In this document: positions 1 to 64,000 of the stretch, piece after piece
Layout of the letters: every line of letters starts with the position of its first letter
How positions within the stretch are numbered: position 1 is the first letter of the stretch
Source: Acidobacteriota bacterium
GTDB lineage: Bacteria; Acidobacteriota; Thermoanaerobaculia; Multivoradales; JBCCEF01
Direction of reading: 5' to 3'
NCBI GenBank assembly: GCA_039028635.1
Contig: JBCCHV010000004.1
Coordinates: 89,385-153,384 of the forward strand
DNA: 64,000 nucleotides
Made by a program: the position numbers and the translations under genes
Notes under the pieces: generated by a model
What the model was told of the DNA's origin: nothing
What the model saw: the letters and a program-made list of their open reading frames with translations, nothing else
Databases searched by the model: none

Positions 1-17
1 TCGATTCGCTGGTCGAG

Positions 18-755
18 ATGGATCCCGAGCACCCCAAGCGGGAGGAGTTCGCGGGCTGGATGACGCTGCTGCGGCAGGAGCTGGCGCAGGACGACAAGGT
101 GGTGAAGACCTTGCAGTCGGCCCGCGAGGCGCTCGCCAAGGGGCGTCGCCGCACCGCCCGCCGGCGCCTCGAGACGCTGCGCAAGCTCGACTCCGACGTC
201 GCCGCGAGCTTCGAGCAGGAGATGACCGAGGCGGCTCAGCGGGAGCAGGAAGACGAGGCCCTGGAGAAACGGCGCAGCGAGTTCGAGCTTCATCTCGAAG
301 CCGGCAACCTGGCCGAGGCGGAGAAGGCCCTCGAGGCCTTGACCGCCCTCGGCGCGACCAAGGTCAGCCTCGACTTCGCCCGCGGGCGCCTCGAAGACCT
401 GCGGCGGCAGCAGGCGGTGGCCGACCAGGTCACCAGTCTCGAGCATCGTTACCGCGAGCGCTTGGCGGTGGACGACTACCGCGGCGCCCGCGAGATCGCC
501 CTCGAGGTCGAGAACCTCTTGCCTGGCGGAGATTCGCGGCGTGGCGCCATGCTGGCCGAGGTGGCGCGTCTCGAGGCCGATGCTGGTCGGCGCGCCTCGG
601 TGGTTCAAGGCGAGCGTCAGGTGGCCGATCTGATCGCCGGCGGCGAGGCCGAGAAGGCGCGCCTCGCCTTGGGGATTTTGCTGCGCTTGGATCCGGAGAA
701 TCGCCGGCGGGCCGACTTCGAAGCGCGCATTGCGGCCCTCGAGGGCGAGCGATAA
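18..755 (+). CDS. hypothetical coiled-coil/TPR-like protein (possibly 5' truncated by the window edge)
   Basis: 245-aa ORF with high GC3. Alternating charged helical segments (AEAEKALEAL, RLEDLRRQQ). The reading frame is open back to nt 3, so the true start may lie upstream of the window. Confidence 0.4.
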   Translation: MDPEHPKREEFAGWMTLLRQELAQDDKVVKTLQSAREALAKGRRRTARRRLETLRKLDSDVAASFEQEMTEAAQREQEDEALEKRRSEFELHLEAGNLAEAEKALEALTALGATKVSLDFARGRLEDLRRQQAVADQVTSLEHRYRERLAVDDYRGAREIALEVENLLPGGDSRRGAMLAEVARLEADAGRRASVVQGERQVADLIAGGEAEKARLALGILLRLDPENRRRADFEARIAALEGER

Positions 756-803
756 GATCCCGGCTCTTCTCCAGCCACCCCCTCACCTCACGGAAGACCT
801 CCC

Positions 804-2867
804 ATGTCCTCTCTGGAACGTTTGCGGCGATACGCCTTCATGAAGCTGGCGCGTGATCTCGACGCGCGCTTCGAAAACCTGCTCAAGACCGGTCGGGTGA
901 CCAAGTGGTATAGCGAGGTCGGCAACGAGGCCACCACCGTGCCGGCTGGCCTGGCTCTCGAGGCCGGTGACTCGCTCTGCACCCTGCATCGCGATCTCGG
1001 CGCCATCCTCGCCGTCTATCTCGATCCGGCGCGCATTTTTCCCGGCTTCGGATTCGGCGAGCCGGACGGTCGCCGGCCGGCGCCGGAAGAGGTGCTCTAT
1101 CGCCTCTGCTGCCAGCTTCTGGGCAAGGGCGACGGCTTTTCCCAGGGTGTCGAGCGCTCCTTCCATTACGGCTATCTCGATCCGGCGGCCGGTATCCATC
1201 ACGTCGGCATGATCAGCCACCTCGGGGCGATGATTCCGGTGGCCGCGGGCTGTGCCTTCGCGCATCGACAGCGGGGTAGTGACCGGGTGGCGATCAACTT
1301 CATCGGCGACGGTGGCACCTCGACCGGTGATTTCCACGAGGGGCTCAACATGGCCGCGGTGTGGAAGCTGCCGCTCATCCTGGTGGTCGAGAACAACCGC
1401 TACGCCTTCTCGACCCCGACTCGCCTGCAGTATGCCTGCGAGCGGCTGAGCGACCGTGGCGTCGGCTACGGGGTGGCCGCCGAGAGCGTCGATGGCAACG
1501 ATCCGGACGCCATGGCGGCGGCCTTCGAAGGCGCCATCGCCCGCGCCCGCGGCGGCGAAGGTCCGACCTTGATCGAGGCCATGCTGGGGCGCATGCGCGG
1601 CCACAGCGAAGGGGACGATTCCCTCAAGGTGGTGCCGCCGGACGAGCTCGAGACCTATCTCGCCGCCGATCCGGTGCCGACCTATGGCAAACGCCTCGCC
1701 GCCGACGGGGTGCTCGACGAAGCGACCTGGCAGCGGCTCGACGACGCCATTGGCGCTTTGGTGGAAGACAGCCTGGGGCGGGCCCTCGAGGCCGAGCCGC
1801 CGACTCCGGAGACGGCTCGCCGGCCGCTCTTCGCGGTGGGCGACGGCGCTCCCGTCGGCTCCCTGGCGCCATCGCGCTGGGCGGCTCCGACGGACACCGA
1901 GACCAGCTACGTCGACGCCATCAATCGTGCCCTGGCGGAGGAGATGGAGCGCGATACGCAGGTGGTGCTGATGGGCCAGGACATTGCCGCCTTCGAGGGT
2001 GCCTTTCGGGCCACCAAGAAGCTCCACGCCACCTGGCCCGAACGCGTCTTCGATACCCCCATCGCCGAGTCCGGCACCCTCGGCATCGCCATCGGCGCGG
2101 CGCTGTCGGGATTCCGGCCGGTGGTCGAAATGCAGTTCGCCGACTTCATTTCCTGCGGCTACAACCAGATCGTCAACGTCGCCGCCAAGCTCTTCTACCG
2201 CTGGCAGGTGCCTTGCCCGCTGGTGGTGCGCCTACCCTCCGGCGGCGGAGTGGGGGCGGGGCCCTTCCACTCCCAGAACCCGGAGGGCTGGTTCGCCCAC
2301 GTGCCCGGCTTGAAGGTGGTTTGCCCGGCCACCGCGGAGGACGCCGGGCGGCTGTTGGTGGCCGCCATTCGGGACCCCAATCCGGTGCTCTTCTTCGAGC
2401 ACAAGTTCCTCTATCGGCGCAAGAAGAGCCAGCTCCCGAGCACCGCCCTGGAGGCTGCCGAAATCGGTCGCTCGCAACGGCTGCGGGAGGGCTCGGACCT
2501 CACCCTGGTGGCCTACGGCGCCTCGACCTGGACCTGCCTCGAAGCGGCGGAGAAGCTCTCCGGAGAAGGCATCGAGGCGACGGTGATCGACCTCCGTACT
2601 CTGGTGCCCCTCGACCTCGAGCCGGCGCTCGAGTCGCTGCGCCAGACCTCCCGTGCCTTGGTGGTGCACGAGGACCATGTCACCGGCGGCTTCGGGGCCG
2701 AAGTGGCGACCCGCTTGGCGGACGAGGCCTTCCTGTGGCTCGACGCTCCGGTGCGGCGGGTGGCGACGGAGGATCGGCCGAGCCCCTACGTCAAGAGCTT
2801 GGAGCGAGTCCTTCTGCCGACGGTGGAGAAGGTCGTCGAGGCCGCCCGCGACCTCGCGGCGTTTTAG
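804..2867 (+). CDS. 2-oxo acid (pyruvate/branched-chain/acetoin) dehydrogenase E1 component, fused alpha-beta subunits
   Basis: The N-terminal half has the TPP-binding E1-alpha signature (GDGGTSTGDFHEGLNMAAVWKLPLILVVENNRYAFSTPT). The C-terminal half is E1-beta transketolase-like (QDIAAFEGAFRATKKLHATWPERVFDTPIAESGTLGIAIGAA ... FEHKFLY). 687 aa. Confidence 0.85.
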   Translation: MSSLERLRRYAFMKLARDLDARFENLLKTGRVTKWYSEVGNEATTVPAGLALEAGDSLCTLHRDLGAILAVYLDPARIFPGFGFGEPDGRRPAPEEVLYRLCCQLLGKGDGFSQGVERSFHYGYLDPAAGIHHVGMISHLGAMIPVAAGCAFAHRQRGSDRVAINFIGDGGTSTGDFHEGLNMAAVWKLPLILVVENNRYAFSTPTRLQYACERLSDRGVGYGVAAESVDGNDPDAMAAAFEGAIARARGGEGPTLIEAMLGRMRGHSEGDDSLKVVPPDELETYLAADPVPTYGKRLAADGVLDEATWQRLDDAIGALVEDSLGRALEAEPPTPETARRPLFAVGDGAPVGSLAPSRWAAPTDTETSYVDAINRALAEEMERDTQVVLMGQDIAAFEGAFRATKKLHATWPERVFDTPIAESGTLGIAIGAALSGFRPVVEMQFADFISCGYNQIVNVAAKLFYRWQVPCPLVVRLPSGGGVGAGPFHSQNPEGWFAHVPGLKVVCPATAEDAGRLLVAAIRDPNPVLFFEHKFLYRRKKSQLPSTALEAAEIGRSQRLREGSDLTLVAYGASTWTCLEAAEKLSGEGIEATVIDLRTLVPLDLEPALESLRQTSRALVVHEDHVTGGFGAEVATRLADEAFLWLDAPVRRVATEDRPSPYVKSLERVLLPTVEKVVEAARDLAAF

Positions 2868-3454
2868 TCCTCTTCTTCCGTTTCGGTGCTGTCTTCCGCG
2901 GCGTCCGGGGTCGCTGGCTCGGTGGGCGGTGGATCGCTGCGGTAGATCAACCACAGAAAGCCCGTCGGCGGTGCGCCTTCGAGGGCGCTCGGAGAGCGTA
3001 GCGGCGCCGCCAGCTCGAGACCCTCGCCCGGTTTCTCGGTCAGCTCGAGGGTTTCGAGCACCCAGCCATCGCGCGGGTCGAGGCGGCCGGTGGTGAGCAG
3101 CTTGCGGTCGCTGCCGGCGAGCACGGTGCCGTCCGCACCGAGGACGTGGAGGGCTTCGATGCCCGGTACCTCGAGGGCCGCCGACACGGCTTGGTCGAGA
3201 CCGCTACGATTCTTCGCCCGCGCCAGCGGCAGCACGCCCGAGGCGAGGGCCGCAAAGACCGCCCGGCCTTCCTTGCGCCCGGCCTCCGCCTGCAGCCGCT
3301 CCGCCTCCGTCTGAAAGGTCATCAGGCGCGAGTTCCAGCGATTGTCCTGTATCTCGAGCTCGGAAGTGCGCTGCCGCTCCTTGATCGTCCAGATTCCCCA
3401 GCCGGTCAGGAAAATCAGCGCCACGAGCAAAGCCTCGAAGGCGATCCTCTTCAT
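2864..3454 (-). CDS. hypothetical membrane-anchored protein
   Basis: 196 aa starting MKRIAFEALLVALIFLTGWGIW (N-terminal TM) with an acidic C-terminus (TETEEED). ATG at 3452-3454 confirmed on the reverse strand. Lies downstream of the PLP enzyme gene. Confidence 0.5.
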   Translation of the reverse strand: MKRIAFEALLVALIFLTGWGIWTIKERQRTSELEIQDNRWNSRLMTFQTEAERLQAEAGRKEGRAVFAALASGVLPLARAKNRSGLDQAVSAALEVPGIEALHVLGADGTVLAGSDRKLLTTGRLDPRDGWVLETLELTEKPGEGLELAAPLRSPSALEGAPPTGFLWLIYRSDPPPTEPATPDAAEDSTETEEED

Positions 3455-3492
3455 AATTTTCTCCCCTTGATCGAATGCCGATGGCCGGAAGT

Positions 3493-4650
3493 TTACTCCG
3501 CCAGCGCGGCTTCGAGGTCGGCGAGGAGGTCGTCGGCAGCCTCGATGCCGGTGGAAATGCGCACCAGTCCGTCGCTGATGCCGGCCTGACGGCGCTCTTC
3601 TGAGCTCAGGGAGCGGTGCGATGAGCGCGCCGGCGAGACGATCAGGGTCTCGATGCCGCCGAGGCTGGGGGCGTGGGTGGCGAGGCGAGTGCGGGTGAGC
3701 CAGCGATGGGCCGCTTCGGTACCGCCCTCGAGTTCGACCGCCAGCATGCCGCCGAAGCCGTCGAGGAGACGGCTGGCGCGCTGGTGGTGGGGATGGCTGG
3801 CGAGTCCCGGATAGAGCACCTTCGCCACCGCCGGGTGCGGCTCGAGGCGCTGGGCGAGGGCGAGGGCGGTCTGGTGATGGCGCTCCATGCGGACGCCGAG
3901 GGTCTTGAGACCGCGCTGCAAGAGGTAGCAGGCATGGGGGTCGAGGCAGCCGCCGAGGAGGTGGATCAGGTCGGCGCAGGCCTCGACCCGCTCGCGGCGG
4001 CCGATGATGGCGCCGGCGACCAGATCCGAGTGGCCGTTGAGGTACTTGGTGGCGCTGTGCAGGGAGAGATCGAAGCCGTGCTCGGCGGGGCGAAAGTTGA
4101 TCGGCGTGGCGAAAGTGTTGTCGGTCATCGCCGCCAGGCCGTGCTTTCCGGCGAAGCGACCGACCTCGTCGAGGGGTGGCACGGCGAGGGTGGGGTTGCT
4201 CACCGTTTCGACATAGATGGCACGGCTGTTGGGACGCAGCGCGCCGGACCAGCTGGCGGGATCCTCGACATCGATCACCGAGACCTCGACGCCGTAGCGT
4301 GGCAAGAAGCGGTGAACGAACTGATGGGTGCCGCCATAGAGGCCGCCGCAGGCCAGCAGGTGGTCGCCCTGCGAGAGAACGCTCAGCAGCGCCGCCGAGA
4401 TCGCCGCCATGCCGCTGCTGGTGACCAGCGCCGCTTCGGCGTTCTCGAGGTCGGCCAGCTTGTCCGCCAGGACCTGATGGTTCGGCAGGTTGTTGTAGCG
4501 AATATAGGTCAGCTCCTGGTCTTCCCGACCGGCGGGGATCTCGTAGACGGTGGACTGGAAAACCGGCGTGATCGCCGAGCCGGCGACTCGGTTCGCGGCT
4601 TCTCCGGCATGGACGACGCGGGTGTCGAGGTGGTCGCGCGAACGGCTCAT
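3493..4650 (-). CDS. Cys/Met-metabolism PLP-dependent enzyme (cystathionine gamma-synthase / methionine gamma-lyase / O-acetylhomoserine sulfhydrylase family)
   Basis: Family hallmarks: VVHAGE near the N-terminus, SSGMAAI, and the PLP-lysine region [15 protein letters not shown]. Start chosen at the internal MSRSRDHLD (ATG 4648-4650). The longer overlapping 620-aa ORF is an artefact. Confidence 0.8.
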
Positions 4651-4785
4651 GGCAGGGTCCTTTCGGGGGTGAATCGATGGCCGGTGAGGTCGGGGCCGTA
4701 AGCATAGCGTCACGGCGATCCATCATGGAGGCGGACGGCGCGGTAAACTCACGGACGGTCGCCGACTCGGCCAGAACTTCGAATC

Positions 4786-5091
4786 ATGCAGGAAAACGCT
4801 CCCCTCCGTCCGATGCGCTCGCTGTTGATCGGCGCCCTGGTGCTGTTTCTCACCCTGATGGTGGTGGCCGCCTTCGAGAGCTATCGTGACCTGACCATGG
4901 TGCAGGCGCGGGAAGCCGAGCTCCAGGACGAGCTGGCCGCCACCGAGGACGCGATCCTCGACCTCGAGGAGCGCATCGTCGGTTTGCGCGAAGATCCGGC
5001 GATCCTCGAACGGCTGGCGCGCGAGGAGCTCGGCATGATGAAGCCCGGCGAGGTGGTCATTCTGCTGCCCGAGGACGCCGGCTCCCCCTGA
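4786..5091 (+). CDS. ftsB: septum formation initiator FtsB/DivIC family
   Basis: 101 aa with a single N-terminal TM and coiled coil, then the C-terminal LERLAREELGMMKPGEVVI motif typical of FtsB. Confidence 0.6.
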   Translation: MQENAPLRPMRSLLIGALVLFLTLMVVAAFESYRDLTMVQAREAELQDELAATEDAILDLEERIVGLREDPAILERLAREELGMMKPGEVVILLPEDAGSP

Positions 5092-5102
5092 AGCGGACGG
5101 CT

Positions 5103-6710
5103 GTGGATTCCGAATCTTCCGCGCGCCGCGGCGATGCCCGCCGACGGCTCTGGCTGCTCCTGGTGCTCGGAGCGCTGGGGCTGGCTCTGATCGCCTTCGG
5201 AGCGCGTTTCCATCCGATCGAGGAGGCCGGGACCGCCGAGCGCGACGGCTTCGTCGCCCAGGCCGATCTCCTGCTCGCCGGCGAGGTGCCGCGGGATGCC
5301 TTCCGGCCGCTGCTCTATCCGTTGACGGTGGCCGCGCTGGCGCCGCTGGTCGGCGATACCTTCACCGCGGCCCGGCTGTGCTCGAACCTGGCGGCGGTGG
5401 CCTTGGTGCTGCTCGCCTTCGCCTTCGCTCGCCAGCTCGTTCCCGAGCGCCCGGCGGTGGCCTGGTGGGCGCTCGCCCTGCTGGCGGTCAATCCCAACCT
5501 CTGGATCCTCGGCCAGCACGTCTCGACGGACATGTTCTTCGCCGCCCTGGGCGCGGCCAGCCTGCTGCTGGCCTTGCGCTTTCGCCAGCAGCCGACGGTG
5601 GCGATGGCCCTCGCCCTGGGTGCCGGCCTGGGGCTCGCCGCCTTCAGCCGCGGCAGTGCCCTCTTTCTGGTGCCGCCGGTGCTTTGGGCCCTGTGGTCCG
5701 GTCGTCACCGGCCGGCCCTCTGGGGCTGGGCGTGCCTCGCCTTCGGGATCACCTTGGCACCGCACTTCGGTCTGCGCTTCGTCGCCTTCGGAGATCCCTT
5801 CCACGACGAGAACTGGAAGAACCTGGCCTTCAAGCTCTATGGCTACCCGGACTGGTCCTATCTCGAGCGGGTGCCCTTCTCGGGCCTCGGCGAGGTCTTG
5901 CTGGCCGATCCGCTGGCGGTGCTGTGGGGAGGAATGCGGGAGGCGGCGCGCTTCCTGGTGGGAGGGCTGAAGCATCTCCTGGGAACTCCGCTCCACGGCC
6001 TGCTCCTCGGTCTCGGGATGTGGGCTGCCTGGAGGCGCTCGAAGGATCGCCCGGTACTGCTCTGGCTGCTCTTCGCCATCGGGATCTTCCTCGCCGGCCT
6101 GTGTTTCACCTTCTTCGCTTGGGGGCGGTTGGTGCTGCCCCTGTTGCCGATCCTGGTCACCCTGTCGGCCTGCGCTTGGTGGCTGGCTCCCGGGGGCCGC
6201 CGTTGGCCGCAGGCGGTCGGGGTCGCCCTGGTGCTCCTGCTGGCGATCAAGACCTTCGCTTTCCGCCTGCCGGCCTTCGTCGAGCGTCATCCGGCGGCCG
6301 AGCTCGCCATGCTGCAGCGTCTTGCCCTGGAGGTCGAGCCGGGGCGTTCCCTAGCCGGCACCATGCCTTTTGCCGGACGCGATCTCACGGTGCCCTATGT
6401 GGCCTTGCCGGATGCCCTCGGCCAGTGGGCTGCGTCGCCGGCGTATTACCAGTCTTTGGCCGAGCTCTGCGACCGCGAAGCGGTGGACTATCTGGTGATC
6501 AGCGCCCTCGAGCTGCGGCAGCGTCCGGCGGCGCTGCTCTCCGAGCCGGCGCCGGTGAGCTGGCTGGAAGCGGTGCAGATCACCGACGGGGTGGCCGCCT
6601 GGCGGGTGCGCCGAACGCCGGTGGAGACCGAGAGCGCCGGGGATGACCCCGAGGGGGCGTCCGAGGAGAAAATCGACCCTCCCCGGGCGTCCGGCGACGA
6701 TCTCCTGTAG
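5103..6710 (+). CDS. glycosyltransferase family 39 (PMT_2 / ArnT-like) integral membrane protein
   Basis: 535 aa with many TM helices, an Asp-containing first periplasmic loop (RDAFRPLLYPL) and ArnT/PMT-like topology. Confidence 0.55.
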   Translation: MDSESSARRGDARRRLWLLLVLGALGLALIAFGARFHPIEEAGTAERDGFVAQADLLLAGEVPRDAFRPLLYPLTVAALAPLVGDTFTAARLCSNLAAVALVLLAFAFARQLVPERPAVAWWALALLAVNPNLWILGQHVSTDMFFAALGAASLLLALRFRQQPTVAMALALGAGLGLAAFSRGSALFLVPPVLWALWSGRHRPALWGWACLAFGITLAPHFGLRFVAFGDPFHDENWKNLAFKLYGYPDWSYLERVPFSGLGEVLLADPLAVLWGGMREAARFLVGGLKHLLGTPLHGLLLGLGMWAAWRRSKDRPVLLWLLFAIGIFLAGLCFTFFAWGRLVLPLLPILVTLSACAWWLAPGGRRWPQAVGVALVLLLAIKTFAFRLPAFVERHPAAELAMLQRLALEVEPGRSLAGTMPFAGRDLTVPYVALPDALGQWAASPAYYQSLAELCDREAVDYLVISALELRQRPAALLSEPAPVSWLEAVQITDGVAAWRVRRTPVETESAGDDPEGASEEKIDPPRASGDDLL

Positions 6711-6722
6711 ACTCCTGCGCCC

Positions 6723-9700
6723 ATGATGGAAGCCCGCGTGTGGGACGACTTTTCCCGGACGCTGCGTCGCAGTGTGCCCTTTCGCCGGCTCGCCGAGAGC
6801 CTTGGGGACGTGGTGCGTCTGCCGGTGCCGGCGGCGGCTTGGGTGGCCGAGCTGCTGGCCCGCGAGCACGACCGACCGTTGCTCGTGCTGGTGCCGCGCG
6901 AGGGCGATGCCATCGCCTGGCTGGAGGGGGCTCAGTTGGTCGGCGAGTCCGAGAGCGCCGTTTACTTTCCGGCGCCGTCCCTGTCGCCCTACCAGGAGAC
7001 CGAGGTGTCGCTGTTGGTGCGGGCCCAGGAGTCGGTGGCCATCGACCGCCTGGTTTCGGGGCGGGTGCGGACCGTGGTGGCGACGCCGCGCGCCCTCTTC
7101 CGCCGCCTGCCGCTGCCCTCCGAGGTGCATTCCGCAAGGGTGGCGATCACCGCCGGTGACGAGATCTCGCGCGATGATCTGCTGGCGCACCTGGTGCGCT
7201 TCGGCTTTCACCGCGTCGACCTGGTCTCGGAGATCGGCGAGCTGGCCGTTCGCGGCGGCATCTTCGATTTCTTTCCGCCCGGCGAAGAGTCGCCGATCCG
7301 CCTCGACTTCTTCGGCGACACGGTCGATTCCATTCGCCGCTTCGATGCCGCCAGCCAGCGCTCCGAGGAGTCCCTCGACAGCCTCGAGATCCTGCCCCTG
7401 TCGCTGGTTCCGGCGGGATCCGAAGAGGCGCGACGGCTGGCGGCCTTGCTGCCGCAGCAGCTCGACTACGAGCTCGGTCCGGAGGGCGCCGGCCAGCTCG
7501 AGGATCTCCTCGAGCGGGGAGGATTCGGTGGCTGGGAGAGCTATCTGCCGCTGCTCGAGCCCGAGACCACGGCGCTCGAAGGGCTGCTGGCGAATCCCCT
7601 GGTGGTGGCGGTCGATCCCCCGGCCCTGGTCGGCGAAGTGGAGCACCACGCCGACCTGCTGACGGCGGACTACGGAGCGCGCCGCGATGGCGGTCGGTTG
7701 GCGCTGCCGCCGGAGGTCGTGGAGCGGCCGGTGGACGAGGTTCTGGAGTTGATCGCGGGTGCGCCGCTGCGGATTCGTGACCTCGTCCTGGGCGGCGGCG
7801 AGGGCGGCTCGCAGATCGACTTCGAGGGCACCACGACGGATCTCTTCCAGGGTCAGCTACCGCGCTTCCCGCAGGAGGTGGCGGCGGCTCGGGCGCGCGG
7901 TGATCGCTGCTTGGTGGTGGTGCCGGCGGGCCACCGGCGGCGCATCGAAGATCTCCTCGAAGGGCGCGAGATCGCCCTCGGCTCGACCGGTTGCGAGATC
8001 GTGGAGGGTGAGCTGCAGCGCGGCTTTCGCCTACCGGCGGCAGGCCTTTCGGTCTATGGCGAGGCGCAGCTCCTGCCGCGCGCCAAGCCGCAACGGCGGG
8101 CGCCCAAAAAGGGCTTCGGTCCCTTCGTTTCGGGGCTGCGCGACCTCAAGGTGGGGGACTTCGTGGTCCACGCCGATCACGGCATCGGTCAGTTCGTGGC
8201 GCTGCGTCGTCTCGGCGGCGGCACCGCCACCCCGGATCTGCCGCCTTCCTTGAGCGACATGTCGAGTGGCCAGGGCGGCGAGGCGGAGGTGATGGAGATC
8301 GCCTACGCCGCCGGCAAGAGCCTGCTGCTGCCCCTGTCGCGTCTCGATCTGGTGCAGAAGTTCAGCGGTATGGAGGGGGTCCGGCCGCGCCTCGACAAGC
8401 TCGGCGGCACTTCCTGGAACAAGACCAAGGCGAAGGTGCGCAAGAGCCTTCGGGACATGGCCCAGGAGCTGCTCAAGCTGTATGCCCAGCGGCAGGTGGC
8501 GGAGGCTCCGGTGATGCCGCCGGACAGCGACATGATCCGCCAGTTCGGCGCCGCCTTCGCCTACGAGGAAACCCCCGATCAGCTCGAGGCCATCCTCGCC
8601 ATCGGCGAGGACCTCGAACGCTCGCGCCCGATGGATCGTCTGCTCTGCGGTGACGTCGGTTACGGCAAGACGGAGGTCGCCATGCGGGCCGCCTTCAAGG
8701 TCGTCGATGGCGGCTATCAGGTGGCCGTGCTGGCGCCCACCACCATCCTGGCGGACCAACACCTCGAGACCTTCCGCAAGCGCTTCGCCGGCTTCCCGGT
8801 CAATATCTCGATGATCTCCCGCTTCCGTTCCCGGGAGGAGGTGCGGGATGTGCGACAGCGCCTCGAGGCGGGCAAGATCGACATTCTGGTCGGCACCCAC
8901 CGACTGCTCTCCAAGGACATCGAGTTTCAGCGCCTCGGCCTGCTGATCGTCGACGAGGAGCAGCGCTTCGGCGTCGCCCAGAAGGAGAAGGTCAAGCAGC
9001 TCAAGCAGAACGTCCACGTGCTCGCCATGTCGGCGACGCCGGTGCCGCGCACCCTCCAGCTCTCCCTCGCCGGGGTGCGCGATATGTCGGTGATCGAGAC
9101 TCCGCCGAAGGACCGCATGGCCGTCGAGACGGCGATCCTGCCTTTCGATGCGCGCTTCATCCGCGAGGCGGTGGAGGCCGAGATCGACCGTGGTGGGCAG
9201 GTGTACTACGTCTACAACCGGGTCGAGACCATCGAGCGCATGCTCACTTTCCTGCGCGAGACCATCCCCGGCGTGCGGGTGACGGTGGGGCACGGTCAGC
9301 TCGACGAGCGCGAGCTGTGGCGGCGCATGCACGCCTTCACCAACCGCGAGTTCGATGTCCTGCTGGCCACCACCATCATCGAAAACGGCATCGACATCCC
9401 CAACGTCAACACCATGATCGTGCATCGCGCCGACCGCTTCGGGCTGGCTCAGCTCTATCAGCTGAGGGGCCGGGTGGGGCGCAGCGATCAGCTCGCCTAC
9501 TGCTATCTACTGGTAGACGGCGATCGGGTGCTCTCGGAGCAGGCCCGCAAGCGACTGTCGGCGATTCGTGAGTTCACCGATCTCGGGGCCGGCTTCCGCA
9601 TCGCGGCGCGCGATCTCGAGATTCGCGGCGCCGGCAACCTGCTGGGGGCGGAGCAGAGCGGCCACATCGCCGCGGTCGGTATCGAGACCTACCTCAAGAT

Positions 9701-10169
9701 GCTCGAAGAGGCGGTCCGCGAGCTGCGCGGTGAAGCGGTCGAAGAGGCTCCCTCGGTGGCCCTCGACCTGCCGGTGTCGTCGTCGATTCCGGAGAGCTAC
9801 ATCGAGGACTCCAATCTCCGCATGGAGGTCTATCGCAAGATCGCCGCCGCCGAGGTGCAGGAGAAGGAGCTGCTGGCGGAGATGGAGGATCGCTTCGGGC
9901 CGCCGCCGCCGGAGGTGCGGACGCTGCTTTCGGTGGGTCGCCTGAAGCGCGCCGCCGAGGCGCTGCGGGTGCAGTCCATCTCCTATCAGAAGGGACAGCT
10001 CACCATGCGCCTGCGGCGCGACGCCCGCATCGACGTCGACCGTCTGATCGCGATGGTCTCGAGCCGCGGCGACGCCAGTTTTTCGCCCAGTGGCGTGCTC
10101 ACCCTGGCGGTCGCCTCGCAGCCGCCCCTCGGTCTCGCCCTCGCCACCCTCGAGGAGCTGGCGGCATGA
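6723..10169 (+). CDS. mfd: transcription-repair coupling factor Mfd
   Basis: 1148 aa. Superfamily-2 helicase motifs (LLCGDVGYGKTEVAMRAAFK, DEEQRFGV, SATPVPRTL, QLRGRVGRS) plus a CarD/TRCF domain (GDFVVHADHGIGQF). Confidence 0.9.
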   Translation: MMEARVWDDFSRTLRRSVPFRRLAESLGDVVRLPVPAAAWVAELLAREHDRPLLVLVPREGDAIAWLEGAQLVGESESAVYFPAPSLSPYQETEVSLLVRAQESVAIDRLVSGRVRTVVATPRALFRRLPLPSEVHSARVAITAGDEISRDDLLAHLVRFGFHRVDLVSEIGELAVRGGIFDFFPPGEESPIRLDFFGDTVDSIRRFDAASQRSEESLDSLEILPLSLVPAGSEEARRLAALLPQQLDYELGPEGAGQLEDLLERGGFGGWESYLPLLEPETTALEGLLANPLVVAVDPPALVGEVEHHADLLTADYGARRDGGRLALPPEVVERPVDEVLELIAGAPLRIRDLVLGGGEGGSQIDFEGTTTDLFQGQLPRFPQEVAAARARGDRCLVVVPAGHRRRIEDLLEGREIALGSTGCEIVEGELQRGFRLPAAGLSVYGEAQLLPRAKPQRRAPKKGFGPFVSGLRDLKVGDFVVHADHGIGQFVALRRLGGGTATPDLPPSLSDMSSGQGGEAEVMEIAYAAGKSLLLPLSRLDLVQKFSGMEGVRPRLDKLGGTSWNKTKAKVRKSLRDMAQELLKLYAQRQVAEAPVMPPDSDMIRQFGAAFAYEETPDQLEAILAIGEDLERSRPMDRLLCGDVGYGKTEVAMRAAFKVVDGGYQVAVLAPTTILADQHLETFRKRFAGFPVNISMISRFRSREEVRDVRQRLEAGKIDILVGTHRLLSKDIEFQRLGLLIVDEEQRFGVAQKEKVKQLKQNVHVLAMSATPVPRTLQLSLAGVRDMSVIETPPKDRMAVETAILPFDARFIREAVEAEIDRGGQVYYVYNRVETIERMLTFLRETIPGVRVTVGHGQLDERELWRRMHAFTNREFDVLLATTIIENGIDIPNVNTMIVHRADRFGLAQLYQLRGRVGRSDQLAYCYLLVDGDRVLSEQARKRLSAIREFTDLGAGFRIAARDLEIRGAGNLLGAEQSGHIAAVGIETYLKMLEEAVRELRGEAVEEAPSVALDLPVSSSIPESYIEDSNLRMEVYRKIAAAEVQEKELLAEMEDRFGPPPPEVRTLLSVGRLKRAAEALRVQSISYQKGQLTMRLRRDARIDVDRLIAMVSSRGDASFSPSGVLTLAVASQPPLGLALATLEELAA

Positions 10170-11002
10170 GGGGTCATCGGGCTCTGCTCCTGCTGGTCGC
10201 GCTGGCCGTTCTGTTCGGCTGCCCGATCGGTGGGCCGCAGCCGGCGCCGGACCTGGCGGCGCGCATCGACGACGAGGCGGTGCGCTATCGCGAGTTCGAG
10301 CTCTACCTCGAAGAGCTCCTCGGGGAATCCGGGAGCAGCCTCGAGAGCACCGTGCTGTCGCGCCTCTTCGATGGCTTCTTGGAGGAGCGGCTACTGGTCA
10401 AGCTGGCGGTCGACCGGGTGCTGGTGCCGCAAGGCGCGGCGCCGCGGCAGGCGGTCGAGCGACTGTTGGCGGAAGACCCGCCGCGCGTCCCCGGGGAGGA
10501 GGCCGTCGAGGCCTACTACCAGGCCCACCGCGAAGATTTCGTTCGCCCCGAGCGGGTGCGCTTGCGGCAGATCCTGGTCGCCGAGCGAGAAACGGCCGAG
10601 GAAGCCCTGCGACGCCTTGGTCGCGGTGAGGATTTCGGTGCCGTGGCGCAGGGCTTGTCGGGCGACCTCAATGCCTCCTCGGGCGGCTTCCAGGGGGAGC
10701 TGGCGCGGGATGAGCTGCCGCCCGCCTTTGCGGCTCCGATCTTCGCCCTCGAGCCGGGTGAGGTGAGCGCGATCATCGAGGCCGAGTACGGATTCCACCT
10801 CTTCCAGGTGGTGGCCCGGCTACCGGCCGAGGAGGTGTCGCAGGCCGCCGTGCGCAGCGAGATCGAGCGTCGCTTGCTGCAGGCCGCGACCGCAGAACGG
10901 GTCGCCCAATTGGCTGCAGAAGCGCGGAACCGATACACTCTGGAGGTCTTTGTCAGGAACCTCCCGTTCAACTACCAGAGCTCCTCGCGTGATGAATCGT
11001 AG
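10166..11002 (+). CDS. parvulin-type peptidyl-prolyl cis-trans isomerase, lipoprotein
   Basis: Lipobox LFGC after the signal peptide. Parvulin domain (FQGELARDELPPAFAAPIFALEPGEVSAIIEAEYGFHLFQV). The ATGA overlap with the mfd stop suggests translational coupling. Confidence 0.7.
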   Translation: MRGHRALLLLVALAVLFGCPIGGPQPAPDLAARIDDEAVRYREFELYLEELLGESGSSLESTVLSRLFDGFLEERLLVKLAVDRVLVPQGAAPRQAVERLLAEDPPRVPGEEAVEAYYQAHREDFVRPERVRLRQILVAERETAEEALRRLGRGEDFGAVAQGLSGDLNASSGGFQGELARDELPPAFAAPIFALEPGEVSAIIEAEYGFHLFQVVARLPAEEVSQAAVRSEIERRLLQAATAERVAQLAAEARNRYTLEVFVRNLPFNYQSSSRDES

Positions 11003-12062
11003 TTTTCTCCCGGTGATCTTTCTCTCCCTGCTGGCGCTGCCGGTGTCCGCGGACACCGTGTTCAAGGTGGTGATGAACGTCAATGACGAGATTCACAGCC
11101 TGTACGAATATCAGCAGCGCAAGACGGAGCTCGAGCGCTCGATCCAAGCGCAGACCAACATTTCTCCGGCGCGCCGGCAGGAGCTGCTGGACAACTTGCC
11201 GAAGCAGGTCTTCCGGCAGATGTACGAAGAGCTTCTCCTGCTGTCGCGGGCTCGCCGCGCGGGAGTTTTCGTCAGCGAAGAGGATGTCGACAAGCAGATC
11301 GGTCGCATCCAGGATCGCTTCGGAATCGAGAACGAGGAGGAGTTCCAGCTGGCGCTGGCGCAGAACGGTATGCGCATCGAGGATCTGCGCGAGCAGACCC
11401 GCCGCCAGATGATGATCGACAACCTACTGTTCCAAGAGGTGTCGTCCAAGATCGAGGTTCCGGAAGAGGTGCTGCGGCGCTACTACCGCGAGAATCCGGA
11501 CCAGTTCACCCAGTCCGAGAAGCTGCGGCTGCAAGAGATCGTGGTACTGGAAGACAGTGGCTTGTCGGAGGATGAGCTCGCGCGGATTGCCGACGAGGTG
11601 CGCGCCGCGGTGGCGGCCGGTGGTGACCTCGCCAAGATCGCCGAAACCCGCTCCTCCTCTGGCGAGACCAGCGCTCTGATCGAGCTCGGGTGGATCTCGT
11701 CCGGGGACCTGTCGAAGGATCTCGAAGAGGCGGTGTGGGATCTCGAAGTGGACCAGATCAGCGCCCCCGTCGCGGCTCGTGGAGGCCTTCACCTGGTGCA
11801 GGTGCTCGAGCGCGAGGAAGCCGTAGTGCTGCCCTACACCGAGGTCTCCGACCGGATTCGCCGGCGGGAAGAGAACCTTCGCTATGGCAAAGCCGTCGGC
11901 GAGTTCATGGAGCGCCTCGAAAGCGAGGCCTGGGTCGAGCTCGATCCGCCGCCGGAGGCGGTCGGTTTCCGCGACCTCGGCTCTGGCACCGCCGACGAAA
12001 AGACGCCCCCTCCGCCGCCCGCCGAGGCGAGCGACGAAGACGCCGCCGACCCCTCGACCTAG
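10992..12062 (+). CDS. surA: SurA-like periplasmic chaperone / parvulin PPIase
   Basis: Signal peptide MNRSFLPVIFLSLLALPVSA, a SurA N-terminal chaperone region, then a parvulin domain (ELGWISSGDLSKDLEEAVWDLEVDQISAPV..GLHLVQVLERE). Start placed at the internal ATG at 10992. Confidence 0.65.
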   Translation: MNRSFLPVIFLSLLALPVSADTVFKVVMNVNDEIHSLYEYQQRKTELERSIQAQTNISPARRQELLDNLPKQVFRQMYEELLLLSRARRAGVFVSEEDVDKQIGRIQDRFGIENEEEFQLALAQNGMRIEDLREQTRRQMMIDNLLFQEVSSKIEVPEEVLRRYYRENPDQFTQSEKLRLQEIVVLEDSGLSEDELARIADEVRAAVAAGGDLAKIAETRSSSGETSALIELGWISSGDLSKDLEEAVWDLEVDQISAPVAARGGLHLVQVLEREEAVVLPYTEVSDRIRRREENLRYGKAVGEFMERLESEAWVELDPPPEAVGFRDLGSGTADEKTPPPPPAEASDEDAADPST

Positions 12063-12088
12063 CCCGGCCCGCGGGCTAGCAGGTCGGG

Positions 12089-13150
12089 CTAGTCCGATTT
12101 CTCCCACAGCACGGCGCAGTCCTCGTGCCGAGTTCCCTGGGCGTCCGTCACGGCGAATTTCGCCGGTCCCCACATGCTGACTCCGGCATGATCCCCGTTC
12201 GGTCCGATGAGGTAGAACTTGAGGCCGAAGGCCGGCCGCCCCTGGTCGTCGAGAAGGCGCTTCTCGCTGGTGGCGGCGACCCGCCGCAGGACCTCCAGGC
12301 CAGCATCCGCCGGTGCCTTGCCCTGGCGCATCAGCTCGACAGCGGCGAAGCTGCAGAGGTTCTGAAGGTTGGCTTCGCCGCGGCCGGTGCTGCCGCAGGA
12401 GCCGATGGTGTTGTCGCAGTAGAGGCCGGCGCCGATGATCGGCGAGTCGCCCACGCGGCCGGGAATCTTGAAGGCCAGACCGCTGGTGGTGGTGACACAG
12501 GAGCGATTGCCCTGGGCATCGACAGCGCCGCAGTGAATGGTTCCGGTGGGGCGGTCCAGGCGGAAGAACTTGCGCACCTCCGGGTCGACCTCGTCGAGCG
12601 GCGGAGTCAGCCAGTCGTCGCGATCGGAGAGGGTTTTCTTCCAATAGAGCCAGATTTCGCGCGTCTTGTCGGTGAGGAGATTCTCTTCCTCGAAGCCCTG
12701 GGCGCGGGCGAAACGCAGCGCCCCCTCGCCAACCAACAGGACGTGGTCGGTGTCGCGCGCCACCTCGAGGGCGACTCGCGAGGGGTTGCGGATGTTGCGC
12801 AACGAGGCGACGGCGCCGGCGCGATGGCTGGGGCCGTGCATCACCGCCGCGTCGAGCTCGACCACACCTTCTTCGTTGGGTAAACCGCCCAGGCCGACGG
12901 TCAGGTCGTCGGGGTCGTCCTCCACCAGGTTGACGCCGGCGACCACCGCATCCAGTGTGTCCTCGCCGGCCACCATGCCCTCGTAGGCACGCCGGGTGGC
13001 TTCGAGGCCATTGGCCGACGACACTGCCTTGACCGGAAAGCGGCCAGTCGGTGGGGAAGTGCCGGAGGTCGTCCGGTTCCATCCCAGGCTCAGAGCGGCG
13101 CCACCGGTGGCGGCGAGGAAGGTGCGTCGACTGAGGGCTTTGTCCTTCAT
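12089..13150 (-). CDS. N-terminal nucleophile hydrolase, isoaspartyl peptidase / L-asparaginase (glycosylasparaginase) family, Tat-secreted
   Basis: Tat motif SRRTFLAATGGAAL. Asparaginase_2 family blocks (VELDAAVMHG, the autoproteolytic GTIHCGAVDAQGN, GDSPIIGAGLYCD). Start MKDK at 13148-13150. The longer ORF upstream is an artefact. Confidence 0.65.
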   Translation of the reverse strand: MKDKALSRRTFLAATGGAALSLGWNRTTSGTSPPTGRFPVKAVSSANGLEATRRAYEGMVAGEDTLDAVVAGVNLVEDDPDDLTVGLGGLPNEEGVVELDAAVMHGPSHRAGAVASLRNIRNPSRVALEVARDTDHVLLVGEGALRFARAQGFEEENLLTDKTREIWLYWKKTLSDRDDWLTPPLDEVDPEVRKFFRLDRPTGTIHCGAVDAQGNRSCVTTTSGLAFKIPGRVGDSPIIGAGLYCDNTIGSCGSTGRGEANLQNLCSFAAVELMRQGKAPADAGLEVLRRVAATSEKRLLDDQGRPAFGLKFYLIGPNGDHAGVSMWGPAKFAVTDAQGTRHEDCAVLWEKSD

Positions 13151-13261
13151 GACTCCTCCATCGGGATGAAAATTTGAACGATCAATGAGAGGATATCCGT
13201 TCTGTTTAATCGCAGGGGCCACTCCAACGTTGATTTTCCGAAATCGAGAAAGGAACCCGCC

Positions 13262-14365
13262 ATGCGAGTGATGATCGGATGCCTCGCTATCCTGTCCTTG
13301 GCCGTGCCCGCTACCGCCAGCGTCTCCGTCGAGATGCACGACGACGGTAGCGTGGTGGTCGAAGGCCAGCGCTACGCCACCATCGAAGAGTTCCAGATGT
13401 CGGAGCAGTTCCGCACCGGCGGACACCGCTGCGCCACCAAGACGCCTGCCCAGGTCGATATCAGCCCGCTGCTCGGAGCCGCCGGAGGAGCCGACTGCAG
13501 CTTTACCTCGACCACCATTCGCCCGCAGTACGAGTTCGATGTCAAGGGTGGCACCATCTACCGTGTTCCGGTGGTGTTCCACATCGTGCGCCGGGACAAC
13601 GGTTTCGGTGATGTTTCGGAGGCTTTGGTGCTTAGCCAGCTCGACATCATCAATGAGGACTTCCGTGCCCTCACCGGCACGCCCGGTGCGCCGGGCGTCG
13701 ACACCGGCTTCGAGTTCTACCTGCCGGACACCGATCCGGACGGATTCCCGACCACCGGCATCTACTTCTACAACAACGATGACTGGTTCTCGGATCCCGG
13801 CCCGCAGGTCTTCAACAGCATGAAGAGCGCGCTGGCCTGGGACACCACCCGCTACCTGAACATCTACTCCAACGATTCGGCCGGTGCCCTCGGCTACGCC
13901 ACCTTCCCACAGAACGAGGGCGGCACAATCAACGATGGTGTGGTTCTGCTGTGGTCCTCCGTCGGTCGCGATGCACCCAACGGCGGCATCTACGACCAGG
14001 GCCGTACCGGCACCCACGAGATCGGCCACTGGTTGGGGATCTTCCACAACTTCTCGGGTAGCTGCGGCATGCCGGGCCAGCCCTACACTTCCGGTGACCT
14101 GGTGGGCGACACGGCGCCGCAGGAGTTCCCGTTGTTCAACTGCCCGGCGGGCTCCGCGACCTGCGGCTCGACGGACGACATCGACAACTACATGAACTAC
14201 ACCCAGGACACCTGCATGAGCGCCTTCACGGCGGAGCAGACCAACCGAATGCGTTGCTCCTTCGAGAACTATCGCCAGGAGATCGGCAACCTGCTGCCGA
14301 TCTTCGGTGACAACTTCGAGACCGGCGACCTCACTCGCTGGACCTCCTCGGTGAGCGGCATCTAG
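13262..14365 (+). CDS. secreted zinc metallopeptidase, M43 (pappalysin/ulilysin-cytophagalysin) family
   Basis: Signal peptide. Metzincin zinc site HEIGHWLGIFHNF. M43-like Cys pattern (SGSCGMPGQPY ... CMSAFTAEQTNRM). Confidence 0.7.
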   Translation: MRVMIGCLAILSLAVPATASVSVEMHDDGSVVVEGQRYATIEEFQMSEQFRTGGHRCATKTPAQVDISPLLGAAGGADCSFTSTTIRPQYEFDVKGGTIYRVPVVFHIVRRDNGFGDVSEALVLSQLDIINEDFRALTGTPGAPGVDTGFEFYLPDTDPDGFPTTGIYFYNNDDWFSDPGPQVFNSMKSALAWDTTRYLNIYSNDSAGALGYATFPQNEGGTINDGVVLLWSSVGRDAPNGGIYDQGRTGTHEIGHWLGIFHNFSGSCGMPGQPYTSGDLVGDTAPQEFPLFNCPAGSATCGSTDDIDNYMNYTQDTCMSAFTAEQTNRMRCSFENYRQEIGNLLPIFGDNFETGDLTRWTSSVSGI

Positions 14366-14570
14366 CAGGCGGCTGAAAAAGCCCGCATTGCGGCTTTTCC
14401 AGCGCTGCTAGGTTTTTTCGAGAGGGGCTCCGCGCCCCTGACTGCGCGTCCCGCTCCGGCCCAAGAAGCGCGGTTCTTGGGCCTCCTCTCCCGTCGCGGC
14501 GGCTGCGCCGCCGCCGGGCCCTCTCGGGCCCGGTAGCAGGCTGCTGACGAGTTTTTCAGTGGCCTGCTAG
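14362..14570 (+). mobile_element. MITE-like inverted-repeat element, family A copy 1 (CTAG termini)
   Basis: Begins CTAGCAGGCGGCTGAAAAAGCCCGC and ends GTTTTTCAGTGGCCTGCTAG (terminal inverted repeats). It has internal hairpins and a second copy at 17252-17510. Its first CTAG supplies the TAG stop of the M43 gene. Confidence 0.55.
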
Positions 14571-14611
14571 CAGACCGTCCAAAGAGTCCGCTTCGCGGAT
14601 TTCTCGATCGT

Positions 14612-14655
14612 GTTTTCTGGACGAGCCCTCCTGCGGGAGGGCTCGTTGCGTTTTG
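14612..14655. terminator. putative bidirectional rho-independent terminator between convergent genes
   Basis: GC hairpin GAGCCCTCCtgcgGGAGGGCTC with TTTT on the + side and a TTTTCT complement on the other side. Lies between the M43 gene (+) and paralog P1 (-). Confidence 0.45.
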
Positions 14656-14685
14656 GGAACCGTCGCTTTGCCGGGATCGGCCCGT

Positions 14686-15444
14686 TCAGACCGCTGGACA
14701 GCGCCAGGTGGTCTGTACCGGGATGGAGCCCGGTGGCCGCTCCGCCGTGGGGCCGCAAAGGGCTCCGGCGATCACCGTCGGGTCGGTGGTGCTGGCGGTG
14801 GCCCGCACGACGTTGCGCAGCTCGTCGGTGCAGGCGGCCTCGCCGGTCGCCGGGGCGAGCTCGAAGCTCGAGATCTCGCCGCTGCCGTTCTCGACGTTGA
14901 CTCGAATAGCGTAGGGATTGGGGTTGCACACTTCGACCAGACGGATGGTCGCCGGGAGGCGGGCATCGATGGTGGTCAGCTCGCTCCAGCAGATGCGAGA
15001 GCCACAGCAGGCGCCGCCGAAGACTCCGTTGACCTCGGCGTCTTCGGTGAAGACATCGACGGCACGGGTGTAGCTCTCCATGGTGTCGTCGCGGTCGCGA
15101 GCGTTGAACTGAAAGGTGGTGTCCTCGGTCGGTCGAACCACTCGGCTGCCGCGGGTCTCCTCGGCGGCGATCGGGTCACCGGCGAAGACATCCGGCGACG
15201 AGGTGATGTCGACCCGGATCGGGTCACGACAACCGCTGCCCACCAAGACGCCATCGGGGTTGCGTTCACAACCGCCGTTGGGGCCCAGGTCCCAAGTGAC
15301 GGTGACCGGGTCCGCAGGACAGGTTTCCGTCGGCTCGACCCTTGCCGGCCAGGGCAGGCCGCCCCGGGGCACCGAGCAGGCCGGGGCGAGAAGGGTGATC
15401 AGTAGAACGGCGAGGGCGAGACCTGGGGTTGCTCGCTGGGTCAT
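14686..15444 (-). CDS. Cys-rich secreted lipoprotein, paralog P1 of a 4-member tandem family (unknown function)
   Basis: Signal peptide plus lipobox LLAPAC. About 10 conserved Cys. Shared motifs: CPxDPVTVTW, GCERN, GSGCxDP, GACCGxxxCW, EVCNPN, WRCP. ATG at 15442-15444. Confidence 0.7.
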   Translation of the reverse strand: MTQRATPGLALAVLLITLLAPACSVPRGGLPWPARVEPTETCPADPVTVTWDLGPNGGCERNPDGVLVGSGCRDPIRVDITSSPDVFAGDPIAAEETRGSRVVRPTEDTTFQFNARDRDDTMESYTRAVDVFTEDAEVNGVFGGACCGSRICWSELTTIDARLPATIRLVEVCNPNPYAIRVNVENGSGEISSFELAPATGEAACTDELRNVVRATASTTDPTVIAGALCGPTAERPPGSIPVQTTWRCPAV

Positions 15445-15532
15445 GACTGCCTCCTTTGGAATCGGAGGAGCGGCTGGGGGCACGCTCCTCCTCTCTCAGG
15501 TCGAGGCAGGCGGCGATTTCGTTTCCTCGCCG

Positions 15533-16291
15533 TCAGGCAGGGCAGCGCCAGACGACGTCGACGACGAAGGACCCCGGAGGGTTCGAGACCGTTGGGCTGC
15601 AGTCGGCACCGCCGGTGATCGCCGGGTCGTCGGCTTCGCCGGTGACCCGGGTGACGCCGCTCAAGGGGGGCGTGCAGTTGGCTCCCGATCCCTCCGGCTC
15701 GAGCCCGAAGGTCGACCGCGTGCCGTCGCTCTGCTCGACCGTGAGACGAATCGCGAAACGGTTGTTGTTGCAGATCTCGCTTGGCTCGAGGGTCTCCGGC
15801 AGGTCGCCGCTCGAAGTTTGCTGCAGGTCGCTCCAGCACGGTCGGCGACCGCAGCAGGCGCCCTGGAAGGTGCCTTGGCCAGGAACCTCGTCGGTGATCA
15901 CCTCGATGGTGCGGTCGAATGGGAACAGGGCGTCGTCGGTGTCGAAGGCGCTGAAGTCGATGGTGGTGTCCTCGGTCGGGTTGACGACGCGGGTGCCTCG
16001 GGTCTCTCGCTCGTTGATCGGATCGCTGGCGAAGACATCCGGAGTGGCGGTGATCACCACCCGCGTCGGGTCGCCGCAGCCGCTACCCATGAAGACGCCG
16101 TCCTCATTGCGCTCGCAGCCATCTTCGGGACCGGCATCCCAAGTCACGGTGACCGGGTCGCCAGGGCAGATGGTGGTCGGCTCGACCGATTGGCGCCAGG
16201 CGGTGCCGCGACGGTCGACGTCGCAGGCTGGGGCGATGAGGGCGAAAAGGACGACGAGGACTGGAGCGCAGCGACGAAAAGAGGTGGACAA
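15533..16291 (-). CDS. Cys-rich secreted lipoprotein, paralog P2
   Basis: 252 aa with lipobox LIAPAC. Same conserved motifs as P1, P3 and P4 (ICPGDPVTVTWDAGP, GCERN, GACCGRRPCW, WRCPA). Confidence 0.7.
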   Translation of the reverse strand: MSTSFRRCAPVLVVLFALIAPACDVDRRGTAWRQSVEPTTICPGDPVTVTWDAGPEDGCERNEDGVFMGSGCGDPTRVVITATPDVFASDPINERETRGTRVVNPTEDTTIDFSAFDTDDALFPFDRTIEVITDEVPGQGTFQGACCGRRPCWSDLQQTSSGDLPETLEPSEICNNNRFAIRLTVEQSDGTRSTFGLEPEGSGANCTPPLSGVTRVTGEADDPAITGGADCSPTVSNPPGSFVVDVVWRCPA

Positions 16292-16361
16292 GGGGTGAAA
16301 TCTCCGTGAGTTGAAGATCAGGGGCCGAGAACGGGTCGGCCGGCTTCGGCGAAGGCCACTG

Positions 16362-17123
16362 CTAGGGACTCGGGCATCTCCAGGTGGAGATCACCGGAAT
16401 CGGGGCCGGTGGGTTCTGGATCGTCGGACTGCAGATCGCGCCGGCGGTGAGCGAGGGGTCTGATGCACTGGCGGTGATCTGCGAGACGTTGCGCAACTCG
16501 CCGGTGCAGTCGGGATCGCCGCCGGCGGCCTGGAGATCGAAGTTCGAGATGCCACCGTCGTTGGCTTCCACGACCAGACGGATTCCGAAAGAGTTGGGGT
16601 TGCAGACCTCGACCAGTCGGATGGTGGCCGGCAGGGTGGGATTGCTGCCGGAAATGGGAATCCAGCACAGGGTCGAGCCGCAGCAGGCGCCACCGAAGCC
16701 GTCGTTCAGCACCTGATCTTCGGTGATGACGTCGACCGAGTGACTGTAGCTCGGCAGGGTGTCGTCGCGGTCCGAGGCCATGAAGTCGAAGGTGGTGTCG
16801 GCGCTCGGATTGACCACCCGAGTGCCGGCGGTTTCGGCCGAGGCGATCGGGTCGGCGGCGAAAACGTCCGGTGTCGAGGTGATGGTGACGCGGGTCGGGT
16901 CGCTGCAGCCGCTGCCCATCAAGACCCCCTCGGCATTGCGTTCGCAGCCGCCGTCCGGGCCGGCGTTCCAGGTCACCGTCACCGAATCGCCGGGACAGAT
17001 GATGGTCGGCTCGACGGAGGTCGACCAGCCGATTCCGGTGCGGTTGAGGAGGCAGGCCGGGGCGAGTAGGGCGATGGAGATGGCGGCGAAGGCCGTCGAG
17101 GCGCGCAGGGTGATAGTTCGCAT
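16362..17123 (-). CDS. Cys-rich secreted lipoprotein, paralog P3
   Basis: 254 aa from the internal ATG (MRTITLRAS..LLAPAC). Closest to P1 (LPATIRLVEVCNPN is identical). The upstream extension of the ORF is non-coding. Confidence 0.7.
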   Translation of the reverse strand: MRTITLRASTAFAAISIALLAPACLLNRTGIGWSTSVEPTIICPGDSVTVTWNAGPDGGCERNAEGVLMGSGCSDPTRVTITSTPDVFAADPIASAETAGTRVVNPSADTTFDFMASDRDDTLPSYSHSVDVITEDQVLNDGFGGACCGSTLCWIPISGSNPTLPATIRLVEVCNPNSFGIRLVVEANDGGISNFDLQAAGGDPDCTGELRNVSQITASASDPSLTAGAICSPTIQNPPAPIPVISTWRCPSP

Positions 17124-17251
17124 GATTGGCCTCCTGGATGTTGGGCGGAGGACGAGCGAGATCTCGCTCGGACGGAAGGATTTGATAGCTGTGTAGCAAT
17201 ATCTTACCAGGCCTTTCCAAGGAGGTTGAACTTGCCTAGGGAGCGAGGCGG

Positions 17252-17510
17252 CTAGCAGGCTGCTGAAAAAAGCCCGCTTCGCGACTTTTCCAACGCTGCT
17301 AGCTGTTTGTTTCAGGGGCGCCCGGCGAGGGGGCTGAGCGCCTCCTCGCCTGCGCGGCCCGGCCCGAAAAAGTGCGATCTTCGGCGGCCCGCGTAGGGGC
17401 TCACCCCGTCCAGGGCGGCCCCGTCTCACGGCTTCGCCGCCGGGCCGGGGGCGCCCAGCCCTCTCGGGCCCGGGAGCAGGTTGCCGATGGGTTTTTCAGT
17501 AACCTGTTAG
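17252..17510 (+). mobile_element. MITE-like inverted-repeat element, family A copy 2
   Basis: CTAGCAGGCTGCTGAAAAAAGCCCGC ... GTTTTTCAGTAACCTGTTAG. Same termini and internal blocks as copy 1, with a roughly 50 bp longer GC-rich interior. Its last bases supply the TAA stop of P4. It sits in the promoter region of P3. Confidence 0.55.
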
Positions 17511-18265
17511 GAGCAGGACCAGGTTTCGAGAACTCGGAACGGCCGCGGGGGAACGGCGAGCACGCCGGAGCATCCGGAACCCGCGGTGACGGTTGCGGAG
17601 CGCGTGCTCCCGGAGACCTGGCGCACGACCCCATCGAGCGCTCCTGTGCAGGCCGATTCGTCGCCGGCGGCGCCGAGGTCGAAGGTGCGAATGCCACCGT
17701 CCGTCGCGACCGATACGGTGACCCGAAAGTCGTTGGGATTGCACAGCTCGATGAGCTCGGCGGTCTCAGGAATCCAGGATTTGTCGAGGTCGAGCTGTTG
17801 CCAGCTTGGCCGCCGGCCATCGCAAATGCCATAGAACCAGCCGCTGTCGATGTTCGCTTCGGTCATCACCGACACGACGTGGTTGAGCGGCCCGACGGTG
17901 TCGTTGCGTCCGCTGGCGGTGAAGCTGATCGAGGTGTTCTCGACCGGCCGGATGGTGCGACTGCCGGCCGTTTCGCGCGGGTCGATCGGATCGGCTGTGA
18001 AGACATCTGGGGTGGAGCGAACGGCGATGCGGGTCGGATGGCCGCAATTGGCGGGACCGCCGACGAATTCGCCCGCTGCGTTGCGGCGACAGCCGCTCCA
18101 CGGTCCAGCATTCCAGGTGACCGTGACCTCATCCCCTGGGCAGATCAGAGTCGGTTCGACCTCGGATTGCCAGGTATTCGGTGGCGAGGGTGGGGCGAGA
18201 AAGCAGGCCGGGGCGGTAAGGCTCAGGGCGAGAGCTGAGAGTGCAAGCAGGTTTCCACGAGACAT
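17507..18265 (-). CDS. Cys-rich secreted lipoprotein, paralog P4 (most divergent)
   Basis: 252 aa from MSRGNLLALSALALSLTAPAC. Retains ICPGDEVTVTWNAGP, ELCNPN and TWSCS but has lost the GACCG block (GICDG instead). Confidence 0.65.
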   Translation of the reverse strand: MSRGNLLALSALALSLTAPACFLAPPSPPNTWQSEVEPTLICPGDEVTVTWNAGPWSGCRRNAAGEFVGGPANCGHPTRIAVRSTPDVFTADPIDPRETAGSRTIRPVENTSISFTASGRNDTVGPLNHVVSVMTEANIDSGWFYGICDGRRPSWQQLDLDKSWIPETAELIELCNPNDFRVTVSVATDGGIRTFDLGAAGDESACTGALDGVVRQVSGSTRSATVTAGSGCSGVLAVPPRPFRVLETWSCS

Positions 18266-18500
18266 GGGGGCTCCTTCGGGATCGCGTCCGCTCGGCGGAT
18301 CTATTGGATCGGGAATCTGTCTCTTTCGGCGCAGCGCCGCATCGCCTGACCAGGCGACCACCGGTGAGCTGGAAGAGCAGAACGCTTTTGGGGACGGTCG
18401 TCGAGGCTGCCGGTGCGTTACTGGATACGATGCGCCGGAACTGGGCAGGGGGGTGGGGAACCCCCCTGGACGAAGCTACCTGCTGAGAGGGGCTCGGCGG

Positions 18501-18875
18501 TCAGCCAGCCGGCGGCTGGAAGAGTGCGAAGGGCGCCCCGGCGGGGTCCTTGACGACGCAATAGCGGCCGTGCTCGCCCATGTCCTTGGGGCCGGCGACG
18601 ATCTCGCCGCCGCGCGCCCGGCAGGCGGCGAGGCTGGCATCGAGGTCGGCGACGTTGATGTAGATCAGCCAGGCGGCCGGCAGTCCGGTGTTGCCGCCGC
18701 GGGCGTGGCAGACTCCGGCCACCGGCTCGCCGCTGGCGTTCATGTTGAAGTCGCAGTACTCGCCCATGTCGACATCGCTGGGCTCCCAGCCCACCACCGC
18801 CTGGTAGAAGTCCCGAACCTCTTCGGTGTTGTCGATCGTCAGGTCGATCCAACCGATCTTGCCGATGTCGCTCAT
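18501..18875 (-). CDS. VOC/glyoxalase-bleomycin resistance family protein
   Basis: 124 aa from MSDIGKIGWIDLTIDN, preceded by a GGAGGAGAAGG RBS. Has the VOC fold pattern (DFYQAVVGWEP ... PFALFQPPAG). Confidence 0.6.
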   Translation of the reverse strand: MSDIGKIGWIDLTIDNTEEVRDFYQAVVGWEPSDVDMGEYCDFNMNASGEPVAGVCHARGGNTGLPAAWLIYINVADLDASLAACRARGGEIVAGPKDMGEHGRYCVVKDPAGAPFALFQPPAG

Positions 18876-19036
18876 CGCCTTCTCCTCCCGAATTCTGTTT
18901 GCGGACCGCGTTTCGTTGCCTCGATGAAGGCCCCGAGTATAAGCCGACGACCGAGCCAATCCTTCTCCGGCCTTGACAGAGCTGCGGCCCCCTTCTTCGC
19001 CCTCGCGCCGGGCTTCGGCGGCGTTACCATGGCGCC

Positions 19037-20053
19037 ATGGAGAAGATCTTCGTCACTCGGCGTTTGCCGGCCGCCGGCATCGCCCGATTGGAAGCCGCCG
19101 ACGTTCCCTTTCGGATCGGCCAGGAGGACGAGGAGGCAGGGCTGCCGCGCGACGCTTTGCTCGCCGGTGCCGCCGGCGCCGAGGTGTTGATCTGCCAGCT
19201 CACCGAGACCATCGATCGCGAGGTTCTCGAGCTCGGCCTGCGCGGAGTCTGCAACATGGCCGTCGGTTTCGACAACGTCGACGTCGCGACGGCGACGGAG
19301 CTCGGGGTGGCGGTGACCAACACACCGGGAGTGCTCACCGAAACCACCGCCGATTTCGCCTGGGCGTTGCTGATGGCGGTGGCGCGGCGGCTGCCGGAGG
19401 CGGACCGCTACACCCGGGACGGGCGCTGGAAGATCTGGGGCCCCAACCTCTTCCTCGGCGGTGATGTCGGCCCCGGTGCCGACGGTCGGCGCAAGTGCCT
19501 CGGCATCGTCGGCTTCGGCCGGATCGGAGCTGCCGTAGCGCGGCGCGCCCAGGGCTTCGAAATGGAAGTTCTGGTCTACGATCCGCGCCATCGCGAGCGT
19601 GTCGAGGCCCATCCGGGAGTGCGTTGGGTCGAGCTGGCGCCGCTCCTCGAGCAGAGCGACTTCGTTTCGCTCCATCCGCCCCTGACGGCCGAGACCCATC
19701 ATCTGATCGGTGCCGCCGAGCTCGCCCGCATGAAGCCCACCGCCTACTTGATCAACACCGCCCGCGGTCCGGTGGTCGATGAGCCGGCCCTGCTCGTCGC
19801 TCTGCGCGAAGGTCGCCTGGCCGGTGCCGGCCTCGACGTCTTCGAGAACGAGCCGCGGCTGACGGCGGGCCTCGCCGACCTCGACCAGGTCGTGCTGGCG
19901 CCTCACATCGCAAGCGCCAGCGTTGCCACCCGCGGTCGCATGGCGACCTTGGCGGTCGACAACGCCCTCGCCCTGCTGGCCGGCCAACGGGCGCCCCATA
20001 CGGTCGATCCGAGGGTTTATGAAGGGCCCGCCTGGGGGCGGCGTCTGGGGTAA
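19037..20053 (+). CDS. D-isomer-specific 2-hydroxyacid dehydrogenase (glyoxylate/hydroxypyruvate reductase-like)
   Basis: NAD-binding GIVGFGRIGAAVARRA. Catalytic region LINTARGPVVDEPALLVALREGRLAGAGLDVFENEP ... APHIASAS. Confidence 0.85.
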   Translation: MEKIFVTRRLPAAGIARLEAADVPFRIGQEDEEAGLPRDALLAGAAGAEVLICQLTETIDREVLELGLRGVCNMAVGFDNVDVATATELGVAVTNTPGVLTETTADFAWALLMAVARRLPEADRYTRDGRWKIWGPNLFLGGDVGPGADGRRKCLGIVGFGRIGAAVARRAQGFEMEVLVYDPRHRERVEAHPGVRWVELAPLLEQSDFVSLHPPLTAETHHLIGAAELARMKPTAYLINTARGPVVDEPALLVALREGRLAGAGLDVFENEPRLTAGLADLDQVVLAPHIASASVATRGRMATLAVDNALALLAGQRAPHTVDPRVYEGPAWGRRLG

Positions 20054-20083
20054 GCTGGGCGGCCACGAGAGGAGGGCGGAACG

Positions 20084-20638
20084 ATGGCTGCCGAAGCACA
20101 AGGAGCGGGACTCACCTGGTTGGTTTGGGCTCTGATGACGGTCGGGTCCTGGGGCCTTTACGGGATCTTTCTTCACACCGGTCAGATGGGCATGGCGGAT
20201 CCGGTCAACGGGCGCTACAAGGCGTTCCTGTTCGTCGGCCTGGCGTACTTCCTGACCGCCGTGTTGGCGCCCCTGGCGCTGTTGCTGCTCAACGGTGCCA
20301 GCTTGACCTTCCCGGCCAAGGGCGCGCTCTGGTCGCTGCTCGCCGGTGTGGTCGGAGCGATCGGTGCCTTCGGTGTTCTGCTGGCCTTCGGTGCCAAGGG
20401 TAGTCCGGCGGTGGTGATGTCGATCATTTTCGCCGGCGCGCCGATCGTCAACGCCGTCGTCGCCCTCGCCCTCCACCCGCCGGCAGGGGGACTGCAGTCG
20501 ATTCGCTGGCCCTTCTTCGCCGGCATTCTGATGGCCGCCATCGGAGGCTGTCTGGTGACCCTCTACAAGCCGGGGCCGGCACCTCCACCGGCGGCTCAGG
20601 AGCCCGCGGCCTCGGCGCCCTCGACGAGCTCGCCCTGA
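20084..20638 (+). CDS. hypothetical small integral membrane protein (4-5 TM)
   Basis: 184 aa, hydrophobic with a Pro/Ala-rich C-terminal tail. No recognisable catalytic motif. Confidence 0.45.
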   Translation: MAAEAQGAGLTWLVWALMTVGSWGLYGIFLHTGQMGMADPVNGRYKAFLFVGLAYFLTAVLAPLALLLLNGASLTFPAKGALWSLLAGVVGAIGAFGVLLAFGAKGSPAVVMSIIFAGAPIVNAVVALALHPPAGGLQSIRWPFFAGILMAAIGGCLVTLYKPGPAPPPAAQEPAASAPSTSSP

Positions 20639-20659
20639 TGACAAGCACGCCTTGATGGG

Positions 20660-21394
20660 GTGATCCCGTCGGATCCGACCCTCGCGGTCCTACTCTTCGC
20701 CAGCCTGGCGGCGGCGAGCGCCTTCCTCGGTGCCCTGCCGCTGCTCGGGCGGAGAGCGCAAGCGCCGCAGGCCTTGCTCGGCTGGTCGAATGCCCTCGCT
20801 GCCGGTCTCATGTTGGGATCGGCCTTCGTGCTCTCCGAAACGGTCGGTGCCGCCGCTCCCTGGGCTAGTGCCCTCGGGGCGGCCCTTGGGACCTGTTACA
20901 GCGCCTGGGCGCGGTCCGTCTCCGGCGGGCCGATTCCAGAACCATCCCTCTGTGAGCCGGCGCAGGGCTACCAGGCCCTGCTGGTGGCGACCTTGCACTC
21001 CGCGTCCGAGGGTATCGCCATCGGCGCCGCGATGGCGGCGGACCTCTCCCTCGGCATTTTCACCGCCCTGGCGATCGCGGTGCACAACGTGCCGGAAGGA
21101 CTCGTTCTCGGGGCGGTGCTGCGGGGACACGGCGTCACGTCTCTGCAGGCCGGAGCGCTGGCGGTCGCCGCCAACATCAGTCAGGTGCTATTCGCGGTCT
21201 CGACCTTTGCGGTGATCTCGGCGGCGCCGGCCATCCTCCCCTGGATACTCGGCTTCGCGGTGGGTGCTCTGGTCTTCCTGATCCTGACGGAGCTCTTGCC
21301 GGAGGCCTATCGCGAAGCCGGCGCCAGCCGCATCGCCCTGGTGACCAGCGTGGCGATGAGCCTGGTGGTGCTGCTGCGGGGACTGGTGCCGTGA
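20660..21394 (+). CDS. ZIP family metal (zinc) transporter, ZupT-like
   Basis: HNVPEGL signature (AIAVHNVPEGLVLGAVL), TM-rich, 244 aa. Confidence 0.75.
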   Translation: MIPSDPTLAVLLFASLAAASAFLGALPLLGRRAQAPQALLGWSNALAAGLMLGSAFVLSETVGAAAPWASALGAALGTCYSAWARSVSGGPIPEPSLCEPAQGYQALLVATLHSASEGIAIGAAMAADLSLGIFTALAIAVHNVPEGLVLGAVLRGHGVTSLQAGALAVAANISQVLFAVSTFAVISAAPAILPWILGFAVGALVFLILTELLPEAYREAGASRIALVTSVAMSLVVLLRGLVP

Positions 21395-22119
21395 GCCCGG
21401 TGCTGCTGGTTTTCCTCTACGGTCTCCTGACTGCCTTGGCGACCGGGCTGGGAGCTTTGCCTTTTGTCTTCGTGCGTCGGGTCTCGGCGCGCGCCGTCGC
21501 TTACGCCAATGCCGTGGCCGCCGGTCTCATGCTAGGCGCGAGCTTCGGGCTGGTTGCCGAGGGTACCCGCACCGGGCGCTGGCAGACCATTGCCGGGGTC
21601 CACCTGGGCATCGCTTTCATCCTGCTGATCCAGAGATTTCTGGGGGAGCACGATGTCCGGTTCGGTCGGCTGAGCGGTGCCGGGGCGCGCAGGATCCTCT
21701 TGATGCTGGTGGTGATGACGGCCCACTCCTTCGCCGAAGGGGTGGCGGTGGGGTCGTCCTTTGGCGGCGGCATGACCTTGGCGACGGTGATCACCGTCGC
21801 CATCGCGGTGCACAACGTCCCCGAGGGATTGGCGATCAGTGCCGTGTTGCGACCCCAAGGGGTGAGCGTACTCGCCTGTGCCGGCTGGAGCATCTTTTCG
21901 TCATTGCCGCAACCGGTGATGGCGGTCCCCGCCTTTCTCTTCGTCGACACCTTCCGCTCGGCCTTGCCTTACGGTGTCGGATTCGCCGCCGGGGCGATGG
22001 TTTACATGGTCTTCGTCGAGCTCCTGCCGGAAGCCTTCGACCAGGCGCCGCAGCCGCGGGTCGGTCTTCTCGCCACTCTGACGCTGGTGGCCATGATCCT
22101 CTTCCAGCGCTTCCTATGA
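21391..22119 (+). CDS. ZIP family metal transporter, second tandem paralog
   Basis: AIAVHNVPEGLAISAVL with a His-containing TM segment (MTAHSFAEGVAVGSS). A 4-nt start/stop overlap with the upstream ZIP gene. Confidence 0.75.
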   Translation: MSPVLLVFLYGLLTALATGLGALPFVFVRRVSARAVAYANAVAAGLMLGASFGLVAEGTRTGRWQTIAGVHLGIAFILLIQRFLGEHDVRFGRLSGAGARRILLMLVVMTAHSFAEGVAVGSSFGGGMTLATVITVAIAVHNVPEGLAISAVLRPQGVSVLACAGWSIFSSLPQPVMAVPAFLFVDTFRSALPYGVGFAAGAMVYMVFVELLPEAFDQAPQPRVGLLATLTLVAMILFQRFL

Positions 22120-22742
22120 TCTTTTTCGACCGGCTGCGGAACCCTGCGCCGGACGGTGCGTTGTGGGGGATGCGAGAGGAGCGCATGGGCGAACGGAGCG
22201 ATGCCGATTTGATGGCCGCGACACGCCGGGGTGACCTCGAGGCCTTTGGCAGCATCGTCGATCGCTACAAGGACCCGCTGGTCAACTATCTCACCCGCCT
22301 GGCAGGCTGTCGCCAGCGGGCCGAGGACCTGGCGCAAGACAGCTTCCTCCGACTCTTCGAGAGCGCACGGCGCTACGAGGAGCGGGGCTGTCTCAAGGCC
22401 TTGCTGTATCGCATTGCGGTGAATCGTCTGCGCTCCGAGGAACGCCGCTTCCGCCGCTGGCGGGGAATCGAGCCAATGTACGGGGCGAGCGCCAACGGGC
22501 ACACGCCGGAGGCCGGCGATCTGCTGCGGGACGAGCTCCAACACCAGGTGCAGGGGGCGATCGCCGACCTGCCCCTGAAGTTTCGGATTCCCCTCGTTTT
22601 GCACGAGCTCGAGGATTGGCCCTATGACGCCATCGCGGACCAGCTCGGTTGTCGAGTCGGGACCGTGAAGTCGCGGATCTTTCGAGCTCGCGAACGGCTC
22701 CGGCGGCGGCTGGAGCCCTATTGGAACGGAGAAGCTCGATGA
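22116..22742 (+). CDS. ECF (sigma-70 family) RNA polymerase sigma factor
   Basis: Region 2 (DLAQDSFLRLFE) and region 4 (DAIADQLGCRVGTVKSRIFRARERL). The exact start is uncertain (MREERM or MGER internal starts are plausible). Confidence 0.75.
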   Translation: MIFFDRLRNPAPDGALWGMREERMGERSDADLMAATRRGDLEAFGSIVDRYKDPLVNYLTRLAGCRQRAEDLAQDSFLRLFESARRYEERGCLKALLYRIAVNRLRSEERRFRRWRGIEPMYGASANGHTPEAGDLLRDELQHQVQGAIADLPLKFRIPLVLHELEDWPYDAIADQLGCRVGTVKSRIFRARERLRRRLEPYWNGEAR

Positions 22743-23206
22743 GCGACCGACGTCTCGACGAGGCCCTACGCTCGCTGCCGACGGCACGAGCCAGCGATGA
22801 ATTCACCGCCCAGGTGCTGCGCCGGCTGCCGGCCGATGCGGGGACCGAGCAAGGGCCCGGGAATCCCTGGAATCGCCCGGCGAGCTGGGCCGGTTTGGCG
22901 GCCGCGGCGATGCTGTTGCTGGCCTTCGCCGGCGTCTTGTTGGCGCCGCGCGGTGGGGGTGACGACTCGGCGGCAGTGGATCGCGAGGAAGCCCGTGCTC
23001 TCCTCGAGGAGCTGCGCCAGGACCACCGTCGTCTGACCGCCGAGGTGCGCTCCCTGCGCGAGCACCAGCAGGCTCCAGTGCTCTACCTGGGCGGAGACGA
23101 AGGCCTCGACATCGTGCTCGATCTCGGCCGCGAGGATCTGCGACCGTCGGCGCGCCGGGCGCCGGCCGGCGGCGAGTATCGACCCGCCCGCATGACCACC
23201 TACTGA
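22739..23206 (+). CDS. putative anti-sigma factor (membrane-anchored)
   Basis: The ATGA overlap with the sigma stop implies translational coupling. It has a single TM (WAGLAAAAMLLLAFAGVLL) after a short cytoplasmic N-terminus. Confidence 0.5.
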   Translation: MSDRRLDEALRSLPTARASDEFTAQVLRRLPADAGTEQGPGNPWNRPASWAGLAAAAMLLLAFAGVLLAPRGGGDDSAAVDREEARALLEELRQDHRRLTAEVRSLREHQQAPVLYLGGDEGLDIVLDLGREDLRPSARRAPAGGEYRPARMTTY

Positions 23207-23236
23207 GACCTATCGGTAGCAAGGGAGAACAGCCCC

Positions 23237-24163
23237 ATGAAACGCATCGCGCTATCCACGTTGATACTCGCCGGCCTCGCTATGGGCGGAGCGGTTTGGG
23301 CGCAGGATGATGAGCACCGGGTGGTGGTGATCAGCCAGAACGTCGAGATCACCGAAGACGACGAGGGCGTGATCGACTGCCGGGCGATCTCCGTCAGCGA
23401 CGGCGCCGAGCAGGAGCTGCGCTGCGAGCTGCGCGAGGGCAGCGATGGCCTGACCCGCGCGGTGTTCTTCAATGCTCAGGGCGAAGAGGTCGAGATCGAG
23501 GGTGAGTCCAAGCTCAACTGGCTGACCCAGAGCCTGCGCAATCGGCCGCTGATTCTCGGCGATCACTCGAGCCACGATCAGCGCTTCGACCTGCAGATTT
23601 TCGGGCTCGACGAGCCCGGCAAGCCGCGGGGCTTCCTCGGCCTGCGTCTCACCGACCTGACGCCGGAGCTGCGACGCTTCTTCGGAGTCGCCGAGACCGC
23701 CGGGGTTCTGGTCGCCCAGGTGACGCCCGGCGGGCCCGCCGATCGCGCCGGCGTGCGCGTGGGAGACGTGCTGACGGCCCTCGACGGCAAGGATGTGGTG
23801 GCGAGCCGCGACCTGCGTCGCCTGGTGCGGGCCTATCAGGAAGGGGATCCGGTGGTGCTCGAGATCTACCGCGACCGGCGCCTCCAGAAGGTCACCGCCG
23901 AGATCACTCTGCGGGCCGTGCCCGAAGCCGACATTCGGCAGTTCCTCTGGCGATCACAGCAGGATGCCGGGGACGCCAGCGGCAACGCCTTCACCTACCG
24001 CCTCGACTCGGGCGGTGCCGCTGCGGCCATCGTCGATCTCCAGAAGACCCTCGAACGTGGCGAGGGCCTCTTCCCGCAGCCGTCTTGCGGACCCCTGGAG
24101 AAGCGTCTCGAGGAGCTCGAAAAGAAAATCCTCGAGCTCTCGCAGCGGCTCGAAGGCCGCTGA
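23237..24163 (+). CDS. secreted PDZ domain-containing protein
   Basis: Signal peptide MKRIALSTLILAGLAMGGAVWA. PDZ block (GFLGLRLTDLTPELRRFFGVAETAGVLVAQVTPGGPADRAGVRVGDVLTALDGKDV). Confidence 0.6.
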   Translation: MKRIALSTLILAGLAMGGAVWAQDDEHRVVVISQNVEITEDDEGVIDCRAISVSDGAEQELRCELREGSDGLTRAVFFNAQGEEVEIEGESKLNWLTQSLRNRPLILGDHSSHDQRFDLQIFGLDEPGKPRGFLGLRLTDLTPELRRFFGVAETAGVLVAQVTPGGPADRAGVRVGDVLTALDGKDVVASRDLRRLVRAYQEGDPVVLEIYRDRRLQKVTAEITLRAVPEADIRQFLWRSQQDAGDASGNAFTYRLDSGGAAAAIVDLQKTLERGEGLFPQPSCGPLEKRLEELEKKILELSQRLEGR

Positions 24164-24392
24164 TGCCGCGGCCGTGAGACGGCGGCGCGGCGCTCGCTGG
24201 TCGGGAAGCGGCTTGCGCCGCGACCCGCCCTCGTGGCTGAGCGGCGAGATGAGAGAATCAGCCCGTTCCGTTCCTGTTTGACTCGCTGGTCGGTTTTCGG
24301 GAAGCCCGAGGACCGACCGATGCGCCCAGGGAGTGGAATGGGTGGGGGCTATTCGCCGGGTCCCTCCCGAACGGTCGTTCACGGAGGGACTG

Positions 24393-24830
24393 ATGAAGAT
24401 TCGCACTTTCCTGCTCATTCTGGTCTTCCTGCTGGCGTTGCTGTTCACCGCTCTCAACTGGGAGCAGTTCGCCGCGCCGGCGAGCCTCAACATCCTGATC
24501 GGTCGGGTCGACGCGCCGCTGGGGTTGCTTCTCCTCGGTGCGATGGGCATCCTGACCTTGGTCTATTTGCTCCTGCTGTCGAAGAGCGAGGCGGCGGCGC
24601 TGATCGAAAGCCGGCGCACCCTCAAGGACCTCGAGAAGGCCCGCAAGGTCGCCGAGCAGGCCGAGGAATCACGCATTCGCGAGCTCCGCGATCAGCTCGA
24701 TATCGAGCTCGAACAGCTCCACGGGAAGATCGATCGCCTGCTGGGCGTAAAGGAAGAAGAGCCGGCTTCGCCTGCCGAGGGTGAGGTGGTGGCTCCGGTC
24801 GAGGACGAAATCGGCAAGGAGGCGGATTGA
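24393..24830 (+). CDS. LapA-family (DUF1049) inner membrane protein
   Basis: 145 aa from MKIRTFLLILVFLLALLFTALNWEQ with a GGAGGGA RBS. Two TM segments then a coiled-coil tail, as in LPS assembly protein A. Confidence 0.55.
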   Translation: MKIRTFLLILVFLLALLFTALNWEQFAAPASLNILIGRVDAPLGLLLLGAMGILTLVYLLLLSKSEAAALIESRRTLKDLEKARKVAEQAEESRIRELRDQLDIELEQLHGKIDRLLGVKEEEPASPAEGEVVAPVEDEIGKEAD

Positions 24831-25360
24831 TGGGTGATCGTGGTGGTATCGGTTGCGGCAAGCTCTTCCTGGGGTGTGGCTGTCTAGTCCTGATTCTGCT
24901 GTTGGTGAGCGGCTTGACCCTCGCCCTCAATCCCGACCTGCTCAAATCGACCGCCTGGTACCAAAAGGCCGAAGAGCTCGCCGCCGAGGGCAAAGGCGCC
25001 ATGCAGTTCGCCCTCACGCTGCGCGAAGAGCTGCTCTCGATCTATCCAGCGGAGGACCTGGGGGTCAACTGGAACTGGTCCAACGAGTCCGGCAAGACCC
25101 TCGCCGTCGAGATCGTCAACCCGGCCTTCGCCGACGACGAGAATGCGGACTGGAACGCCATCGCCCTCGAGATTGCTCGCTACACCGCCTCGGCCCACGG
25201 CAAGCCCGAAGAGCTCGAGGGAATTCAGGTCGTCATCACTCAGCGAGTCACCGCCGGCGTGAGCTTTTCGAAGGAGCAGGACTACTACTTCTCGATGGAG
25301 GAGATCGGCGACCTCGGCCTGCGACCGCAGGTCGAAGCGACCCCCGGCGAGACTCTCTGA
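24827..25360 (+). CDS. hypothetical membrane-anchored protein
   Basis: 177 aa with an N-terminal TM (LVLILLLVSGLTLAL). ATGA overlap with the lapA-like stop. Confidence 0.4.
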   Translation: MMGDRGGIGCGKLFLGCGCLVLILLLVSGLTLALNPDLLKSTAWYQKAEELAAEGKGAMQFALTLREELLSIYPAEDLGVNWNWSNESGKTLAVEIVNPAFADDENADWNAIALEIARYTASAHGKPEELEGIQVVITQRVTAGVSFSKEQDYYFSMEEIGDLGLRPQVEATPGETL

Positions 25361-25369
25361 GGGGCGTCC

Positions 25370-27544
25370 TTACAGGTATCCCAGCGCTTCGAGCTGGCGC
25401 CGGGTCTCTTCGTCCTCGGCCGGTGGTGTGGCGCCGTCCTCCGCGGGGCGACCGGACTCGATCCAGGCGCGCAGTCGCTCGCGCAGCCAGGCGGCTTCCG
25501 GCCGCCCGTCGCCGGCCAGATTGAGGCGCTGCTCGGGGTCGCCTTCGAGGTCGAAGAGATAGACCGGCTGCTTGCTGCGCCCGAGGCCGTCCCCCTGGCC
25601 CCAGCCGAGTCCTTGACGCGGTGCGAAGATCAGCTCGAGGCGGTCGCTGCGGGCGGAGAAGATGCCGCCGGGAACGCTGGCGGCGGCGGCGAAGCGCACT
25701 GGCTGCGGCGACCATTGGGAGGCGAGCAGATTTCGCCCCGCAGGCTCGCCGGAGACCACCAGGCCGCGCAGCGTGGCATGGAGGTCGGTGGTGTCGGTGG
25801 CGGCCGCGATGCGCCGCGGCGCCAGCCGGCCCGGAGCCCACAGGATCAACGGAATCTCGATCATCTCGCGATAGAGGGTGTAGCCGTGGAGCAGGCCGCC
25901 ATGGTCGAAGAGCTCCTCGCCATGGTCCGAGGTGACGGCGAGGACGGTGTCCTGCGGCGCGAAGCGTTCGGCGAGGGCGTCGAGGAGATGCCCGATCTGC
26001 TGATCGTTGTAAGCCAGGGCGCCGGCGTAGAGTCCCCGCAGGCGCTCGCGATCGCCGTCGGCGAGGGTGCGTCGGCCGCGCTGGACGTCGAGCAGCGTCT
26101 CGGTGGCGCCGTCGATGGCCGAAGGGCCGCGCGGCGCAAAGCGGGAGCGCAGCGGCTCCGGCGGGGTGTAGGGGTTGTGGGGGTGGATGGTGTGCAGGTA
26201 GAGGAACACCGACGCGGTGGCCGGCAGGGTGTCGAGCCAGGCCTCGGCGGCGGCGTGGATGCGCGCTGCGTTGTCGTTGACCGGACCGGTGGTCCCACCG
26301 TCCACCAAGGCGGCGTGCTCGAAGCCGCGGTCGGTGCCGTAGGTGGGCGACACGTAGACATTGCCCGAAAACAGGCCGGTGCGGTAGCCGGCGTCGGCGA
26401 ACTGCTCGGCGAGGGTCGGAAGGCCATCGGCCGGAATCTTCCAGCCGCCTCGGAAACGCGGCGCGTGGCCGGTCAAGAGTGCCTTGGTGGAGGGTAGGGT
26501 GTTGGGAGCGGTGGAGCGGTGATTGGCGAACAGCCAGCCCTCTTGCGCCAGGCGATCGAGGGTCGGGGAGGCGCCGCGAGGACTGCCGTAGGCGCCGAGG
26601 GCGTCGGCTCGCAGGGCGTCGAGCACGTAAAGGACCACCAGCTTCGGCCGTTCGGTCGTCGGCGCGGTCGTCTCGGCGCCGGCCGCCGCCCGCGGGGTCG
26701 TCGGTTGCGTTCCGCCTTCCCAGCGCAGGTCGTGCCAGGTGGCGGCCGGTCCCGCGCCCTGGGCGAGTAGCCGGATGCGCCGCCAGCCAGGGGCTGGGGG
26801 CGCATCGAAGGTCAGGTCGAAGGCACCGCGCAGTCCGTTGTCGGGCCAGGATCGCTCGACCAGTGGCCGGCCTGTCGCGTCCTCGACCCGCAGGACGAAG
26901 CGCTGATCGGGCGCCGGTGCTGGGGGCGGCACGAAGCGACCCGTCAATCGGTGGCGGCCGGCGACGGGACGCACCGCTTCGAGCAGGGAGGTGCCCTGCT
27001 GGTGGATCTCGTCGCCGACTCGCTCGATTTCCCCGGGGTGGGCCACCGGCCGCACCGCCGCACCGGCCAAGGCGACGTCGCGGCTGCCGGAGAACGTCAG
27101 GTCGAGGGGTACCCGGCCGAGGGGTAGATCCGCCGGCAGGGGAAGCTCGATCGTCGCCTCTACCGGCGCCTGCGCCAGCAGGCGGTCGCCGAAGCGCACG
27201 GCGACCTCGCCGCCGGTGCCGCCGGCGAGATCGAGCACCAGCCGCCGCGGTCGCGCCGCCAACTGCACGATCTCGAGGCGGGAGCCGCCCTCGAGAGGAT
27301 TGAGCCGGACTCGGCCTTCGCCGTCGCGCCAGGGCCACCAACCGGCGAGAAAGCGATGGCCGTCGAGGCTCGGCCGGTGATCCAACCGCGCCGCTTCGAT
27401 CAGCAGGTCCGGCTGATGCAGATCGTCGAGCAGAGGCCTTGCCGGCGGTGGCGCCGGGGGGCGGCAGGCGAGGGCGAGAAGGGCCACCGAGAGGAGGCCA
27501 GAGAGGATTAGCCGTTGCCGGAGACTGGCGGGGGGTCCCTGCAT
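25370..27544 (-). CDS. sulfatase / alkaline-phosphatase-superfamily hydrolase with N-terminal extra domain
   Basis: Lipoprotein-like signal (LLALACRPP). Sulfatase core (LVVLYVLDALRADALGAYGSP ... TAPNTLPSTKALLTGHAP ... LYLHTIHPHNPY). Confidence 0.7.
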   Translation of the reverse strand: MQGPPASLRQRLILSGLLSVALLALACRPPAPPPARPLLDDLHQPDLLIEAARLDHRPSLDGHRFLAGWWPWRDGEGRVRLNPLEGGSRLEIVQLAARPRRLVLDLAGGTGGEVAVRFGDRLLAQAPVEATIELPLPADLPLGRVPLDLTFSGSRDVALAGAAVRPVAHPGEIERVGDEIHQQGTSLLEAVRPVAGRHRLTGRFVPPPAPAPDQRFVLRVEDATGRPLVERSWPDNGLRGAFDLTFDAPPAPGWRRIRLLAQGAGPAATWHDLRWEGGTQPTTPRAAAGAETTAPTTERPKLVVLYVLDALRADALGAYGSPRGASPTLDRLAQEGWLFANHRSTAPNTLPSTKALLTGHAPRFRGGWKIPADGLPTLAEQFADAGYRTGLFSGNVYVSPTYGTDRGFEHAALVDGGTTGPVNDNAARIHAAAEAWLDTLPATASVFLYLHTIHPHNPYTPPEPLRSRFAPRGPSAIDGATETLLDVQRGRRTLADGDRERLRGLYAGALAYNDQQIGHLLDALAERFAPQDTVLAVTSDHGEELFDHGGLLHGYTLYREMIEIPLILWAPGRLAPRRIAAATDTTDLHATLRGLVVSGEPAGRNLLASQWSPQPVRFAAAASVPGGIFSARSDRLELIFAPRQGLGWGQGDGLGRSKQPVYLFDLEGDPEQRLNLAGDGRPEAAWLRERLRAWIESGRPAEDGATPPAEDEETRRQLEALGYL

Positions 27545-27621
27545 GGGCGCGATCCTACCCCGCCGGGGCGCCGCCGCGGCGAGGCGCTGATAGACTGCGC
27601 CGGCCCCTCGGAATTCCCTCC

Positions 27622-28245
27622 ATGCCCCTCCTGCGTCGCGTTCCTCAGAAGCTCCATATCGGAGCCGGCAAGCTCCGCCTCGAAGGCTGGGTCAATATCG
27701 ATATCCAGGCCCTGCCCGGCGTCGATGTGGTGGCCGATGTCACCGAGGGACTCGACTTCCGCAACGTCGAGGCGGTCTACGCCGAGCACTTTCTCGAGCA
27801 TCTCGACATTCAGGCGGCGTTGGCCTTCCTGCTCGAGTGTCACCGGGTCCTACGCCCGGACGGCTGGCTGCGCCTTTCGACTCCCAATCTCGATTGGGTA
27901 TGGAGCACCCATTATCCGCCCTACTTCGAGGGCCGGCAGAAGGAAGAGGCGGCGATTCGCGCCAACCGCGCCTTCTATGGCTGGCGCCATCGCTTTCTGT
28001 GGAACCGCGAGCTCCTCGGACGGGCGCTGCGCGCCTGTGGCTTCGAGGATCTCCGTTGGTGCCGCTACCGGGAGAGCGATCTCGAGGTGTTCCAGGGCCT
28101 CGAGCGCCACGAGACCTACACGGACACCGACGAGATGCCCCATGTGCTGATCGTCGAGGCCCGCCGCGGGCGTTCCCAGGAGGCGGATCTCGCCGCCCTC
28201 CGTGCCGAGATCCACGACGAGTTCCTGATCCACCTCGACGATTAG
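27622..28245 (+). CDS. class I SAM-dependent methyltransferase
   Basis: 207 aa from MPLLRRVPQKLHIGAGK. Methyltransf_11/23-like (VDVVADVTEGLD, EHFLEHLD, LRPDGWLRLSTPN). Confidence 0.6.
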   Translation: MPLLRRVPQKLHIGAGKLRLEGWVNIDIQALPGVDVVADVTEGLDFRNVEAVYAEHFLEHLDIQAALAFLLECHRVLRPDGWLRLSTPNLDWVWSTHYPPYFEGRQKEEAAIRANRAFYGWRHRFLWNRELLGRALRACGFEDLRWCRYRESDLEVFQGLERHETYTDTDEMPHVLIVEARRGRSQEADLAALRAEIHDEFLIHLDD

Positions 28246-28344
28246 AGGTGGCCTCTCCGGGCCGCCGGCCCGGGTGTTGACTCCTCGTCGGGACTGTGCA
28301 ACGATTCGCCTCCGCGGCGGAACACGACCGTCGCTTCAAGGTGA

Positions 28345-28422
<78 letters not shown>

Positions 28423-28497
28423 CCTTGATCGCTCAAGGCCCGGCAAACGCCGGGCCTTTTCGCGTTTGAACCGCGCTCACCGGAAACCAGCAGCGCG

Positions 28498-30579
28498 CTA
28501 GCGACCTCCTTCCATCAGCTCTTTGCCGAGGTGCTCGGCGCCGGGGTAGATCTCGAGCAAGGTCTCGAGAACGGCCGCGGCATGCACCGACACGGAGCGC
28601 CCCTGCTCGTCGTTGTAGACGAAGCGGTTGGGGAGCGCGAAGAGATTGCCGTCGAAGATGATGCCGACGAACTCGCCGGCGCGGTTGATCACCGGGCTGC
28701 CGGAGTTGCCGCCGATGATGTCGTGGGTCGAGACGAAGTTGTAGGGCGTCTCGGGGTCGATTCGGTCGCGCGCGGCGGCCAACGTCGGCGGGATGTCGAA
28801 GGGCGCCTCGCCGCCGAACTTCTCGGAGCGCTCGAAGAGACCGCCGAGCTGAGTCACCCAAGGGATGTCCTGCTCCCCTTCGCGATAACCGAGGGCCTGG
28901 CCGTAGGACAGCCGCAGGGTGAAGGTGGCGTCCGGGTAGGTGTCCGTGCCGTGGACTTCGAAGAAGGTGTCGGCGATCTTCTCGTTGGCTGCTCGGCGGA
29001 CGGCGCTGACCTCGTCGTCGTTGCGACGGCGCAGCTCACGGCCGGTTTCGTCGATGGTCCGCATCAGGCGAATCAGCGGGTCGTCCGAGGCCTTCACGGC
29101 CGCGACGCCGCCGTCCACGAGGCTCTTGCGCACCTCGACGTCGGCCAGCTTGGTGCCTGAGATCAGCTCCGCGGCGAGCTTTTCCGCGGTCTTGCCCTGG
29201 AAGACCTCCAGCACCAGCGGGTTGGTGAGGCCGAACTGAGCCCGGAACTGGCGCAGCGCCATTTCCATCCGGAACTGCTCGTACTCGGGATAGATCGGAG
29301 CTTTCGAGTAGAGGCGCTGGAGCACCGAGGGCATGGCGGTTTCGCGGAACTCCCGCAGGCGCTCGGCGTTCGGCCTTTCGACCTCGGCGGTCAGCCGCAC
29401 GAGGCGCCGGGCGATGCCCGACAGCTTGGTGCCGCTGAGGCCGGCGAGGGCCTCCGAACGGCGCGCGAAGGTGCGTCCGATGGTAATCGACCGTTCGAGG
29501 TCCGCCCAGGGGTCGCCGATGCGTGCCGCCAGCTCGGGATCGCTCGCCACCTTCTCCCGCAGCAGCTCCTCGTCCGCCGTCTTGCGCGCCATCAGCTGGT
29601 CGTCCACCAATCCCGACATGTAGCCGGAGATCGCCTTGATGCCGTTCTCGACACCCAGCAGATCGTCCTCGACGATGCGCTCCTGCTCTTCGCCACGGGC
29701 GGCGAAGCTGCGCAGGGCGTCGCGCAGGTAGGAAAGGCGCAGCAGGGTATGGGGGTAGGCCTCGTCGCGCAGGTACTCGAGCTGGGCGACGGCGTTGAGG
29801 CGGCCGGTCGAGCCCGGGTTGCCGGAAACGAAGATCACCTCGCCCTCCTGCGGACCGGCGGGATTGAACTCGAGGAAGTTCTCGGTGCGCGCCGGCTCGT
29901 CGCCGTCCCATACCCGGAAGAGAGCGAAGTCCATGCAGTAGCGCGGATAGTTGAAATTGTCCGGGTCGCCGCCGAAGAATCCGAACTGGGCCTCCGGTGC
30001 GAACGCCAGGCGCACGTCCGTGTAGCGGCGATAGCGGTAGAGGTCGTACTCCCCACCGCGGTAGAGGGTGATGACGTCGCAGCGCAGGCCGGTTTCGTCC
30101 TGGCACTCTTTCTCGATGCGCGACAGCTCGCCGCGCCGGGCCTCGCCGGCGGCCGCCGCGTCCTTGGTGTCGCCGACGGCGGCACGCACGCGATCGGTGA
30201 CCCGCTCGATGCTGTCGAGGACGTTGAGCTCGAGGTCCGGGCAGACCTCTTCATCGGCCAAGCGGCGGGCGACGAAGCCCTCTCCGACAAAGTCGTTCTC
30301 GGCCGATGACAGTTTCTGGATGCAGTCCAGGCCGACGTGGTGATTGGTGATCACCAGGCCGTCGGCGGACACGAAGGAGGCGGAGCCGCCCGAGTTGAAT
30401 CGCACCGACGACAGGCGCACGTGGTCGAGCCACTCCTGGCTCGGGGCGAATCCGTATTCGGCTTCGAACTTGGCCGAGGGGAAGCCGTTGAAGGTCCACA
30501 TGCCCTCGTCGGCGGCGGCGCTACCGACGACCAGGCCGGCAAGCGCCAAGGCGAGGGTCCAGCGATGGATCTGTTGCAT
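28498..30579 (-). CDS. S46 family serine peptidase (dipeptidyl-peptidase 7/11-like), secreted
   Basis: Signal peptide, then the DEGMW N-terminal motif of S46. About 690 aa with chymotrypsin-fold His/Asp/Ser regions (ITNHHVG, GNSGSPV). The start (30579 vs 30588) is uncertain. Confidence 0.7.
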   Translation of the reverse strand: MQQIHRWTLALALAGLVVGSAAADEGMWTFNGFPSAKFEAEYGFAPSQEWLDHVRLSSVRFNSGGSASFVSADGLVITNHHVGLDCIQKLSSAENDFVGEGFVARRLADEEVCPDLELNVLDSIERVTDRVRAAVGDTKDAAAAGEARRGELSRIEKECQDETGLRCDVITLYRGGEYDLYRYRRYTDVRLAFAPEAQFGFFGGDPDNFNYPRYCMDFALFRVWDGDEPARTENFLEFNPAGPQEGEVIFVSGNPGSTGRLNAVAQLEYLRDEAYPHTLLRLSYLRDALRSFAARGEEQERIVEDDLLGVENGIKAISGYMSGLVDDQLMARKTADEELLREKVASDPELAARIGDPWADLERSITIGRTFARRSEALAGLSGTKLSGIARRLVRLTAEVERPNAERLREFRETAMPSVLQRLYSKAPIYPEYEQFRMEMALRQFRAQFGLTNPLVLEVFQGKTAEKLAAELISGTKLADVEVRKSLVDGGVAAVKASDDPLIRLMRTIDETGRELRRRNDDEVSAVRRAANEKIADTFFEVHGTDTYPDATFTLRLSYGQALGYREGEQDIPWVTQLGGLFERSEKFGGEAPFDIPPTLAAARDRIDPETPYNFVSTHDIIGGNSGSPVINRAGEFVGIIFDGNLFALPNRFVYNDEQGRSVSVHAAAVLETLLEIYPGAEHLGKELMEGGR

Positions 30580-30831
30580 TCCTTCCATCTCCTTCGAGAT
30601 TGAGCGGGGTTTGATTTGGTGAATTCTATCGATACGGAGAGCGTGCTCTCCTGCTGGTTGGGTTGCCGACAGCGCTTTCTGGCGCGCCGGCCCCTGGTGG
30701 CCCGGGTGTCGGGCTCTCACCGTTCCGGTGGCGTTTCTGTTTTTACGAATGGCGTGAAGGTGAGGTTTCCAGCGATCTCGGCGGCGGCGAGGCGAGCAGG
30801 CCCGCTGCGATCGGACCTTGGCGTCGGGGGT

Positions 30832-32064
30832 TCAGGCGGGGGCGACGGGGTCCGGGGCCGGCGCCGCTTCCGGAGCTGCGGCCTCGGCGCTGATCGGTTT
30901 GATCACACCCCAGGCGATGGTTCCCGCGACCGCCACCAGCGCCGAGGCGACCCAGAACGGCGTGGCGATGCCGGCATGCTGGAACAGCAGGCCGGCCCAG
31001 GAGGGGCCGAGCCAGCGGGCGACGCCGCCGAAGGTCTGCTGCACGCCGAGGGTCTGGCCGACCTGGCGTTTGCTCGCCCGCTCTGAGACCAGAGCGGTGG
31101 TGGCGGGGAACAGGAAAGCGGTGCCGACGGGTACGAAGAGCACCGCCACCGCCAGGGTGAAGATCGAGCGTGGCAGTGGCAGGATGGCGAGGCCGAAGGC
31201 GAGGGCGATCCAGCCGAGGCGCAGGGTGCGCAGCTCGCCGAGGCGGTCGATCACCGGGCCGAGAACGAATGCTCGCATCACCAGCGACAGGCCGCCGACG
31301 TAGACGAAGAACCAACCGATGTTGGCCTCGGTGACGCCGAAAACGCGCTCGAGGTAGAGGGCGAGAACACCGTTCAGGGCCATGAAGGCCATCATGCTGA
31401 CGGCGTAGAGCCAGATCAGCGCCGACACCGAGCCGGTGGGGCGTCGCAGCACTTCGGCCATGGTGCGCCAGATCGCCGTCGGCGGTGAGGCATCGCCGGT
31501 CTCGGCGCCCTTGGGCTCGCTCAGCCAGCGCCAGGCGAAGGCGAAATTGAGCAGGCAGAGGATGGCGGCGACGAAGCCCGGTGCGCTTTCCCCGAACTGC
31601 ACCGCGAAGGACGCCACCGCCGGACCGAGCATGACGCCGGCGCTGGTGGCGGCGGTCACCCAGCCGAGGGCCTTGGCGCGCTGGCCGGGGCCGGCGGCGT
31701 CGGAGACGTAAGCCTGGATCACGCCGACGGTGCCGCCGGCGGCACCCTGGATGAGGCGCGACAGGAAGAGCATCCAGAGGGACTGGGCGAGGGCGAAGAA
31801 CACGAAGGCGACGGCCGACGTCACCAGGCTGGTGAGGATGATCGGGCGGCGCCCCCAGCGATCCGACAGGCGACCCCAGAAGGGAGCGCTGACCAGCTGC
31901 ATGAAGGAGAAGGCTCCAACCAGGTAGCCGACATCCGCAGGGGTTGCCCCGAAGCGCTGGGCGTAGAAGGGCAGCAGCGGCAGCACGATGAGGAAACCCA
32001 TCATGTCGACGAAGCCGGTGACCATGATCACCCACAGGCGCTTGAGCATCGGAGGCTGGGTCAT
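30832..32064 (-). CDS. MFS transporter
   Basis: 12-TM profile with MFS motif A-like loops (GRLSDRWGRRP). Confidence 0.7.
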   Translation of the reverse strand: MTQPPMLKRLWVIMVTGFVDMMGFLIVLPLLPFYAQRFGATPADVGYLVGAFSFMQLVSAPFWGRLSDRWGRRPIILTSLVTSAVAFVFFALAQSLWMLFLSRLIQGAAGGTVGVIQAYVSDAAGPGQRAKALGWVTAATSAGVMLGPAVASFAVQFGESAPGFVAAILCLLNFAFAWRWLSEPKGAETGDASPPTAIWRTMAEVLRRPTGSVSALIWLYAVSMMAFMALNGVLALYLERVFGVTEANIGWFFVYVGGLSLVMRAFVLGPVIDRLGELRTLRLGWIALAFGLAILPLPRSIFTLAVAVLFVPVGTAFLFPATTALVSERASKRQVGQTLGVQQTFGGVARWLGPSWAGLLFQHAGIATPFWVASALVAVAGTIAWGVIKPISAEAAAPEAAPAPDPVAPA

Positions 32065-33740
32065 CAGGCGGCTTCCTTGCGGCCCCACAGCACGAAGGCG
32101 GTGGTGCCGGCGATCATCAACAAGACGCCGTAAACGCCGGCGACGCCGAGCTCTTGCAGCCGGAGGTTCGACAAGATCTCGATCGAGATCGGTCGCGTGC
32201 TGTAGGTGTAGAGCACGATCGAGGTCACGAAGTCACCGAGGCCGGTGATGAAGGCCAGGCTGGCGCCGGCGGCCAGCGCCGGCCGCACCAGCGGCAGCAC
32301 GATCCGGCGGGCGGTGCGCCAGGGGCTGGCGCCGAGGGAGGCGGCGGCCTCCTCGAGGGCGCCGTCGAGCTGACCGAGGCCGGCGAGGGCGGCGCGGCCG
32401 GTCATCGGCAGATTGCGCACCAGGTAGGCCAACGGCAGGATCCAGGGGGTGCCGATCAGGACGAAGCGGCCGAACCAGGGTTGCTGAACGCTGAAGGTGG
32501 TCGCCAGGGCGACGGCGAAGACGGTGCCCGGAATCGCCCAGGGCAGCGACAGAAGTCCTTCGAGAAGGCGGCCGAGCCGGCCTTTGTGGCGCAGCGACGA
32601 GCGCGCTGCCAGGAAGCCCAAGAGGACCGCCGCCAGCGCCGCCACGGTGGCCATCCACAGCGAGTTCCAGACCGGCGTCAGTCGTCCCGGCTCGGCGGCC
32701 AGCAGGCGGTAGTTGTCGAAGTTGAGGACCGGCGGCCAGGCCTCCGTCGTCCAGGTACCCGGGGGCACCAGGGAGATCAGTACGAGGGTGGCGTGGGGCA
32801 GCAGCATGAGGGCGGCGAGGGCGTAGCCGGCGCCGCCGGCGAGGGCGCGGCTCCAGCGGCTGCGTAGCTGCCGCCGTGACGGCGCGATGCCGCGTACCGC
32901 GCCTTCCACCGCCGCCGGCGGGCTGAGGCGCTGCATCGCCCAGAGGGCGACGAGGGCCATCGCCGCCAAGGTCACCGTCTCGACGTAGGCCATGGTGGTC
33001 TCGCCGTTGAGCTTCGAGAACACGATCTGGGTGGTCATCACCCGAAAGCCGCCGCCGAAGATGTAGGGCGCCGAGAAGGACGCCAGAGAGGTCATGAAGG
33101 TGAGCAGGGCGGCACCGGCGAGGGACGGTCCGAGCAGCGGCAGGGTGACCTTTCGCAGGGTGCGTCCGGGGCCGGCGCCGAGGGAAGCGGCGGCTTCGAG
33201 CAGGGCGTTGTCGAGGCGGGCGAGGCCGGCGCGAGTGAACAGGTAGAAGTACACGTACATCGAGTACGCATGAACCAGGAGAATGGCCCCGGGACCGTTG
33301 AGCCGCCAGGGCGGTCCGTCGAGGGAAAACAGCATCCGAATGCCGCGCGAGATAAAGCCGCTCTCGCCGTAGAGGAAGAGAAAAGCGATCACTCCGACCA
33401 ATGGCGGCAGGGCCACCGGCAGGGCGATCAAGGCGCCGAGGAACTGGCGTCCCGGAAACTCGGTGCGCTCGAAGATGAAGCCCAGGGGAATGCCGATGGC
33501 GGCCGCCAGAGCCACCGAGGCGAGGGAGATCCACAGACTGCGCCACAGTGCCAGCCACTCGTCGGGACGGCTGACGAATTCCTGGAACGGAGCCAGGCTC
33601 CAGCCATCGCCGCCGGCGAGCCCGAGGGCCTGCAGCAGGGTCATCAGCAGCGGGTAGCCGACCAGCCAGCCGAGGAAGGCGGCGAGCGCGAAGGCCGCCG
33701 AGCGGGAGGCGCGGCGGCTGGGCGGTCGGCGTTCCCTCAC
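32064..33740 (-). CDS. ABC transporter permease, two-domain Fe(III)/thiamine-type (FbpB/ThiP-like)
   Basis: 558 aa with duplicated BPD-transport permease domains, each carrying an EAA-like loop (EAAASLGAGPGRTL and EEAAASLGASPWRT). Confidence 0.75.
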   Translation of the reverse strand: MRERRPPSRRASRSAAFALAAFLGWLVGYPLLMTLLQALGLAGGDGWSLAPFQEFVSRPDEWLALWRSLWISLASVALAAAIGIPLGFIFERTEFPGRQFLGALIALPVALPPLVGVIAFLFLYGESGFISRGIRMLFSLDGPPWRLNGPGAILLVHAYSMYVYFYLFTRAGLARLDNALLEAAASLGAGPGRTLRKVTLPLLGPSLAGAALLTFMTSLASFSAPYIFGGGFRVMTTQIVFSKLNGETTMAYVETVTLAAMALVALWAMQRLSPPAAVEGAVRGIAPSRRQLRSRWSRALAGGAGYALAALMLLPHATLVLISLVPPGTWTTEAWPPVLNFDNYRLLAAEPGRLTPVWNSLWMATVAALAAVLLGFLAARSSLRHKGRLGRLLEGLLSLPWAIPGTVFAVALATTFSVQQPWFGRFVLIGTPWILPLAYLVRNLPMTGRAALAGLGQLDGALEEAAASLGASPWRTARRIVLPLVRPALAAGASLAFITGLGDFVTSIVLYTYSTRPISIEILSNLRLQELGVAGVYGVLLMIAGTTAFVLWGRKEAA

Positions 33741-34828
33741 GGGAGCTTTCCGGGGGCAAAGAGGCGCGGTCGCGGACCGTTGCCGGCAGCGCTGACGATC
33801 ACTGCCTCGTCGAGCCGGGCGGCGTCCGAGGGGGCCAGAACCTCGATCTCGGTGCCCGTGGCCAGAACGACCTGGAAGTAGGTCAGTGGACCGGTGAAGC
33901 GACGGCCGACGACGGTACCGGTCAGTCCCTCGCCTCGAACCGCGGGCGATCCTTCAGCGGTGGCGAGGCTCAGGGCGAGGCTCTCGGGCCGCACCACGAG
34001 CTCGGCCGCGGCGCCATCGGCGAGGTCGTCGGCATTGACCGCGGGCCAGGTGACGCCGGCCTCGAGCTCGATGCCCTGGCCGCCCGCAGTGACGCGACCG
34101 GAAAGGCGGCTGGCGCGGCCCACGAAGCCGGCGACGAAGGGCGTCGCCGGCTCACCGTAGAGCTCCTCGGGGCGTCCCACCTGAGCCAGCCGGCCGGCGT
34201 GGAGCACCGCCACCCGGTCGCCGAGGTCGAAGGCTTCCTCCTGCTCATGGGTGACCAACACGGTGGTGATGCCGACCCGCCGGAAGGCCGCCGCCAGCTC
34301 GCGCCGGGTGCGCTCGCGCAGGGCAGGATCGAGGTTCGAAAGGGGCTCGTCGAGGAGCAGCAGCTTGGGTTGCGGTGCCAGGGCTCGGGCCAAGGCGACA
34401 CGCTGCTGCTGGCCGCCGGAGATCTCGCCGACGCGGCGTTGCTCGAAGCCGGCGAGGTCGACCAGCTCGAGCATCTCGGCGATGCGCCTGGCGCGCTCCG
34501 CCACCGGCAAGGCGACCGATTCGAGGCCGAAGGCGACGTTCTCGCCGACGGTGAGGTGGGGGAACAGGGCGTAGTGCTGGAACACCATGCCGAAGCGGCG
34601 TTTGGCCGGCGGCAGGGGAGCGACATCGAGGCCATCGACCCGGATGCTGCCGCGGTTGGGGTGCTCGAAGCCGGCGAGCAGGCGCAACAGGGTGGTCTTG
34701 CCGCTGCCGCTCGGTCCGAGGAGGGCGAGGATCTCGCCTTCCGCGACCTCGAGCGAGATGTCGTCGAGGACGCGCTGGTCACCGAAGCGCTTTTCGATGC
34801 CCTGGAGGGCGAGAAAGGGTCGATCCAT
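33737..34828 (-). CDS. ABC transporter ATP-binding protein (FbpC/PotA-like)
   Basis: Walker A GPSGSGKTT, signature LSGGQQQRVALARAL, Walker B LLLLDEP, and a C-terminal TOBE-like domain. Start at MDRPFLALQG. Confidence 0.85.
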   Translation of the reverse strand: MDRPFLALQGIEKRFGDQRVLDDISLEVAEGEILALLGPSGSGKTTLLRLLAGFEHPNRGSIRVDGLDVAPLPPAKRRFGMVFQHYALFPHLTVGENVAFGLESVALPVAERARRIAEMLELVDLAGFEQRRVGEISGGQQQRVALARALAPQPKLLLLDEPLSNLDPALRERTRRELAAAFRRVGITTVLVTHEQEEAFDLGDRVAVLHAGRLAQVGRPEELYGEPATPFVAGFVGRASRLSGRVTAGGQGIELEAGVTWPAVNADDLADGAAAELVVRPESLALSLATAEGSPAVRGEGLTGTVVGRRFTGPLTYFQVVLATGTEIEVLAPSDAARLDEAVIVSAAGNGPRPRLFAPGKLP

Positions 34829-34847
34829 GGAGCTGCCGGGTGCCTCC

Positions 34848-35876
34848 TCAGGCGGCGCCCTTACCGCGCACGCTGCGATCCCAGGTCGACATCCAGTCGG
34901 GGCCATGACGTTCGATGACGTCGCGGTCGACCTCGGCGGGCACGATGTTTTCGAGCACTTCGCGGGCCCAGGCCGGGAGATCCTCCGTCGGCAGGTCGTT
35001 GCGCGCCGGCAGCCGGAAGGCCTCGCGGGCGGCGAGCTCCTGCGCCTCCGGGCTGCCCACCCATTCGATGAAGCGTTTGCCGAGCTCGCCGTTGGGAGCT
35101 CCCGCGACCAAACCGATCGAGTCGACGATGATCGGTGTTCCGCTCGATGGGAAGCGATAGTCGAGGGGCATCCGGCGCTCGAGCTGCCAGAGGGCGTCGG
35201 TGAGCTCCCACACCGTCAGCAGACCCTCCTGGCGAACCATCTTTTCGACCATCAGCACCGGATTGAGGACGTACTCCTTGGTCTGCCCATCGAGGCGCCC
35301 GAGCCACTCGAAACCGGAGCGCGGATCGCCGGTGGTGCGCAGGGAGCGCTCCAGGATCATGCCGAAGAAGATCCGCATGGTGCCGCTGGCGAGGGGATCG
35401 CGAATCAGGATCTGGTCGTGCCAGCGCTCGTCGAGGAGGTCTTCCCAGTCCGCGGGCGCGTCCTCGGGGGCGATCGCCGCCGAGTTGAAGAGCAGCACCG
35501 GGGCGGTGCGGTAGGCGGCGAAGAATCGGTCCGCGGGATCGTTGTAGCCGGCCGGAATCGCCCCCGCCCAGCTCGGCCGGAAGGGCTCCAAGAGATTTTC
35601 CTCGGCTCCGCGGGCGAAGATAGTCGATGGGCCCCCGAACCAGACATCGGCTTGGGGGTTGGCCTTCTCCGAGCGCACCCGGTCGTAGATCTCCTGCGAG
35701 CCCATATCGAGCCAGCGCACGTCGACGCCGGGATTCTCGGCTTCGAAGGTGGTCTCGAAGAGGGACAGCAGGTCGCGGCCGTGGGGCGAGTAGACCAACA
35801 GCTTTTGGTCGCCTCCACCGCTACAGGCGGCGGCGAGGGGCAGCGCAATCAACAACCAGCGTAGGTGACGGCTCAC
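34848..35876 (-). CDS. ABC transporter periplasmic substrate-binding lipoprotein (Fe(III)/thiamine family)
   Basis: Lipobox LAAAC. SBP_bac_1/FbpA-like pattern (KLLVYSPHG ... VWFGGPS). Confidence 0.7.
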   Translation of the reverse strand: MSRHLRWLLIALPLAAACSGGGDQKLLVYSPHGRDLLSLFETTFEAENPGVDVRWLDMGSQEIYDRVRSEKANPQADVWFGGPSTIFARGAEENLLEPFRPSWAGAIPAGYNDPADRFFAAYRTAPVLLFNSAAIAPEDAPADWEDLLDERWHDQILIRDPLASGTMRIFFGMILERSLRTTGDPRSGFEWLGRLDGQTKEYVLNPVLMVEKMVRQEGLLTVWELTDALWQLERRMPLDYRFPSSGTPIIVDSIGLVAGAPNGELGKRFIEWVGSPEAQELAAREAFRLPARNDLPTEDLPAWAREVLENIVPAEVDRDVIERHGPDWMSTWDRSVRGKGAA

Positions 35877-35878
35877 GA

Positions 35879-38548
35879 TCAGCTCCCGGAAAGTGCGAGG
35901 AGATTGGCGAACAGGCGATAAGCGCCGGGCACGCCGGCGGGTAGCTGCCGGAAGAAGGCCAGCCCCGTATAGATGTAGGTTCCCTCACCGTAGTCGGCCA
36001 CCAGCAGGGCGCCCTCCTGGCGCTCGCCCCCGGGATCGGCCATCGCCAGCAGCGGCACGAAGGCTTCGTCCCAGGTGTCCGCCATGTAGAGGCCGCGCTC
36101 CTGCACCCAGTCGGACCAATCGGACTCGGCGATGCGATTCGGCGTGGTCCACACCGGGTGCTGCGGCAGCAGCGGCGTGACCGCGGCGGTCTCGTCCGTG
36201 ACCCGGTCGTGGGGCCGGTCGATGGTCAAGGCGTAAGGGGCGAAGGCGCCACCGGCGAAGGCGTACTGCTGGTACTGGACGAGCAGCAGGCCACCGGCCT
36301 CGACGTACTCCAGCAGACGCGGATTGACCGCCGCCAGGCCGGCGGTGGCCTCGTAGGCGCGGCTGCCGATGACGATGGCGTCGTAGACCGACAGATCCTG
36401 GCTGGCGAGGGTCTCGGGGGTGAGCATCTCGATCGGCAGGGCGACCTCGCGCAATGCCTCCGGCACGCGGTCCGAGGCACCGCGGACGTAGCCGATGCGG
36501 TCGAGGCCGGGCACCGCCAGAGAGGTGGCGCTGATGCGGACCTCGGCGCGGCGCGGCTGCAGCGTCGGCACAACGTGGAAGTAGTCGATCTTGGGCAGCC
36601 CGAGGTCGAGGCGTAGCTGGCCCTGCGTCGTCTCGACCACCGCCTCGAGGCCGAGGCGGTAGTTGCCCGGCGGGAAGGGATTGGGTGGGCTGACCTGCAG
36701 GCGGACACTGTCCCGGGAGCCGCTCTTCTCCAGCCGGAAGGAGGCCGGGGCGACGGTCGGCCAGCCCGCCGGCACGGTGACCTCGACGCGGCCGCTCACC
36801 GGTGCGCCGGAGCGCGAGGTCAGCAGCACTTCGAGGTCCCTGGGTGCCCCGTCGCCGGTTGGCCACACCCACAGGTCGCGCCCGAGGTCGATCTCGAGGG
36901 GTGGCATCACCCGCAAGGGGTAGCGGATTTCGCCCTCGGCCTGATCGCGGTGGCGGTGTACGACCTCCCGCACGAGGGTCAGACGCTGGTCTCCCAGCGC
37001 GATGCGGAAGCGCGCCAAGAGCACTGGCGGACCGAAGGGCTCGCCGCGCACCGTCGCCGGGGCATTGCTCCAGTCGTAGAGGTCGCCGCGGCGGGGTCGC
37101 TCCAGAAAGTAGGGCACCGACGGGGCGCTGCCGGCCGGCACCGTCACCTCGAAGGCGCGCAGGTAGAAGCCCTTCTCGGGCTGATCCTGACCGAAGAAGC
37201 GAGCGATCCAGCCGCTGCGCTCGGGAAGCTCCGTCGGCGTCACGTCGAGGTCCAGGCCGCGCGGGCTGATCACCTCGAGGCCGAGGAGCTCGGCGCCGCT
37301 GGCGCCGGCATCCCAGAGCGCCGCTTCGAGGGTGATGGCCTCTCCCGGGATCAGGCCTTCGGCGGTGCTGTGGGCGTCGACGGCGAGGCCGGCCACGCTC
37401 ACCACCAACTCTTCGGCGACGGCGATCTTCTCGTCCAACAGGTCCGCCGCCGGTTCCGCGATGTCGATCCACTGGCGGCCCTGGCGCAGGGTGTCGAGGA
37501 TCTCCAGGGCGGTCGGCAGGATGGCCTGGGGATCGGCCGCGGTCACCCGGCCGTGGGCTTCTTCGGCGAGGCCCTGGGCGCGGCGCAGGAGCGCCTCGAG
37601 GCGCTCGCGGGAGTCCCCCGGGGGGAGCGTCGACGCGAGGCCGGCGAGGTCCGTATCGAGGCCGGCAAAAGGCTGGTCGCCGCCGTTGCCGGCGCCGCCT
37701 TCGACCCAGGAGAGTCGACCTTCCTGGGGACCGATGGGCTGCAGCATGCCCATGTCCTGGCAGCGGTGCTGGCTGCGGCTCGCCATCGCGATCTGGAAGA
37801 TCGAACGGCCGCTCACCGGCTCGAGGCGGGCCAGGTCGTAGGTCATGGAGGCGCCCTCCGGATTCCACCAGGCGGCGCGGTAGAAGGCGCTCGGCTGCCA
37901 GGGCGCCAAGCCCTCGGCGATCAGCTCCGGAAAGGCCTTGGGGTCGCCGGCGGCGCGGAAGGCCTCGCCGGTGATGACGCCGGCGGCCTGGTGCTGGCCG
38001 TGGCCGGCGCGGGCGTCCGGGGGAAACACCGACACCACCACCTGCGGCTTGAACCGTCGCATCACCCGTACCGTGTCTTCGAGGAGAATCTCCCGGGGCC
38101 AGCGCTCGAAGGTCTCGTCGAGGGAGCGCGTGTAGCCGAAGTCGAAGGCGCGGGCGAAGTACTGGCGAGCGCCGTCGATGCGCCGGGCGGCCTCGAGCTC
38201 GCGGCTGCGCAGCAACCCGAGACCGACGCCGAGCTCGGTGCCGATGAGGTTCTGGCCGCCCTCGCCGCGGCTGAGGGAAAAGTACGCCGCCTCGCCTCCG
38301 AGGCCCCGACTGACCAGTGCCAGCAGGGTGGTGTCTTCGTCGTCCGGGTGCGCCGCCACGATCATCAGGCGGCGATGCTGTTGCAGCTTGGTGAGGGCGC
38401 GCTCGATGCGCTCGAGTCCGCCCGTCGAAGCCGGAACGTAGGGGTTGTCGGGCAGGGCGTCGGCGGTTGCCGATAGGGTCGTACCGAGGGCCAGGACGCT
38501 GGCCGTCAGCGCCGCGAGCAGGCCCCTGCAGGAGATCTTCCGAGTCAT
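35879..38548 (-). CDS. secreted PIG-L/LmbE family deacetylase with large C-terminal extension
   Basis: Signal peptide. LmbE motif LMIVAAHPDDED and a zinc-ligand His region (GHGQHQA). 889 aa, so roughly 600 aa of uncharacterised C-terminal domains. Confidence 0.65.
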   Translation of the reverse strand: MTRKISCRGLLAALTASVLALGTTLSATADALPDNPYVPASTGGLERIERALTKLQQHRRLMIVAAHPDDEDTTLLALVSRGLGGEAAYFSLSRGEGGQNLIGTELGVGLGLLRSRELEAARRIDGARQYFARAFDFGYTRSLDETFERWPREILLEDTVRVMRRFKPQVVVSVFPPDARAGHGQHQAAGVITGEAFRAAGDPKAFPELIAEGLAPWQPSAFYRAAWWNPEGASMTYDLARLEPVSGRSIFQIAMASRSQHRCQDMGMLQPIGPQEGRLSWVEGGAGNGGDQPFAGLDTDLAGLASTLPPGDSRERLEALLRRAQGLAEEAHGRVTAADPQAILPTALEILDTLRQGRQWIDIAEPAADLLDEKIAVAEELVVSVAGLAVDAHSTAEGLIPGEAITLEAALWDAGASGAELLGLEVISPRGLDLDVTPTELPERSGWIARFFGQDQPEKGFYLRAFEVTVPAGSAPSVPYFLERPRRGDLYDWSNAPATVRGEPFGPPVLLARFRIALGDQRLTLVREVVHRHRDQAEGEIRYPLRVMPPLEIDLGRDLWVWPTGDGAPRDLEVLLTSRSGAPVSGRVEVTVPAGWPTVAPASFRLEKSGSRDSVRLQVSPPNPFPPGNYRLGLEAVVETTQGQLRLDLGLPKIDYFHVVPTLQPRRAEVRISATSLAVPGLDRIGYVRGASDRVPEALREVALPIEMLTPETLASQDLSVYDAIVIGSRAYEATAGLAAVNPRLLEYVEAGGLLLVQYQQYAFAGGAFAPYALTIDRPHDRVTDETAAVTPLLPQHPVWTTPNRIAESDWSDWVQERGLYMADTWDEAFVPLLAMADPGGERQEGALLVADYGEGTYIYTGLAFFRQLPAGVPGAYRLFANLLALSGS

Positions 38549-38687
38549 GTTCGAGCCTTCTCTTTACGCCGAGGGCTGAGGGATTTGAGGGCTTTTTGCG
38601 GGGCGTGAGTCTAGCATGGGCGCGACCGCCGAAGCGGCCTTCGGCGGGGGCGCCAAAAGAACCAGAAAGCGGTATCCTTCGGGGGCC

Positions 38688-41171
38688 ATGAGCGAGTATC
38701 AGACGGTCACCGCCAACAAGCAGGAACACGAGCAGATCCTCGATGCATTCCGCCGCTGGGGCTATCTGCAAGCCAAGCTCGATCCCCTCGGTCGATTGCC
38801 CACACCACCGTTCGGCCAGCTCGACTTCGAGGGCGAGGTGGCCGAACAGGGGCGGCGCGCCTACTGTGGCTCGATCGCCGTCGAGTTCATGCACATCCCG
38901 GATCCCACCCGCCGGCGTTGGATCCAGGAGCGCATGGAGGGCGAAGCGCCGCCGGTCGATCATCCGCGCGTCTTCGACCGCCTGGTGCGGGCGGAAGCCT
39001 TCGAGAAGATGTTGCAGGCTCGCTACCTGGGCTCGAAGCGCTTCTCCCTCGAGGGCGTGACGGCGATCATTCCGCTGCTCGAGGAGATGCTCGATGTCGC
39101 CGCCGACGAGAATGCCGTCCAGGCGGTGGTGGCAATGAGCCATCGCGGGCGCCTCAACGTCATGGCCCACGTCGTCGGTGCTCCCTTCGAGCACCTCTTC
39201 GCCGGCTTCGAGGACGTCGATCCCAAGAGCGTCCTCGGCGGCGGTGACGTCAAGTATCACCAGGGGGCCACCGGCGTCTTCCACACCGCCCGCGGGCGTG
39301 AGATCAGCATCCACCTGGCCTCCAACCCGAGTCATCTCGAAGCCGTCGATCCGGTGGCCCTGGGTCGTACCCGGGCCAAGCAGCAGCGCCTCGGAGACGA
39401 GCAGCGCCGCCGCGTCATGCCGATTCTGCTGCACGGCGACTCGGCCTTTGCCGGTCAGGGGATCCTCGCCGAGACCCTCAACCTGAGCTCCCTCGAAGGC
39501 TTCGACGTCGGTGGCACGGTGCACGTCATCGTCAACAACATGATCGGTTTCACCACCGAGCCCCACGCCTACAACTCGACCCACTTCGCCACCGATGTGG
39601 CGCGGCGCCTGCCGGTTCCGATCTTCCACGTCAACGGCGAAGATCTCGATGCCGTGGTGCGCACGGCGCGACTGGCGGTGGAGTATCGCTATGCCTTCGG
39701 CAGCGAGGTGGTGGTCGACGTCATCGGCTACCGGCGCCATGGCCACAGCGAGGTCGACGACCCCACCATCACCCAGCCCTTGCTCTACCGCGCCCTCGAA
39801 AACCATCCCACCCTGTGGGAGATCTACGCCGAGCAGATCGGCCTCGGCGAGGCCGAGCGCAAGGCCAAGCACGACGAAGTCCGTGCCGAGCTCGAGGCGG
39901 CCCATCAGCGCGCCACCAGCATCGATAAGAAGCCGGCGCTGGCGCGACCGCCGAGCTATTGGGACGCCTACATCGGGGGCGCCTACGACGGCGCCTTCGA
40001 GGTTGACACCGGAGTCGATGGCGAAACCCTCGGCGAGCTCGCCGAGGCCCTCACCTACTACCCGCAGAGCTTCCACATCCACCCCAAGGTCAAGCGGCTG
40101 CTCGACCAGCGGGCCGAGATGGGGCAAGGCGAGCGGCCGATCGACTTCGGCATGGCGGAAGCCTTGGCGATGGCGTCGCTACTACATCAGGGGGTGCCGG
40201 TGCGCCTCTCCGGCCAGGACAGCCGGCGCGCCACCTTCAACCAGCGCCACGCCGTGCTGATCGACATCGAGGACGAGTCGGAAGTCGTGCCGCTGGCCGG
40301 CATCGCGCGCGACGACGCCTTCTTCGAGATCTACGACTCGATGCTGTCGGAAGCCGCGGTGATGGGCTTCGAGTACGGCTTTTCGCGCGACTACCCCGAG
40401 GCGCTGGTGCTGTGGGAGGCGCAATTCGGTGACTTCGCCAACGGTGCTCAGATCATCATCGATCAGTTCGTCACCGCCGCCGAGGACAAGTGGGGCTTGC
40501 TCTCGGGGTTGGTGCTGTTGCTACCGCACGGTTACGAGGGGCAAGGGCCGGAGCACTCGAGCGCCCGCTTCGAGCGCTTCCTGACGCTGGCGGCGGAGGA
40601 CAACATCCAGGTCTGTCAGCCGTCGACGGCGGGCCAGTACTTCCACCTCCTGCGGCGCCAGGCGCTGCGCAAGTGGCGCAAGCCGCTGGTGGTCTTCACC
40701 CCCAAGTCGATGCTGCGCCACAAGGACTCGACGTCCAGCCTGGCGGAGCTCGAGAGGCCGCGCTTCCTGCCGGTGGTGGGGGATGCGCAGGTCGAGAACG
40801 CCGATCGAGTTCTGGTGTGCAGCGGCAAGATCGGTCATGAGCTGCTGCGTCAGCGGCAGCGCGGTGGCGACGACGCGACGGCGGTGGTCTTCCTCGACCA
40901 GCTCTACCCCTTCCCGAAGCACGAGCTGCGCGCCGAGCTCGAGCGCCACCCCCAGGCTCGGCAGCTCATCTGGGTGCAGGAAGAGCCGGCCAACATGGGG
41001 CCCCTCAACTTCGTTCTGCCGCGCCTGCGCCGCCTGGTGACGGATCGCATCAAAGTGCGCTCGATCAAGCGCTCCGCCAGCGCCAGCCCGGCGACCGGCT
41101 CTGCCAAGGCCCACTCGATCGAGCAGAAGACTCTTCTCGAGCTGGCTTTCTCGCGGCGCAAGGAGGACTAG
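38688..41171 (+). CDS. sucA: 2-oxoglutarate dehydrogenase E1 component
   Basis: TPP-dependent E1o blocks throughout (RFSLEGVTAIIPLL, HRGRLNV, GDSAFAGQG, and the C-terminal OGDH_C). About 827 aa from MSEYQ, which is short at the N-terminus relative to the E. coli enzyme. Confidence 0.85.
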   Translation: MSEYQTVTANKQEHEQILDAFRRWGYLQAKLDPLGRLPTPPFGQLDFEGEVAEQGRRAYCGSIAVEFMHIPDPTRRRWIQERMEGEAPPVDHPRVFDRLVRAEAFEKMLQARYLGSKRFSLEGVTAIIPLLEEMLDVAADENAVQAVVAMSHRGRLNVMAHVVGAPFEHLFAGFEDVDPKSVLGGGDVKYHQGATGVFHTARGREISIHLASNPSHLEAVDPVALGRTRAKQQRLGDEQRRRVMPILLHGDSAFAGQGILAETLNLSSLEGFDVGGTVHVIVNNMIGFTTEPHAYNSTHFATDVARRLPVPIFHVNGEDLDAVVRTARLAVEYRYAFGSEVVVDVIGYRRHGHSEVDDPTITQPLLYRALENHPTLWEIYAEQIGLGEAERKAKHDEVRAELEAAHQRATSIDKKPALARPPSYWDAYIGGAYDGAFEVDTGVDGETLGELAEALTYYPQSFHIHPKVKRLLDQRAEMGQGERPIDFGMAEALAMASLLHQGVPVRLSGQDSRRATFNQRHAVLIDIEDESEVVPLAGIARDDAFFEIYDSMLSEAAVMGFEYGFSRDYPEALVLWEAQFGDFANGAQIIIDQFVTAAEDKWGLLSGLVLLLPHGYEGQGPEHSSARFERFLTLAAEDNIQVCQPSTAGQYFHLLRRQALRKWRKPLVVFTPKSMLRHKDSTSSLAELERPRFLPVVGDAQVENADRVLVCSGKIGHELLRQRQRGGDDATAVVFLDQLYPFPKHELRAELERHPQARQLIWVQEEPANMGPLNFVLPRLRRLVTDRIKVRSIKRSASASPATGSAKAHSIEQKTLLELAFSRRKED

Positions 41172-41174
41172 CTC

Positions 41175-42356
41175 TTGGGGCGCATCGTTGCGCTGGGGAC
41201 CGCTCTGCTGCTGGTTTTCGGGGGACTGCAGGCGGCAGCAGACGAGAGCGTTTCGAGCCTCGACCGGCAGGGCCTGATCGCCGCCGCGGAGGCCAGCCGC
41301 AGCGATGCCCTCTACGTCACCGTCGGTGACCAGGTGGTGATCGACTGGCGTCCGGAGGGCCAGCATCCGCAGCCCTACGAGCTGATGTCGGCGGTCAAGT
41401 CGGTGGTCGCCCTCGCCATCGGCCGGCTCCTCTCCCTCGGGCACCTCGAGAGCCTCGACCAGCCGGTCCATGGCTTTTTCCCGGAGTGGAAGCAGGGGCG
41501 CAAGCAGCAGATCACGGTCCGCCATCTGCTCAATCACACCTCCGGCCTGCAGAACGTCCCCAGCGCCGGCGCCGAGATCTATCCCAGCCCCGATGCGGTG
41601 CGCCTGGCCCTCGCCGCCGAGCTCGATCACGCCCCCGGGGAACACTTCTCCTACAACAACAAGGCGGTGAATTTGCTCGCCGGCATTGTCGAGCGGGCGT
41701 CCGGCCAGCGCATGGACCTCTTCATCCAGAAGCAGCTCTTCGCTCTCCTCGGCATCAAGACCTATCAGTGGTACTTCGATGCTTCGGGATCGCCTCATGC
41801 CATGGCCGGACTGCGGCTCTACGCGGCGGATGTCGCCAAGCTCGGCCGCCTGGTGCTCGACCGCGGCCAGTGGCAGGGAGAAGCGTTGCTCGCTGCCGAC
41901 TTCGTCGACCAGATGCTGGCTCCCGGCCAGGAGCACTACCCGCTGGCCGGTTTGCTCTGGTGGCGCCATGCCGGCTCGCAGGAGATCGAGCTGGCGGCGA
42001 CCGCCGATCTCGAGACTCTCCCCTGGCTCGCGGCCTTCGCTGGCAAGACCTTCTCTTCCTGGGGCGAAGTGCGCGAGCTCCTGCCGCAGGCAATGGGATC
42101 CCCGGAGAAGGCGCGCCGCTGGCTCGGGAATCACGGCCGGGCGGCGCTGCGAGAGCACTTCGACTGGCGTCTCGGAGAGATCGACGCCTACTACGGCGAG
42201 GGCTACCTCGGGCAGTACCTGGTAGTGGTGCCGGCGGCCGACCTGGTGGCGGTGCGTCAGATCGATTCGAAGCCGGGTCTCGACCGCGATACGGAGTTCC
42301 GAGACTTCGTGAAGCAGGTGGTGCGCTTCGCCAGCGCTATGCCGACCGCAGACTAG
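41175..42356 (+). CDS. beta-lactamase-family serine hydrolase (secreted)
   Basis: Signal peptide. SxxK motif (MSAVKSV) and the YNN/YSN-like box (HFSYNNKAV) of class C/ serine esterases. Confidence 0.7.
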   Translation: MGRIVALGTALLLVFGGLQAAADESVSSLDRQGLIAAAEASRSDALYVTVGDQVVIDWRPEGQHPQPYELMSAVKSVVALAIGRLLSLGHLESLDQPVHGFFPEWKQGRKQQITVRHLLNHTSGLQNVPSAGAEIYPSPDAVRLALAAELDHAPGEHFSYNNKAVNLLAGIVERASGQRMDLFIQKQLFALLGIKTYQWYFDASGSPHAMAGLRLYAADVAKLGRLVLDRGQWQGEALLAADFVDQMLAPGQEHYPLAGLLWWRHAGSQEIELAATADLETLPWLAAFAGKTFSSWGEVRELLPQAMGSPEKARRWLGNHGRAALREHFDWRLGEIDAYYGEGYLGQYLVVVPAADLVAVRQIDSKPGLDRDTEFRDFVKQVVRFASAMPTAD

Positions 42357-42385
42357 GCAAGGGCCGGTGTAGGCTCGGCGCCATC

Positions 42386-42604
42386 ATGAAAGACGAGCCC
42401 CGCGCCCACCGCGGCTTTCGCTGGGCCCTGACGTTGACCGCTCTGGGCACCGTGCCCTTTCCCTTCATCGGCCGCGAGCCGATGGCGTGGCTGGGCTTGC
42501 CCGTTTGGCTGTGGTGGAGCGGTGCTTTCACCCTCGCCCTTTCCTGCGTCACCGCCTGGGGGTTGACCCGCTACTGGCGGGACGACGGTGAGGGGGAGCC
42601 GTGA
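42386..42604 (+). CDS. DUF3311-family small membrane protein
   Basis: 72 aa with two Trp-rich TM segments. A GTGA overlap with the downstream SSS transporter, which is the conserved DUF3311-SSS gene pair. Confidence 0.5.
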   Translation: MKDEPRAHRGFRWALTLTALGTVPFPFIGREPMAWLGLPVWLWWSGAFTLALSCVTAWGLTRYWRDDGEGEP

Positions 42605-44064
42605 CCGACCTCGGCCGCGACCTGGTGCTGGCCGCCGGGGGCTACGTGGCGCTCTTGCTGCTTGTGGGGGCGCTGGCCAGGCGCGCCTTGCGTGAGCGCA
42701 CCCTCAGCGACTTCTACCTCGCCGGACGGCGTCTCGGCCTGATGGTGTTGCTGCTCACCCTCTTCGCCACCCAATACAGCGGCAACTCCCTGTCCGGGTT
42801 TCCGGGGCAAACCTACCGCCAGGGCCTGGCCTACTTCATGAGCGTCACCTTCATGGTGGCGATCGTCGCCGGCTACACCCTGTTCGTGCCGTCCCTCTTC
42901 GCCCGCTCGCGGCGAGGCTCCTTCGTGACGCCGACGGATTTCCTGGCGCGGCGCTTCGGCAGCCCGCTGCTCAACTACCTGTCGGCGACCATTTTCGTGG
43001 TCACCTTGTTCAACTACCTGCTGGCCCAGTTGATGGCCATGGGCCATGCCTTCGCTGGCCTCACCAACGGCGCCGTGCCCTTCGCCACGGCGGTGCTGGT
43101 AGGGGCGGTGGTGATTCTGGTCTACGAGCTTCTCGGCGGCATGCGGGCAGTGGCCTGGACCGACGTTCTGCAAGGCGGCCTGCTGTTCAGCGGGCTCTTG
43201 CTGGTCGTAGTGCTGCTGTCGTTCGAGGTCGGCTCACCGGCGGATGTGATCGCGTCCGTCGAGGCGGTGGCGCCAGAGAAGGTGGCGAGTCCTGACTTGA
43301 GTATGTGCCTGGTGTGGGCGAGCAACTTCTTGCTCCTCGGCCTGGGGGCGCCTCTCTATCCCCAGGCAATCCAGCGAATCTACGCCGCCCGCAGCATGGT
43401 CACCCTGCGGCGAGCCCTGAGCGGGATGGCCTTTCTGCCCCTCATCGCGATCACCACAGTGGTCTGGATCGGTCTCGCCGGCATCGCCCTCTTCCCGGGT
43501 CTCGAGGGGGCCGAAACGGATCAGATCACCTTCCGTGTGCTCGCCTACCTGGTCGAAGCGCAGCCCCTCGCCTACCTGCCGGTGCTGGCGGTGATGATGG
43601 CGGTGGTGGCGGCGATCATGTCGACCGCCGATTCCTGCCTGCTGTCCCTGTCCTCCATCTTCACCAAGGACTTTCTGGCCCGCGCCCGCGGCCTCGACAA
43701 CGCCGAAGCCGAGCGCCTGCTGCGCTGGGGACCCTGGTTCAGCATCGCGGTCATGGCCTTGCTGGTCGGGGTCGCCCTGGCCCCTCGGATCACCCTCTGG
43801 GGTTTGCTGGTGATCAAGTTCGAGATCCTGATCCAGATGTCTCCCGCCTTCGTCCTCGGCACGCTCCACGAGGCCGACGACCGGCGCGCCTACAGCGCCC
43901 GCGACATCCTCCTCGGCCTCACTCTGGGCCTCGGCCTGGCGGTCACCCTGTACGCCTTGGGATTGCGCAACGTCGGCGGGATCCACGCCGGCGTGCTGGG
44001 GGTGGTGGTGAATTACCTGACGGCGGTGGGTTCGCGGACCCTGCGTCTTCAGCGCGCGGCGTAG
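42601..44064 (+). CDS. sodium:solute symporter (SSS) family transporter
   Basis: 13-TM SSS profile (DFYLAGRRLG, GGMRAVAWTDVLQG). Confidence 0.8.
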   Translation: MTDLGRDLVLAAGGYVALLLLVGALARRALRERTLSDFYLAGRRLGLMVLLLTLFATQYSGNSLSGFPGQTYRQGLAYFMSVTFMVAIVAGYTLFVPSLFARSRRGSFVTPTDFLARRFGSPLLNYLSATIFVVTLFNYLLAQLMAMGHAFAGLTNGAVPFATAVLVGAVVILVYELLGGMRAVAWTDVLQGGLLFSGLLLVVVLLSFEVGSPADVIASVEAVAPEKVASPDLSMCLVWASNFLLLGLGAPLYPQAIQRIYAARSMVTLRRALSGMAFLPLIAITTVVWIGLAGIALFPGLEGAETDQITFRVLAYLVEAQPLAYLPVLAVMMAVVAAIMSTADSCLLSLSSIFTKDFLARARGLDNAEAERLLRWGPWFSIAVMALLVGVALAPRITLWGLLVIKFEILIQMSPAFVLGTLHEADDRRAYSARDILLGLTLGLGLAVTLYALGLRNVGGIHAGVLGVVVNYLTAVGSRTLRLQRAA

Positions 44065-44768
44065 GCGGCCTTCAGCTCGGCCTGGACCTCTTCCGGCAGG
44101 CGCCGGGTGCCTTCCCGGAAGGTCAGGCCGGACATGCGGTCGAGGCGCGAGCGCACCCAGGCGGCGACCTTGTCGGGGGTCTTCTGGCTGGCCTCTCGCA
44201 GCACCCAACCGATCGCCTTGCGCAGAAAGAACTCCTTCTCCTCGAGCAGGTGGTCGGCGTAGCGGCTGAAGCGCGGCCAGTCGCCACGGCCCTCGCGCAG
44301 GGGGATGAGCAACGCCAGGAGCGAGGCGCGCTGGAGCCAGAAGTTGTCGTCCCGGTTCCAGCGATCGAGGGCGGCGCGGCCGGCGGCCGGAAAACGCTCG
44401 ACCAGCGAGCCGGCGAGGCGCACCGACAGCTCGTCGACGTGGGCCCAGGTGTTGGCTTTGCGCAGCAGGTTCTCGGTGAGCGCCAGATCTTCCGCCGTCA
44501 GCAGTCCGACCCGTAAGGCGAGGGCCTGGGCCCCGAAGGTACGCAGCTCGTGGACCCGGGTTTGCCACAGTCGGTGGGCCAGGGCGACCAGCTCGGCTCG
44601 GCCAATCTCCGGCCGGGCCTTGAGCCAACGGCGGACCTCGCGCCGAATGGTCGGCACTTTGACACCGAGGAACTCCAGGTCGCTCTTCAGGTAGCGTTTC
44701 TCGTTGGTAGCGCGCTCGGCCGTGCCGAGGGCGGCGAGGGTGGCTCGGATGTCGGCGATCGAGTCCAT
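44049..44768 (-). CDS. DNA alkylation repair enzyme (AlkD/AlkC-like HEAT-repeat glycosylase)
   Basis: 239 aa from MDSIADIRA, matching the DNA_alkylation family (NEKRYLKSDLEFLGVKVP ... WAHVDEL ... NFWLQRASLLAL). Confidence 0.7.
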   Translation of the reverse strand: MDSIADIRATLAALGTAERATNEKRYLKSDLEFLGVKVPTIRREVRRWLKARPEIGRAELVALAHRLWQTRVHELRTFGAQALALRVGLLTAEDLALTENLLRKANTWAHVDELSVRLAGSLVERFPAAGRAALDRWNRDDNFWLQRASLLALLIPLREGRGDWPRFSRYADHLLEEKEFFLRKAIGWVLREASQKTPDKVAAWVRSRLDRMSGLTFREGTRRLPEEVQAELKAAYAAR

Positions 44769-44793
44769 GGCCGCCACCCTACCGGATGTCTGC

Positions 44794-46422
44794 TCAGTCC
44801 TTCGAGGCGGCGAGACGCAGCACCATGTTCTCGAGCGGCAGCTCGGCCTTGACCCAGCGGGCCGGTCGTTGCGGTGAAGGCTGCCAGGGCTTTCCCGCCA
44901 GGGCATCGCGGAAGGCGAGGCGACCGAGCAACTGGTAGCTGGAGAGCCGAAAGGGGCGACCCTCTCCGGCCAGAGATTCGGGTTGGTCCGAGAGGTGGTG
45001 GTGGAGGTGGGGAGCCAGGCTGTGACCCGAGTTTCCGATCTCGGCGATCGGCTCTCCCGCGGCGACGCGGTCGCCGGGCGCAACCCGGATCGAGCCGGCG
45101 CGCAGATGGGCGTAGGTCGAGTAGCGGCCGTCGCCTTCGTCGATCACCACCGTATTGCCGGTGAGCGCGGCACGATTCGAATGCAGGGCCGCCTGCTCGG
45201 CGCCGGGAGGGTGGTCGGTCTGGTGGTCGCGAACCGAATGGACTCTGCCGCCGGCCATCGCCAGCACCGCTTCGCCGAAGCCGTACCAGTGGTGATTTTC
45301 GGAGCCATCTTCGGCAAACAGGCGACCGTCCGGTCCGAGGCGCGCCCAGTCGACGGCGAAGCGCTGAGCCAGGCTGGTCGAACCGTTCAGAGCGATCAGG
45401 GCGCGGCGATGGCCCGACGCGTTCGAGGGGCCGCGCAGGGCGACCCAGGTGCCCGCGCCGACCGGCGCGGCGAGGATCGGCTCGGGCGATTCCTCGACCT
45501 CGAGGGGGGCGGTTGACAGATCTTCCAGGCGCTCGTCGGTGGTGGTTTCGACCCGGTGACTCACCTTCTTCGGGGCCTCCGTACCGGCAGCGAGGGCGAG
45601 CCAGAGGTAGGCGATGGCGCGTCCTCCGGGAGACAGCCGACCGGGTGCTGCCGAAGGGTTGCCAACGGTGGCCAGTCGGCGGTGCAGGGCCTCGCCCTCC
45701 CAGGCGGCGATCTCGTCACCGGACTCCCCGAGCACAGCGAGGCGAGTGATCTGTCGCGCCGTGGTGCCGAAGTTGGTGAGATGGAGCTCGTAGACCAGGT
45801 GCTTTCTGCCGAGGGCATCGACCACCTGGGGCGCGGTCTGAGCCTGGACTTCGAGGGGGCTCTCGCCGGCGAGCTGGCCTTGGACCGCGGGCGCGAACCC
45901 TGTGATCCCGACAAACAGGGACAGCAGCACCGCGATGCCTGCCTTGCGCAGCAGCTCGTCGCGGCGGTGTAGGAGCGCCCGGTGTCGCTGGCGGGCTTGC
46001 CGCAGCGCCAGGCCGGCGATGGTGACCAGCGCCGCGCCGAAGGCGCTCGCCGTCAGCCCCAGGTGCCGCAGATCGGCCTGGGTCAGAGCCAGGGTGACGG
46101 CACCGGCAGTGAAGGCCCCGGTGACGACCACCGCGAGCCGGCCGGCGATCAGGCGGTGCTCGGCGAGGAGGACGTGGCGGCGGCTCAGGGTCCAGGCGAA
46201 GAACACTGCCCAGGCGACCGCCAAGGCCAGCAGGCCGGCGAAGGCCAGTTGAGTGCGAACCGGCAGTCCCGGCTCGGTCAGCCAGAGGGAGGCGACGGCA
46301 ACGGCACCCAGGAGGTCGAACAAGAGCAGCAGGAGGTAGACGATGCGCCGCCGCGGCGACAGCTCGGCAGCGAGTTTGCGCTGCATGACCTCGACGGTGG
46401 GGCGCGGTGAGGTCGGCTTCAT
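44794..46422 (-). CDS. membrane protein with C-terminal M23 (LytM-type) metallopeptidase domain; putative anti-sigma factor
   Basis: 4-5 N-terminal TM helices. M23 motifs HYGFGE (HxxxD-like) and SGHSLAPHLHHHL (HxH). The ATGA overlap with the upstream ECF sigma stop suggests coupling. Confidence 0.7.
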   Translation of the reverse strand: MKPTSPRPTVEVMQRKLAAELSPRRRIVYLLLLLFDLLGAVAVASLWLTEPGLPVRTQLAFAGLLALAVAWAVFFAWTLSRRHVLLAEHRLIAGRLAVVVTGAFTAGAVTLALTQADLRHLGLTASAFGAALVTIAGLALRQARQRHRALLHRRDELLRKAGIAVLLSLFVGITGFAPAVQGQLAGESPLEVQAQTAPQVVDALGRKHLVYELHLTNFGTTARQITRLAVLGESGDEIAAWEGEALHRRLATVGNPSAAPGRLSPGGRAIAYLWLALAAGTEAPKKVSHRVETTTDERLEDLSTAPLEVEESPEPILAAPVGAGTWVALRGPSNASGHRRALIALNGSTSLAQRFAVDWARLGPDGRLFAEDGSENHHWYGFGEAVLAMAGGRVHSVRDHQTDHPPGAEQAALHSNRAALTGNTVVIDEGDGRYSTYAHLRAGSIRVAPGDRVAAGEPIAEIGNSGHSLAPHLHHHLSDQPESLAGEGRPFRLSSYQLLGRLAFRDALAGKPWQPSPQRPARWVKAELPLENMVLRLAASKD

Positions 46423-46997
46423 GATGAGAGCTCCTCGGAGGTGATTCCTCGGGCTTCGAGAAAGGTGCGAAGAAGGCGTCGCGATCGATGCAGGCGCGAT
46501 TTCACCGTGCCCACGGGTACGCCCTGGACCTCGGCGATGTCGCGCAGCTCGAGCTCTCGCAGGTAGAAGAGAACCGTCGCTTCGCGATCCCAGGGCTCGA
46601 GCTCCTCGAGGGCTTGGGTAAGGAGCTCGAGGTCTTCCCACGGCAGCTCCGGCTCGCGAGCCGCCCTCGGCTCCTCGGCGAGGGGCTCGAGGTGGCTCTC
46701 GCCGGCCCGCGCTCGCAGGCGATCGACAAACGCGCGGCGCAGGATCGAGAACAGCCAGGGGCGGAGCCGAGACGGCTGTCGCAGGGCGGGCAGGGCGCGC
46801 AGGATGCGCAGCCAGCCGTCCTGCAAGATCTCCTCGGCCAACGCCGGGTCGCCACACATGGCGAGCACGTAGCGCCACAGCGGTCCGTGCCAGCGCGCCA
46901 CCAGCTCATCGAAGGCAGCGGCCTCGCCGAGCTGACAGCGCACCGCCAACAGCTCGCTGTCACGGTCCGCGGTGGGGGATGGAGGTCTCTGGTTCAT
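46419..46997 (-). CDS. ECF RNA polymerase sigma factor
   Basis: Region 2 (EEILQDGWLRILRAL) and region 4 (LRDIAEVQGVPVGTVKSRLHRSRRLL). Confidence 0.8.
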   Translation of the reverse strand: MNQRPPSPTADRDSELLAVRCQLGEAAAFDELVARWHGPLWRYVLAMCGDPALAEEILQDGWLRILRALPALRQPSRLRPWLFSILRRAFVDRLRARAGESHLEPLAEEPRAAREPELPWEDLELLTQALEELEPWDREATVLFYLRELELRDIAEVQGVPVGTVKSRLHRSRRLLRTFLEARGITSEELSS

Positions 46998-47122
46998 CGC
47001 CGTCTCTCGCTCCTACCAGTCGGTGAGGAGAGGGTCGAGGTTCACGGCGGCACCGGTCGAGAGTTGAGAGGGTTTATCGTATTGTCTGAGTAATATTTTA
47101 ATTGTTGTCGCCGGGAGGGAAG

Positions 47123-48292
47123 ATGGTGAGACGATCGCTGTGGAGCCTTGTCTTCATATGGATGGCCGTCGCTCCAGCCTGCGGAGCAGCCTTGTCATCG
47201 CAGGCTGACGATCCGAGGGCGGACGCTGTTGGCGAAGCAGTCGTCGCGGCTGCCGAACGTGCCGAGGTCGCTGCCGAACGAGCCGAACAGGCCGCGATGC
47301 GTGGGGACCGAGCTTCCAAGAAGGCCGACACGCTGGTGGGTGCGATGCAGGTCTTCGTGGCGGTGCTCGCTTTCATTCTGGTCGTAGCTGGTTCGATCGG
47401 ATTACTGGAGCTGCGAAATCTTCGCGAGGCTCGCCAACAGGCCGAAGCCCAAGTCGCCGAGATTCGGAAAATGCGGGACTCTCTGGGAGAGAGCTGGGCT
47501 CGCTTTGTGCGAGAGGCTCTCGAGCGACTGGAGGCGCTCGGGTCTTACATTGACGGAACCCATCCCGAGATGGAGCGTACCGACGAGTTCTTGGATGCCG
47601 ATCGCGTGGCCATTGTTGGTGATGCGCTCGGGCTCGCCAGGGATCCGAACACCCGATTCGACATCCTCTTTCGGCTGGGACGCCACTGGAAGAGTCAAGG
47701 ATTCTATGCCCGCGCCTTGCAGCGGTTCGAGCGGAGCCGGGAGTTGGCGGTAGACCTCAATGCCAGCAGTTGTGGAAAGGCCCGAGCCCTGAACTTCATG
47801 GCGCTGACGCTGATTGAATGGGCGGAGACGCTCAGCAAGCGATCGACCCAGCAGGTGACCGCCGGTCACGAGGACTCGTCACGCTCGGCGGGTGCGTCAC
47901 TACTTCAGGAGGCCGAAGGCATCTTGGTTCCGCTGCTTGGCGCGGGGGCCGAGGTCAGTGTCGAGACCCTTTTCGTTCAAGGCAAGCTGGAGTGGGCTCA
48001 GAGGCGACTGGACCAAGCCCTCGGCACTTATGCCGCAGTCATCGAACGGGCTCGCAACAGTGCAGATGAGGAGGAGAGAGCCGATGGCTACCGAGCGATC
48101 TACAACACGGCTTGCGCCCTCTGTGACCGCCGAAAGGAAGGAGACCTCTACCGTGCGATGGGCTTCCTGGAATCTCTTCCCAGGTCGGAAGGTTGGGCGC
48201 GATGGGCTGGAGAGGATGAAGACTTGCAGCCGCTGAGGGATGACCCGAACCTAGGGCCTCGGTTCGAGAGATTTACTTTTACCGAGAGGTAG
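47123..48292 (+). CDS. hypothetical protein (N-terminal signal/TM, helical repeats) in lower-GC segment
   Basis: Preceded by the AT-rich stretch TATCGTATTGTCTGAGTAATATTTTAATTGTTG and a GGGAGGGAAG RBS. No family was recognised. Confidence 0.5.
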   Translation: MVRRSLWSLVFIWMAVAPACGAALSSQADDPRADAVGEAVVAAAERAEVAAERAEQAAMRGDRASKKADTLVGAMQVFVAVLAFILVVAGSIGLLELRNLREARQQAEAQVAEIRKMRDSLGESWARFVREALERLEALGSYIDGTHPEMERTDEFLDADRVAIVGDALGLARDPNTRFDILFRLGRHWKSQGFYARALQRFERSRELAVDLNASSCGKARALNFMALTLIEWAETLSKRSTQQVTAGHEDSSRSAGASLLQEAEGILVPLLGAGAEVSVETLFVQGKLEWAQRRLDQALGTYAAVIERARNSADEEERADGYRAIYNTACALCDRRKEGDLYRAMGFLESLPRSEGWARWAGEDEDLQPLRDDPNLGPRFERFTFTER

Positions 48293-48550
48293 CTGGGCTG
48301 CTGGCGGTCGCTGGGGTTCAGGGCGAACCCAGAGCGAGTCGCTAGAACTTGGTGATGTCGTCGTTGGTCTTCATGATTCTCCGATCGTAGTGCCTAGTTG
48401 AAGAATTCTCAAGCTCATTCTCGACTGGCCCTCGAGAAGCCTCGACCATGAAAACGCGTTTCGGCGCCGAAAATTCCTGCACTGGGGGCGAGGGTTGGAG
48501 GAGGTCATGCCGTTGTTTCCAACGGCATGACTCGGGTCTCTCTTCGCCGA

Positions 48551-50599
48551 TCAGAGCAATCGAGCGTGGTAGATGCGGTGGTGGTCGTTGGCGTTGATCC
48601 AGAAGATCCTCACTTGCCCCCCGAGGTTGGCCAAAGCCGGTGCGCACGCCGCGTGGTGCGGGTCGCCGTTGATCGGAGCGGGCTGCGACCAGCTCTCGAA
48701 GGGAGAGGAAGAGCGACTGTAGAGGATGCGACTGCCATCGCCGCGCTCCTTCCAGGCAACGAAGACTTCGCCATTCAGCTCGGTGACCGCCGGTGAGAAG
48801 TCCGACGAAGCGCCCGGGATGGTCTTGGGTGCTTGCCAGGTCTGAGTATTCCAGCTCGTGTACCAGAGCTCCCGCGTCGCGCTTTTCGAGTTGCCGAAGA
48901 CCAGGAGCTGAGTTCCGACGGGGATCGCAGCCGGTGTTTTCTCGCTGGCATAGGCGTCACCGATTCGCTGAGGCGTTCCCCAGGAGATGCCGCCATCCTC
49001 GGAGGTCTTGTAGCAGAGGCGGCGCTTGTCCTCATCTTCCACCCACAGCAGGATGCGGCCGGTCTTGATGCCATAGAAGCGGCTGAGAGCCGGTGATTCG
49101 GGCGTGGCGTTGCCTTGAATCTCGGAGTGCTTGCTCCAGGTCCAGCCCTTCATCTGGCTCCAGGTTCCGCGAGCTCCGTAGATTTCCGGCTGGTTCCATT
49201 CGTACCCGCGCCAGACGAGCTGCAGGCCTTCATTGTCGCTGAGCTTGTCCGGGAGCGCCGCCGAGTAGAGGTAGGTCAGGTAGTTGCGCCAGTCGCCTCC
49301 GCCGACGATCTCGGGAGCCTTCCAGGTTTCGCCCTGGTGTCGGCTGCTGAAGTAGATGCCGCCGCGGGCGTGCTCCGCTGTCCACAAGACCATGGACTCG
49401 GGACTCGGGGGGTCGAGATTGGGAGTGCCGTGGAAGTCGAAGGCGACCGGGGTTTGACGCGATTTGGCGTTGGGGTGGAGGGCTCGCCCACGACTGAAGT
49501 CCCCCGACCACAAGCAGCCGGAGTGGGCGTTCACGTGCGCCGCGATGCGGCTGATGTTGGGAGCCAGGAAGATGCGCTTGGTGCCGAAGGATGGGCACAT
49601 GATGATGGCGTCGGGCCCTTGGCAGTGCTCGGTGCCGACGTGCAGGGCGCCGAAGTTGTGCCCCAGCTCGTGAGAGACCAGGGCGACCAAGCCGTTCTGG
49701 CTTCCGAAGGGCAGAGCGGAAAGACCATAGGTCGGTGTCTTGCACACCGTGCCGGTGTCGGCGATGCCGGCGATGTTGCCGTCGAGCTCCTTGCCGCTGA
49801 ACAGATGGGTGAGGGCCCGTTCGGCGGTGATCTGGCCGCCGTAGGCACGCAATTGCCCCAGTAGCGTCGTGTCCTTGGTCGACTTGTAGGGCTGTGCGCT
49901 CGCCGACTTGTGGACGGCGAGGTGGGTGACCACGAGGCGCAGTCCGTGATGGCTTTCGAAGACGGCGCTGACCTCGTTGAGGACGCCCAGAATCTTGGCG
50001 CTCCAGTTGCTCTGATTTCGATTCCAGAACTCGAAGTCGGCCTCGATCGCGATCGGCACCGTAAAGGTCGGATTCATCGCTTCTGTCGGAGGGGTGTTCG
50101 GGACCGGCGAGACTTCGGTCGGATTGCCGCAGCTCGGCTCCGTTGGGTTCGGTGAGGAGATGAGATCCGAATCCCGATACAGCACCAAAAGGCTGTCATC
50201 AAGGCTCTCGCTGAAGGAGGCCGCAGGCTCGAAGAAGGTCGTTTCCCCGGGAGTCGCGATTCGTCCTTGCAAGAAGCCCGGGGCGATGACCAGCTGGACG
50301 CTGCTCTCGGGCTGGTGGGTGAGGTGACCGCGGTAGATGCCGATGCGCTCGAGCTCGCGGGCGGTTTCCACCGAGTCGGCGAGGTCGCCGTCCCAGATCG
50401 CATGAGGCTCGAGGGTGAGCTCGAGCTCGCGGTCTGCGATGCGCAGGACGACCGGTTCTCCTGCCGACAGGGCTCGGCGGAGAGCATCGACCTGCAGGTG
50501 GAACAACGTGAAGTGGGCGAGGTGCGGGGCGAGCGCGTCGCGCAGAGCGGTGGTGGGTTCGACGATATCGGCGGTGACAGGTGTCTGGTTCGTTGTCAT
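48551..50599 (-). CDS. metzincin zinc metalloprotease (reprolysin/M12B-like) fused to BNR/Asp-box-containing C-terminal region
   Basis: HELGHNFGALH zinc site followed by the Met-turn AIIMCP. The C-terminus has Asp-box-like SEDGGISWGT and Trp-rich repeats. GGGAGGAAGAG RBS before the ATG at 50597-50599. No obvious signal peptide. Confidence 0.65.
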   Translation of the reverse strand: MTTNQTPVTADIVEPTTALRDALAPHLAHFTLFHLQVDALRRALSAGEPVVLRIADRELELTLEPHAIWDGDLADSVETARELERIGIYRGHLTHQPESSVQLVIAPGFLQGRIATPGETTFFEPAASFSESLDDSLLVLYRDSDLISSPNPTEPSCGNPTEVSPVPNTPPTEAMNPTFTVPIAIEADFEFWNRNQSNWSAKILGVLNEVSAVFESHHGLRLVVTHLAVHKSASAQPYKSTKDTTLLGQLRAYGGQITAERALTHLFSGKELDGNIAGIADTGTVCKTPTYGLSALPFGSQNGLVALVSHELGHNFGALHVGTEHCQGPDAIIMCPSFGTKRIFLAPNISRIAAHVNAHSGCLWSGDFSRGRALHPNAKSRQTPVAFDFHGTPNLDPPSPESMVLWTAEHARGGIYFSSRHQGETWKAPEIVGGGDWRNYLTYLYSAALPDKLSDNEGLQLVWRGYEWNQPEIYGARGTWSQMKGWTWSKHSEIQGNATPESPALSRFYGIKTGRILLWVEDEDKRRLCYKTSEDGGISWGTPQRIGDAYASEKTPAAIPVGTQLLVFGNSKSATRELWYTSWNTQTWQAPKTIPGASSDFSPAVTELNGEVFVAWKERGDGSRILYSRSSSPFESWSQPAPINGDPHHAACAPALANLGGQVRIFWINANDHHRIYHARLL

Positions 50600-50895
50600 C
50601 TCTTCCTCCCGGAAGGCTTGAGAAGAAGCGACCGCAGGGCGAATACACGCTGGCTGTTCGCCGATCGCAGGGACGCTGGGTCCGTAGCCGGTCGACGCTC
50701 GTTGGGGGAAACCTGCCCCGGATCGCAGATTGGAATCTGCACCGGGTGTGTTCTCGGCGGAGAAACGTTTCAGCAGCTCAGGAGTCGAGCTGCTAGGGCG
50801 GTCCGCCTGTGTCCTACGGGTTGCTGAAGGGGCCATCGGCCGGGGCATCCCTCGATGGAGGTCCCGGCGGCCTCGAGGGGTACCTGCCTCCGGCG

Positions 50896-51285
50896 CTACT
50901 CCCAGGCTTCGGCGCCCTGGACGACCCGCGACTGGATCTGGGCGATCCTTTCGGCATGGGCCTTGATCGACGTGGCGTGGGGGCCTTGCCAGCTCTGGTC
51001 AACGGTTTCCCGGAAGAGCTCGATCCAGCGCCCGAACTGCTCGGCGCGGAAGGGCATCTGCTGCGACAGGACCGAGTGCTTCTGGGTCGGCGAGCCGTGG
51101 AACCCTGGAATGCGCAGCTCGACGGCGCACCAGAAGGCAGTCAGCTTGGTGATGTGCTCGTCCCAGTCGACTCCCGCTTGGTCGACGAAGACGGGGCCGA
51201 GCAGATCGTCCCGCTGGACCCGCTCGTAGAAGGCGCGGACGAAGGTCTCGAGACGTTCGGGGCTGTCGAGATCCGGTCGTGACAT
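50896..51285 (-). CDS. truncated-hemoglobin-like (globin family) protein
   Basis: 129 aa. FYERVQRDDLLGPVF ... LTAFWCAVE ... GSPTQKHSVL ... FGRWIELF resembles group II/III truncated globins. Confidence 0.5.
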   Translation of the reverse strand: MSRPDLDSPERLETFVRAFYERVQRDDLLGPVFVDQAGVDWDEHITKLTAFWCAVELRIPGFHGSPTQKHSVLSQQMPFRAEQFGRWIELFRETVDQSWQGPHATSIKAHAERIAQIQSRVVQGAEAWE

Positions 51286-51298
51286 AGGGTCCTCGCGG

Positions 51299-51482
51299 CT
51301 AGCCCGGCCTTCTCACGAGGTTTCCTGGCGAGAGGCCGTAGGTTCTTGAAGATGCAAGGCATCCGTCGCTGCCACGACGCAGCCGTACTCGATGTACTGC
51401 GAGGAGAGCAGGCGACGGATAACGCAGCAGATTCTGGGACATACGGACGCGCAGCGGAAAGCTCGTGAGAAGGGCGGGCTAG
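51299..51482 (-). mobile_element. MITE-like inverted-repeat element, family B copy 1 (inverted relative to copies 2 and 3)
   Basis: CTAGCCCGGCCTTCTCACGAG ... CTCGTGAGAAGGGCGGGCTAG, a 20-21 bp TIR. About 90% identical to 53481-53663 and 57839-58027. The terminal CTAG supplies the stop of the small membrane ORF. It sits in the promoter of the globin gene. Confidence 0.6.
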
Positions 51483-51862
51483 CTGGAGAGGGATTCGATC
51501 ACGATCGCGACCAGGACGAAGAGGATCGTCAGCAGGCCGCAGCCGTTGATGCCGCCGCCGAGGAAGGCCATCAGCTTCGGTTCTCGGGATGCGGCTCGGA
51601 TGCCATAGGAGGTGCCGAAGCCGAAGGGAATCGCCGACCCGAAGAAGATCAGCAGCACCAGGCCGGCGAGAGGGCCGGCGATCGATCGGTTGTCCGACAG
51701 TATGGCGATTGCGAAGCCGCCGAAAACGCAAATCCCCAGCAGCACCACCCAGGTGATCGATCCCAACAGCATCGACTTGACGCCCAGCGGAGATTCGCCC
51801 CGGGCCGACGAGGGCGGATTCGGAGTTGCCCCCTCGGAAGGAGGATCTGGAGTATTGGTCAT
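51479..51862 (-). CDS. hypothetical small membrane protein
   Basis: 127 aa from MTNTPDPPSEG, with a Pro-rich N-terminus and three hydrophobic helices. The longer ORF extension is non-coding repeat sequence. Confidence 0.45.
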   Translation of the reverse strand: MTNTPDPPSEGATPNPPSSARGESPLGVKSMLLGSITWVVLLGICVFGGFAIAILSDNRSIAGPLAGLVLLIFFGSAIPFGFGTSYGIRAASREPKLMAFLGGGINGCGLLTILFVLVAIVIESLSS

Positions 51863-52167
51863 TCTTTGACCTCGACGACCTCTCGGTGGTTGGGGACCGG
51901 AGCGTTTAGTCCGGGCCTTGTTCTCAACTCTCTCATGGGAAGGCGCAGGCTTGAAGGTTCGGTGGCGGTCAATGCTAGAGTTCAAGGCGGCGGCCGCGCT
52001 GAGCGCCCAACTCCTGCAGGCCTCTCGCCCCGAGGCCTCTCGTCGGAGCAAAGGGGAGCCCGGACTTCTCCAGCGCCAAGTGTCTGACGATCTCTAGGTT
52101 TCAGACCATGAGCTCAGTGGAAGGGGGCGACTTCTGTTGTGCTCATGGGACCAGAGGATGAGATGTC

Positions 52168-53463
52168 ATGACACAGCAGTCAAGCTTCAAAGCTCGTGTG
52201 CGCGCTCGGATGTCTAAGACCGGAGAGCGCTACGCTGCAGCGCGCCTCGCCCTGCTCAAGAACGCCAGCTCCAACGCCGATTCTCCAGCCGCCGAAGCGG
52301 TACCGCCAGGGACCATTCTCACGGACCTCGGGGCCCTGGCGATGGCGCTCCAAGCCGCCGGTATCGTCGACCCTGCCACCGGGGCTCCGTTCTCCGAGAC
52401 TCGCCTCTTCGGACTCTCCGGTGGCCCTGGCTTCATGAGCTTTGTTTTTCAGTACCAGAACGTTGCTCCGATCCTGACCATCACCTGTCGGAGCTTTTCT
52501 CTTCCGGGGCCGGTCGTCGATCGGGCACTGGAGCATGCCGGGATCAACCCGGATCGCTTCGAGAGCGGGAGCACCAGCAAGAGCCGCCGAGCTCTCGACC
52601 AGGTTCTGGAGCAATCTCGCGTCGCCCATCTCGCCGTCGATCAAGCGCGATTGCCGTGGCTCGGGTTGGATCCGATCTGGCAGGGGCAGTGGCCGCGTCA
52701 CGTCAATGTCTCCAAGGTCGGCGACGCCTTTCGAGTTCAGGACCAGGCGCAGTGGACGCTCAGCGAGGAGCAGCTCGCGGCGGCTCGAGCCGGCATCAAA
52801 AAGGCCAAGCATCGAATGCTGTCCTTTGGTGACACCACGGTGGGCGATCCCGTGGCGGCGACGCGCCAAGCGCTCGAGTTCTACGTCAGCAATCAAAGAA
52901 CCGCACCCTACGCCAACTTCAAAAACAACTTCGGGCTCAAGGGCTTGGCCCGTACCGCCCAAGCGATGGGCGACCTGACCACCAAGAAGGGCTGGCTGCG
53001 AACCTTCGACAGCGGACCCTATGCCTTTGCTGCCCTTTGGCGCCTGTGGGAGTGTCTCACCGTGGAGCTGACGGCGCCGGCCGCTGGCCGGCCTCTGTTC
53101 GCGGACTTTCTCGAGCAGGCGAGCGAGCTTCCCGGCTGTCCCGATCTTCGATCGGCCGCTGAGCTGGCGCGGGCCAGCGGCGAGGCGTTCGAAGATCTGG
53201 TCGATCTCGCCGTGGCGGCCGGAGGCGGGCCGCTCGGCCAAGCCATCGAGTGGACCGAGGCCATCGACGAGGCACTGCGCTCCGGTGCTCCCGACACTCC
53301 CGAGACCGTTCGCGAGCTGCGCGCCCGTCGCGCTGCGCTGGCGGCGCAATGCACCCTCGACGAAGCGTCTCGTCGTGAAGTGTTCACCGCCCTTGCCGCT
53401 CAGATGAATCGGATCCTCGATCGCGAGACGGCTCTGGTCGAAGCGCTCGAGCGCAAGCCCTGA
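52168..53463 (+). CDS. hypothetical protein (possibly BtrH_N/DUF4872-like; unverified)
   Basis: 431 aa with good GC3 bias. The family assignment is only a weak recollection. Flanked by inverted family-B repeats. Confidence 0.45.
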   Translation: MTQQSSFKARVRARMSKTGERYAAARLALLKNASSNADSPAAEAVPPGTILTDLGALAMALQAAGIVDPATGAPFSETRLFGLSGGPGFMSFVFQYQNVAPILTITCRSFSLPGPVVDRALEHAGINPDRFESGSTSKSRRALDQVLEQSRVAHLAVDQARLPWLGLDPIWQGQWPRHVNVSKVGDAFRVQDQAQWTLSEEQLAAARAGIKKAKHRMLSFGDTTVGDPVAATRQALEFYVSNQRTAPYANFKNNFGLKGLARTAQAMGDLTTKKGWLRTFDSGPYAFAALWRLWECLTVELTAPAAGRPLFADFLEQASELPGCPDLRSAAELARASGEAFEDLVDLAVAAGGGPLGQAIEWTEAIDEALRSGAPDTPETVRELRARRAALAAQCTLDEASRREVFTALAAQMNRILDRETALVEALERKP

Positions 53464-53480
53464 GGCGTTCCCCGGAGGAT

Positions 53481-53663
53481 TAGCCCGTCCTTCTCACGAG
53501 CTTTCCGCTGCGCGTCCGTATGTCCTCGAATCTGCTGCGTTATCCGTCGTCTGCTCTCCTCGCAGTACGTCGAGTACGGCGGCGTCGTGGCAGCGCCGGA
53601 TGCCTTGCATCTTCAAGAACCTACGGCCTCTCGCGAGGAAACCTCGGGAGAAGGCCGGGTTAG
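53481..53663 (+). mobile_element. MITE-like inverted-repeat element, family B copy 2
   Basis: TAGCCCGTCCTTCTCACGAGC ... ACCTCGGGAGAAGGCCGGGTTAG. Has the internal hairpin CCGTCG..CGACGG. Confidence 0.6.
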
Positions 53664-53775
53664 GAATCCCCGGGGTTCGGGGAAACCCTCACCCGTCGGC
53701 GGCCTTGGCGGCCTTGGCGACCTCGGTGGGTGAGGGCTCTCTCCGCGCCGGGCGCAGGGTCTTTGCTCGCAGCCC

Positions 53776-54324
53776 TTAGTCGTCTGGTTGTCCGACGAGC
53801 AGGGCGGCGAATCCGGGGAAGAAGGCGAAGGCCCAATAGGCGGCGCGGAGAAGGTAGTTGACCGGCTCGGCGGAAGGGTTGGTCCAGATCCCGGAGATCG
53901 CCCAGAACGCCAGGCCCGAGAGGCCGGCGGCGATCGCCCCGCGGGTCAGGGCGCGGCCGCGGCTCTCGCGGCCACCCCGAGCTCGGCGCAGGAGCGTGGC
54001 GAGGGTCAGCCACATGGCGATCCAGGTGATCAGCAGGCCGCCGAGATAGCCCACGACCATCGCGATCGGATAGAAGGCGGCGGCAATCAGCAGGCCGCCG
54101 ATGGGCAGCGTCTTCAGCAGGCTGCGGGTCGCACCGGCGACTCCCGAGGCTCGGCCGAGGACCAGGGCGAGAATCAGGAAGATCAGGACGCCGTGAACGA
54201 TGCCGGGGACCACCGCACCGTCTGGGATGAAGCTCGCCCACAGCCAATCGCCGAAGGACGACACCACGCCGAGGATCAGCGCCGTGACCACTGCCCGAGC
54301 GATTCCTGGACCGAGAGCGCTCAT
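53776..54324 (-). CDS. hypothetical integral membrane protein
   Basis: 182 aa with 5-6 TM helices. Divergent from the kinase gene. Confidence 0.45.
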   Translation of the reverse strand: MSALGPGIARAVVTALILGVVSSFGDWLWASFIPDGAVVPGIVHGVLIFLILALVLGRASGVAGATRSLLKTLPIGGLLIAAAFYPIAMVVGYLGGLLITWIAMWLTLATLLRRARGGRESRGRALTRGAIAAGLSGLAFWAISGIWTNPSAEPVNYLLRAAYWAFAFFPGFAALLVGQPDD

Positions 54325-54558
54325 CGGTTCCTCTCCGTGTGGTCGAGGTCGAGGCAGGGATCAGGCAACCGCGATGGCCTCGGCTTCTACCTGCGGTCGA
54401 ATCTGCGGTCGCAGGCCGCTCTCGGTGACCAAGGCGAGGTGCTGGTGGAGGAGGTGAAGTGCTTCGTCGCTGTTCATCGCTCGAAGTCTATCGCCACCTC
54501 GGCATGCCCTCCCAGGAACGCTAAAACGCGCCATCTCGATGGTACCTTCGTCTCTACC

Positions 54559-57225
54559 GTGAGCTCCGAACCGACCCAGGACCTCGAACAGGAACGCCGA
54601 GTCTTCGCTCTACTCGCCGAGGTCGGCGAGTTGGGTCCGGAGGAGCGGGAGCGTGCTCTCGACGAGTGCGACGATCCGGCCTTGGCGACCGTTGTGCGTC
54701 GGATGCTCTCCGCCCACGGCTCGATCAGCGGCTTCCTCGACACGCCCGCACCGGCGGCTTTTCCGCCGACCTGGGTCGGCAAGTCGATCGGACCCTACGA
54801 GGTCCTCGAGCTGCTCGGCGAAGGCGGCATGGGGATGGTCTTCCGTGCCGCCCAGACCGAGCCGGTGCAGCGCGAAGTGGCGCTCAAGATCTTGCGCCTG
54901 ACCCGGCTCAGTCAAGAGGTGAAGGTTCGCTTTGAGGCCGAACGGCAAGCGATGGCCCGCCTCGACCATCCCAACATCGGTCGCATCCTCGAAGCCGGCA
55001 CGACCGAGAACGGGCTGCCCTACTTCGCGATGGAGTTGATCGATGGGGACAAGATCACCACTTACTGCGATCAGGCCGAGCTGCCCATCGAGGAGCGTCT
55101 GCGGCTCTTCCGCGACGTTTGCCGAGGCACCCACCACGCTCACCTGAAGCTGCTGCTCCACCGCGACATCAAGCCGTCCAATGTTTTGGTGACGGAGTTC
55201 GATGGCAGGCCGATTCCGAAGCTGATCGACTTCGGCATCGCCAAAGGGCTGGACGAGCCACTGGCCGCCGCCACCATGGCGACCGGCGACCGCTTCCTCG
55301 GGACACCGGCCTACATGAGTCCGGAAGCCCTCGAGTCCGGCCGCGACGTCGACGCACGCTCGGACGTCTTCGGCCTCGGCGTTCTGCTTTACCGGCTGCT
55401 CACCGGAACTCTGCCGTGGCCGGCTCCGGAGAACGATCCGCTGCAGATGATGAAGCAGCGGTTGGAGCGCGACGCCGACCGTCCGTCGACCCAAATCACC
55501 AGCCTCGAATCCGATCGCCGTGCCCAGATCGCGAGCCGGCGCAGCCTCGATCCACAGAAGCTGGCGCAGAAGCTGCGCGGCGATCTCGACAGCATCGTGA
55601 TGAAGGCGATCGAGCAGGACCCCGGTCGGCGCTACGCTTCGGCCGCCGAGCTGGCCGATGACATCGAGCGCCACCTGGCCGACGAGCCGATCCGTGCCCG
55701 CCCGCTCACCGGGCGGCTGCTGCTCAGCAAGCTGGTGCGTCGACACCGCACCGTGGTGGTCGCCGCCGTTGCGGTTCTGCTGGCCCTGGTCCTCGGCGCG
55801 GTCGGCACCGTCGCCGGTCTGCTTCAGGCCCGCGAGGCGGAGCGCAGGGCCGTCGCCGAGGCCGAGGCGGCGGTCGACGCCCGCGACCAAGCCGACGAGG
55901 TCTCCCGATTCCTGGTCGGGCTCTTCCGGCGGTCGAGCACCCATTCGCCGAACGCCGACAAAGCACCCGGCGAAACGACCGCCCTCGAGCTGGTTGCCCG
56001 TGGTGCCGAGCTGAGTGAGAAGGACCTCCAGAATCGCCCGGTGGTGCGCGCCCGGATCGCTCACGAGGTGGGCAAGATCTACAAGAACCTGGGAGAGTTT
56101 GACCAAGCGCGCAGCTCTTTCCGGTCGAGCATCGCCACGCAGGAGACCCTCGACCCTCGCCCCTTGACCCTCATCGCGGGCAACTACCTCGAGCTGGCTC
56201 AGATCGAGCACCGGCTCGCCAACTGGACCGAATCGAAAGAGCTGCTGGACCAGACCCTCGCTCTCGTCGCGGATTTGACTTCCTCGCCGGCCATTTCGCT
56301 GCGCGGCAACGCACTGAACCTGCTGAGCCGCCTGCGCCGTGCCGAGGGTGACTACGAAGGCGCCGAACAGGCGATCCAGGAAGCGATCCGGATTTACGAG
56401 CTGCAGGACGACGGAGGCCGAGACATCGCCTGGGGGCGGGCGACCCTGGGCACCGTCTACTTCTCCCGGCAACGCTGGGCCGACGCTGAGAATCAGTGGC
56501 GGCAGGCGATCGAGCTGCTCGAGCCGGTGCTCGACCAGGGAAATCCGATCCTCACCCAGCTCTACAACAACCTGGGCGCCGCCATCGCCAGCCAAGACCG
56601 CCTCGAGGACGCCGCACCGATGTTCGAACGGGCGGAGCACCACCAGCGCGCCCGCCTCGGTGACGAGCATCACGAGCTGGCCGATACGCTGAACAACCTG
56701 GGGGTTTTGAATCAACAGCTCGAGCGCCTCGAGCGCGCCGAGGCCATCCACCGCAAGGCGCTCGCGATCCGCGAACGGGCCCTCGGTGCCGACCACCCGA
56801 AGACCGCCTGGAGTCTCGACAACCTGGCCCGCACGGTCGAAGATCTGGGACGCCCCGACGAGGCCCGCTCGCTGCAAGAGCGCGCCCTGAAGATTCGCGA
56901 GAAGAAGCTGGGCGCGGAGCATCTCGACCTTGCCCGCAGCCTCGGCCACCTTTCCCGGCTGCTGGTGCTGGACGGCGAGCACCGCCTGGCCGTCCGCTAC
57001 GCCGACCGCGCCTATCGCATCCGGGTCACCCAGCTCGACCCGGGCCATCGCGAGATCGGCTTGAGCGCCGTCGATCTCGGCGCAGCCCTTTGGCACCTGG
57101 AGCGGCGCGACGAGGCGCGGCAACGGTTCGAGGAAGCGAGCAAGCTCTTTGCAGCCGGAGGCGAGTCGATGCAAGACGAAATCGCAGAGACGAAGGAGCG
57201 ACTCGCCGCGCTCGGTATTTCTTGA
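54559..57225 (+). CDS. Ser/Thr protein kinase with C-terminal TPR repeats
   Basis: Hanks kinase motifs GEGGMGMVF, VALK, HRDIKPSNVLV, DFGIAK and GTPAYMSPE. A TM helix follows the kinase domain, then about 450 aa of TPR_10/12-type repeats. The start (GTG 54559) is uncertain. Confidence 0.8.
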   Translation: MSSEPTQDLEQERRVFALLAEVGELGPEERERALDECDDPALATVVRRMLSAHGSISGFLDTPAPAAFPPTWVGKSIGPYEVLELLGEGGMGMVFRAAQTEPVQREVALKILRLTRLSQEVKVRFEAERQAMARLDHPNIGRILEAGTTENGLPYFAMELIDGDKITTYCDQAELPIEERLRLFRDVCRGTHHAHLKLLLHRDIKPSNVLVTEFDGRPIPKLIDFGIAKGLDEPLAAATMATGDRFLGTPAYMSPEALESGRDVDARSDVFGLGVLLYRLLTGTLPWPAPENDPLQMMKQRLERDADRPSTQITSLESDRRAQIASRRSLDPQKLAQKLRGDLDSIVMKAIEQDPGRRYASAAELADDIERHLADEPIRARPLTGRLLLSKLVRRHRTVVVAAVAVLLALVLGAVGTVAGLLQAREAERRAVAEAEAAVDARDQADEVSRFLVGLFRRSSTHSPNADKAPGETTALELVARGAELSEKDLQNRPVVRARIAHEVGKIYKNLGEFDQARSSFRSSIATQETLDPRPLTLIAGNYLELAQIEHRLANWTESKELLDQTLALVADLTSSPAISLRGNALNLLSRLRRAEGDYEGAEQAIQEAIRIYELQDDGGRDIAWGRATLGTVYFSRQRWADAENQWRQAIELLEPVLDQGNPILTQLYNNLGAAIASQDRLEDAAPMFERAEHHQRARLGDEHHELADTLNNLGVLNQQLERLERAEAIHRKALAIRERALGADHPKTAWSLDNLARTVEDLGRPDEARSLQERALKIREKKLGAEHLDLARSLGHLSRLLVLDGEHRLAVRYADRAYRIRVTQLDPGHREIGLSAVDLGAALWHLERRDEARQRFEEASKLFAAGGESMQDEIAETKERLAALGIS

Positions 57226-57247
57226 TCGCTGCTATTCTCGCCGCTCG

Positions 57248-57841
57248 ATGGCTGACGAAACTCCCGATCTACCGGAGGTTACCGAGCTGCTCTCGCGCTG
57301 GCGGGTCGGTGAAGAAACCGATCTCGAGGCCATGGTCCCGCAGATCTACGACGAGCTGCGCAGCCTGGCCAATCGCTACATTCGGCGCGGCGGCTCTGCC
57401 CAGACACTGCAACCCACGGAGCTGGTGAACGAGGCCTTCGTGCGACTGATGGGCTCGACGGTGAGCACCAATGATCGTCTGCATTTCCTGGCCCTCACTG
57501 CCCGCGTCATGCGCAGCGTCCTGGTCGACCGTTTCCGCCGGCGCGACGCGGCGAAGCGCGGCAGCAATCCGACGCCGGTGACGCTGGCTTCCAGCTTCGC
57601 CGAGCGGCAGCAGAGCTCGATCGACCTCCTCGATCTCCACCGCGCTCTGGAGCGCTTCGGCTCGGTCTCGCCACGAGCCGCGCAGATCGTCGAGCTGCGC
57701 TTCTTCGCCGGCTTGACCAATGAGGAAGTCGCAGAAGTCCTGGGGGTCTCGCTGGCCACCGTGGCTCGGGAATGGCGGGCCGCCCGGGTTTGGCTGGCCA
57801 ACGCCCTCGAGACGCCGCCGGGAGCGTCGTTACGACAGTAG
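57248..57841 (+). CDS. ECF-type sigma factor, TIGR02999-like (kinase-associated subgroup)
   Basis: N-terminal VTELLSRWRVGEETDLEAMVPQIYDELRSLANRYIRR...TLQPTELVNEAFVRL is diagnostic of the Sig-70_X6 family. Region 4 IVELRFFAGLTNEEVAEVLGVSLATVAREW. Lies 23 nt downstream of the kinase. Confidence 0.8.
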   Translation: MADETPDLPEVTELLSRWRVGEETDLEAMVPQIYDELRSLANRYIRRGGSAQTLQPTELVNEAFVRLMGSTVSTNDRLHFLALTARVMRSVLVDRFRRRDAAKRGSNPTPVTLASSFAERQQSSIDLLDLHRALERFGSVSPRAAQIVELRFFAGLTNEEVAEVLGVSLATVAREWRAARVWLANALETPPGASLRQ

Positions 57842-58027
57842 CCCTCGCCCGTCCTTCTCACCAGCTTTCCGCTGCGAGTCCGTAGGTCCCCGAATCTGCT
57901 GCGTTATCCGTCGCTTGCTCTCCTCGCAGTACGTCGAGTACGGCAGCGTCGTGGCAGCGACGGATGCCTTGCATCTTCAAGAATCTACGGCCTCTCGCCA
58001 GGAAACCTCGTGAGAAGGGCGGGCTAG
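57839..58027 (+). mobile_element. MITE-like inverted-repeat element, family B copy 3
   Basis: Exactly fills the gap between convergent genes. The left TAG is the sigma stop codon and the right CTAG contains the amine oxidase stop. Confidence 0.6.
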
Positions 58028-59217
58028 AACGTTCGGGAGGTGCTCTCCAGGACTTGATCCACGGCCTCGAACCCGGAGAGGGCGGCGCCGTGCACGGTGG
58101 CCCAGCTTTCGGCGTAGGTCTCGCCGGCGAAGAAGACCTTGCCTTCGAGCGGCGAGCGGAGGATGGCCCGGGTTGCCGCGTCGGTATCGAAGGTGTAGGA
58201 ACCTCGGATGAAGGGTTCTTTCGACCAGTTCTGTACGACGTGTTTCACATGGTGCTTGGAGGCTGCGCCGCCGAAGATGCGATCGAGCTCGTCCAGCGCG
58301 AGGTCGACAGTCTCTTGGTCGGTCGCGGCCGTTGCGTAGGGTCTCGCAGGGTCCCCAACGGTGAACAGACCGAGGATGTTCCTCGAGCTGTCCTTCTTGA
58401 AAGCCGCGTCGTAGTAGATCTTCTCGCCCCAGCCCTGGATCTTATTGGGTCCGCCTTGGAGGAGGTCGGGGTAGAACCGCTCCCGGAATTCGAAGAACAA
58501 CTTCAGGCCATCCGGCATCGAGAGGCGGTTCAACGCCGCGACTTTCTCCCCGGGCAGCTCGGGAGTGAACTGAATCTCCGCTTCTTTCAGGACCGTCAAG
58601 GGGACTGTGACGATGATGCGATCGGCTTTGTGAGTCGTGCCGTCTTGCGTGATCACCTGGACTCGGCGGCCCGAAACGTCGATGGCCCGGACCGGGCTGT
58701 CGAGACGAATGCGGCCCTGGATTCTGGACGCCAGGTGTTTTTCGAAGAAGCCGAACCAGGTTGTCCGCTTGAACTTGTGCTCCGCATAGACGAGTGAAGC
58801 GAGGCGGTTCTTGCGGATCCGGCCGCCCTTCCAGGTCGAGATCCAAGGGTTGTACTTGACGACCTCGAACTTGCGACCAGCCTCTGGATCGTGCGCCAAC
58901 TCTTCCAGAATCGAAGGCGCGGTGTGAATCCACTCTGCGCCGAGGTCGATGGGGAAGTCAGCGAAGTCGGAGATCCGCTTCATGCGGCCGCCGATACGAG
59001 AGGAGGCCTCGAGGATCTCGAATTCGACGCCGCGGCGCTCGAGGGCGAAGCCGGCGGCGAGTCCCGCGGCCCCGGCGCCGATCACCAGCACCTTGAAGTC
59101 CAAGGCAGGCGTGACGCTTCTTCGCCCCGCAGCTTCCTGAGGTTGAATCCTCAGAGCAAGCTGCTGAAGGCCGAGAATGGCGCCTGCTGCGCCGCGGAGG
59201 AAGGTCCTGCGATCCAT
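58024..59217 (-). CDS. flavin-containing amine oxidase (Tat-secreted)
   Basis: Tat motif MDRRTFLRGAAGA. FAD Rossmann VLVIGAGAAGLAAGFAL..EILEASSRIGGR. C-terminal amine-oxidase block (FFAGETY). Confidence 0.75.
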   Translation of the reverse strand: MDRRTFLRGAAGAILGLQQLALRIQPQEAAGRRSVTPALDFKVLVIGAGAAGLAAGFALERRGVEFEILEASSRIGGRMKRISDFADFPIDLGAEWIHTAPSILEELAHDPEAGRKFEVVKYNPWISTWKGGRIRKNRLASLVYAEHKFKRTTWFGFFEKHLASRIQGRIRLDSPVRAIDVSGRRVQVITQDGTTHKADRIIVTVPLTVLKEAEIQFTPELPGEKVAALNRLSMPDGLKLFFEFRERFYPDLLQGGPNKIQGWGEKIYYDAAFKKDSSRNILGLFTVGDPARPYATAATDQETVDLALDELDRIFGGAASKHHVKHVVQNWSKEPFIRGSYTFDTDAATRAILRSPLEGKVFFAGETYAESWATVHGAALSGFEAVDQVLESTSRTF

Positions 59218-59437
59218 CAGGACAGAGTATAGCGACGGAGCCCTAGACGGTCGTCTCTCTCGAGTACAAGCCCATCTTCGTTTCGGAGGCGTCCCTGCGC
59301 GGCCCCTCTACGGCAGCCTCTCAGGGCAGCGGAGGAGGCGCCGAATCAAGACGCGGGGCGATTGGCTCGAATCTGCGGGCTACCTCATCCGCTCAGTTGC
59401 GCCTTTCGGCCAGTTTTGGTGTTGCCTCCCTCGTCCG

Positions 59438-59827
59438 CTACCAGGCCTCGACTTGAAGAGATTCGACCTGAGCGAAGTGGCGATCACGAGTCGCCAGGAT
59501 CAGATCGTGTTGCCGGGCACAGGCTGCAATCCAGATATCGTTCTCAGGAATCGGCCGCCCCTGCTGTTGGAGATGCGCCTTAAGCGTCCCGTACTGCTGA
59601 GCAGTCGCGATGTCCTGTGGCATCACCGGACAGACCTCTACCAGCCCTTCGATCCGGCGACGGTTGGCCTCGGGACGAGCTGACTTCGCAGCCCCAAAGA
59701 GCAATTCACCGACGACCATGAGGCAGAGAAAAGACTTGATCCCGAGACCGCGGCGGGCTTCAAGATCAACGTCCTGATTGAGCACACGTATGGCGACGTT
59801 GGTATCGAGCAGGTACCTACCACTCAT
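59438..59827 (-). CDS. vapC: type II toxin VapC (PIN-domain ribonuclease)
   Basis: 129 aa starting MSGRYLLDTNVAIRVLN. PIN acidic residues (D at LLDTN, E in GELLFGA, D in ILATRD). Confidence 0.75.
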   Translation of the reverse strand: MSGRYLLDTNVAIRVLNQDVDLEARRGLGIKSFLCLMVVGELLFGAAKSARPEANRRRIEGLVEVCPVMPQDIATAQQYGTLKAHLQQQGRPIPENDIWIAACARQHDLILATRDRHFAQVESLQVEAW

Positions 59828-60068
59828 CGGCGTCGACCCGCCACCCATCCGCGTCAACCTGCTCGCATCCCTCTTCGATTGCTTCCATCATCTCGCGCGC
59901 CGATTTGTCGTCAAGAGTGCCGGCAACCTTCATCAGATCCTCGACCGAGGCTCCCTGAAGGCTGGACCTGGCCAGATCGTGGACCAGCGCGGCGGCCCGC
60001 TCCTGTTGCTTGGGCGAGAGCCGGTCCAGGTCACTAAGAATCTGCTCCTTGATCGTTGGTACCACCAT
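59817..60068 (-). CDS. type II antitoxin (VapB-like) of VapC
   Basis: 83-aa acidic protein. The 11-nt overlap with the vapC start is the classic TA operon layout. Confidence 0.55.
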   Translation of the reverse strand: MVVPTIKEQILSDLDRLSPKQQERAAALVHDLARSSLQGASVEDLMKVAGTLDDKSAREMMEAIEEGCEQVDADGWRVDADEW

Positions 60069-60432
60069 AGTGCCACCTCCTTTGCGCTCCGGTGCGCGGT
60101 CCGATTCTATCCGGCAGCCTAAGGAGGCGGTGAGATCGCCCCTGCCTCTTCGGCAAGAGCCAGGAGATACCTCATAGCGACCTCCCTACCGTTGGCCTCG
60201 GTGGTATCCGATTGAAGAGGTGCCCCAACGACCCGCCTTCCTATGCTCGGTGGACCGAGTTGGAGTTGGCAGGTCGGGCGGTCCTGTAGGATGTCCGCAA
60301 TACATCTTGAGCGAATTCTTGAAATCATGCTCTGGCTTCCACCTCTGGGCAGGAAATTCTAGCTTGGACACTTCTCCTTGGTTGCTTTGGGGAGGCTTGG
60401 GCAGCACACGGCCAACGAAGAGGAGGCAGACA

Positions 60433-61695
60433 TTGGCAAGGCGGGGATTCTTTGCAGAGATTAGCCACCAAGTGCGACAGGCGGAAAAGGCAAGAGCAAG
60501 GGCGGAGCGAGAGGAGGAGCGAGCTAGGAAGGCGGCTATCCGTGATCTTGAAAGAGCCCGGAAGAAGTCCGAGCGCCTTAGGCAGCAAGCTGTAAGAGCC
60601 CACGCTGCTGAGAAGAAGAGGCTCGAAAAAGAGGCTCGTGCTGCTCACTTCGCCGCTAGACAAGCCGAGGTCGACAAGCAGAACAGCGAGCTTGAGCAGC
60701 AGTTCCAAGAGATTGAATCCCTATTAGCAGCCACGCTTGATGTAGATGATTATGTAGACTTGGACTCTCTCCGGAAGAAGGCCGAGCACCCGGCGTTTGG
60801 CCACCCGGATCTTGAGGTACCCATCCAGCCACCCGAACCACCTTCTGAGTCGCCAGAGCCAGTGTTCATTGAACCAAGGGCACCGAAGGGGCTTGCGGCG
60901 CTTTTTGGCCGGAAGAAGGCAGCGAGAGCGGTTGCGGCAGCCAATGAAGCTCATGTGGAAGCCGTCACTGCCTGGCGCTCCAAAGTAGAAGAGCTCAAAG
61001 CCCTTCACAAGGCTGAGTTGAGGGGCGCCGCAGAGCGCGAGGAGAAGCGATTAGAGCGGCTCAAGGCTGAGAGAGGGAAGTATGAGAAAGAGTGCGCCGA
61101 GCGTGAAAAGGCCGTTGCCGAACACAACTCTAGGCTAGATACCTTCATAACCAATCTTGGCTACGGAACTGCCGAAGCGATTCAAGAGTACGTGTCCATC
61201 GTGCTGGCGAACTCTGTCTACCCTCCGGTATTTCCTGTCGATCACGACTTTGACTTCGACCCAAATAGCGCCGAGCTCCGGTTGCGGGTTGTCGTTCCGC
61301 CCCCCGAAGCAATGCCGACCGTCAAGGCCTACCGATACGTCAAATCCAAAGACGAAATCATGGCAACGTCCCTTTCCCAGAAAGCGTCCAAAGAGAGGTA
61401 CGAAAGTGCCATCCATCAAGTGGCGCTTCGGTCGGTGCATGAGGTGTTCGAAGCCGACCGCCGGGGGCTCATTAGGACCATCTCCATGGAACTGGGCACA
61501 GAGACTGTCAGACCAGCAACGGGGCGGATGGACTACTTCCCATTCGTCGCCTTGGCAACTGACCGAGATCAGTTCCTTGAGCTGAACCTATCGGCCGTCG
61601 TGCCAACCGCCAGCCTTGAGCATCTTGGTGCGGTGATATCCAAGAATCCCTTTGGGCTAGTTACGGTTGATGCATCAGGGGTCCGTCAGGCATGA
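60433..61695 (+). CDS. hypothetical coiled-coil protein (component A of candidate two-gene defence module)
   Basis: TTG start 6 nt after a GAGGAGG RBS. About 200 aa of Lys/Arg/Glu-rich coiled coil (AEKARARAEREEERARKAAIRDLERARKK...), then a roughly 200-aa globular C-terminal domain (VDHDFDFD ... YESAIHQVALRSVHEVF). No P-loop. About 58% GC. Confidence 0.55.
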   Translation: MARRGFFAEISHQVRQAEKARARAEREEERARKAAIRDLERARKKSERLRQQAVRAHAAEKKRLEKEARAAHFAARQAEVDKQNSELEQQFQEIESLLAATLDVDDYVDLDSLRKKAEHPAFGHPDLEVPIQPPEPPSESPEPVFIEPRAPKGLAALFGRKKAARAVAAANEAHVEAVTAWRSKVEELKALHKAELRGAAEREEKRLERLKAERGKYEKECAEREKAVAEHNSRLDTFITNLGYGTAEAIQEYVSIVLANSVYPPVFPVDHDFDFDPNSAELRLRVVVPPPEAMPTVKAYRYVKSKDEIMATSLSQKASKERYESAIHQVALRSVHEVFEADRRGLIRTISMELGTETVRPATGRMDYFPFVALATDRDQFLELNLSAVVPTASLEHLGAVISKNPFGLVTVDASGVRQA

Positions 61696-63044
61696 CCGAT
61701 GACTCGGCTATCTTCAATCCCCCTCCTGGCTGGCCAAAACCGCCAGAGGGCTGGAAGCCGCCACCTGGCTGGTCACCGGACCCCGCCTGGCCTGCGCCGC
61801 CCGAGGGCTGGGAACTGTGGCTTCCGGCAACTGCCGAGGACGGGAAGCAAGATGAGGCTGAGTCGACTTCTCCTGCCAAGTTGCCCAGGGGGAACTCGGA
61901 AGCGAGACAGGCCGACAGCGCTTCGGTGGACCGGGTCGCACAGCTCGAAGCGGAGAACGCGGCACTACGCGCACGCCTAGACTCTGATCCTCTAGAGGAC
62001 GATGCCATCACCCTGAGCGACGAGGCGGTGCTCCAAGAGGTGGGCATCTACCAATACCACCACCCGCTGGAAAGCGCGGTTGCTTACAAGGAAACCCTGA
62101 AGAAGCTGTCGAGTCGAATCGCAGATCAAGTGCGCTTCAGAAGCGCGATCGAGGTCTCGAGCCGATTCACCTTCAACAACTCGCTCGCGCAGGGGCGCAG
62201 GCTGTCCTCGAACCTCTCTCGACTGATGCTTCGCGCTTACAACGCTGAGGTAGACAATTGTCTTCGCTCGCTGAGAGCTGGAAACGTAGTTACCGCGAAG
62301 AAGAGAGTCGAGGCTTCTCGCAGGGCGATCAGAAAGCTCGGCAGCATTATGGAGATGCAGATTAGCCCCGGGTACCACGCGCTACGACTTGAGGAGATCG
62401 AGCTCACAGCGGACTACCTGATCAAGAAGAAGGAAGAGAGGCTCGCGGCCCGAGAGGAGCGGGCCCGCCTCCGGGAGGAACGACGGGTCGAGGCCGAGTT
62501 GGCGGCGGAGCGCGAGCGGCTAGAGAAAGAACGCAGCCACCTCCTGAACGCCCTGGCAACTCTTCGGGCGGGCGGCTCTTCGGATGAGGACCTGGAGAGC
62601 AAACTAAGCGAAGTCGAGGTGGCGATTGAGCACAATGACTACCGGGCGGCCAACATCCGAGCAGGCTACGTGTATGTCATATCTAATCGTGGCTCTTTTG
62701 GGAGAGGAGTCGTCAAGATAGGGCTTACTCGCCGCCTGCAGCCGCTAGTGCGCGTTTCCGAGCTTAGCGGGGCCTCGGTGCCTTTTCGGTTTGATGTGCA
62801 TGGACTCTTCTTCTCAGAGGATGCAGTCTCCCTCGAGGCCGAATTGCACGAGGAATTTGCGCCGCGCCGTGTGAACCTCGCGAATAGCCGTAAGGAATTT
62901 TTCTTTGCGAGCCCGTCGGAGGTCCAAGAGGCCTTGGTGTCGAAAGTTGGAAGCTTGCTGGAATTCAAAGAGGAGGCTGAGGCGACCGAGTACTGGCAAA
63001 GCCTGCACCACTGGCCAGAGGACCACAGAAGCCGCAATCAATAG
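61692..63044 (+). CDS. DUF4041 + T5orf172 (GIY-YIG-like nuclease) domain protein (component B)
   Basis: ATGA overlap with gene A. N-terminal PxGW tandem repeats. DUF4041-like helical region with RLAAREERARLREERR. C-terminal T5orf172/MUG113 motif GYVYVISNRGSFGRGVVKIGLTRR...R..EL....PF.FDVH..F.SEDA..LE..LH..F...RVN......EFFFASP. Confidence 0.65.
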   Translation: MTDDSAIFNPPPGWPKPPEGWKPPPGWSPDPAWPAPPEGWELWLPATAEDGKQDEAESTSPAKLPRGNSEARQADSASVDRVAQLEAENAALRARLDSDPLEDDAITLSDEAVLQEVGIYQYHHPLESAVAYKETLKKLSSRIADQVRFRSAIEVSSRFTFNNSLAQGRRLSSNLSRLMLRAYNAEVDNCLRSLRAGNVVTAKKRVEASRRAIRKLGSIMEMQISPGYHALRLEEIELTADYLIKKKEERLAAREERARLREERRVEAELAAERERLEKERSHLLNALATLRAGGSSDEDLESKLSEVEVAIEHNDYRAANIRAGYVYVISNRGSFGRGVVKIGLTRRLQPLVRVSELSGASVPFRFDVHGLFFSEDAVSLEAELHEEFAPRRVNLANSRKEFFFASPSEVQEALVSKVGSLLEFKEEAEATEYWQSLHHWPEDHRSRNQ

Positions 63045-63248
63045 GTTCGGAAGAGCGATGAGAACCTCGCCGTAGCTAGGGAGGGGTGTAGCGCTGCGCT
63101 CGACGCTCATGCTTTAGGTGCCGGCGTAGTCACAGTTCCACCCTCCTCCCTGACTCTTCAGCCTCAACTTGAATCAGCAGGGCTGGCTGCCTGGTCCGAT
63201 GAGCCAGAGGTTTGCCCCGGTTCTCGAAAGCCCACTGGTCCAGCGATC

Positions 63249-63616
63249 GTGCCTCTCCCGTCACCGGTGATCTCCTTCCTTGCTGACCTTCGCAAAGAGC
63301 GTCGCTCCGAGGTCTGGGTCGTCGCCAACAAGGCCGGGAATCGAGAAAGACACCTCCTCGAGATTTTCAAGATCGTCTGCCGGCGAGCCAAGATCACCCC
63401 TCAGGCAGCGATGCTTTATGCGCTCCGTCGTTCCTTCGGGACCCACCTGCGAGGGCAGGGGTTCGCCTGGCTGACATCGCTGGTCTCAGGGGGCAAAGCG
63501 ACCTGGCAACCACCAAGATCTACGCTAGCCTACCTCCCTCCGATTTCGGCGGCGCTGTTACGCAAAATGACGCCGTTGGTGGGTGGCTCTGGCGAGCCGT
63601 CACACAAACCTGCTGA
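63249..63616 (+). pseudogene. tyrosine recombinase/integrase remnant (C-terminal catalytic part only, frameshifted)
   Basis: One frame gives the R...HxxR box (LYALRRSFGTHLRGQG). The conserved LATTKIYASLPPS tail with the catalytic Tyr is in a different frame, so there is a frameshift near 63470. The N-terminal two thirds are absent. Confidence 0.5.
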
Positions 63617-63689
63617 AGAGAGCGAGTCGACTCGCTTGATCGAGCCTAAACCATCGCTAATAAGAGGCTTGGAGAGTGGTATCGAGAAG

Positions 63690-63763
63690 TGGCTGGGACG
63701 CAGGGAGTCGAACCCCGATTCTACGGTCCAGAGCCGCATGTCTTGCCATTAGACGACGTCCCA
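63690..63763 (-). tRNA. tRNA-Gln (anticodon CUG)
   Basis: Reverse complement: TGGGACGTCGTCTAATGGCAAGACATGCGGCTCTGGACCGTAGAATCGGGGTTCGACTCCCTGCGTCCCAGCCA. 7-bp acceptor stem, GTCT/AGAC D stem, anticodon loop CTCTGGA, T-loop TTCGACT, encoded CCA. Confidence 0.8.
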
Positions 63764-63874
63764 AGCGGACGAGAGGGTAACCGATTCGGCGCTTCTCGGT
63801 CAAGCCGTGAGCGGGGCACGAAGGTTGCCGCAAAGGCCAGCGCTGTTGGGCGTTTTGGCCTTCTGATCGGGACC

Positions 63875-64000
63875 TACTCGCTGGTCGGTGCGATCTCGGC
63901 GAGGTAGGCGATGAAGTGGTCGAGCCGTTGGCGCGTCGCCGGGCGACCGACGAGGGCGACGAGGTCGAAGACCGGCGGGCCCTTCTTGCTGGCGGAGAGC
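63875..64000 (-). CDS. 3' end of an unidentified gene (partial, continues beyond window)
   Basis: The minus-strand frame reads ...LSASKKGPPVFDLVALVGRPATRQRLDHFIAYLAEIAPTSE* with a strong GC3 bias. GC returns to about 70% here. Confidence 0.35.

What the first reader, a model, noticed from the sequence alone, without database searches (positions are those of the whole stretch)
14362..17510. Family-A MITE-like element (2 copies) whose CTAG termini double as stop codons of flanking genes
The two copies are 14362-14570 and 17252-17510. They share termini CTAGCAGGC(G/T)GCTGAAAAA ... TTTTTCAGT(GG/AA)CCTG(C/T)TAG, which form roughly 19-bp inverted repeats. They also share internal palindromic hairpins (CTAGCAGGCGGCTGAAAAAGCCCGC..GCGGCTTTTCCAGCGCTGCTAG) and a repeated CTCTCGGGCCCGG block. 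Copy 2 has an extra roughly 50-bp GC-rich insert. The first CTAG of copy 1 provides the TAG stop of the M43 gene, and the last bases of copy 2 provide the TAA stop of paralog P4. This is consistent with TA- or CTAG-targeting insertion (IS630/Tc1 or IS5-like non-autonomous derivatives) into the few TA dinucleotides available in a 70% GC genome. The elements could also act as terminators or as small structured RNAs.
Basis: seen in the sequence. Interest (0 to 1): 0.6.

Follow-up and report, generated by a model that had tools for sequence, protein, structure and literature searches.

The report
IS5-derived MITE copies at stop codons
Two short non-coding copies of a miniature transposon, related to a very widespread IS5-type insertion sequence, abut the stop codons of neighbouring genes because this transposon group inserts into CTAG/YTAR sites; this is ordinary mobile-DNA biology, not a new mechanism.

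Summary
14362-14570 and 17252-17510 are two bounded copies, with 90% and 83% identity in the end modules and none in the flanks. Each has the inverted repeat CAGGCTGCTGAAAAA and is flanked by CTAG/CTAG or CTAG/TTAG. The flanking TAG and TAA are the stop codons of the M43 protease gene and of lipoprotein paralog P4.

A scan of 185,579 species genomes found the same end sequence in at least 120 loci from more than 15 phyla. It bounds 62 further short elements (76-279 bp, unrelated interiors) and 17 long ones (mostly about 1.3 kb). At least 16 of the long ones encode an IS5-family DDE transposase (NF033581).

A filled/empty comparison of a related IS in Sinorhizobium plasmids shows that the flanking 4-mer is a target-site duplication. 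This matches the known YTAR target of IS5. The stop codons are therefore the duplicated target and are not supplied by the element.

Across the family, about 40% of elements abut a gene's stop codon, against 17% of other CTAG sites.

Verdict: MITEs of an IS5-group insertion sequence, not IS630/Tc1. A terminator role for the 5' hairpin plus T-run is plausible but untested. No autonomous partner lies in the window. This is a new member of a known kind, of low to moderate interest.

The parts
14362..14365 (.). Left flanking CTAG of copy 1 (target-site duplication). TAG at 14363-14365 is the stop codon of the M43 protease gene.
   Evidence: The TSD status is inferred.
14366..14566 (+). MITE copy 1 proper (201 bp, no coding capacity). 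Left TIR at 14366-14380 is CAGGCGGCTGAAAAA. Right TIR at 14552-14566 is TTTTTCAGTGGCCTG.
14362..14418 (+). 5' module of copy 1. It is the hairpin CTAG..CTAG (14362-14411, an inverted near-copy of the TIR) followed by G plus T6 (14412-14418). It is terminator-like on the + strand, directly after the M43 stop.
   Evidence: (-27.1 kcal/mol, z -2.85) and sequence. Any function is inferred.
14534..14570 (+). 3' module of copy 1. It is the hairpin TAGCAGGCTGCTGA..TCAGTGGCCTGCTAG (an internal TIR-like copy paired with the right TIR) plus the right CTAG at 14567-14570.
   Evidence: -26.2 kcal/mol on +, -24.4 on -; I2.
17252..17255 (.). Left flanking CTAG of copy 2.
17256..17506 (+). MITE copy 2 proper (251 bp). 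Left TIR at 17256-17270 is CAGGCTGCTGAAAAA, identical to the family consensus. Right TIR at 17492-17506 is TTTTTCAGTAACCTG. It lies 128 bp upstream of the P3 start codon (17123).
17507..17510 (.). Right flanking TTAG of copy 2. TTA at 17507-17509 is the TAA stop of paralog P4 on the - strand.
13262..14365 (+). M43 zinc metalloprotease gene. Its stop codon was the insertion site of copy 1.
   Evidence: PF05572; 100% match to an Acidobacteriota MAG protein; the orthologue ends at the same residue with TGA and has no element.
17507..18265 (-). Paralog P4, a lipoprotein-like protein of 252 aa as annotated. Its stop codon was the insertion site of copy 2. P1 (14686-15483), P2 (15533-16291) and P3 (16362-17123) are its tandem paralogs on the same strand.

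Best explanation
[quoted passage not shown] They are non-autonomous derivatives of an IS5-family (IS5-group) insertion sequence whose ends read CAGGCTGCTGAAAAA.

Proposed mechanism: a transposase supplied in trans binds the two inverted ends. It excises the element and inserts it into a 5'-YTAR-3' site, here CTAG, and duplicates that site.

In a 67% GC genome such sites are rare. Many of the tolerated ones are the TAG or TAA stop codons of genes. An insertion there leaves one copy of the target, and so the stop codon, attached to the gene. That is why the ends seem to 'double as' stop codons.

Secondary, inferred step: each end carries a local hairpin, and the 5' hairpin is followed by a T-run. 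Once inserted, the element may therefore act as an extra transcription terminator or 3'-end structure for the abutting gene.
For: SHOWN
- The repeat is bounded exactly at the CTAG/TTAG, and the flanks are unrelated. There are four TIR matches against 0.03 expected.
- The same 15-19 nt end occurs in at least 120 loci from more than 15 phyla. I found 81 end pairs, including the two window copies. Of these, 64 are 76-279 bp and 17 are 1.0-2.4 kb, with 12 of the long ones at 1283-1383 bp. CTAG lies on both sides in 39 pairs.
- The long elements encode proteins of 358-369 aa with DUF772 and DDE_Tnp_1 domains. They score 236-274 bits on NF033581 'IS5 family transposase', whose cutoff is 140. Homologues lie just inside the TIR in about 25 loci.
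- The short elements share only the ends. Their interiors fall into 37 unrelated groups, as expected for MITEs mobilised in trans.
- Recent mobility in the family: interiors 100% identical over 122 nt at two loci of one MAG (L007/L105), and identical IS copies at two sites of one contig (L017/L056).
- TSD: a related IS on a Sinorhizobium meliloti plasmid is flanked by CTAA on both sides. Related plasmids carry the uninterrupted site with a single 4-mer. IS5 is reported to duplicate 5'-YTAR-3' (PMC5009759).
- Stop-codon abutment is a family trait. By my heuristic, 31 of 77 elements against 97 of 578 other CTAG sites in the same loci terminate a coding-like ORF (odds ratio 3.3, p = 1e-5).
- M43 and P4 end at the same residue as their orthologues in a sister MAG. 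Those orthologues use TGA and carry no element.
- A third copy with the same two-hairpin architecture sits at an unrelated locus of the sister MAG (L123:15658-15848). Its first CTAG is again a gene's stop.
- A short-read contig of the same sample ends 62 nt into copy 2, as expected at a repeat.

INFERRED
- A terminator role. The basis is the 5' hairpin plus T-run in three of four family-A copies.
Against: - No transposase gene lies in the 64-kb window. The rest of the source genome could not be searched, so a partner IS in this organism is unproven.
- Only two copies are visible here, at 77% identity, and the middle is barely alignable. They may be old and immobile.
- No clean empty site exists for either copy. 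The sister genome lacks the whole 4.1-kb segment 14365-18501, not just the element.
- For a palindromic CTAG target, a 2-bp TA duplication and a 4-bp duplication cannot be told apart. The distal base of the flanking 4-mer varies more than the others.
- The genome scan required one exact CTAG plus TIR, so the family statistics are ascertainment-biased.
- The simple terminator scan found no enrichment (4 found against 3.5 expected) and did not call the 5' hairpin.
- A native-looking terminator hairpin (14621-14646 plus T-run) still lies downstream of copy 1.
Confidence: 0.85

Rival explanations
1. The two sequences are conserved intergenic palindromes, either intrinsic terminators or 3'-UTR structures. 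On this reading they resemble transposon ends only superficially and are not mobile.
For: The 5' hairpin plus T-run directly follows a stop codon in copy 1, in L123 and in L121, and the hairpin is kept despite sequence change. Only two copies are seen in the window. The whole elements fold with z about -4.5.
Against: The ends equal the TIRs of transposase-encoding IS elements over 15-19 nt. YTAR flanks are present. Copy 2 has no + strand gene reading into its 5' hairpin, and that hairpin is decayed. The terminator scan showed no enrichment. The copies lie in non-homologous contexts.
Confidence: 0.06
2. The elements are MITEs of an IS630/Tc1-mariner-type transposon that duplicates TA within CTAG.
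For: IS630 is known, from my own knowledge, to target CTAG and duplicate TA. For a CTAG target the sequence outcome is identical to a 4-bp duplication. The distal base of the flanking 4-mer is the most variable.
Against: Every long element with these ends that I examined encodes an IS5-family (DUF772 + DDE_Tnp_1, NF033581) transposase, not an IS630-type one. The Sinorhizobium copy has CTAA on both sides. That fits a 4-bp duplication and would need a mismatched terminal base under the TA model.
Confidence: 0.03
3. Copy 2 arose from copy 1, or the reverse, by local segmental duplication together with the tandem paralog array. On this reading it did not arise by transposition.
For: The copies are only 2.9 kb apart, in the same orientation, within a tandemly duplicated gene array with a period of about 830-850 bp.
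Against: Similarity stops at the CTAG/TTAG on both sides (8/22 and 9/29 identity in the flanks). The other paralog junctions, P1/P2 and P2/P3, are 27-50 bp and carry no element. A third copy lies at an unrelated locus in the sister genome.
Confidence: 0.04
4. The elements are genes for a structured small RNA.
For: They have strong predicted structure and an intergenic location.
Against: There was no Rfam match at the gathering threshold or at E up to 10. The interior is poorly conserved even between the two copies (58%). No promoter-like site was found.
Confidence: 0.02

Closest known systems
IS5 of E. coli and other IS5-group members of the IS5 family
   Same: The full-length relatives encode a single DDE transposase of about 360 aa that passes NCBIfam NF033581 'IS5 family transposase'. 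They are mostly about 1.3 kb. They are flanked by a 4-bp YTAR duplication, and IS5 TSDs show the YTAR motif (PMC5009759).
   Different: The terminal sequence CAGGCTGCTGAAAAA is not that of IS5 (that comparison is from memory, not tested). The window copies have no transposase and are 201 and 251 bp. The group is seen here mainly in Acidobacteriota and other soil and sediment phyla and in rhizobial plasmids.
Bacterial MITEs such as Neisseria Correia elements (from my own knowledge)
   Same: They are short (about 100-260 bp) and TIR-bounded, lie at intergenic or gene-end positions, duplicate a TA-containing target, have strong hairpin potential, and are discussed as terminators or mRNA-processing sites.
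   Different: The TIR sequence and the parent are different. Here each end also has its own local hairpin (TIR plus an inverted TIR-like copy with an inner CTAG), which suggests a composite of two mini-elements around a spacer. No functional data exist for this family.
IS630/Tc1-mariner elements and their MITEs
   Same: They prefer a TA-centred, often CTAG, target, so they also tend to land on stop codons in GC-rich DNA.
   Different: The transposase family is different. The autonomous elements with these ends are IS5-type.
Rho-independent terminators and REP/BIME-type intergenic palindromes
   Same: They are GC-rich hairpins next to A/T runs just after stop codons, often between convergent genes.
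   Different: Those are not bounded by transposase-recognised TIRs with target duplications. The terminator function here is untested, and the simple scan showed no enrichment.

Membership tests
MITE (miniature inverted-repeat transposable element) | Small size and no coding capacity | tested here: met
   The copies are 209 and 259 bp including flanks. There was no transposase similarity anywhere in the window.
MITE (miniature inverted-repeat transposable element) | Terminal inverted repeats that bound the repeated unit | tested here: met
   The TIRs are 19 nt at 89% and 84% complementarity. Similarity ends at the TIR and flanking 4-mer.
MITE (miniature inverted-repeat transposable element) | Target-site duplication flanking each copy | tested here: met
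   Copy 1 has CTAG/CTAG and copy 2 has CTAG/TTAG, with one mismatch. The 4-mer was shown to be a duplication for a related IS.
MITE (miniature inverted-repeat transposable element) | Several copies at non-homologous loci of a genome | tested here: inconclusive
   There are two copies in 64 kb, plus one intact and one degenerate family-A copy in about 62 kb of a sister MAG. The whole source genome could not be searched. An exact-pattern metagenome scan found only a chance hit.
MITE (miniature inverted-repeat transposable element) | TIRs shared with an autonomous, transposase-encoding element | tested here: met
   Seventeen long elements have the same ends. At least 16 of them have a full-length or fragmented match to the L017 IS5-family transposase, and L055 has none. 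None was found in the window itself.
MITE (miniature inverted-repeat transposable element) | Presence/absence polymorphism (empty site) for these copies | tested here: inconclusive
   The sister genome has neither copy. However, it lacks the whole 4.1-kb segment, and its two orthologues use TGA stops, so there is no precise empty site.
IS5 family, IS5 group (as parent) | DDE transposase of the IS5 type between the same TIRs | tested here: met
   NF033581 scores 236-274 bits against a cutoff of 140. The proteins carry PF05598 and PF01609.
IS5 family, IS5 group (as parent) | 4-bp duplication of a YTAR target | tested here: met
   In 39 of 81 pairs CTAG is on both sides, and most other flanks are YTAR variants. 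The Sinorhizobium IS has CTAA/CTAA against a single 4-mer in empty sites. See also PMC5009759. A 2-bp TA duplication cannot be formally excluded for CTAG targets.
IS630/Tc1-mariner (as parent) | IS630-type transposase associated with these TIRs | tested here: not met
   All the transposases tested between these ends are IS5-type.
Intrinsic (Rho-independent) terminator | Stable GC-rich hairpin immediately followed by a U-run, downstream of a gene | tested here: inconclusive
   The copy 1 5' hairpin is -27.1 kcal/mol and is followed by GU6 right after the M43 stop. The same holds in L123 and L121. It is decayed in copy 2. The consensus scanner did not call it and found no enrichment. Termination itself is not testable here.
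Any curated structured RNA (Rfam 15) | Match to a covariance model | tested here: not met
   There were no relevant hits at the gathering threshold or at E up to 10.

The most novel reading that the evidence does not exclude
The CAGGCTGCTGAAAAA-ended elements may form a largely undescribed MITE/IS5 superfamily that spans many phyla. Its members may be retained preferentially on stop codons because they act as portable, often bidirectional, terminators: the A5/T5 tracts of the TIRs flank GC-rich hairpins. The 'family-A' two-hairpin form seen here may be a composite of two mini-MITEs whose 5' hairpin is kept by selection. It stays intact, with different sequence, in the three copies that follow a + strand gene. 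It is decayed in the one copy that does not.
Probability: 0.25. Interest if true: 0.4.

Novelty: new member of a known kind. Interest (0 to 1): 0.25.

Why it matters
For annotation, these are repeat elements and not genes or regulators. They explain contig breaks in short-read assemblies of this lineage.

They also illustrate a general rule. In GC-rich genomes a YTAR- or CTAG-targeting transposon is funnelled onto stop codons. Gene ends therefore accumulate hairpin-forming MITEs without any change to the proteins.

If the terminator role were confirmed, the family would be a widespread source of ready-made 3'-end signals in Acidobacteriota and many other soil phyla.

The end sequence is also a simple search key for a very broadly distributed IS5 clade. 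I did not find it in the searchable literature.

Tried and rejected
- Rfam, at the gathering threshold and at E up to 10, on the window and on eight related loci: only tRNAs and sub-threshold noise.
- Full-text literature search for the TIR sequence: one irrelevant goat circRNA paper.
- Literature search for IS5, MITE, CTAG and stop codon together: nothing specific.
- Exact look-up of the M43 protein: not on record. The source contig could therefore not be extended.
- Metagenome scan with the family-A-specific pattern GCCCTCTCGGGCNCGGNAGCAGG: one hit, which is a chance match inside a coding region.
- BLAST of the two copies against the 120 loci: only the 24-26 nt ends match. No close relative of the interior was found outside the sister MAG.
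- Consensus promoter and terminator scan: no enrichment.
- tBLASTn of three family transposases against the window: nothing.
- Composite transposon carrying P1-P3 between the two copies: rejected as unsupported. P4 lies outside the pair, and each copy has its own flanking 4-mers.
- IS630/Tc1 parentage: rejected on transposase type.
Full report

Yes.

The search key CTAGCAGGCNGCTGAAAAA, with up to three mismatches, hits the 64-kb window four times. The hits are exactly the four ends, and shuffles give 0.03. The ends form 19-nt inverted repeats that are 89% and 84% complementary.

In the pairwise alignment (broken down) the identities are:
- first 50 nt, from the outer CTAG to an inner CTAG: 90%;
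- last 54 nt: 83%;
- middle: only 58%, and copy 2 has 49 extra columns there;
- sequence outside the outer CTAG/TTAG: 36% and 31%, which is background for 67% GC DNA.

The repeated unit is therefore sharply bounded.

The stop-codon statement is also correct. The M43 protease ORF (13262..14365, PF05572) ends with TAG at 14363-14365. The paralog P4 ORF on the minus strand ends with TAA at 17507-17509.

**2. What is it?**

I scanned one genome per species of GTDB for CTAGCAGGCNNCTGAAAAA. The loci come from Acidobacteriota, Methylomirabilota/NC10, Rokubacteria, Nitrospirota, Chloroflexota, Planctomycetota, Verrucomicrobiota, Gemmatimonadota, Myxococcota, Binatota, Eremiobacterota, Eisenbacteria and Alpha-, Beta- and Gammaproteobacteria. 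They include the isolates Sinorhizobium saheli, Bosea, Rubellimicrobium, Haematobacter and Seongchinamella.

About 70 chance hits would be expected for 17 specified bases in 596 Gb. What chance cannot give is a second, inverted copy of the motif within 3 kb, and I found 81 such pairs, including the two in the window.

Their sizes are bimodal:
- 64 are 76-279 bp;
- 17 are 1.0-2.4 kb, and 12 of these are 1283-1383 bp.

The long ones carry one ORF of 358-369 aa with DUF772 and DDE_Tnp_1 domains. It scores 236-274 bits on NCBIfam NF033581, 'IS5 family transposase', whose cutoff is 140. Homologues at 46-100% identity sit just inside the motif in about 25 loci. Relatives occur on 300 plasmids, mostly rhizobial, and are annotated as IS5 family transposases.

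The short elements share nothing but the ends. With the TIRs removed, their interiors fall into 37 unrelated groups.

This is the signature of MITEs mobilised in trans by one transposase clade. Two observations point to recent activity:
- two 152-bp elements at different loci of one MAG have identical interiors (L007/L105);
- two IS copies with identical transposases lie at different sites of one contig (L017/L056).

About 20 loci have the motif close to a contig end, with the element running off the contig. That is typical of repeat-induced assembly breaks. A short-read contig from the source sample likewise ends 62 nt into copy 2.

**3. Are the CTAGs part of the element or of the target?**

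On a Sinorhizobium meliloti plasmid a related 1.54-kb IS has ends CAGGGTGTTGAAAAA / CAGGCTGTTGAAGAA and is flanked by CTAA on both sides. Four related plasmid records match the joined flanks over their whole length. I read the junction in two of them, and each carries a single 4-mer there.

IS5 itself duplicates 5'-YTAR-3' (PMC5009759). In my set, 39 of 81 pairs have CTAG on both sides, and most of the rest have YTAR variants.

The element proper is therefore CAGG...CCTG (14366-14566 and 17256-17506), and the flanking 4-mers are duplicated target.

For a palindromic CTAG target, a 2-bp TA duplication with a G...C-ended element gives the same sequence. The distal base of the 4-mer is the most variable. 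I cannot fully exclude the 2-bp model, but the CTAA/CTAA case favours 4 bp. Under either model the stop codons existed before insertion.

This fits the comparison with a sister MAG from the same sample (GCA_039030395.1). Its M43 and P4 orthologues end at the same residues, use TGA, and have no element.

**4. Why stop codons?**

The window is 66.9% GC. It has 714 TA dinucleotides against 1753 expected, and 40 CTAG sites against about 99 in shuffles.

TAG and TAA stops preceded by C or T are YTAR sites, and an insertion there does not damage the protein.

I used a simple test on the fetched loci: an open frame of at least 80 codons with coding-like GC3 periodicity that ends in the flanking 4-mer.
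- 31 of 77 elements abut a gene's stop, and 28 of the 62 short ones do.
- 97 of 578 other CTAG sites do (odds ratio 3.3, p = 1e-5).

Several elements, such as L096, lie between convergent genes and touch both stops. A second MITE-like family in the window behaves the same way.

The TSD plus TIR also contains stops in two of the three incoming frames, TAG at once or TGA after four codons. A gene that reads in is therefore cut short quickly.

The statistic is heuristic. It is also biased, because CTAG was required at one end in the search.

**5. Anatomy of the local 'family A'**

Each end has its own hairpin.
- The left TIR pairs with an inverted, diverged TIR copy that ends in an inner CTAG (14408-14411 and 17299-17302).
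- An inner TAG/GAG plus a TIR-like copy pairs with the right TIR.

This looks like two mini-elements around a GC-rich spacer that are now moved, or were once moved, as one unit. That is inference. Mini-elements of 66-90 bp do exist, for example L091, L100, L119 and L123:1967-2032.

A third copy with the same architecture lies at an unrelated locus of the sister MAG (L123:15658-15848). Its first CTAG is the stop of the upstream gene. A degenerate fourth follows the PDZ gene in L121.

The 5' hairpin is followed by a T-run:
- GTTTTTT in copy 1;
- TTTTTCT in L123;
- CTTTCCGTTTCC in L121.

It is stable in the three copies that follow a + strand gene (-23 to -27 kcal/mol, z -2.9 to -4.2). It is decayed in copy 2 (-12.7 kcal/mol, z +0.9), where nothing reads into it on that strand.

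A terminator or 3'-end-stabiliser role is therefore plausible. Three points keep it unproven:
- four sequences are too few for a covariation test;
- the simple terminator scan shows no enrichment;
- a native-looking terminator (14621-14646 plus T-run) still follows copy 1.

**6. Context**

The source is an Acidobacteriota MAG.

Relative to the sister MAG, the window carries 4.1 kb extra between the M43 stop and the glyoxalase stop (14365-18501). The extra segment holds copy 1, P1-P3, copy 2 and P4.

The P proteins have lipoprotein-type signal sequences. They belong to a very rare family, with four hits in the 5.8-billion-protein search. In the sister genome they are single genes at other loci.

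I see no evidence that the two MITEs moved the array. P4 lies outside the pair, and each copy has its own flanking 4-mers.

**7. Rivals**

- A non-mobile regulatory palindrome is unlikely. The ends match IS ends, the flanks are YTAR, and the contexts are unrelated.
- IS630/Tc1 parentage is rejected on transposase type.
- Local segmental duplication is rejected because similarity stops at the ends and the other paralog junctions are empty.
- An sRNA gene has no support.

**8. Verdict**

These are MITEs derived from an IS5-group insertion sequence (confidence about 0.85). They sit on stop codons because of target choice plus selection.

This is a new member of a known kind. The kind, the target rule and the consequences are textbook. 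The particular end sequence, its very broad phylogenetic spread and the two-hairpin architecture do not appear in the literature I could search.

Interest is about 0.25.

Noticed in passing
window 51299-51482, 53480-53663, 57844-58027: A second MITE-like family has three copies of about 184 bp. Its TIRs of about 26 nt read (C/T)TAG|CCCGKCCTTCTCACGAGNTTTCC, and its flanks are YTAR-like. B1 has its interior inverted relative to B2 and B3. The right CTAG of the third copy (58024-58027) is the stop codon of ORF 58024..59217(-).
   Followed up: partly
window 14365-18501 compared with L121:11110-11148: The whole segment (copy 1, P1-P3, copy 2, P4) is absent from the syntenic site of the sister MAG GCA_039030395.1. 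There the M43 gene and the glyoxalase gene are 38 bp apart. The origin of the 4.1-kb segment is unexplained.
   Followed up: partly
window 14686-18265 (P1-P4): Four tandem paralogs share 43-59% identity and have a lipoprotein-type signal (..LLAPAC..) and conserved cysteines. They have no Pfam domain. Only four matches turned up in the 5.8-billion-protein search, all from this MAG and its sister.
   Followed up: partly
L121:14412-14590 and window 24149-24163: A degenerate family-A copy follows the PDZ-domain gene of the sister MAG. The last five codons plus the TGA of the gene form the 5' arm of the hairpin. The window orthologue has no element. Its last codons, CTCGAAGGCCGCTGA, match the TSD plus TIR (CTAGCAGGCTGCTGA) at 12 of 15 positions. 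This may be an old insertion absorbed into the coding end, or it may be chance.
   Followed up: partly
L034, L067, L086, L088, L102, L021, L023, L006, L008 (for example L088:1588-1712): A subfamily of about 125 nt has 14 copies in NC10/Methylomirabilia, Rokubacteria, a Planctomycetota MAG and Sulfotelmatobacter. It has CTAG on one side only, and a conserved flank (cgttttcRcc) on the other. Its interiors are 75-97% identical across phyla. There is no Rfam match. It may be a longer element, MAG cross-contamination, or horizontal spread.
   Followed up: partly
L128:1426-2964 (S. meliloti M270 plasmid accessoryB): A related 1.54-kb IS carries, besides the transposase, a 114-aa passenger ORF. It interrupts a 785-aa hypothetical gene that is intact in other Sinorhizobium plasmids. 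The empty sites read CTGA where the filled site has CTAA twice.
   Followed up: yes
window 16362-16373: The stop codon of paralog P3 lies in CTAGCAGTGGCC (read on the minus strand). This repeats the first seven bases of the TSD plus TIR (CTAGCAG). It is probably chance but could be a remnant.
   Followed up: no
window 14621-14646: A perfect 11-bp hairpin (ACGAGCCCTCC/GGAGGGCTCGT) is followed by TTGCGTTTTGG on the + strand, between copy 1 and the stop of P1. It looks like the original terminator of the convergent M43 and P1 genes.
   Followed up: no
L127 (Logan contig SRR22824298_251118), locus end: The short-read contig that carries P4 stops 62 nt into MITE copy 2. The source MAG and its sister MAG come from the same sequencing run.
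   Followed up: yes

Follow-up and report, generated by a model that had tools for sequence, protein, structure and literature searches.

In the ECF classification 2.0, genes for cognate anti-sigma factors are typically found at position +1 relative to the sigma gene (Casas-Pastor et al. 2021, NAR 49:986). In group ECF209, the +1 gene encodes a four-TM protein, which has been proposed to represent a new anti-sigma factor (Casas-Pastor et al. 2021; bioRxiv 10.1101/2019.12.11.873521 supplementary text). This group comprises about 60 proteins, 100% of them from Actinobacteria, which carry a conserved Cys in sigma-4, and its predicted autoregulatory promoter is CCGTGAACC-Xn-CCGACTGT (bioRxiv 10.1101/2019.12.11.873521). 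Our literature search for experimental work on ECF209 found nothing. Experimental support is available for a polytopic negative regulator of Caulobacter crescentus, NrsF, which belongs to the ECF16 sigma factor SigF and has a 25-residue N-terminal segment (PMC3511200). Signal peptidase comes into play in RsiV, whose AxA site is cut by this enzyme only when lysozyme is bound (PMC4183432). Here, we analyse an ECF sigma gene and its downstream partner in a 64-kb stretch of DNA from an Acidobacteriota MAG, the whole of which is referred to as the window. The partner protein combines a four-TM (4-TM) module with an M23 peptidase domain, and the pair was compared computationally with related loci.

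Results

An ECF sigma gene is translationally coupled to a 4-TM/M23 fusion gene

The upstream gene encodes an ECF (group 4) sigma-70 factor, the size of which falls within the about 170-200 aa of this group (Table 1). Sigma-2 and sigma-4 are its only domains (Sigma70_r2, PF04542, 1.2e-15; Sigma70_r4_2, PF08281, 1.6e-11 in Pfam), and it scores 89.2 bits against TIGR02937 (sigma70-ECF; cut-off 42.9). The ATG of the partner gene (46422-46420) shares bases with the sigma TGA (46421-46419), and about 9 nt separate this ATG from the end of a Shine-Dalgarno-like GAGGAG. An earlier note on this DNA had reported the ATGA overlap, which is borne out by the codons and by related loci, since the 4-nt overlap of sigma and 4-TM genes recurs in 13 of 14 cases, the exception (L100) having a 2-nt gap. 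Could the fusion be an artefact, that is, a mis-called start or a frameshift or assembly error that joins two separate genes? Among the database relatives, some (P0037, P0068, P0162, P0192) are evidently no more than truncated or frameshifted pieces. However, the ORF in the window is uninterrupted, both the ATGA start and the architecture are found again, at 41-50% identity, in independent samples and MAGs, and the NCBI gene calls for the same MAG (MEM7048627.1 and MEM7048626.1) have identical lengths and agree with the fused gene. An artefact is therefore vanishingly improbable and effectively already refuted, and the mis-called start that the earlier note had considered is ruled out.

Table 1. 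Coordinates of the sigma operon, its promoter and the parts of the fusion protein in the window.
Feature	Position	Strand	Details
ECF-type promoter of the sigma operon, GTGAACC (-35) / 16 nt / CGACT (-10)	47018..47045	minus	-10 end 20 nt before the sigma ATG
ECF sigma factor gene	46419..46997	minus	192 aa; Pfam Sigma70_r2 and Sigma70_r4_2; TIGR02937
ATGA start/stop overlap (translational coupling)	46419..46422	minus	read directly in the sequence
Fusion gene: 4-TM module, signal-peptide-like TM5, beta-sandwich and M23 domain	44794..46422	minus	542 aa
Putative anti-sigma module, residues 1-162	45937..46422	minus	end-to-end match to standalone proteins; topology
TM5, retained signal peptide, residues 163-182	45877..45936	minus	type I signal-peptidase motif V-Q-G before Q183
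Periplasmic beta-sandwich, residues 183-320	45463..45876	minus	AlphaFold2 strands at 190-303; conserved in all short forms
M23 (LytM-type) domain and C-terminal beta extension, residues 321-542	44797..45462	minus	PF01551; PDB and Foldseek matches

Related loci were collected with a full-length alignment of the fusion protein; they range from Acidobacteriota, Thermoanaerobaculia and Vicinamibacterales to the cultured alphaproteobacterium Sphingomonas sanxanigenens. A closely related ECF sigma gene is located directly upstream of the 4-TM module and on the same strand in all 14 independent loci examined, each 4-TM homologue being preceded by a sigma orthologue (about 50% identity; E 1e-46 to 1e-61). 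Thus, the search for co-occurrence in other genomes that the earlier note had proposed shows that both the pairing and the coupling are conserved. In three of the loci (L097, L098, L099), the module follows the sigma gene with the 4-nt overlap and no hydrolase gene is found nearby. PadR adjoins the sigma/4-TM pair in L098 and L099. A 195-aa 4-TM protein encoded between an ECF sigma gene and an M23 gene in L006/L007 was also considered as a split homologue and rejected (hhalign E 0.14 and 0.026, about 1% probability); judged by these comparisons, the latter arrangement is analogous only, not homologous.

The 4-TM module is likely an anti-sigma factor of a separate family

Five hydrophobic helices (residues 27-48, 58-79, 93-114, 123-140 and 163-182) precede the M23 domain in the partner protein, in agreement with the 4-5 TM helices and M23 domain described previously, and the AlphaFold2 model of the fusion protein has a mean pLDDT of 90.3. 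The first four helices belong to the module, which begins with a 26-residue cytoplasmic N-terminus (helix 10-20) and ends with a basic cytoplasmic helix at residues 141-162. The distribution of positive charges follows the positive-inside pattern, with seven K+R in the N-terminus, three in loop 2 and eight after TM4, as compared to one each in loops 1 and 3. Periplasmic loop 1 contains the nearly invariant motif SLWLTEPGLPVRT (residues 45-57; consensus form SLWxTEPxLPxRT). The module aligns end to end with standalone homologues of 160-186 aa (39-52% identity). Standalone members of the family, which measure 150-186 aa and include WP_025295223.1 of S. sanxanigenens, have the same four-helix pattern and stop just past the basic cytoplasmic helix. 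When grouped at 50% identity, the family has at least 426 clusters (E<=1e-3). Only about 10 of the 150 best representatives exceed 400 aa and most measure 150-186 aa, that is, most members have no periplasmic domain.

Class I anti-sigma domains (ASD/ZAS; RsrA, ChrR, RseA, RslA type) are N-terminal cytoplasmic helical domains of about 70-90 aa, with an HxxxCxxC motif in the ZAS members. The window protein has only 26 residues ahead of TM1, and residues 1-183 are devoid of Cys and hence of a ZAS motif. No match of the module to zf-HC2, RskA, RseA or other anti-sigma Pfam models was obtained even at E<=10, and none of 112 family members has an anti-sigma domain at E<=0.01. Scans of the module and of these 112 members returned no Pfam or NCBIfam model for the family, and comparison of the module with solved folds retrieved only generic helical hairpins. 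The earlier note was thus right that the protein lacks a ZAS or RsdA-like N-terminal domain, and no other known anti-sigma domain was found; a cryptic domain of this kind, for which it had suggested a search of the first 150 aa, was detected neither by the Pfam/NCBIfam scans nor by solved-fold comparison. Its view that the partner gene occupies the usual position of an anti-sigma gene holds in so far as the coupling is conserved and the 4-TM part is likely an anti-sigma factor, as judged by position and conservation, but it does not extend to any known anti-sigma domain. We infer that the module binds the sigma factor.

A signal-peptide-like helix joins the module to hydrolases

The same fused architecture is present in at least eight clusters (41-50% identity) from different samples. 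In addition, five loci exhibit a split arrangement (L014, L015, L100, P0018, P0014), in which the sigma and 4-TM genes are divergent from a short-form M23 gene, whose product is a separate secreted protein. In the fused form, TM4 ends in the cytoplasm, so that the peptidase's own signal peptide would act as TM5. Indeed, TM5 has all features of a Sec signal peptide, RRDELLRK-AGIAVLLSLFVGITGFAPAVQG|Q, with a positive n-region, a hydrophobic h-region and small residues at -3/-1. When aligned with the standalone M23 proteins, it coincides position for position with their signal peptides and AxA|Q sites, 22 residues ahead of an LGRxHLVYE motif. All eight fused forms have allowed residues at -3/-1, which in the window protein are small residues before Gln183, and the pLDDT of TM5 (45-58) is the lowest in the AlphaFold2 model. 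[quoted passage not shown] This suggests that signal peptidase I may process the precursor, presumably between Gly182 and Gln183, to yield a standalone-like anti-sigma factor and a free periplasmic peptidase.

A second type of fusion joins the module to S33 'TAP-like' alpha/beta-hydrolases, again via a signal-peptide-like helix. One such S33 fusion (L101) follows a sigma gene whose product is 52% identical to the window sigma factor, and the same promoter is present. Independent fusions to two unrelated hydrolases may indicate that the link between module and hydrolase is functional and not just neutral. By Rosetta-stone logic, fusion to both M23 and S33 hydrolases would also fit a 4-TM module that serves the exported hydrolases as membrane partner, i.e. 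as anchor, immunity or activation factor, and that is merely co-transcribed with a sigma factor controlled otherwise, and the missing homology to any anti-sigma domain points the same way. However, we consider such a role quite unlikely: three loci have the module after the sigma gene and no hydrolase gene nearby, the module at +1 is the only universally conserved sigma neighbour in the loci examined, and it is not obvious what a periplasmic enzyme would need its best-conserved cytoplasmic elements for.

A common promoter motif marks the M23 protein as a likely output

All 11 related loci for which upstream DNA is available have the motif GTGAACC-N15/16-CGACT ahead of the sigma gene. Split loci with available DNA (L014, L015 and L100; 3/3) carry back-to-back copies, one for the sigma gene and one for the M23 gene, and the motif also precedes separate M23 genes in L005/L009 and L019. 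A PWM assigns 28-35 bits to the sigma and M23 promoter sites as compared to at most 20.6 bits elsewhere in 539 kb (both strands). Within the 64-kb window, the pattern GTGAACC-N16-CGACT has a single match, which lies just beyond the range treated in the earlier note. It is the weakest promoter of the set, scoring 19.2 bits in a separate PWM run on the window, where the next match reaches 16.3 bits. As this copy is weak and 0.41 matches to the core pattern are expected per window by chance, its weight rests on its position and on conservation across loci; we presume that it is recognized by the window sigma factor. The best candidate for a second copy in the window, at 25258 (16.3 bits), was judged to be noise. 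Sigma-70 promoters and intrinsic terminators were not found in 43900-47300.

Since separate M23 genes carry the sigma-type promoter, the M23 protein behaves as a target, i.e. as an output of the system. The earlier note had envisaged the M23 domain as either output or sensor, and the former is favoured by the promoters of the split loci. As an extracytoplasmic sensor or regulatory domain, M23 could control anti-sigma stability and sigma release through binding or cleavage of peptidoglycan or through a gated cut at TM5 similar to that in RsiV. This idea is attractive: at least eight clusters have the domain in one chain with the putative anti-sigma factor, two different hydrolases on the same module hint at functional coupling, invariant periplasmic loop 1 offers a possible contact site, and the lysozyme-dependent signal-peptidase cut of RsiV provides a precedent (PMC4183432). 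Nevertheless, the small share of family representatives above 400 aa (about 10 of the 150 best) argues against it, because sensing cannot depend on a periplasmic domain that most members lack. Moreover, the M23 protein of split loci is secreted separately, from a gene with a sigma-type promoter, and a cut at the retained site would recreate the standalone anti-sigma factor rather than destroy it. The notion of a cell-wall sensor is thus probably wrong, and we regard it as unlikely.

The M23 part has a divergent candidate active site

PF01551 matches residues 383-479 of the partner protein (5.2e-15; 55.9 bits; gathering cut-off 28.7), which places this part in family M23, whereas scans of the beta-sandwich with Pfam and NCBIfam models gave nothing meaningful. 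Invariant residues of the M23 part are H338, R354, D358, H439, H472 and H474. Neither H472-L-H474 nor Y437-A-H439-L varies across 8 long and 26 short forms, and in alignments they fall on PHLHF and YxHL, respectively, of Pgp3, ShyA and lysostaphin; D358, H439, H472, H474 and H338 (in SGHRR) stay unchanged even where identity drops to about 30%. The motif quoted earlier as 'HYGFGE' in fact reads HHWYGFGE (residues 377-384), and its His residues are not conserved among homologues, so that it is not the zinc motif. At the canonical HxxxD position the sequence is WYGFG, which lies outside the hhalign match, and the sole strand of xxxxD type is R354-F-A-V-D358 with an invariant Arg. Foldseek relates the AlphaFold2 model to ShyA, Pgp3, NMB0315 and Csd3 (E about 1e-8, probability 1.0), but when the domain is aligned with solved M23 enzymes by sequence or profile, the match is confined to its C-terminal half and stops before the region of the first zinc ligand.

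The presence of RFAVD in place of HxxxD makes catalysis uncertain. It is conceivable, albeit somewhat doubtful, that the domain is a degenerate, non-catalytic LytM domain of the EnvC/NlpD/DipM type that regulates other cell-wall hydrolases, which would fit either regulatory model, with M23 as output or as sensor. The invariant Arg at the canonical first zinc ligand (R354 in all 34 aligned members) and the alignments that reach only the C-terminal half speak for such a domain. On the other hand, D358, H439, H472 and H474 are invariant, and the likewise invariant H338 may substitute for the missing zinc ligand, as judged from the alignments. In the structure of LasA, the His and Asp ligands are 13 residues apart, and degenerate LytM domains usually lack several of the metal-binding or catalytic residues; both the ligand spacing and this multi-residue loss argue against degeneration. 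In the reading that we favour, the M23 part would be an active peptidase.

Discussion

The best explanation, which we favour with moderate confidence, is that the locus encodes an autoregulated ECF209-like sigma factor together with its cognate inhibitor, a 4-TM membrane protein, and that the M23 peptidase is an output fused to the latter via a retained signal peptide. According to this model (Table 1), the inhibitor would tether the sigma factor to the membrane by its short cytoplasmic parts, namely the conserved 26-residue N-terminus, loop 2 and the basic helix that follows TM4. An envelope signal, possibly sensed by the invariant periplasmic loop SLWxTEPxLPxRT, would free the sigma factor, which would then transcribe from GTGAACC-N15/16-CGACT promoters. 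Its targets would comprise the sigma operon itself and, among related bacteria, a separate gene for a secreted protein composed of beta-sandwich and M23 peptidase. In the lineage of the window, the peptidase gene would have been joined in frame to the end of the anti-sigma gene, with the signal peptide serving as TM5 so that the enzyme is still exported. Upon cleavage by signal peptidase I, the precursor would give rise to the standalone-like anti-sigma factor and the free periplasmic peptidase, i.e. the M23 part would be the output of the system and not its sensor.

A more far-reaching proposal, to which we give limited credence, is that the modules form a new widespread class of ECF anti-sigma factors that repeatedly captures its own secreted targets (M23/S33) and that the fusion is non-neutral, either as a polyprotein with a fixed anti-sigma:enzyme ratio or by allowing feedback. 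In the feedback option, the exported enzyme or its product would act on the SLWxTEPxLPxRT loop and thereby control sigma release; an enzyme-output feedback circuit of this kind has not been described for ECF systems. The architecture is unusual in that a putative regulator is fused to its own regulated exported product via a retained signal peptide, and this with two unrelated hydrolases; a literature search for fusions of M23 domains to anti-sigma factors found no paper. For several hundred clusters of four-helix membrane proteins that are labelled 'hypothetical' and hosted by soil Acidobacteriota and some Proteobacteria, our analysis defines the family, lists conserved motifs and proposes a function. 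For the ECF209-like group, it proposes a promoter motif that lends itself to testing and, as the first member of a regulon, a secreted M23-type peptidase, and the trio of sigma factor, anti-sigma factor and promoter could become an orthogonal expression part.

Like the window pair, SigV-RsiV and SigP-RsiP-PbpP are ECF systems tied to cell-wall enzymes, and the AxA site of RsiV adjoins the anti-sigma TM helix (PMC4183432), comparable to the TM5 site in the window protein. However, RsiV and RsiP are single-pass proteins with a class I anti-sigma domain, which the four-TM module lacks. Moreover, the enzyme of the SigV and SigP systems (lysozyme; a PBP sensing beta-lactams) acts as signal or sensor and is not a fused regulon product. 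Among peptidases, the M23 part resembles the solved multidomain periplasmic endopeptidases ShyA (6ue4), Pgp3 (6jmx), NMB0315 (3slu), Csd3 (4rny) and PA 2hsi, all of which have a beta domain followed by LytM/M23, and shares the YxHL and HxH motifs with these. It differs by an identity of only 14-15%, by RFAVD instead of HxxxD, by an invariant His 20 residues upstream of RFAVD, and by an insertion of roughly 25 residues and a C-terminal extension of roughly 60, and none of the solved enzymes is fused to a regulator.

NrsF is similar to the module in being polytopic, in being encoded right after the sigma gene, in its short linkers and in holding the sigma factor at the membrane, and the SigF promoter GTAACC-N16-CGAA is of a type similar to the window motif (PMC3511200). 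In contrast to the module with its four TM helices and no Cys, NrsF has six TM helices, belongs to DUF1109 and signals via two periplasmic cysteines. Neither the module nor family members matched PF06532 (DUF1109), and sequence similarity to NrsF was not detected; the likeness is functional and architectural only.

ECF209 is the described group to which the window pair comes closest in promoter and partner. The window promoter reads CCGTGAACC-N14-CCGACTGG at 47018..47047 and matches the ECF209 motif at 9/9 and 7/8 positions, and residues 1-162 supply the four TM helices of an ECF209-type +1 protein. The ECF209 context includes a helix-turn-helix protein, reminiscent of PadR next to the related pairs of L098/L099. 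In turn, ECF209 is described from Actinobacteria only, whereas window-type pairs occur in Acidobacteriota and a Sphingomonas, and its description reports no hydrolase target or fusion. The window sigma factor originates from an Acidobacteriota MAG and has no Cys in residues 124-192. Because of the host phylum and the missing sigma-4 Cys, the window pair, which is likened to ECF209 through the group's description, i.e. promoter and 4-TM partner, is best described as ECF209-like or as a sister group, which extends such sigma/4-TM pairs beyond Actinobacteria.

An ECF sigma gene overlaps a gene for an M23 membrane protein

The core observation of the earlier note, an ECF sigma gene with an overlapping gene for an M23 membrane protein, was confirmed by the open reading frames, their overlap, the Pfam domains and the NCBI annotation of the source Acidobacteriota MAG, in which the boundaries are identical (MEM7048627.1, MEM7048626.1). 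The window sigma passes the NCBI sigma70-ECF model (89.2 bits, cut-off 42.9). Its TGA and the ATG of the partner gene share three bases when read from the sequence, so the proposed ATGA overlap is real, in agreement with the NCBI boundaries, and a GAGGAG ends ~9 nt 5' of this ATG.

Coordinates of the features in the window and in the 542-aa protein
Feature	Position	Strand or molecule	Remarks
ECF sigma gene, 192 aa	46419..46997	-	Sigma70_r2 1.2e-15; Sigma70_r4_2 1.6e-11
Partner gene, 542 aa	44794..46422	-	second gene, overlapping sigma
Promoter motif	47018..47045	window	-10 element ends 20 nt before sigma ATG
Basic N-terminus	first 26 residues	542-aa protein	cytoplasmic by charge pattern (N-in)
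Four hydrophobic helices	27-48, 58-79, 93-114, 123-140	542-aa protein	
Very basic helix	141-162	542-aa protein	8 K+R
Fifth hydrophobic stretch (TM5)	163-182	542-aa protein	
Beta-rich region	between TM5 and M23 domain	542-aa protein	
Pfam M23 domain	383-479	542-aa protein	5.2e-15
AlkD-like DNA alkylation repair gene	44049-44768	-	PF08713, 4.4e-47; starts 25 nt past M23 fusion stop
396-aa protein gene	47102-48292	+	weak TPR match; divergent from sigma, AT-rich spacer ~100 nt
Reprolysin-like (M12B) metalloprotease gene, 765 aa	48551-50848	-	past 396-aa gene; C-terminal half with weak, sub-threshold BNR-like match
Region of lower G+C	58001-64000	window	0.58-0.62 vs ~0.68 in rest of window
tRNA-Gln gene	63690-63763	-	
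tRNA-Met gene	28345-28421	+	

The charge pattern of the 542-aa protein agrees with an N-in topology that places the last 360 residues outside the membrane. Its AlphaFold2 model (93-sequence input) has a mean pLDDT of 90.3 and is poorly defined only at residues 163-182. Domain scans of residues 1-183 found no known anti-sigma domain, and this region contains no Cys, which bears out the description of a polytopic M23 protein lacking such a domain. The motif quoted as HYGFGE has to be corrected to HHWYGFGE, and its His residues vary among homologues. On the downstream side, no terminator-like site was found in the window between the M23 fusion gene and the same-strand AlkD-like gene, which may be co-transcribed with it; this neighbour is not kept in related loci, and L001 has DoxX after the fusion instead.

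The four-TM module is the conserved partner of sigma

Searching databases with the whole protein returned seven further full-length clusters (41-50% identity) as well as many proteins of 350-520 aa that cover residues ~165-542 only, each opening with a single signal peptide (short forms). The full-length relatives with genomic context (L001/L002/L008, L003, L010 and L017) all directly follow a closely related ECF sigma gene with the 4-nt overlap seen in the window (E 1e-57 to 1e-61; 2.5e-25 for the truncated copy of L017). At two split loci, L014 from a Vicinamibacterales MAG and L015, the gene after sigma, which also overlaps it by 4 nt, encodes a protein of 171 or 184 aa. This protein matches window residues 1-162 from end to end (39-40% identity) and terminates directly past the basic helix; there, the M23 protein has its own, divergently transcribed gene and its own signal peptide. 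Three additional split loci were found (the P0018 and P0014 loci and L100).

A profile of this four-TM (4-TM) module matched >120 clusters of 'hypothetical proteins' of 150-186 aa, and an exhaustive HMM search yielded 426 clusters (50% identity), of which 333 reach E<=1e-10; scanning of members found no Pfam or NCBIfam family. All three standalone members examined on long contigs, including WP_025295223.1 of the cultured alphaproteobacterium Sphingomonas sanxanigenens, have an ECF sigma gene upstream with a 4-nt overlap, and none of the three has a peptidase gene nearby. Altogether, sigma lies directly upstream of the module at 14/14 loci, with the 4-nt overlap in 13, which together with the empty domain scans upholds the proposal that the partner occupies the anti-sigma position yet has no recognised domain of that kind. 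Judged by gene order, the pairing with sigma is conserved, but its conserved partner is the 4-TM part only.

Other genes were seen beside such pairs. A ~880-aa MacB_PCD/FtsX 'orphan permease' adjoins the pair in three loci (L014:1025-3652; L098:6637-9644; L099:8692-11721), and a PadR regulator in L098 and L099. No sigma-type promoter was found before these genes in the three loci, and the association could be chance, because both gene types are abundant in Acidobacteriota. Separately, L006:2705-5458 (also L007) carries three same-strand genes, for a 179-aa ECF sigma, a four-TM protein of 195 aa and a member of the same periplasmic M23 family (41% identity) that has an additional N-terminal domain. 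The 195-aa protein was rejected as a homologue of the window module (hhalign E 0.14 and 0.026), and the trio may be an independent, analogous system.

A shared promoter marks the M23 protein as a likely regulon output

In the 100-150 nt before the sigma genes, the motif cGTGAACCTTTT-N10/11-sCGACTcc is shared; its reduced form, GTGAACC-N15/16-CGACT, is present at all 11 loci with DNA there. In a weight-matrix scan, these sites and the copies before M23 genes (below) score 28-35 bits and the best other match 20.6 bits (539 kb, both strands). Of all these copies, that of the window is the weakest, and chance alone would give 0.41 occurrences of the bare core pattern per 64 kb; therefore, the significance of this copy derives from conservation across loci and from where it lies, within the 104 nt that precede sigma. 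The scan found no second copy in the window. At three split loci (L014, L015, L100), another copy stands back to back on the opposite strand, directed into the M23 gene; short-form M23 genes without a nearby sigma (L005/L009, L019) are likewise preceded by the motif.

The earlier note had considered the M23 domain as a possible sensor, which is not favoured, as the promoter at split-locus M23 genes points to a regulon output. The shared promoter is explained most simply by an autoregulated ECF sigma with a regulon that would include the secreted M23 protein. None of the distant short-form loci fetched (~30-38% identity) has a sigma-type promoter or related ECF sigma nearby, so that the link seems confined to a closer clade of 42-50% identity. 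Distant short forms P0022-P0032 have an N-terminal DUF3471 (PF11954) domain. Four CCAAGGCGCGCC-like repeat copies (L001:4290-4350) separate the sigma promoter from a Y1_Tnp (PF01797) transposase gene, resembling a REP/RAYT arrangement.

The fusion joins the module to a signal-peptide-like helix and the M23 part

TM5 of the fused proteins can be aligned column by column with the short-form signal peptide, and the two close with a type I signal-peptidase motif (e.g. ARA|Q, AIA|Q, ASA|Q; VQG|Q in the window protein) right before a conserved Gln that lies 22 residues upstream of an LGRxHLVYE motif. Allowed -3/-1 residues are kept in 8/8 fused forms, which suggests that the fusion precursor is still cleaved. 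TM4 terminates in the cytoplasm, and therefore addition of a signal peptide plus mature enzyme leaves the topology correct. The module is also joined, via a signal-peptide-like helix, to an unrelated exported S33 'TAP-like' alpha/beta-hydrolase (P0161, P0172, P0187, P0199), which makes two independent types of hydrolase fusion. At the one S33 locus inspected (P0172, L101:3974-5746), sigma is 52% identical to that of the window; the overlap again measures 4 nt, and the promoter motif recurs.

Foldseek placed the model among the multidomain periplasmic M23 endopeptidases ShyA, Pgp3, NMB0315, Csd3 and 2hsi (E ~1e-8, 14-15% identity). Only the C-terminal half of the M23 domain, with the invariant YAH439L and H472-L-H474, could be aligned to solved enzymes by sequence or profile. 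A canonical HxxxD is not recognisable in the window M23 domain; its sole xxxxD strand is R354-F-A-V-D358, the Arg of which is invariant in 34/34 aligned family members. H338 (SGHRR), 20 residues upstream of this strand, is also invariant and may substitute for the canonical His; in the LasA structure, the His and Asp ligands are 13 residues apart. Alternatively, the M23 domain may be non-catalytic.

Proposed mechanism and comparison with known systems

Taken together, the evidence from sequence comparison points to the M23 part as a regulon output which has been joined to a putative anti-sigma factor. From comparative genomics, we infer that the 4-TM module would sequester sigma at the membrane, that sigma would autoregulate expression and that the peptidase would be exported and probably released. 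As for the input signal, the obvious candidate for reading it is the periplasmic loop SLWxTEPxLPxRT, which is nearly invariant.

A literature search found neither a description of an M23 domain joined to an anti-sigma factor nor experimental work on ECF209. ECF classification 2.0 lists three groups with putative anti-sigma factors of four TM helices (PMC7826278). For group ECF209, its supplementary text gives the promoter CCGTGAACC-Xn-CCGACTGT, a helix-turn-helix protein among the neighbouring genes and, encoded at +1, a four-TM protein put forward as a new anti-sigma factor (PMC7826278). Compared by this published description, the sigma/4-TM pair is ECF209-like, because the window promoter reads CCGTGAACC-N14-CCGACTGG; the PadR regulator beside the pair in L098 and L099 is a further likeness. 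However, ECF209 is listed from Actinobacteria only (PMC7826278), whereas the window is from Acidobacteriota, and the conserved Cys listed in sigma-4 does not fit the window sigma. NrsF of Caulobacter, a polytopic protein with an N-terminal segment of only 25 residues, can keep an ECF sigma at the membrane (PMC3511200), and in RsiV signal peptidase is able to cut beside an anti-sigma TM helix (PMC4183432).

Follow-up and report, generated by a model that had tools for sequence, protein, structure and literature searches.

Results

The window, a 64-kb stretch of DNA from an acidobacterial contig, holds three copies of one repeat, which a repeat search places at 51299-51482, 53481-53663 and 57844-58027, matching the number claimed in the initial annotation. 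The copies are clustered within 6.7 kb and the other 57 kb of the window is without a copy. The neighbouring genes encode a globin-like protein on the minus strand (50896-51285), a membrane protein, a DUF4872/BtrH_N protein, an ECF sigma factor and an amine oxidase. Copy 1 lies between two cistrons and copies 2 and 3 lie between convergent genes, and the three insertion contexts are unrelated to one another. The earlier globin-like call for ORF 50896-51285 is sound given its match to the group III truncated haemoglobin 2ig3 (E=5.9e-12). The features of the repeat are as follows.

51299..51302, no strand: left duplication of copy 1, CTAG, with the ATG of the truncated-haemoglobin-like gene 13 nt downstream
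51303..51478, minus strand: core of copy 1, CCCG...CGGG, in the opposite orientation to copies 2 and 3 (nhmmer E=4e-57)
51479..51482, no strand: right duplication of copy 1, CTAG; 51479-51481 is the TAG that closes the minus-strand membrane ORF 51479-52051
53480..53483, no strand: left duplication of copy 2, TTAG, 16 nt past the TGA that ends the DUF4872/BtrH_N gene 52168-53463
53484..53659, plus strand: 176-nt core of copy 2 (repeat alignment)
53660..53663, no strand: right duplication of copy 2, TTAG, a direct repeat of the left TTAG
57844..57847, no strand: left duplication of copy 3, degenerate CTCG, one change from CTAG; the repeat arm starts at 57844
57848..58023, plus strand: 176-nt core of copy 3 (repeat alignment)
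58024..58027, no strand: right duplication of copy 3, CTAG; 58024-58026 is the TAG that closes the minus-strand amine oxidase gene 58024-59217

The core of the element is 176 nt, begins with CCCG and finishes with CGGG, and pairwise identity among the three cores is 94.9, 94.3 and 93.2%. It is bounded by a 17-bp terminal inverted repeat, CCCGnCCTTCTCACGAG, which all six ends in the window match with zero or one mismatch; in copy 1 the two terminal repeats read CCCGGCCTTCTCACGAG and CCCGCCCTTCTCACGAG. The repeat first described as about 185 bp long, about 90% identical and bounded by 20-bp ends is real, but its dimensions are corrected by these values. The 17-mer end occurs six times against 1.1 expected and an interior 22-mer has three exact occurrences against none expected. 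Alignment agrees that copy 1 is inverted relative to the other two. Copy 3 had been taken to start at 57839 and to fill the convergent gap exactly, with the ECF sigma stop as its left end. Its homology begins only at 57844/57848, which leaves that TAG stop (57839-57841) outside the element, 2 nt to the left of the duplication. An alignment with a 5-nt insertion, in which copy 3 would end at the ECF sigma TAG, was rejected in favour of the simpler CTCG flank. On the right side of copy 3 the amine oxidase stop does fall within the CTAG, as had been stated.

The element is short compared with the MITE limit of about 600 bp, and its sole open frame is a 61-codon read-through that has no homologue in the databases. 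ORFs such as MPCIFKNLRPLARKPREK result from reading through this single frame, which accounts for the six-frame ORFs previously ascribed to the repeats. On the minus strand a 195-aa ORF that closes within the right-hand TTAG of copy 2 was rejected as non-coding, its third-position G+C being 0.57.

The CTAG at the boundaries had been regarded as the end sequence of the element. The flank pairs in the window are CTAG/CTAG for copy 1, TTAG/TTAG for copy 2 and CTCG/CTAG for copy 3, and since the TTAG of copy 2 is direct on both sides the 4 nt are duplicated target rather than part of an inverted repeat. Elements elsewhere with the same ends have the matched flanks GTAG/GTAG, CCAG/CCAG and CTCG/CTCG, and flanks are identical in 17 of the 25 elements compared. 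Matched flanks that are not palindromic mean that the duplication is 4 bp and not TA. The empty sites can be reconstructed as GGTCCTCGCGGCTAGCTGGAGAGGG for copy 1, CCCCGGAGGATTAGGAATCCCCGGGG for copy 2 and GACAGTAGCCCTAGAACGTTCGGG for copy 3.

The element did not bring stop codons with it but inserted at CTAG sites that already held TAG. The stop of the membrane ORF does lie in the CTAG flanking copy 1, but the TAG belonged to the target site and was not supplied by the repeat as first thought. A gene retains its stop because one duplicated CTAG remains attached to it, and a TAG within the duplication also closes a PMT-family glycosyltransferase gene at locus L006. Before insertion, 13 nt including a GAGGA separated the stop of the membrane ORF from the globin ATG, and this ribosome-binding site still stands between the left duplication of copy 1 and the ATG of the globin-like gene. 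From its sequence, the site looks more like an intercistronic junction than the globin promoter in which copy 1 had been placed. Copy 2, for its part, landed inside the loop of a pre-existing intergenic hairpin.

The ends of the repeat have in common with IS1380-family elements the motif CCCG-n3-TTCTCAC-(n)-AG. In the Bryobacterales sequence OZ245359.1 a 1721-bp IS (positions 3677-5397 of locus L079), present in at least nine places, is bounded by the same end motif and CTAG/CTAG. Its 467-aa product matches Pfam PF13701 (E=6e-139) and the NCBIfam model NF033539 'IS1380 family transposase' (375 bits, cut-off 180). Annotated IS1380-family elements on pRle248a of R. leguminosarum, pKF715A of P. 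putida and a Stutzerimonas megaplasmid have the form CTAG|CCCGCATTTCTCACAG...CTGTGAGAAATGCGGG|CTAG. The CTAG-duplicating branch of the family is like the window element in terminal motif, 4-bp flanking duplication and strong CTAG preference. The ends of the window element begin with CC and fit the IS1380-family terminal repeat, and its 4-bp duplication is within the 4-5 bp of the family; a table lists a 5-bp target duplication for the family member IS1247 (PMC3281130). The differences are that IS1380 elements are 1.6-1.8 kb long and carry a DDE transposase (PF13701/NF033539) whereas the window element is 176 bp and gene-free, and that the ends are common to both over some 17 nt while the subterminal sequence is not. 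Given so short an overlap, none of the full-length elements is the direct parent. By tblastn neither the element nor the rest of the 64-kb window has an IS1380-family transposase, so the element derives from or depends on the family rather than being an IS1380 element itself. The transposase-bearing relative with the same terminal repeat envisaged at the outset is to be found among IS1380 elements of other genomes but not in the window. In a Halobacillus locus (L025) two TIR-like sequences lie 1842 nt from each other, but they were set aside as a probable chance match, as one arm has two mismatches, the flanks (AGCT/CGGC) disagree and tblastn found no transposase.

Related non-autonomous elements are found elsewhere. 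The MAG CALKVK01 (SRR6227243_bin.30) has MITE families of 233 nt and 325 nt in at least 14 loci, with the same 17-bp ends, 4-bp duplications and full-length palindrome as the window family. Their interiors are unrelated to it and the genome is 73-77% G+C. The same ends around unrelated interiors show that non-autonomous elements arise repeatedly from these ends. The Acidobacteriota MAG JBCCLG01 carries a 176-nt element (L045), the only relative of the window family among the matches listed, which is 69% identical throughout and has the same length, ends and full-length palindrome, with flanks CGAA/CTAA. An nhmmer family profile run on the window and 156 loci found no diverged or partial copies beyond these four (three in the window and L045). 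An invariant interior 20-mer gave three matches in JGI metagenome contigs, all of them 20-21-nt chance matches. A scan of IMG/VR with the end motif and an interior 18-mer gave chance matches only and no transposase, and a search of 5.8 billion proteins with the MITE read-through ORF found no wrongly annotated ORFs covering further copies. Among the genes next to the repeats, the DUF4872 gene and the amine oxidase were tried; their nearest orthologues (78%, 73% and 68% identity) are in loci that are not syntenic and carry no copy, and no empty site emerged from them.

Discussion

Our results support a model in which the repeats of the window are a non-autonomous IS1380-type MITE with a preference for the rare target CTAG, a reading that we hold with a probability of roughly 0.8. 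It is supported by the terminal inverted repeats, the 4-bp duplications, the three unrelated contexts and the ends common to transposase-encoding IS1380 elements. Of the MITE-like element first proposed, the non-autonomous transposon is upheld, while CTAG as its end, the supply of stop codons and the promoter siting are not. On the strength of sequence comparison, the 17-bp ends are probably the binding and cleavage ends for one branch of IS1380-family DDE transposases. The transposase of a full-length IS1380-type element at another site in the cell would recognise both ends and mobilise the MITE in trans, and the source genome would encode a matching transposase or have done so formerly. Insertion would proceed by a staggered cut at a 4-bp target, the repair of which doubles the 4 bp; CTAG would be preferred and one-base variants tolerated. 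The window has 40 CTAG sites where 99 +/- 9 would be expected, and the tetranucleotide is rare because the genome is about 67% G+C. Many of the harmless CTAG sites would overlap TAG stops or sit in short intergenic spacers, and the copies would come to abut stop codons because tolerable sites so often coincide with these. Any effect of the MITE on neighbouring genes is inferred. Given the 5-7% divergence and one decayed duplication, transposition of the family may have ceased.

The whole MITE is an imperfect palindrome, of which the CCGTCGC..GCGACGG hairpin, previously held to be common to all copies, is just the tip; it is intact in copies 1 and 3 but mutated in copy 2. In a read-through transcript the palindrome is predicted to fold into a hairpin at about -80 to -95 kcal/mol, and the z-scores relative to shuffles are -3.6 and -5.8. 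The L045 element keeps this fold with nine pairs altered on both sides yet still paired; of the 62 predicted pairs, about 19 are disrupted in one or more of the four sequences. The full-length hairpin might be selected rather than a by-product, either because a hairpin or cruciform is needed for transposition or because it has been co-opted as an RNA-level insulator or terminator between packed genes, but we consider this unlikely. The observations behind the idea are the 69%-identical families with the same 176-nt fold, the gene-end siting and the position of copy 2 in a hairpin loop.

A rival reading would make the repeat mainly a selected structural or regulatory palindrome, REP/BIME- or ERIC-like or a structured RNA, acting as terminator, insulator or mRNA stabiliser, with its transposon traits secondary. 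The stable full-length hairpin, the doubly changed pairs of L045 and the siting of all three copies at gene 3' ends or between cistrons would fit. However, an Rfam 15 scan of both strands of 50000-60000 at up to E=1 returned nothing, and scans for sigma-70 promoters and intrinsic terminators found no consensus and no T-tract in the copies. The orientation to adjacent genes also varies, and the ends and duplications fit a known transposase family. The covariation comes from a single comparison in one lineage and is offset by the broken pairs, and palindromy is in general frequent in MITEs with no shown function. Taken together these points make a mainly regulatory palindrome improbable.

It is more doubtful still that copies 1 and 2 are the ends of a composite transposon that moved some 2 kb, the membrane ORF and the DUF4872/BtrH_N gene, as a unit. 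The two arms of 183 nt are 95% complementary with 1999 nt between them, and the nearest relatives of the enclosed 431-aa gene (78% and 73% identity) are in wholly different neighbourhoods. Such a unit would, however, be expected to have equal outer flanks, which are CTAG and TTAG instead. Copies 1 and 2 are flanked by matched duplications of their own, CTAG/CTAG and TTAG/TTAG, which indicates two independent insertions, and the membrane ORF and globin-like gene look like an operon junction split by copy 1. Classical IS630 elements target CTAG, and IS5 elements target YTAR with a 4-bp duplication. A MITE of one of these superfamilies, either IS630/Tc1-mariner type (CTAG target, TA duplication) or IS5-group (4-bp YTAR), is very improbable even though the CTAG and TTAG flanks are compatible with YTAR, since a TA duplication fails for CCAG/CCAG, CTCG/CTCG, GTAG/GTAG and TTAG/TTAG, elements with these ends have an IS1380-family transposase by both Pfam and NCBIfam, and IS5 and IS630 ends are not known to resemble the 17-bp end.

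The IS1380-type MITE can be compared with several known systems. Correia/NEMIS in Neisseria, ERIC/IRU in enterobacteria and RUP in pneumococci are the classical palindromic MITEs. They too are 100-200 bp long, non-coding and multi-copy, with inverted ends, long hairpins and gene-end siting, but have other ends, other duplications (TA in Correia and RUP) and other or unknown transposases. To our knowledge no classical palindromic MITE family of this set has been tied to IS1380. REP/BIME sequences, which RAYT transposases mobilise, are palindromes of 20-40 nt that carry a GTAG or CGTC tag and lack a target duplication (PMC3733652). The 176-nt window element with its 17-bp terminal repeats and 4-bp duplications does not fit this description. 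According to PMC5718144, piggyBac is the counterpart of IS1380-like transposases in eukaryotes. MITEs derived from piggyBac likewise duplicate a 4-bp palindromic target, TTAA as opposed to CTAG here, and differ in domain of life, target sequence and ends. Cut-and-paste with precise excision is a piggyBac feature that we do not carry over to the IS1380 elements.

The window element is an ordinary, though seemingly undescribed, miniature transposon; the literature searched held no description of MITEs of the IS1380 family. It opens no new mechanism. What is gained is that an acidobacterial repeat can be cleanly assigned to a transposase family, together with an account of stop-codon adjacency that calls for no special function, with a CTAG-seeking element having few landing sites in a G+C-rich genome. 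The copies also flag spurious ORFs and gene-boundary errors near them. More widely, CTAG|CCCGnnnTTCTCACnAG provides a diagnostic motif for IS1380-type MITEs in other genomes, and piggyBac-derived MITEs gain a prokaryotic parallel.

Boundaries of the repeat family

A repeat search of the window recovered arms at 51299-51482, 53481-53663 and 57844-58027, so the three stretches named in the initial annotation are genuine repeats, with copy 1 oriented opposite to copies 2 and 3. An interior 22-mer occurs exactly three times in the window against none expected, and the 17-mer end CCCGKCCTTCTCACGAG six times against 1.1 expected, each match carrying at most one mismatch where up to three were permitted. 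An nhmmer profile of the family found no extra copy, whole or decayed, elsewhere in the 64 kb. The element is 176 nt long, limited by CCCG...CGGG, and the cores share pairwise identities of 94.9, 94.3 and 93.2%:

51303-51478 (-), copy 1; flanks CTAG left, CTAG right
53484-53659 (+), copy 2; flanks TTAG left, TTAG right, a direct pair
57848-58023 (+), copy 3; flanks CTCG left, CTAG right

The four bases outside the core are not an inverted repeat. The TTAG pair of copy 2 is direct and can therefore only be a duplication, which turns the CTAG originally read as the ends of the element into duplicated target. Matched, non-palindromic flanks exclude both CTAG as element sequence and a TA duplication of the IS630 type. 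One A-to-C change in the left duplication of copy 3 accounts for its CTCG. The left end of this copy had been set at 57839, taking the TAG of the ECF sigma gene as its first bases, an alignment that would require a 5-nt insertion. The ungapped repeat, which begins at 57844, is preferred, and the sigma stop (57839-57841) therefore lies 2 nt outside the element. The reconstructed pre-insertion junction of the convergent genes is TAGCCCTAG.

One reading frame of the element is open along its full length, and the spurious ORFs flagged earlier are readings through it. The copies diverge by 5-7% and the copy 3 duplication has decayed, which points to insertions of some age. Searches of JGI metagenome contigs, IMG/VR and miscalled proteins turned up no further copy of this exact family. 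Copies 1 and 2 lie inverted on either side of a 2-kb segment, and the gene enclosed there has homologues in unrelated contexts, as might be expected of a composite transposon; each copy, however, carries its own matched duplication, which favours two separate insertions and makes a composite very unlikely.

Elsewhere in the window, 14440-18400 holds four tandem paralogous ORFs of ~250-300 aa at a spacing of ~840 nt, none with a Pfam match:

14686-15483 (-), tandem paralogous ORF
15533-16291 (-), tandem paralogous ORF
16318-17220 (-), tandem paralogous ORF
17507-18361 (-), tandem paralogous ORF

The run is flanked at 14494-14573 and 17434-17513 by a conserved motif of ~60 nt, GCCCTCTCGGGCCCGG.AGCAGG.TGC.GA.G.GTTTTTCAGT..CCTG.TAG.

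Origin of the ends

The call of a MITE was borne out, with its boundaries and stop-codon account corrected. Judged by sequence, the ends are assigned to the CTAG-duplicating branch of the IS1380 family. One genome per species was scanned for the end motif CCCGNCCTTCTCACGAG and at least 120 stretches matched (stored as 8-kb blocks, L-numbers). Among the matches listed, most are lone chance matches within genes, and three groups stood apart. The matches listed include at least nine 8-kb blocks of the Bryobacterales chromosome OZ245359.1 and one block of a second Bryobacterales MAG; all those listed have CTAG ahead of the end motif and identical sequence after it, and are copies of a 1721-bp element, CTAG-CCCGACCTTCTCACGAG ... 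CTGGTGAGAAATCCGGG-CTAG. Its 467-aa protein matches Pfam DDE_Tnp_1_4 (PF13701, E=6e-139) and NCBIfam NF033539 'IS1380 family transposase' (375 bits, cut-off 180). The copies (L004, L031, L046, L079, L084, L100, L108, L113 and L116 of OZ245359.1, and L111) are nearly identical, with 93-100% transposase protein identity, so the element is probably active. The L046 copy measures 1778 bp, and several Bryobacterales blocks also carry pieces of a second IS1380 transposase, 55-70% identical.

In the MAG CALKVK01 (G+C 73-77%), at least 14 blocks (L006-L008, L015-L017, L035, L037, L040, L042, L051, L075, L083, L094) carry 233- and 325-nt elements with the same ends and unrelated interiors, flanked by CTAG/CTAG, GTAG/GTAG, CCAG/CCAG, CTCG/CTCG and some pairs with at least one difference. 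L042 holds a 118-nt deletion derivative. In an Acidobacteriota MAG (L045), an element of 176 nt matches the window family at 69% identity along its entire length. The stored CALKVK01 MITE blocks showed no transposase, and the 64-kb window no IS1380-family transposase. In the gammaproteobacterium Vreelandella andesensis (NZ_RZHG01000019.1; L021, 7469-8000), CTAG precedes an exact CCCGACCTTCTCACGAG adjoined by A+T-rich sequence; the stored block stops 530 nt past the match, and an IS or a MITE would both fit.

The IS1380 link extends beyond Bryobacterales. When annotated plasmids were searched with the Bryobacterales transposase, R. leguminosarum pRle248a, P. putida pKF715A and a Stutzerimonas megaplasmid proved to carry elements labelled 'IS1380 family transposase', whose ends are CTAG-CCCGCATTTCTCACAG ... 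CTGTGAGAAATGCGGG-CTAG or closely similar. In a set of 25 elements, the 50 ends hardly vary at positions 1-4 (CCCG) and 8-14 (TTCTCAC); flanks are identical over 4 bp in 17 of the 25, and the flank consensus C-T-A-G is held by 44, 44, 41 and 47 of 50. The 4-bp YTAR-like flanks would also agree with an IS5-type origin, but the ends appear to disagree and every transposase found adjoining them is of the IS1380 family; such an origin, like an IS630/Tc1-mariner one, is very unlikely.

The piggyBac transposon duplicates a 4-bp palindromic target, and the 4-bp duplication shared by the window MITE is therefore unsurprising. Among prokaryotes, the counterparts of piggyBac are the IS1380-like transposases (PMC5718144). 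No description of IS1380-derived MITEs was found in the literature searched, coverage of which was incomplete; the window MITE is a fresh example of a well-known element type, and the assignment to IS1380-type ends is made here.

Predicted hairpin structure

Every copy is predicted, on both strands, to form a single hairpin across the whole element, at -78 to -96 kcal/mol; for copy 2 the z-scores are -3.6 and -5.8. The L045 relative is predicted to adopt this fold too, nine pairs being changed on both sides with pairing kept in this single comparison; of the 62 predicted pairs, about 19 fail in one or more of the four sequences, 16 of these being broken in L045. Given one comparison and this many broken pairs, we regard selection on the fold as no more than possible. 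Rfam gave no family match to the MITE, and no promoter or terminator consensus was found within the copies. Once copy 2 and one TTAG are deleted from the sequence, the site (53470-53483 + 53664-53675) reads CCCCGGAGGATTAGGAATCCCCGGGG, an 11-bp hairpin (6 + 5 bp, 1-nt bulge) with the TTAG target in its loop; copy 2 would thus have inserted in the loop of a pre-existing intergenic hairpin between convergent genes.

Gene context and stop codons

Copy 1 lies between the small membrane ORF and a gene related to group III truncated haemoglobin (2ig3, E=5.9e-12). Its removal in silico leaves 13 nt from the ORF stop to the globin-like ATG, with GAGGA between, so that the site, previously taken as the promoter of the globin-like gene, looks like an operon junction. 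The copy 1 hairpin now terminates 8 nt ahead of this GAGGA ribosome-binding site. Copy 2 is 16 nt past the DUF4872/BtrH_N gene. Codon-position G+C favours as its 3' neighbour a minus-strand 182-aa ORF (53776-54324; third-position G+C 0.85; no Pfam match) over the long N-terminal extension of a kinase ORF, and copy 2 therefore also sits between convergent genes. The third-position signal of 0.84-0.92 in 53800-54250 belongs to the minus-strand ORF; the 1145-aa kinase/TPR ORF (53788-57225, +) has its kinase domain from residue 337 and its N-terminus was probably called too long. Copy 3 separates the ECF sigma gene from the amine oxidase gene. For the genes flanking the copies, the closest orthologues have different neighbourhoods and reveal no empty site.

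G+C drops from ~0.67-0.70 to 0.62-0.64 at 48-52 kb and to 0.58-0.62 past 58 kb, the second drop (58000-64000) beginning beside copy 3. The best amine oxidase homologues are at most 55% identical save one 68% match, and most of those with a named source (<=55%) are from Bacteroidota; this low-G+C segment may have been horizontally acquired.

The right duplication of copy 1 contains the stop of the membrane ORF, and the stop of a PMT-family glycosyltransferase lies within the GTAG duplication of one CALKVK01 MITE. Copy 3 had been described as exactly filling the gap between its neighbours: its right CTAG does hold the amine oxidase stop, and the description fails only on the sigma side. The element had also been credited with supplying stop codons; since the duplicated targets hold the genes' own stops, it instead lands on existing ones, and duplication leaves each gene its own. 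Not all insertions are at natural stops: in Bryobacterales block L108 an FAD-dependent oxidoreductase gene appears to be split at CTAG by an IS1380-family copy, only its N-terminal part (4662-5336; FAD_binding_3 profile 3-172 of 349) preceding the IS. CTAG is depleted in the window (40 sites against 99 +/- 9 in shuffles). In a genome of ~67% G+C, a TAG stop preceded by C would be one of the few harmless locations for CTAG.
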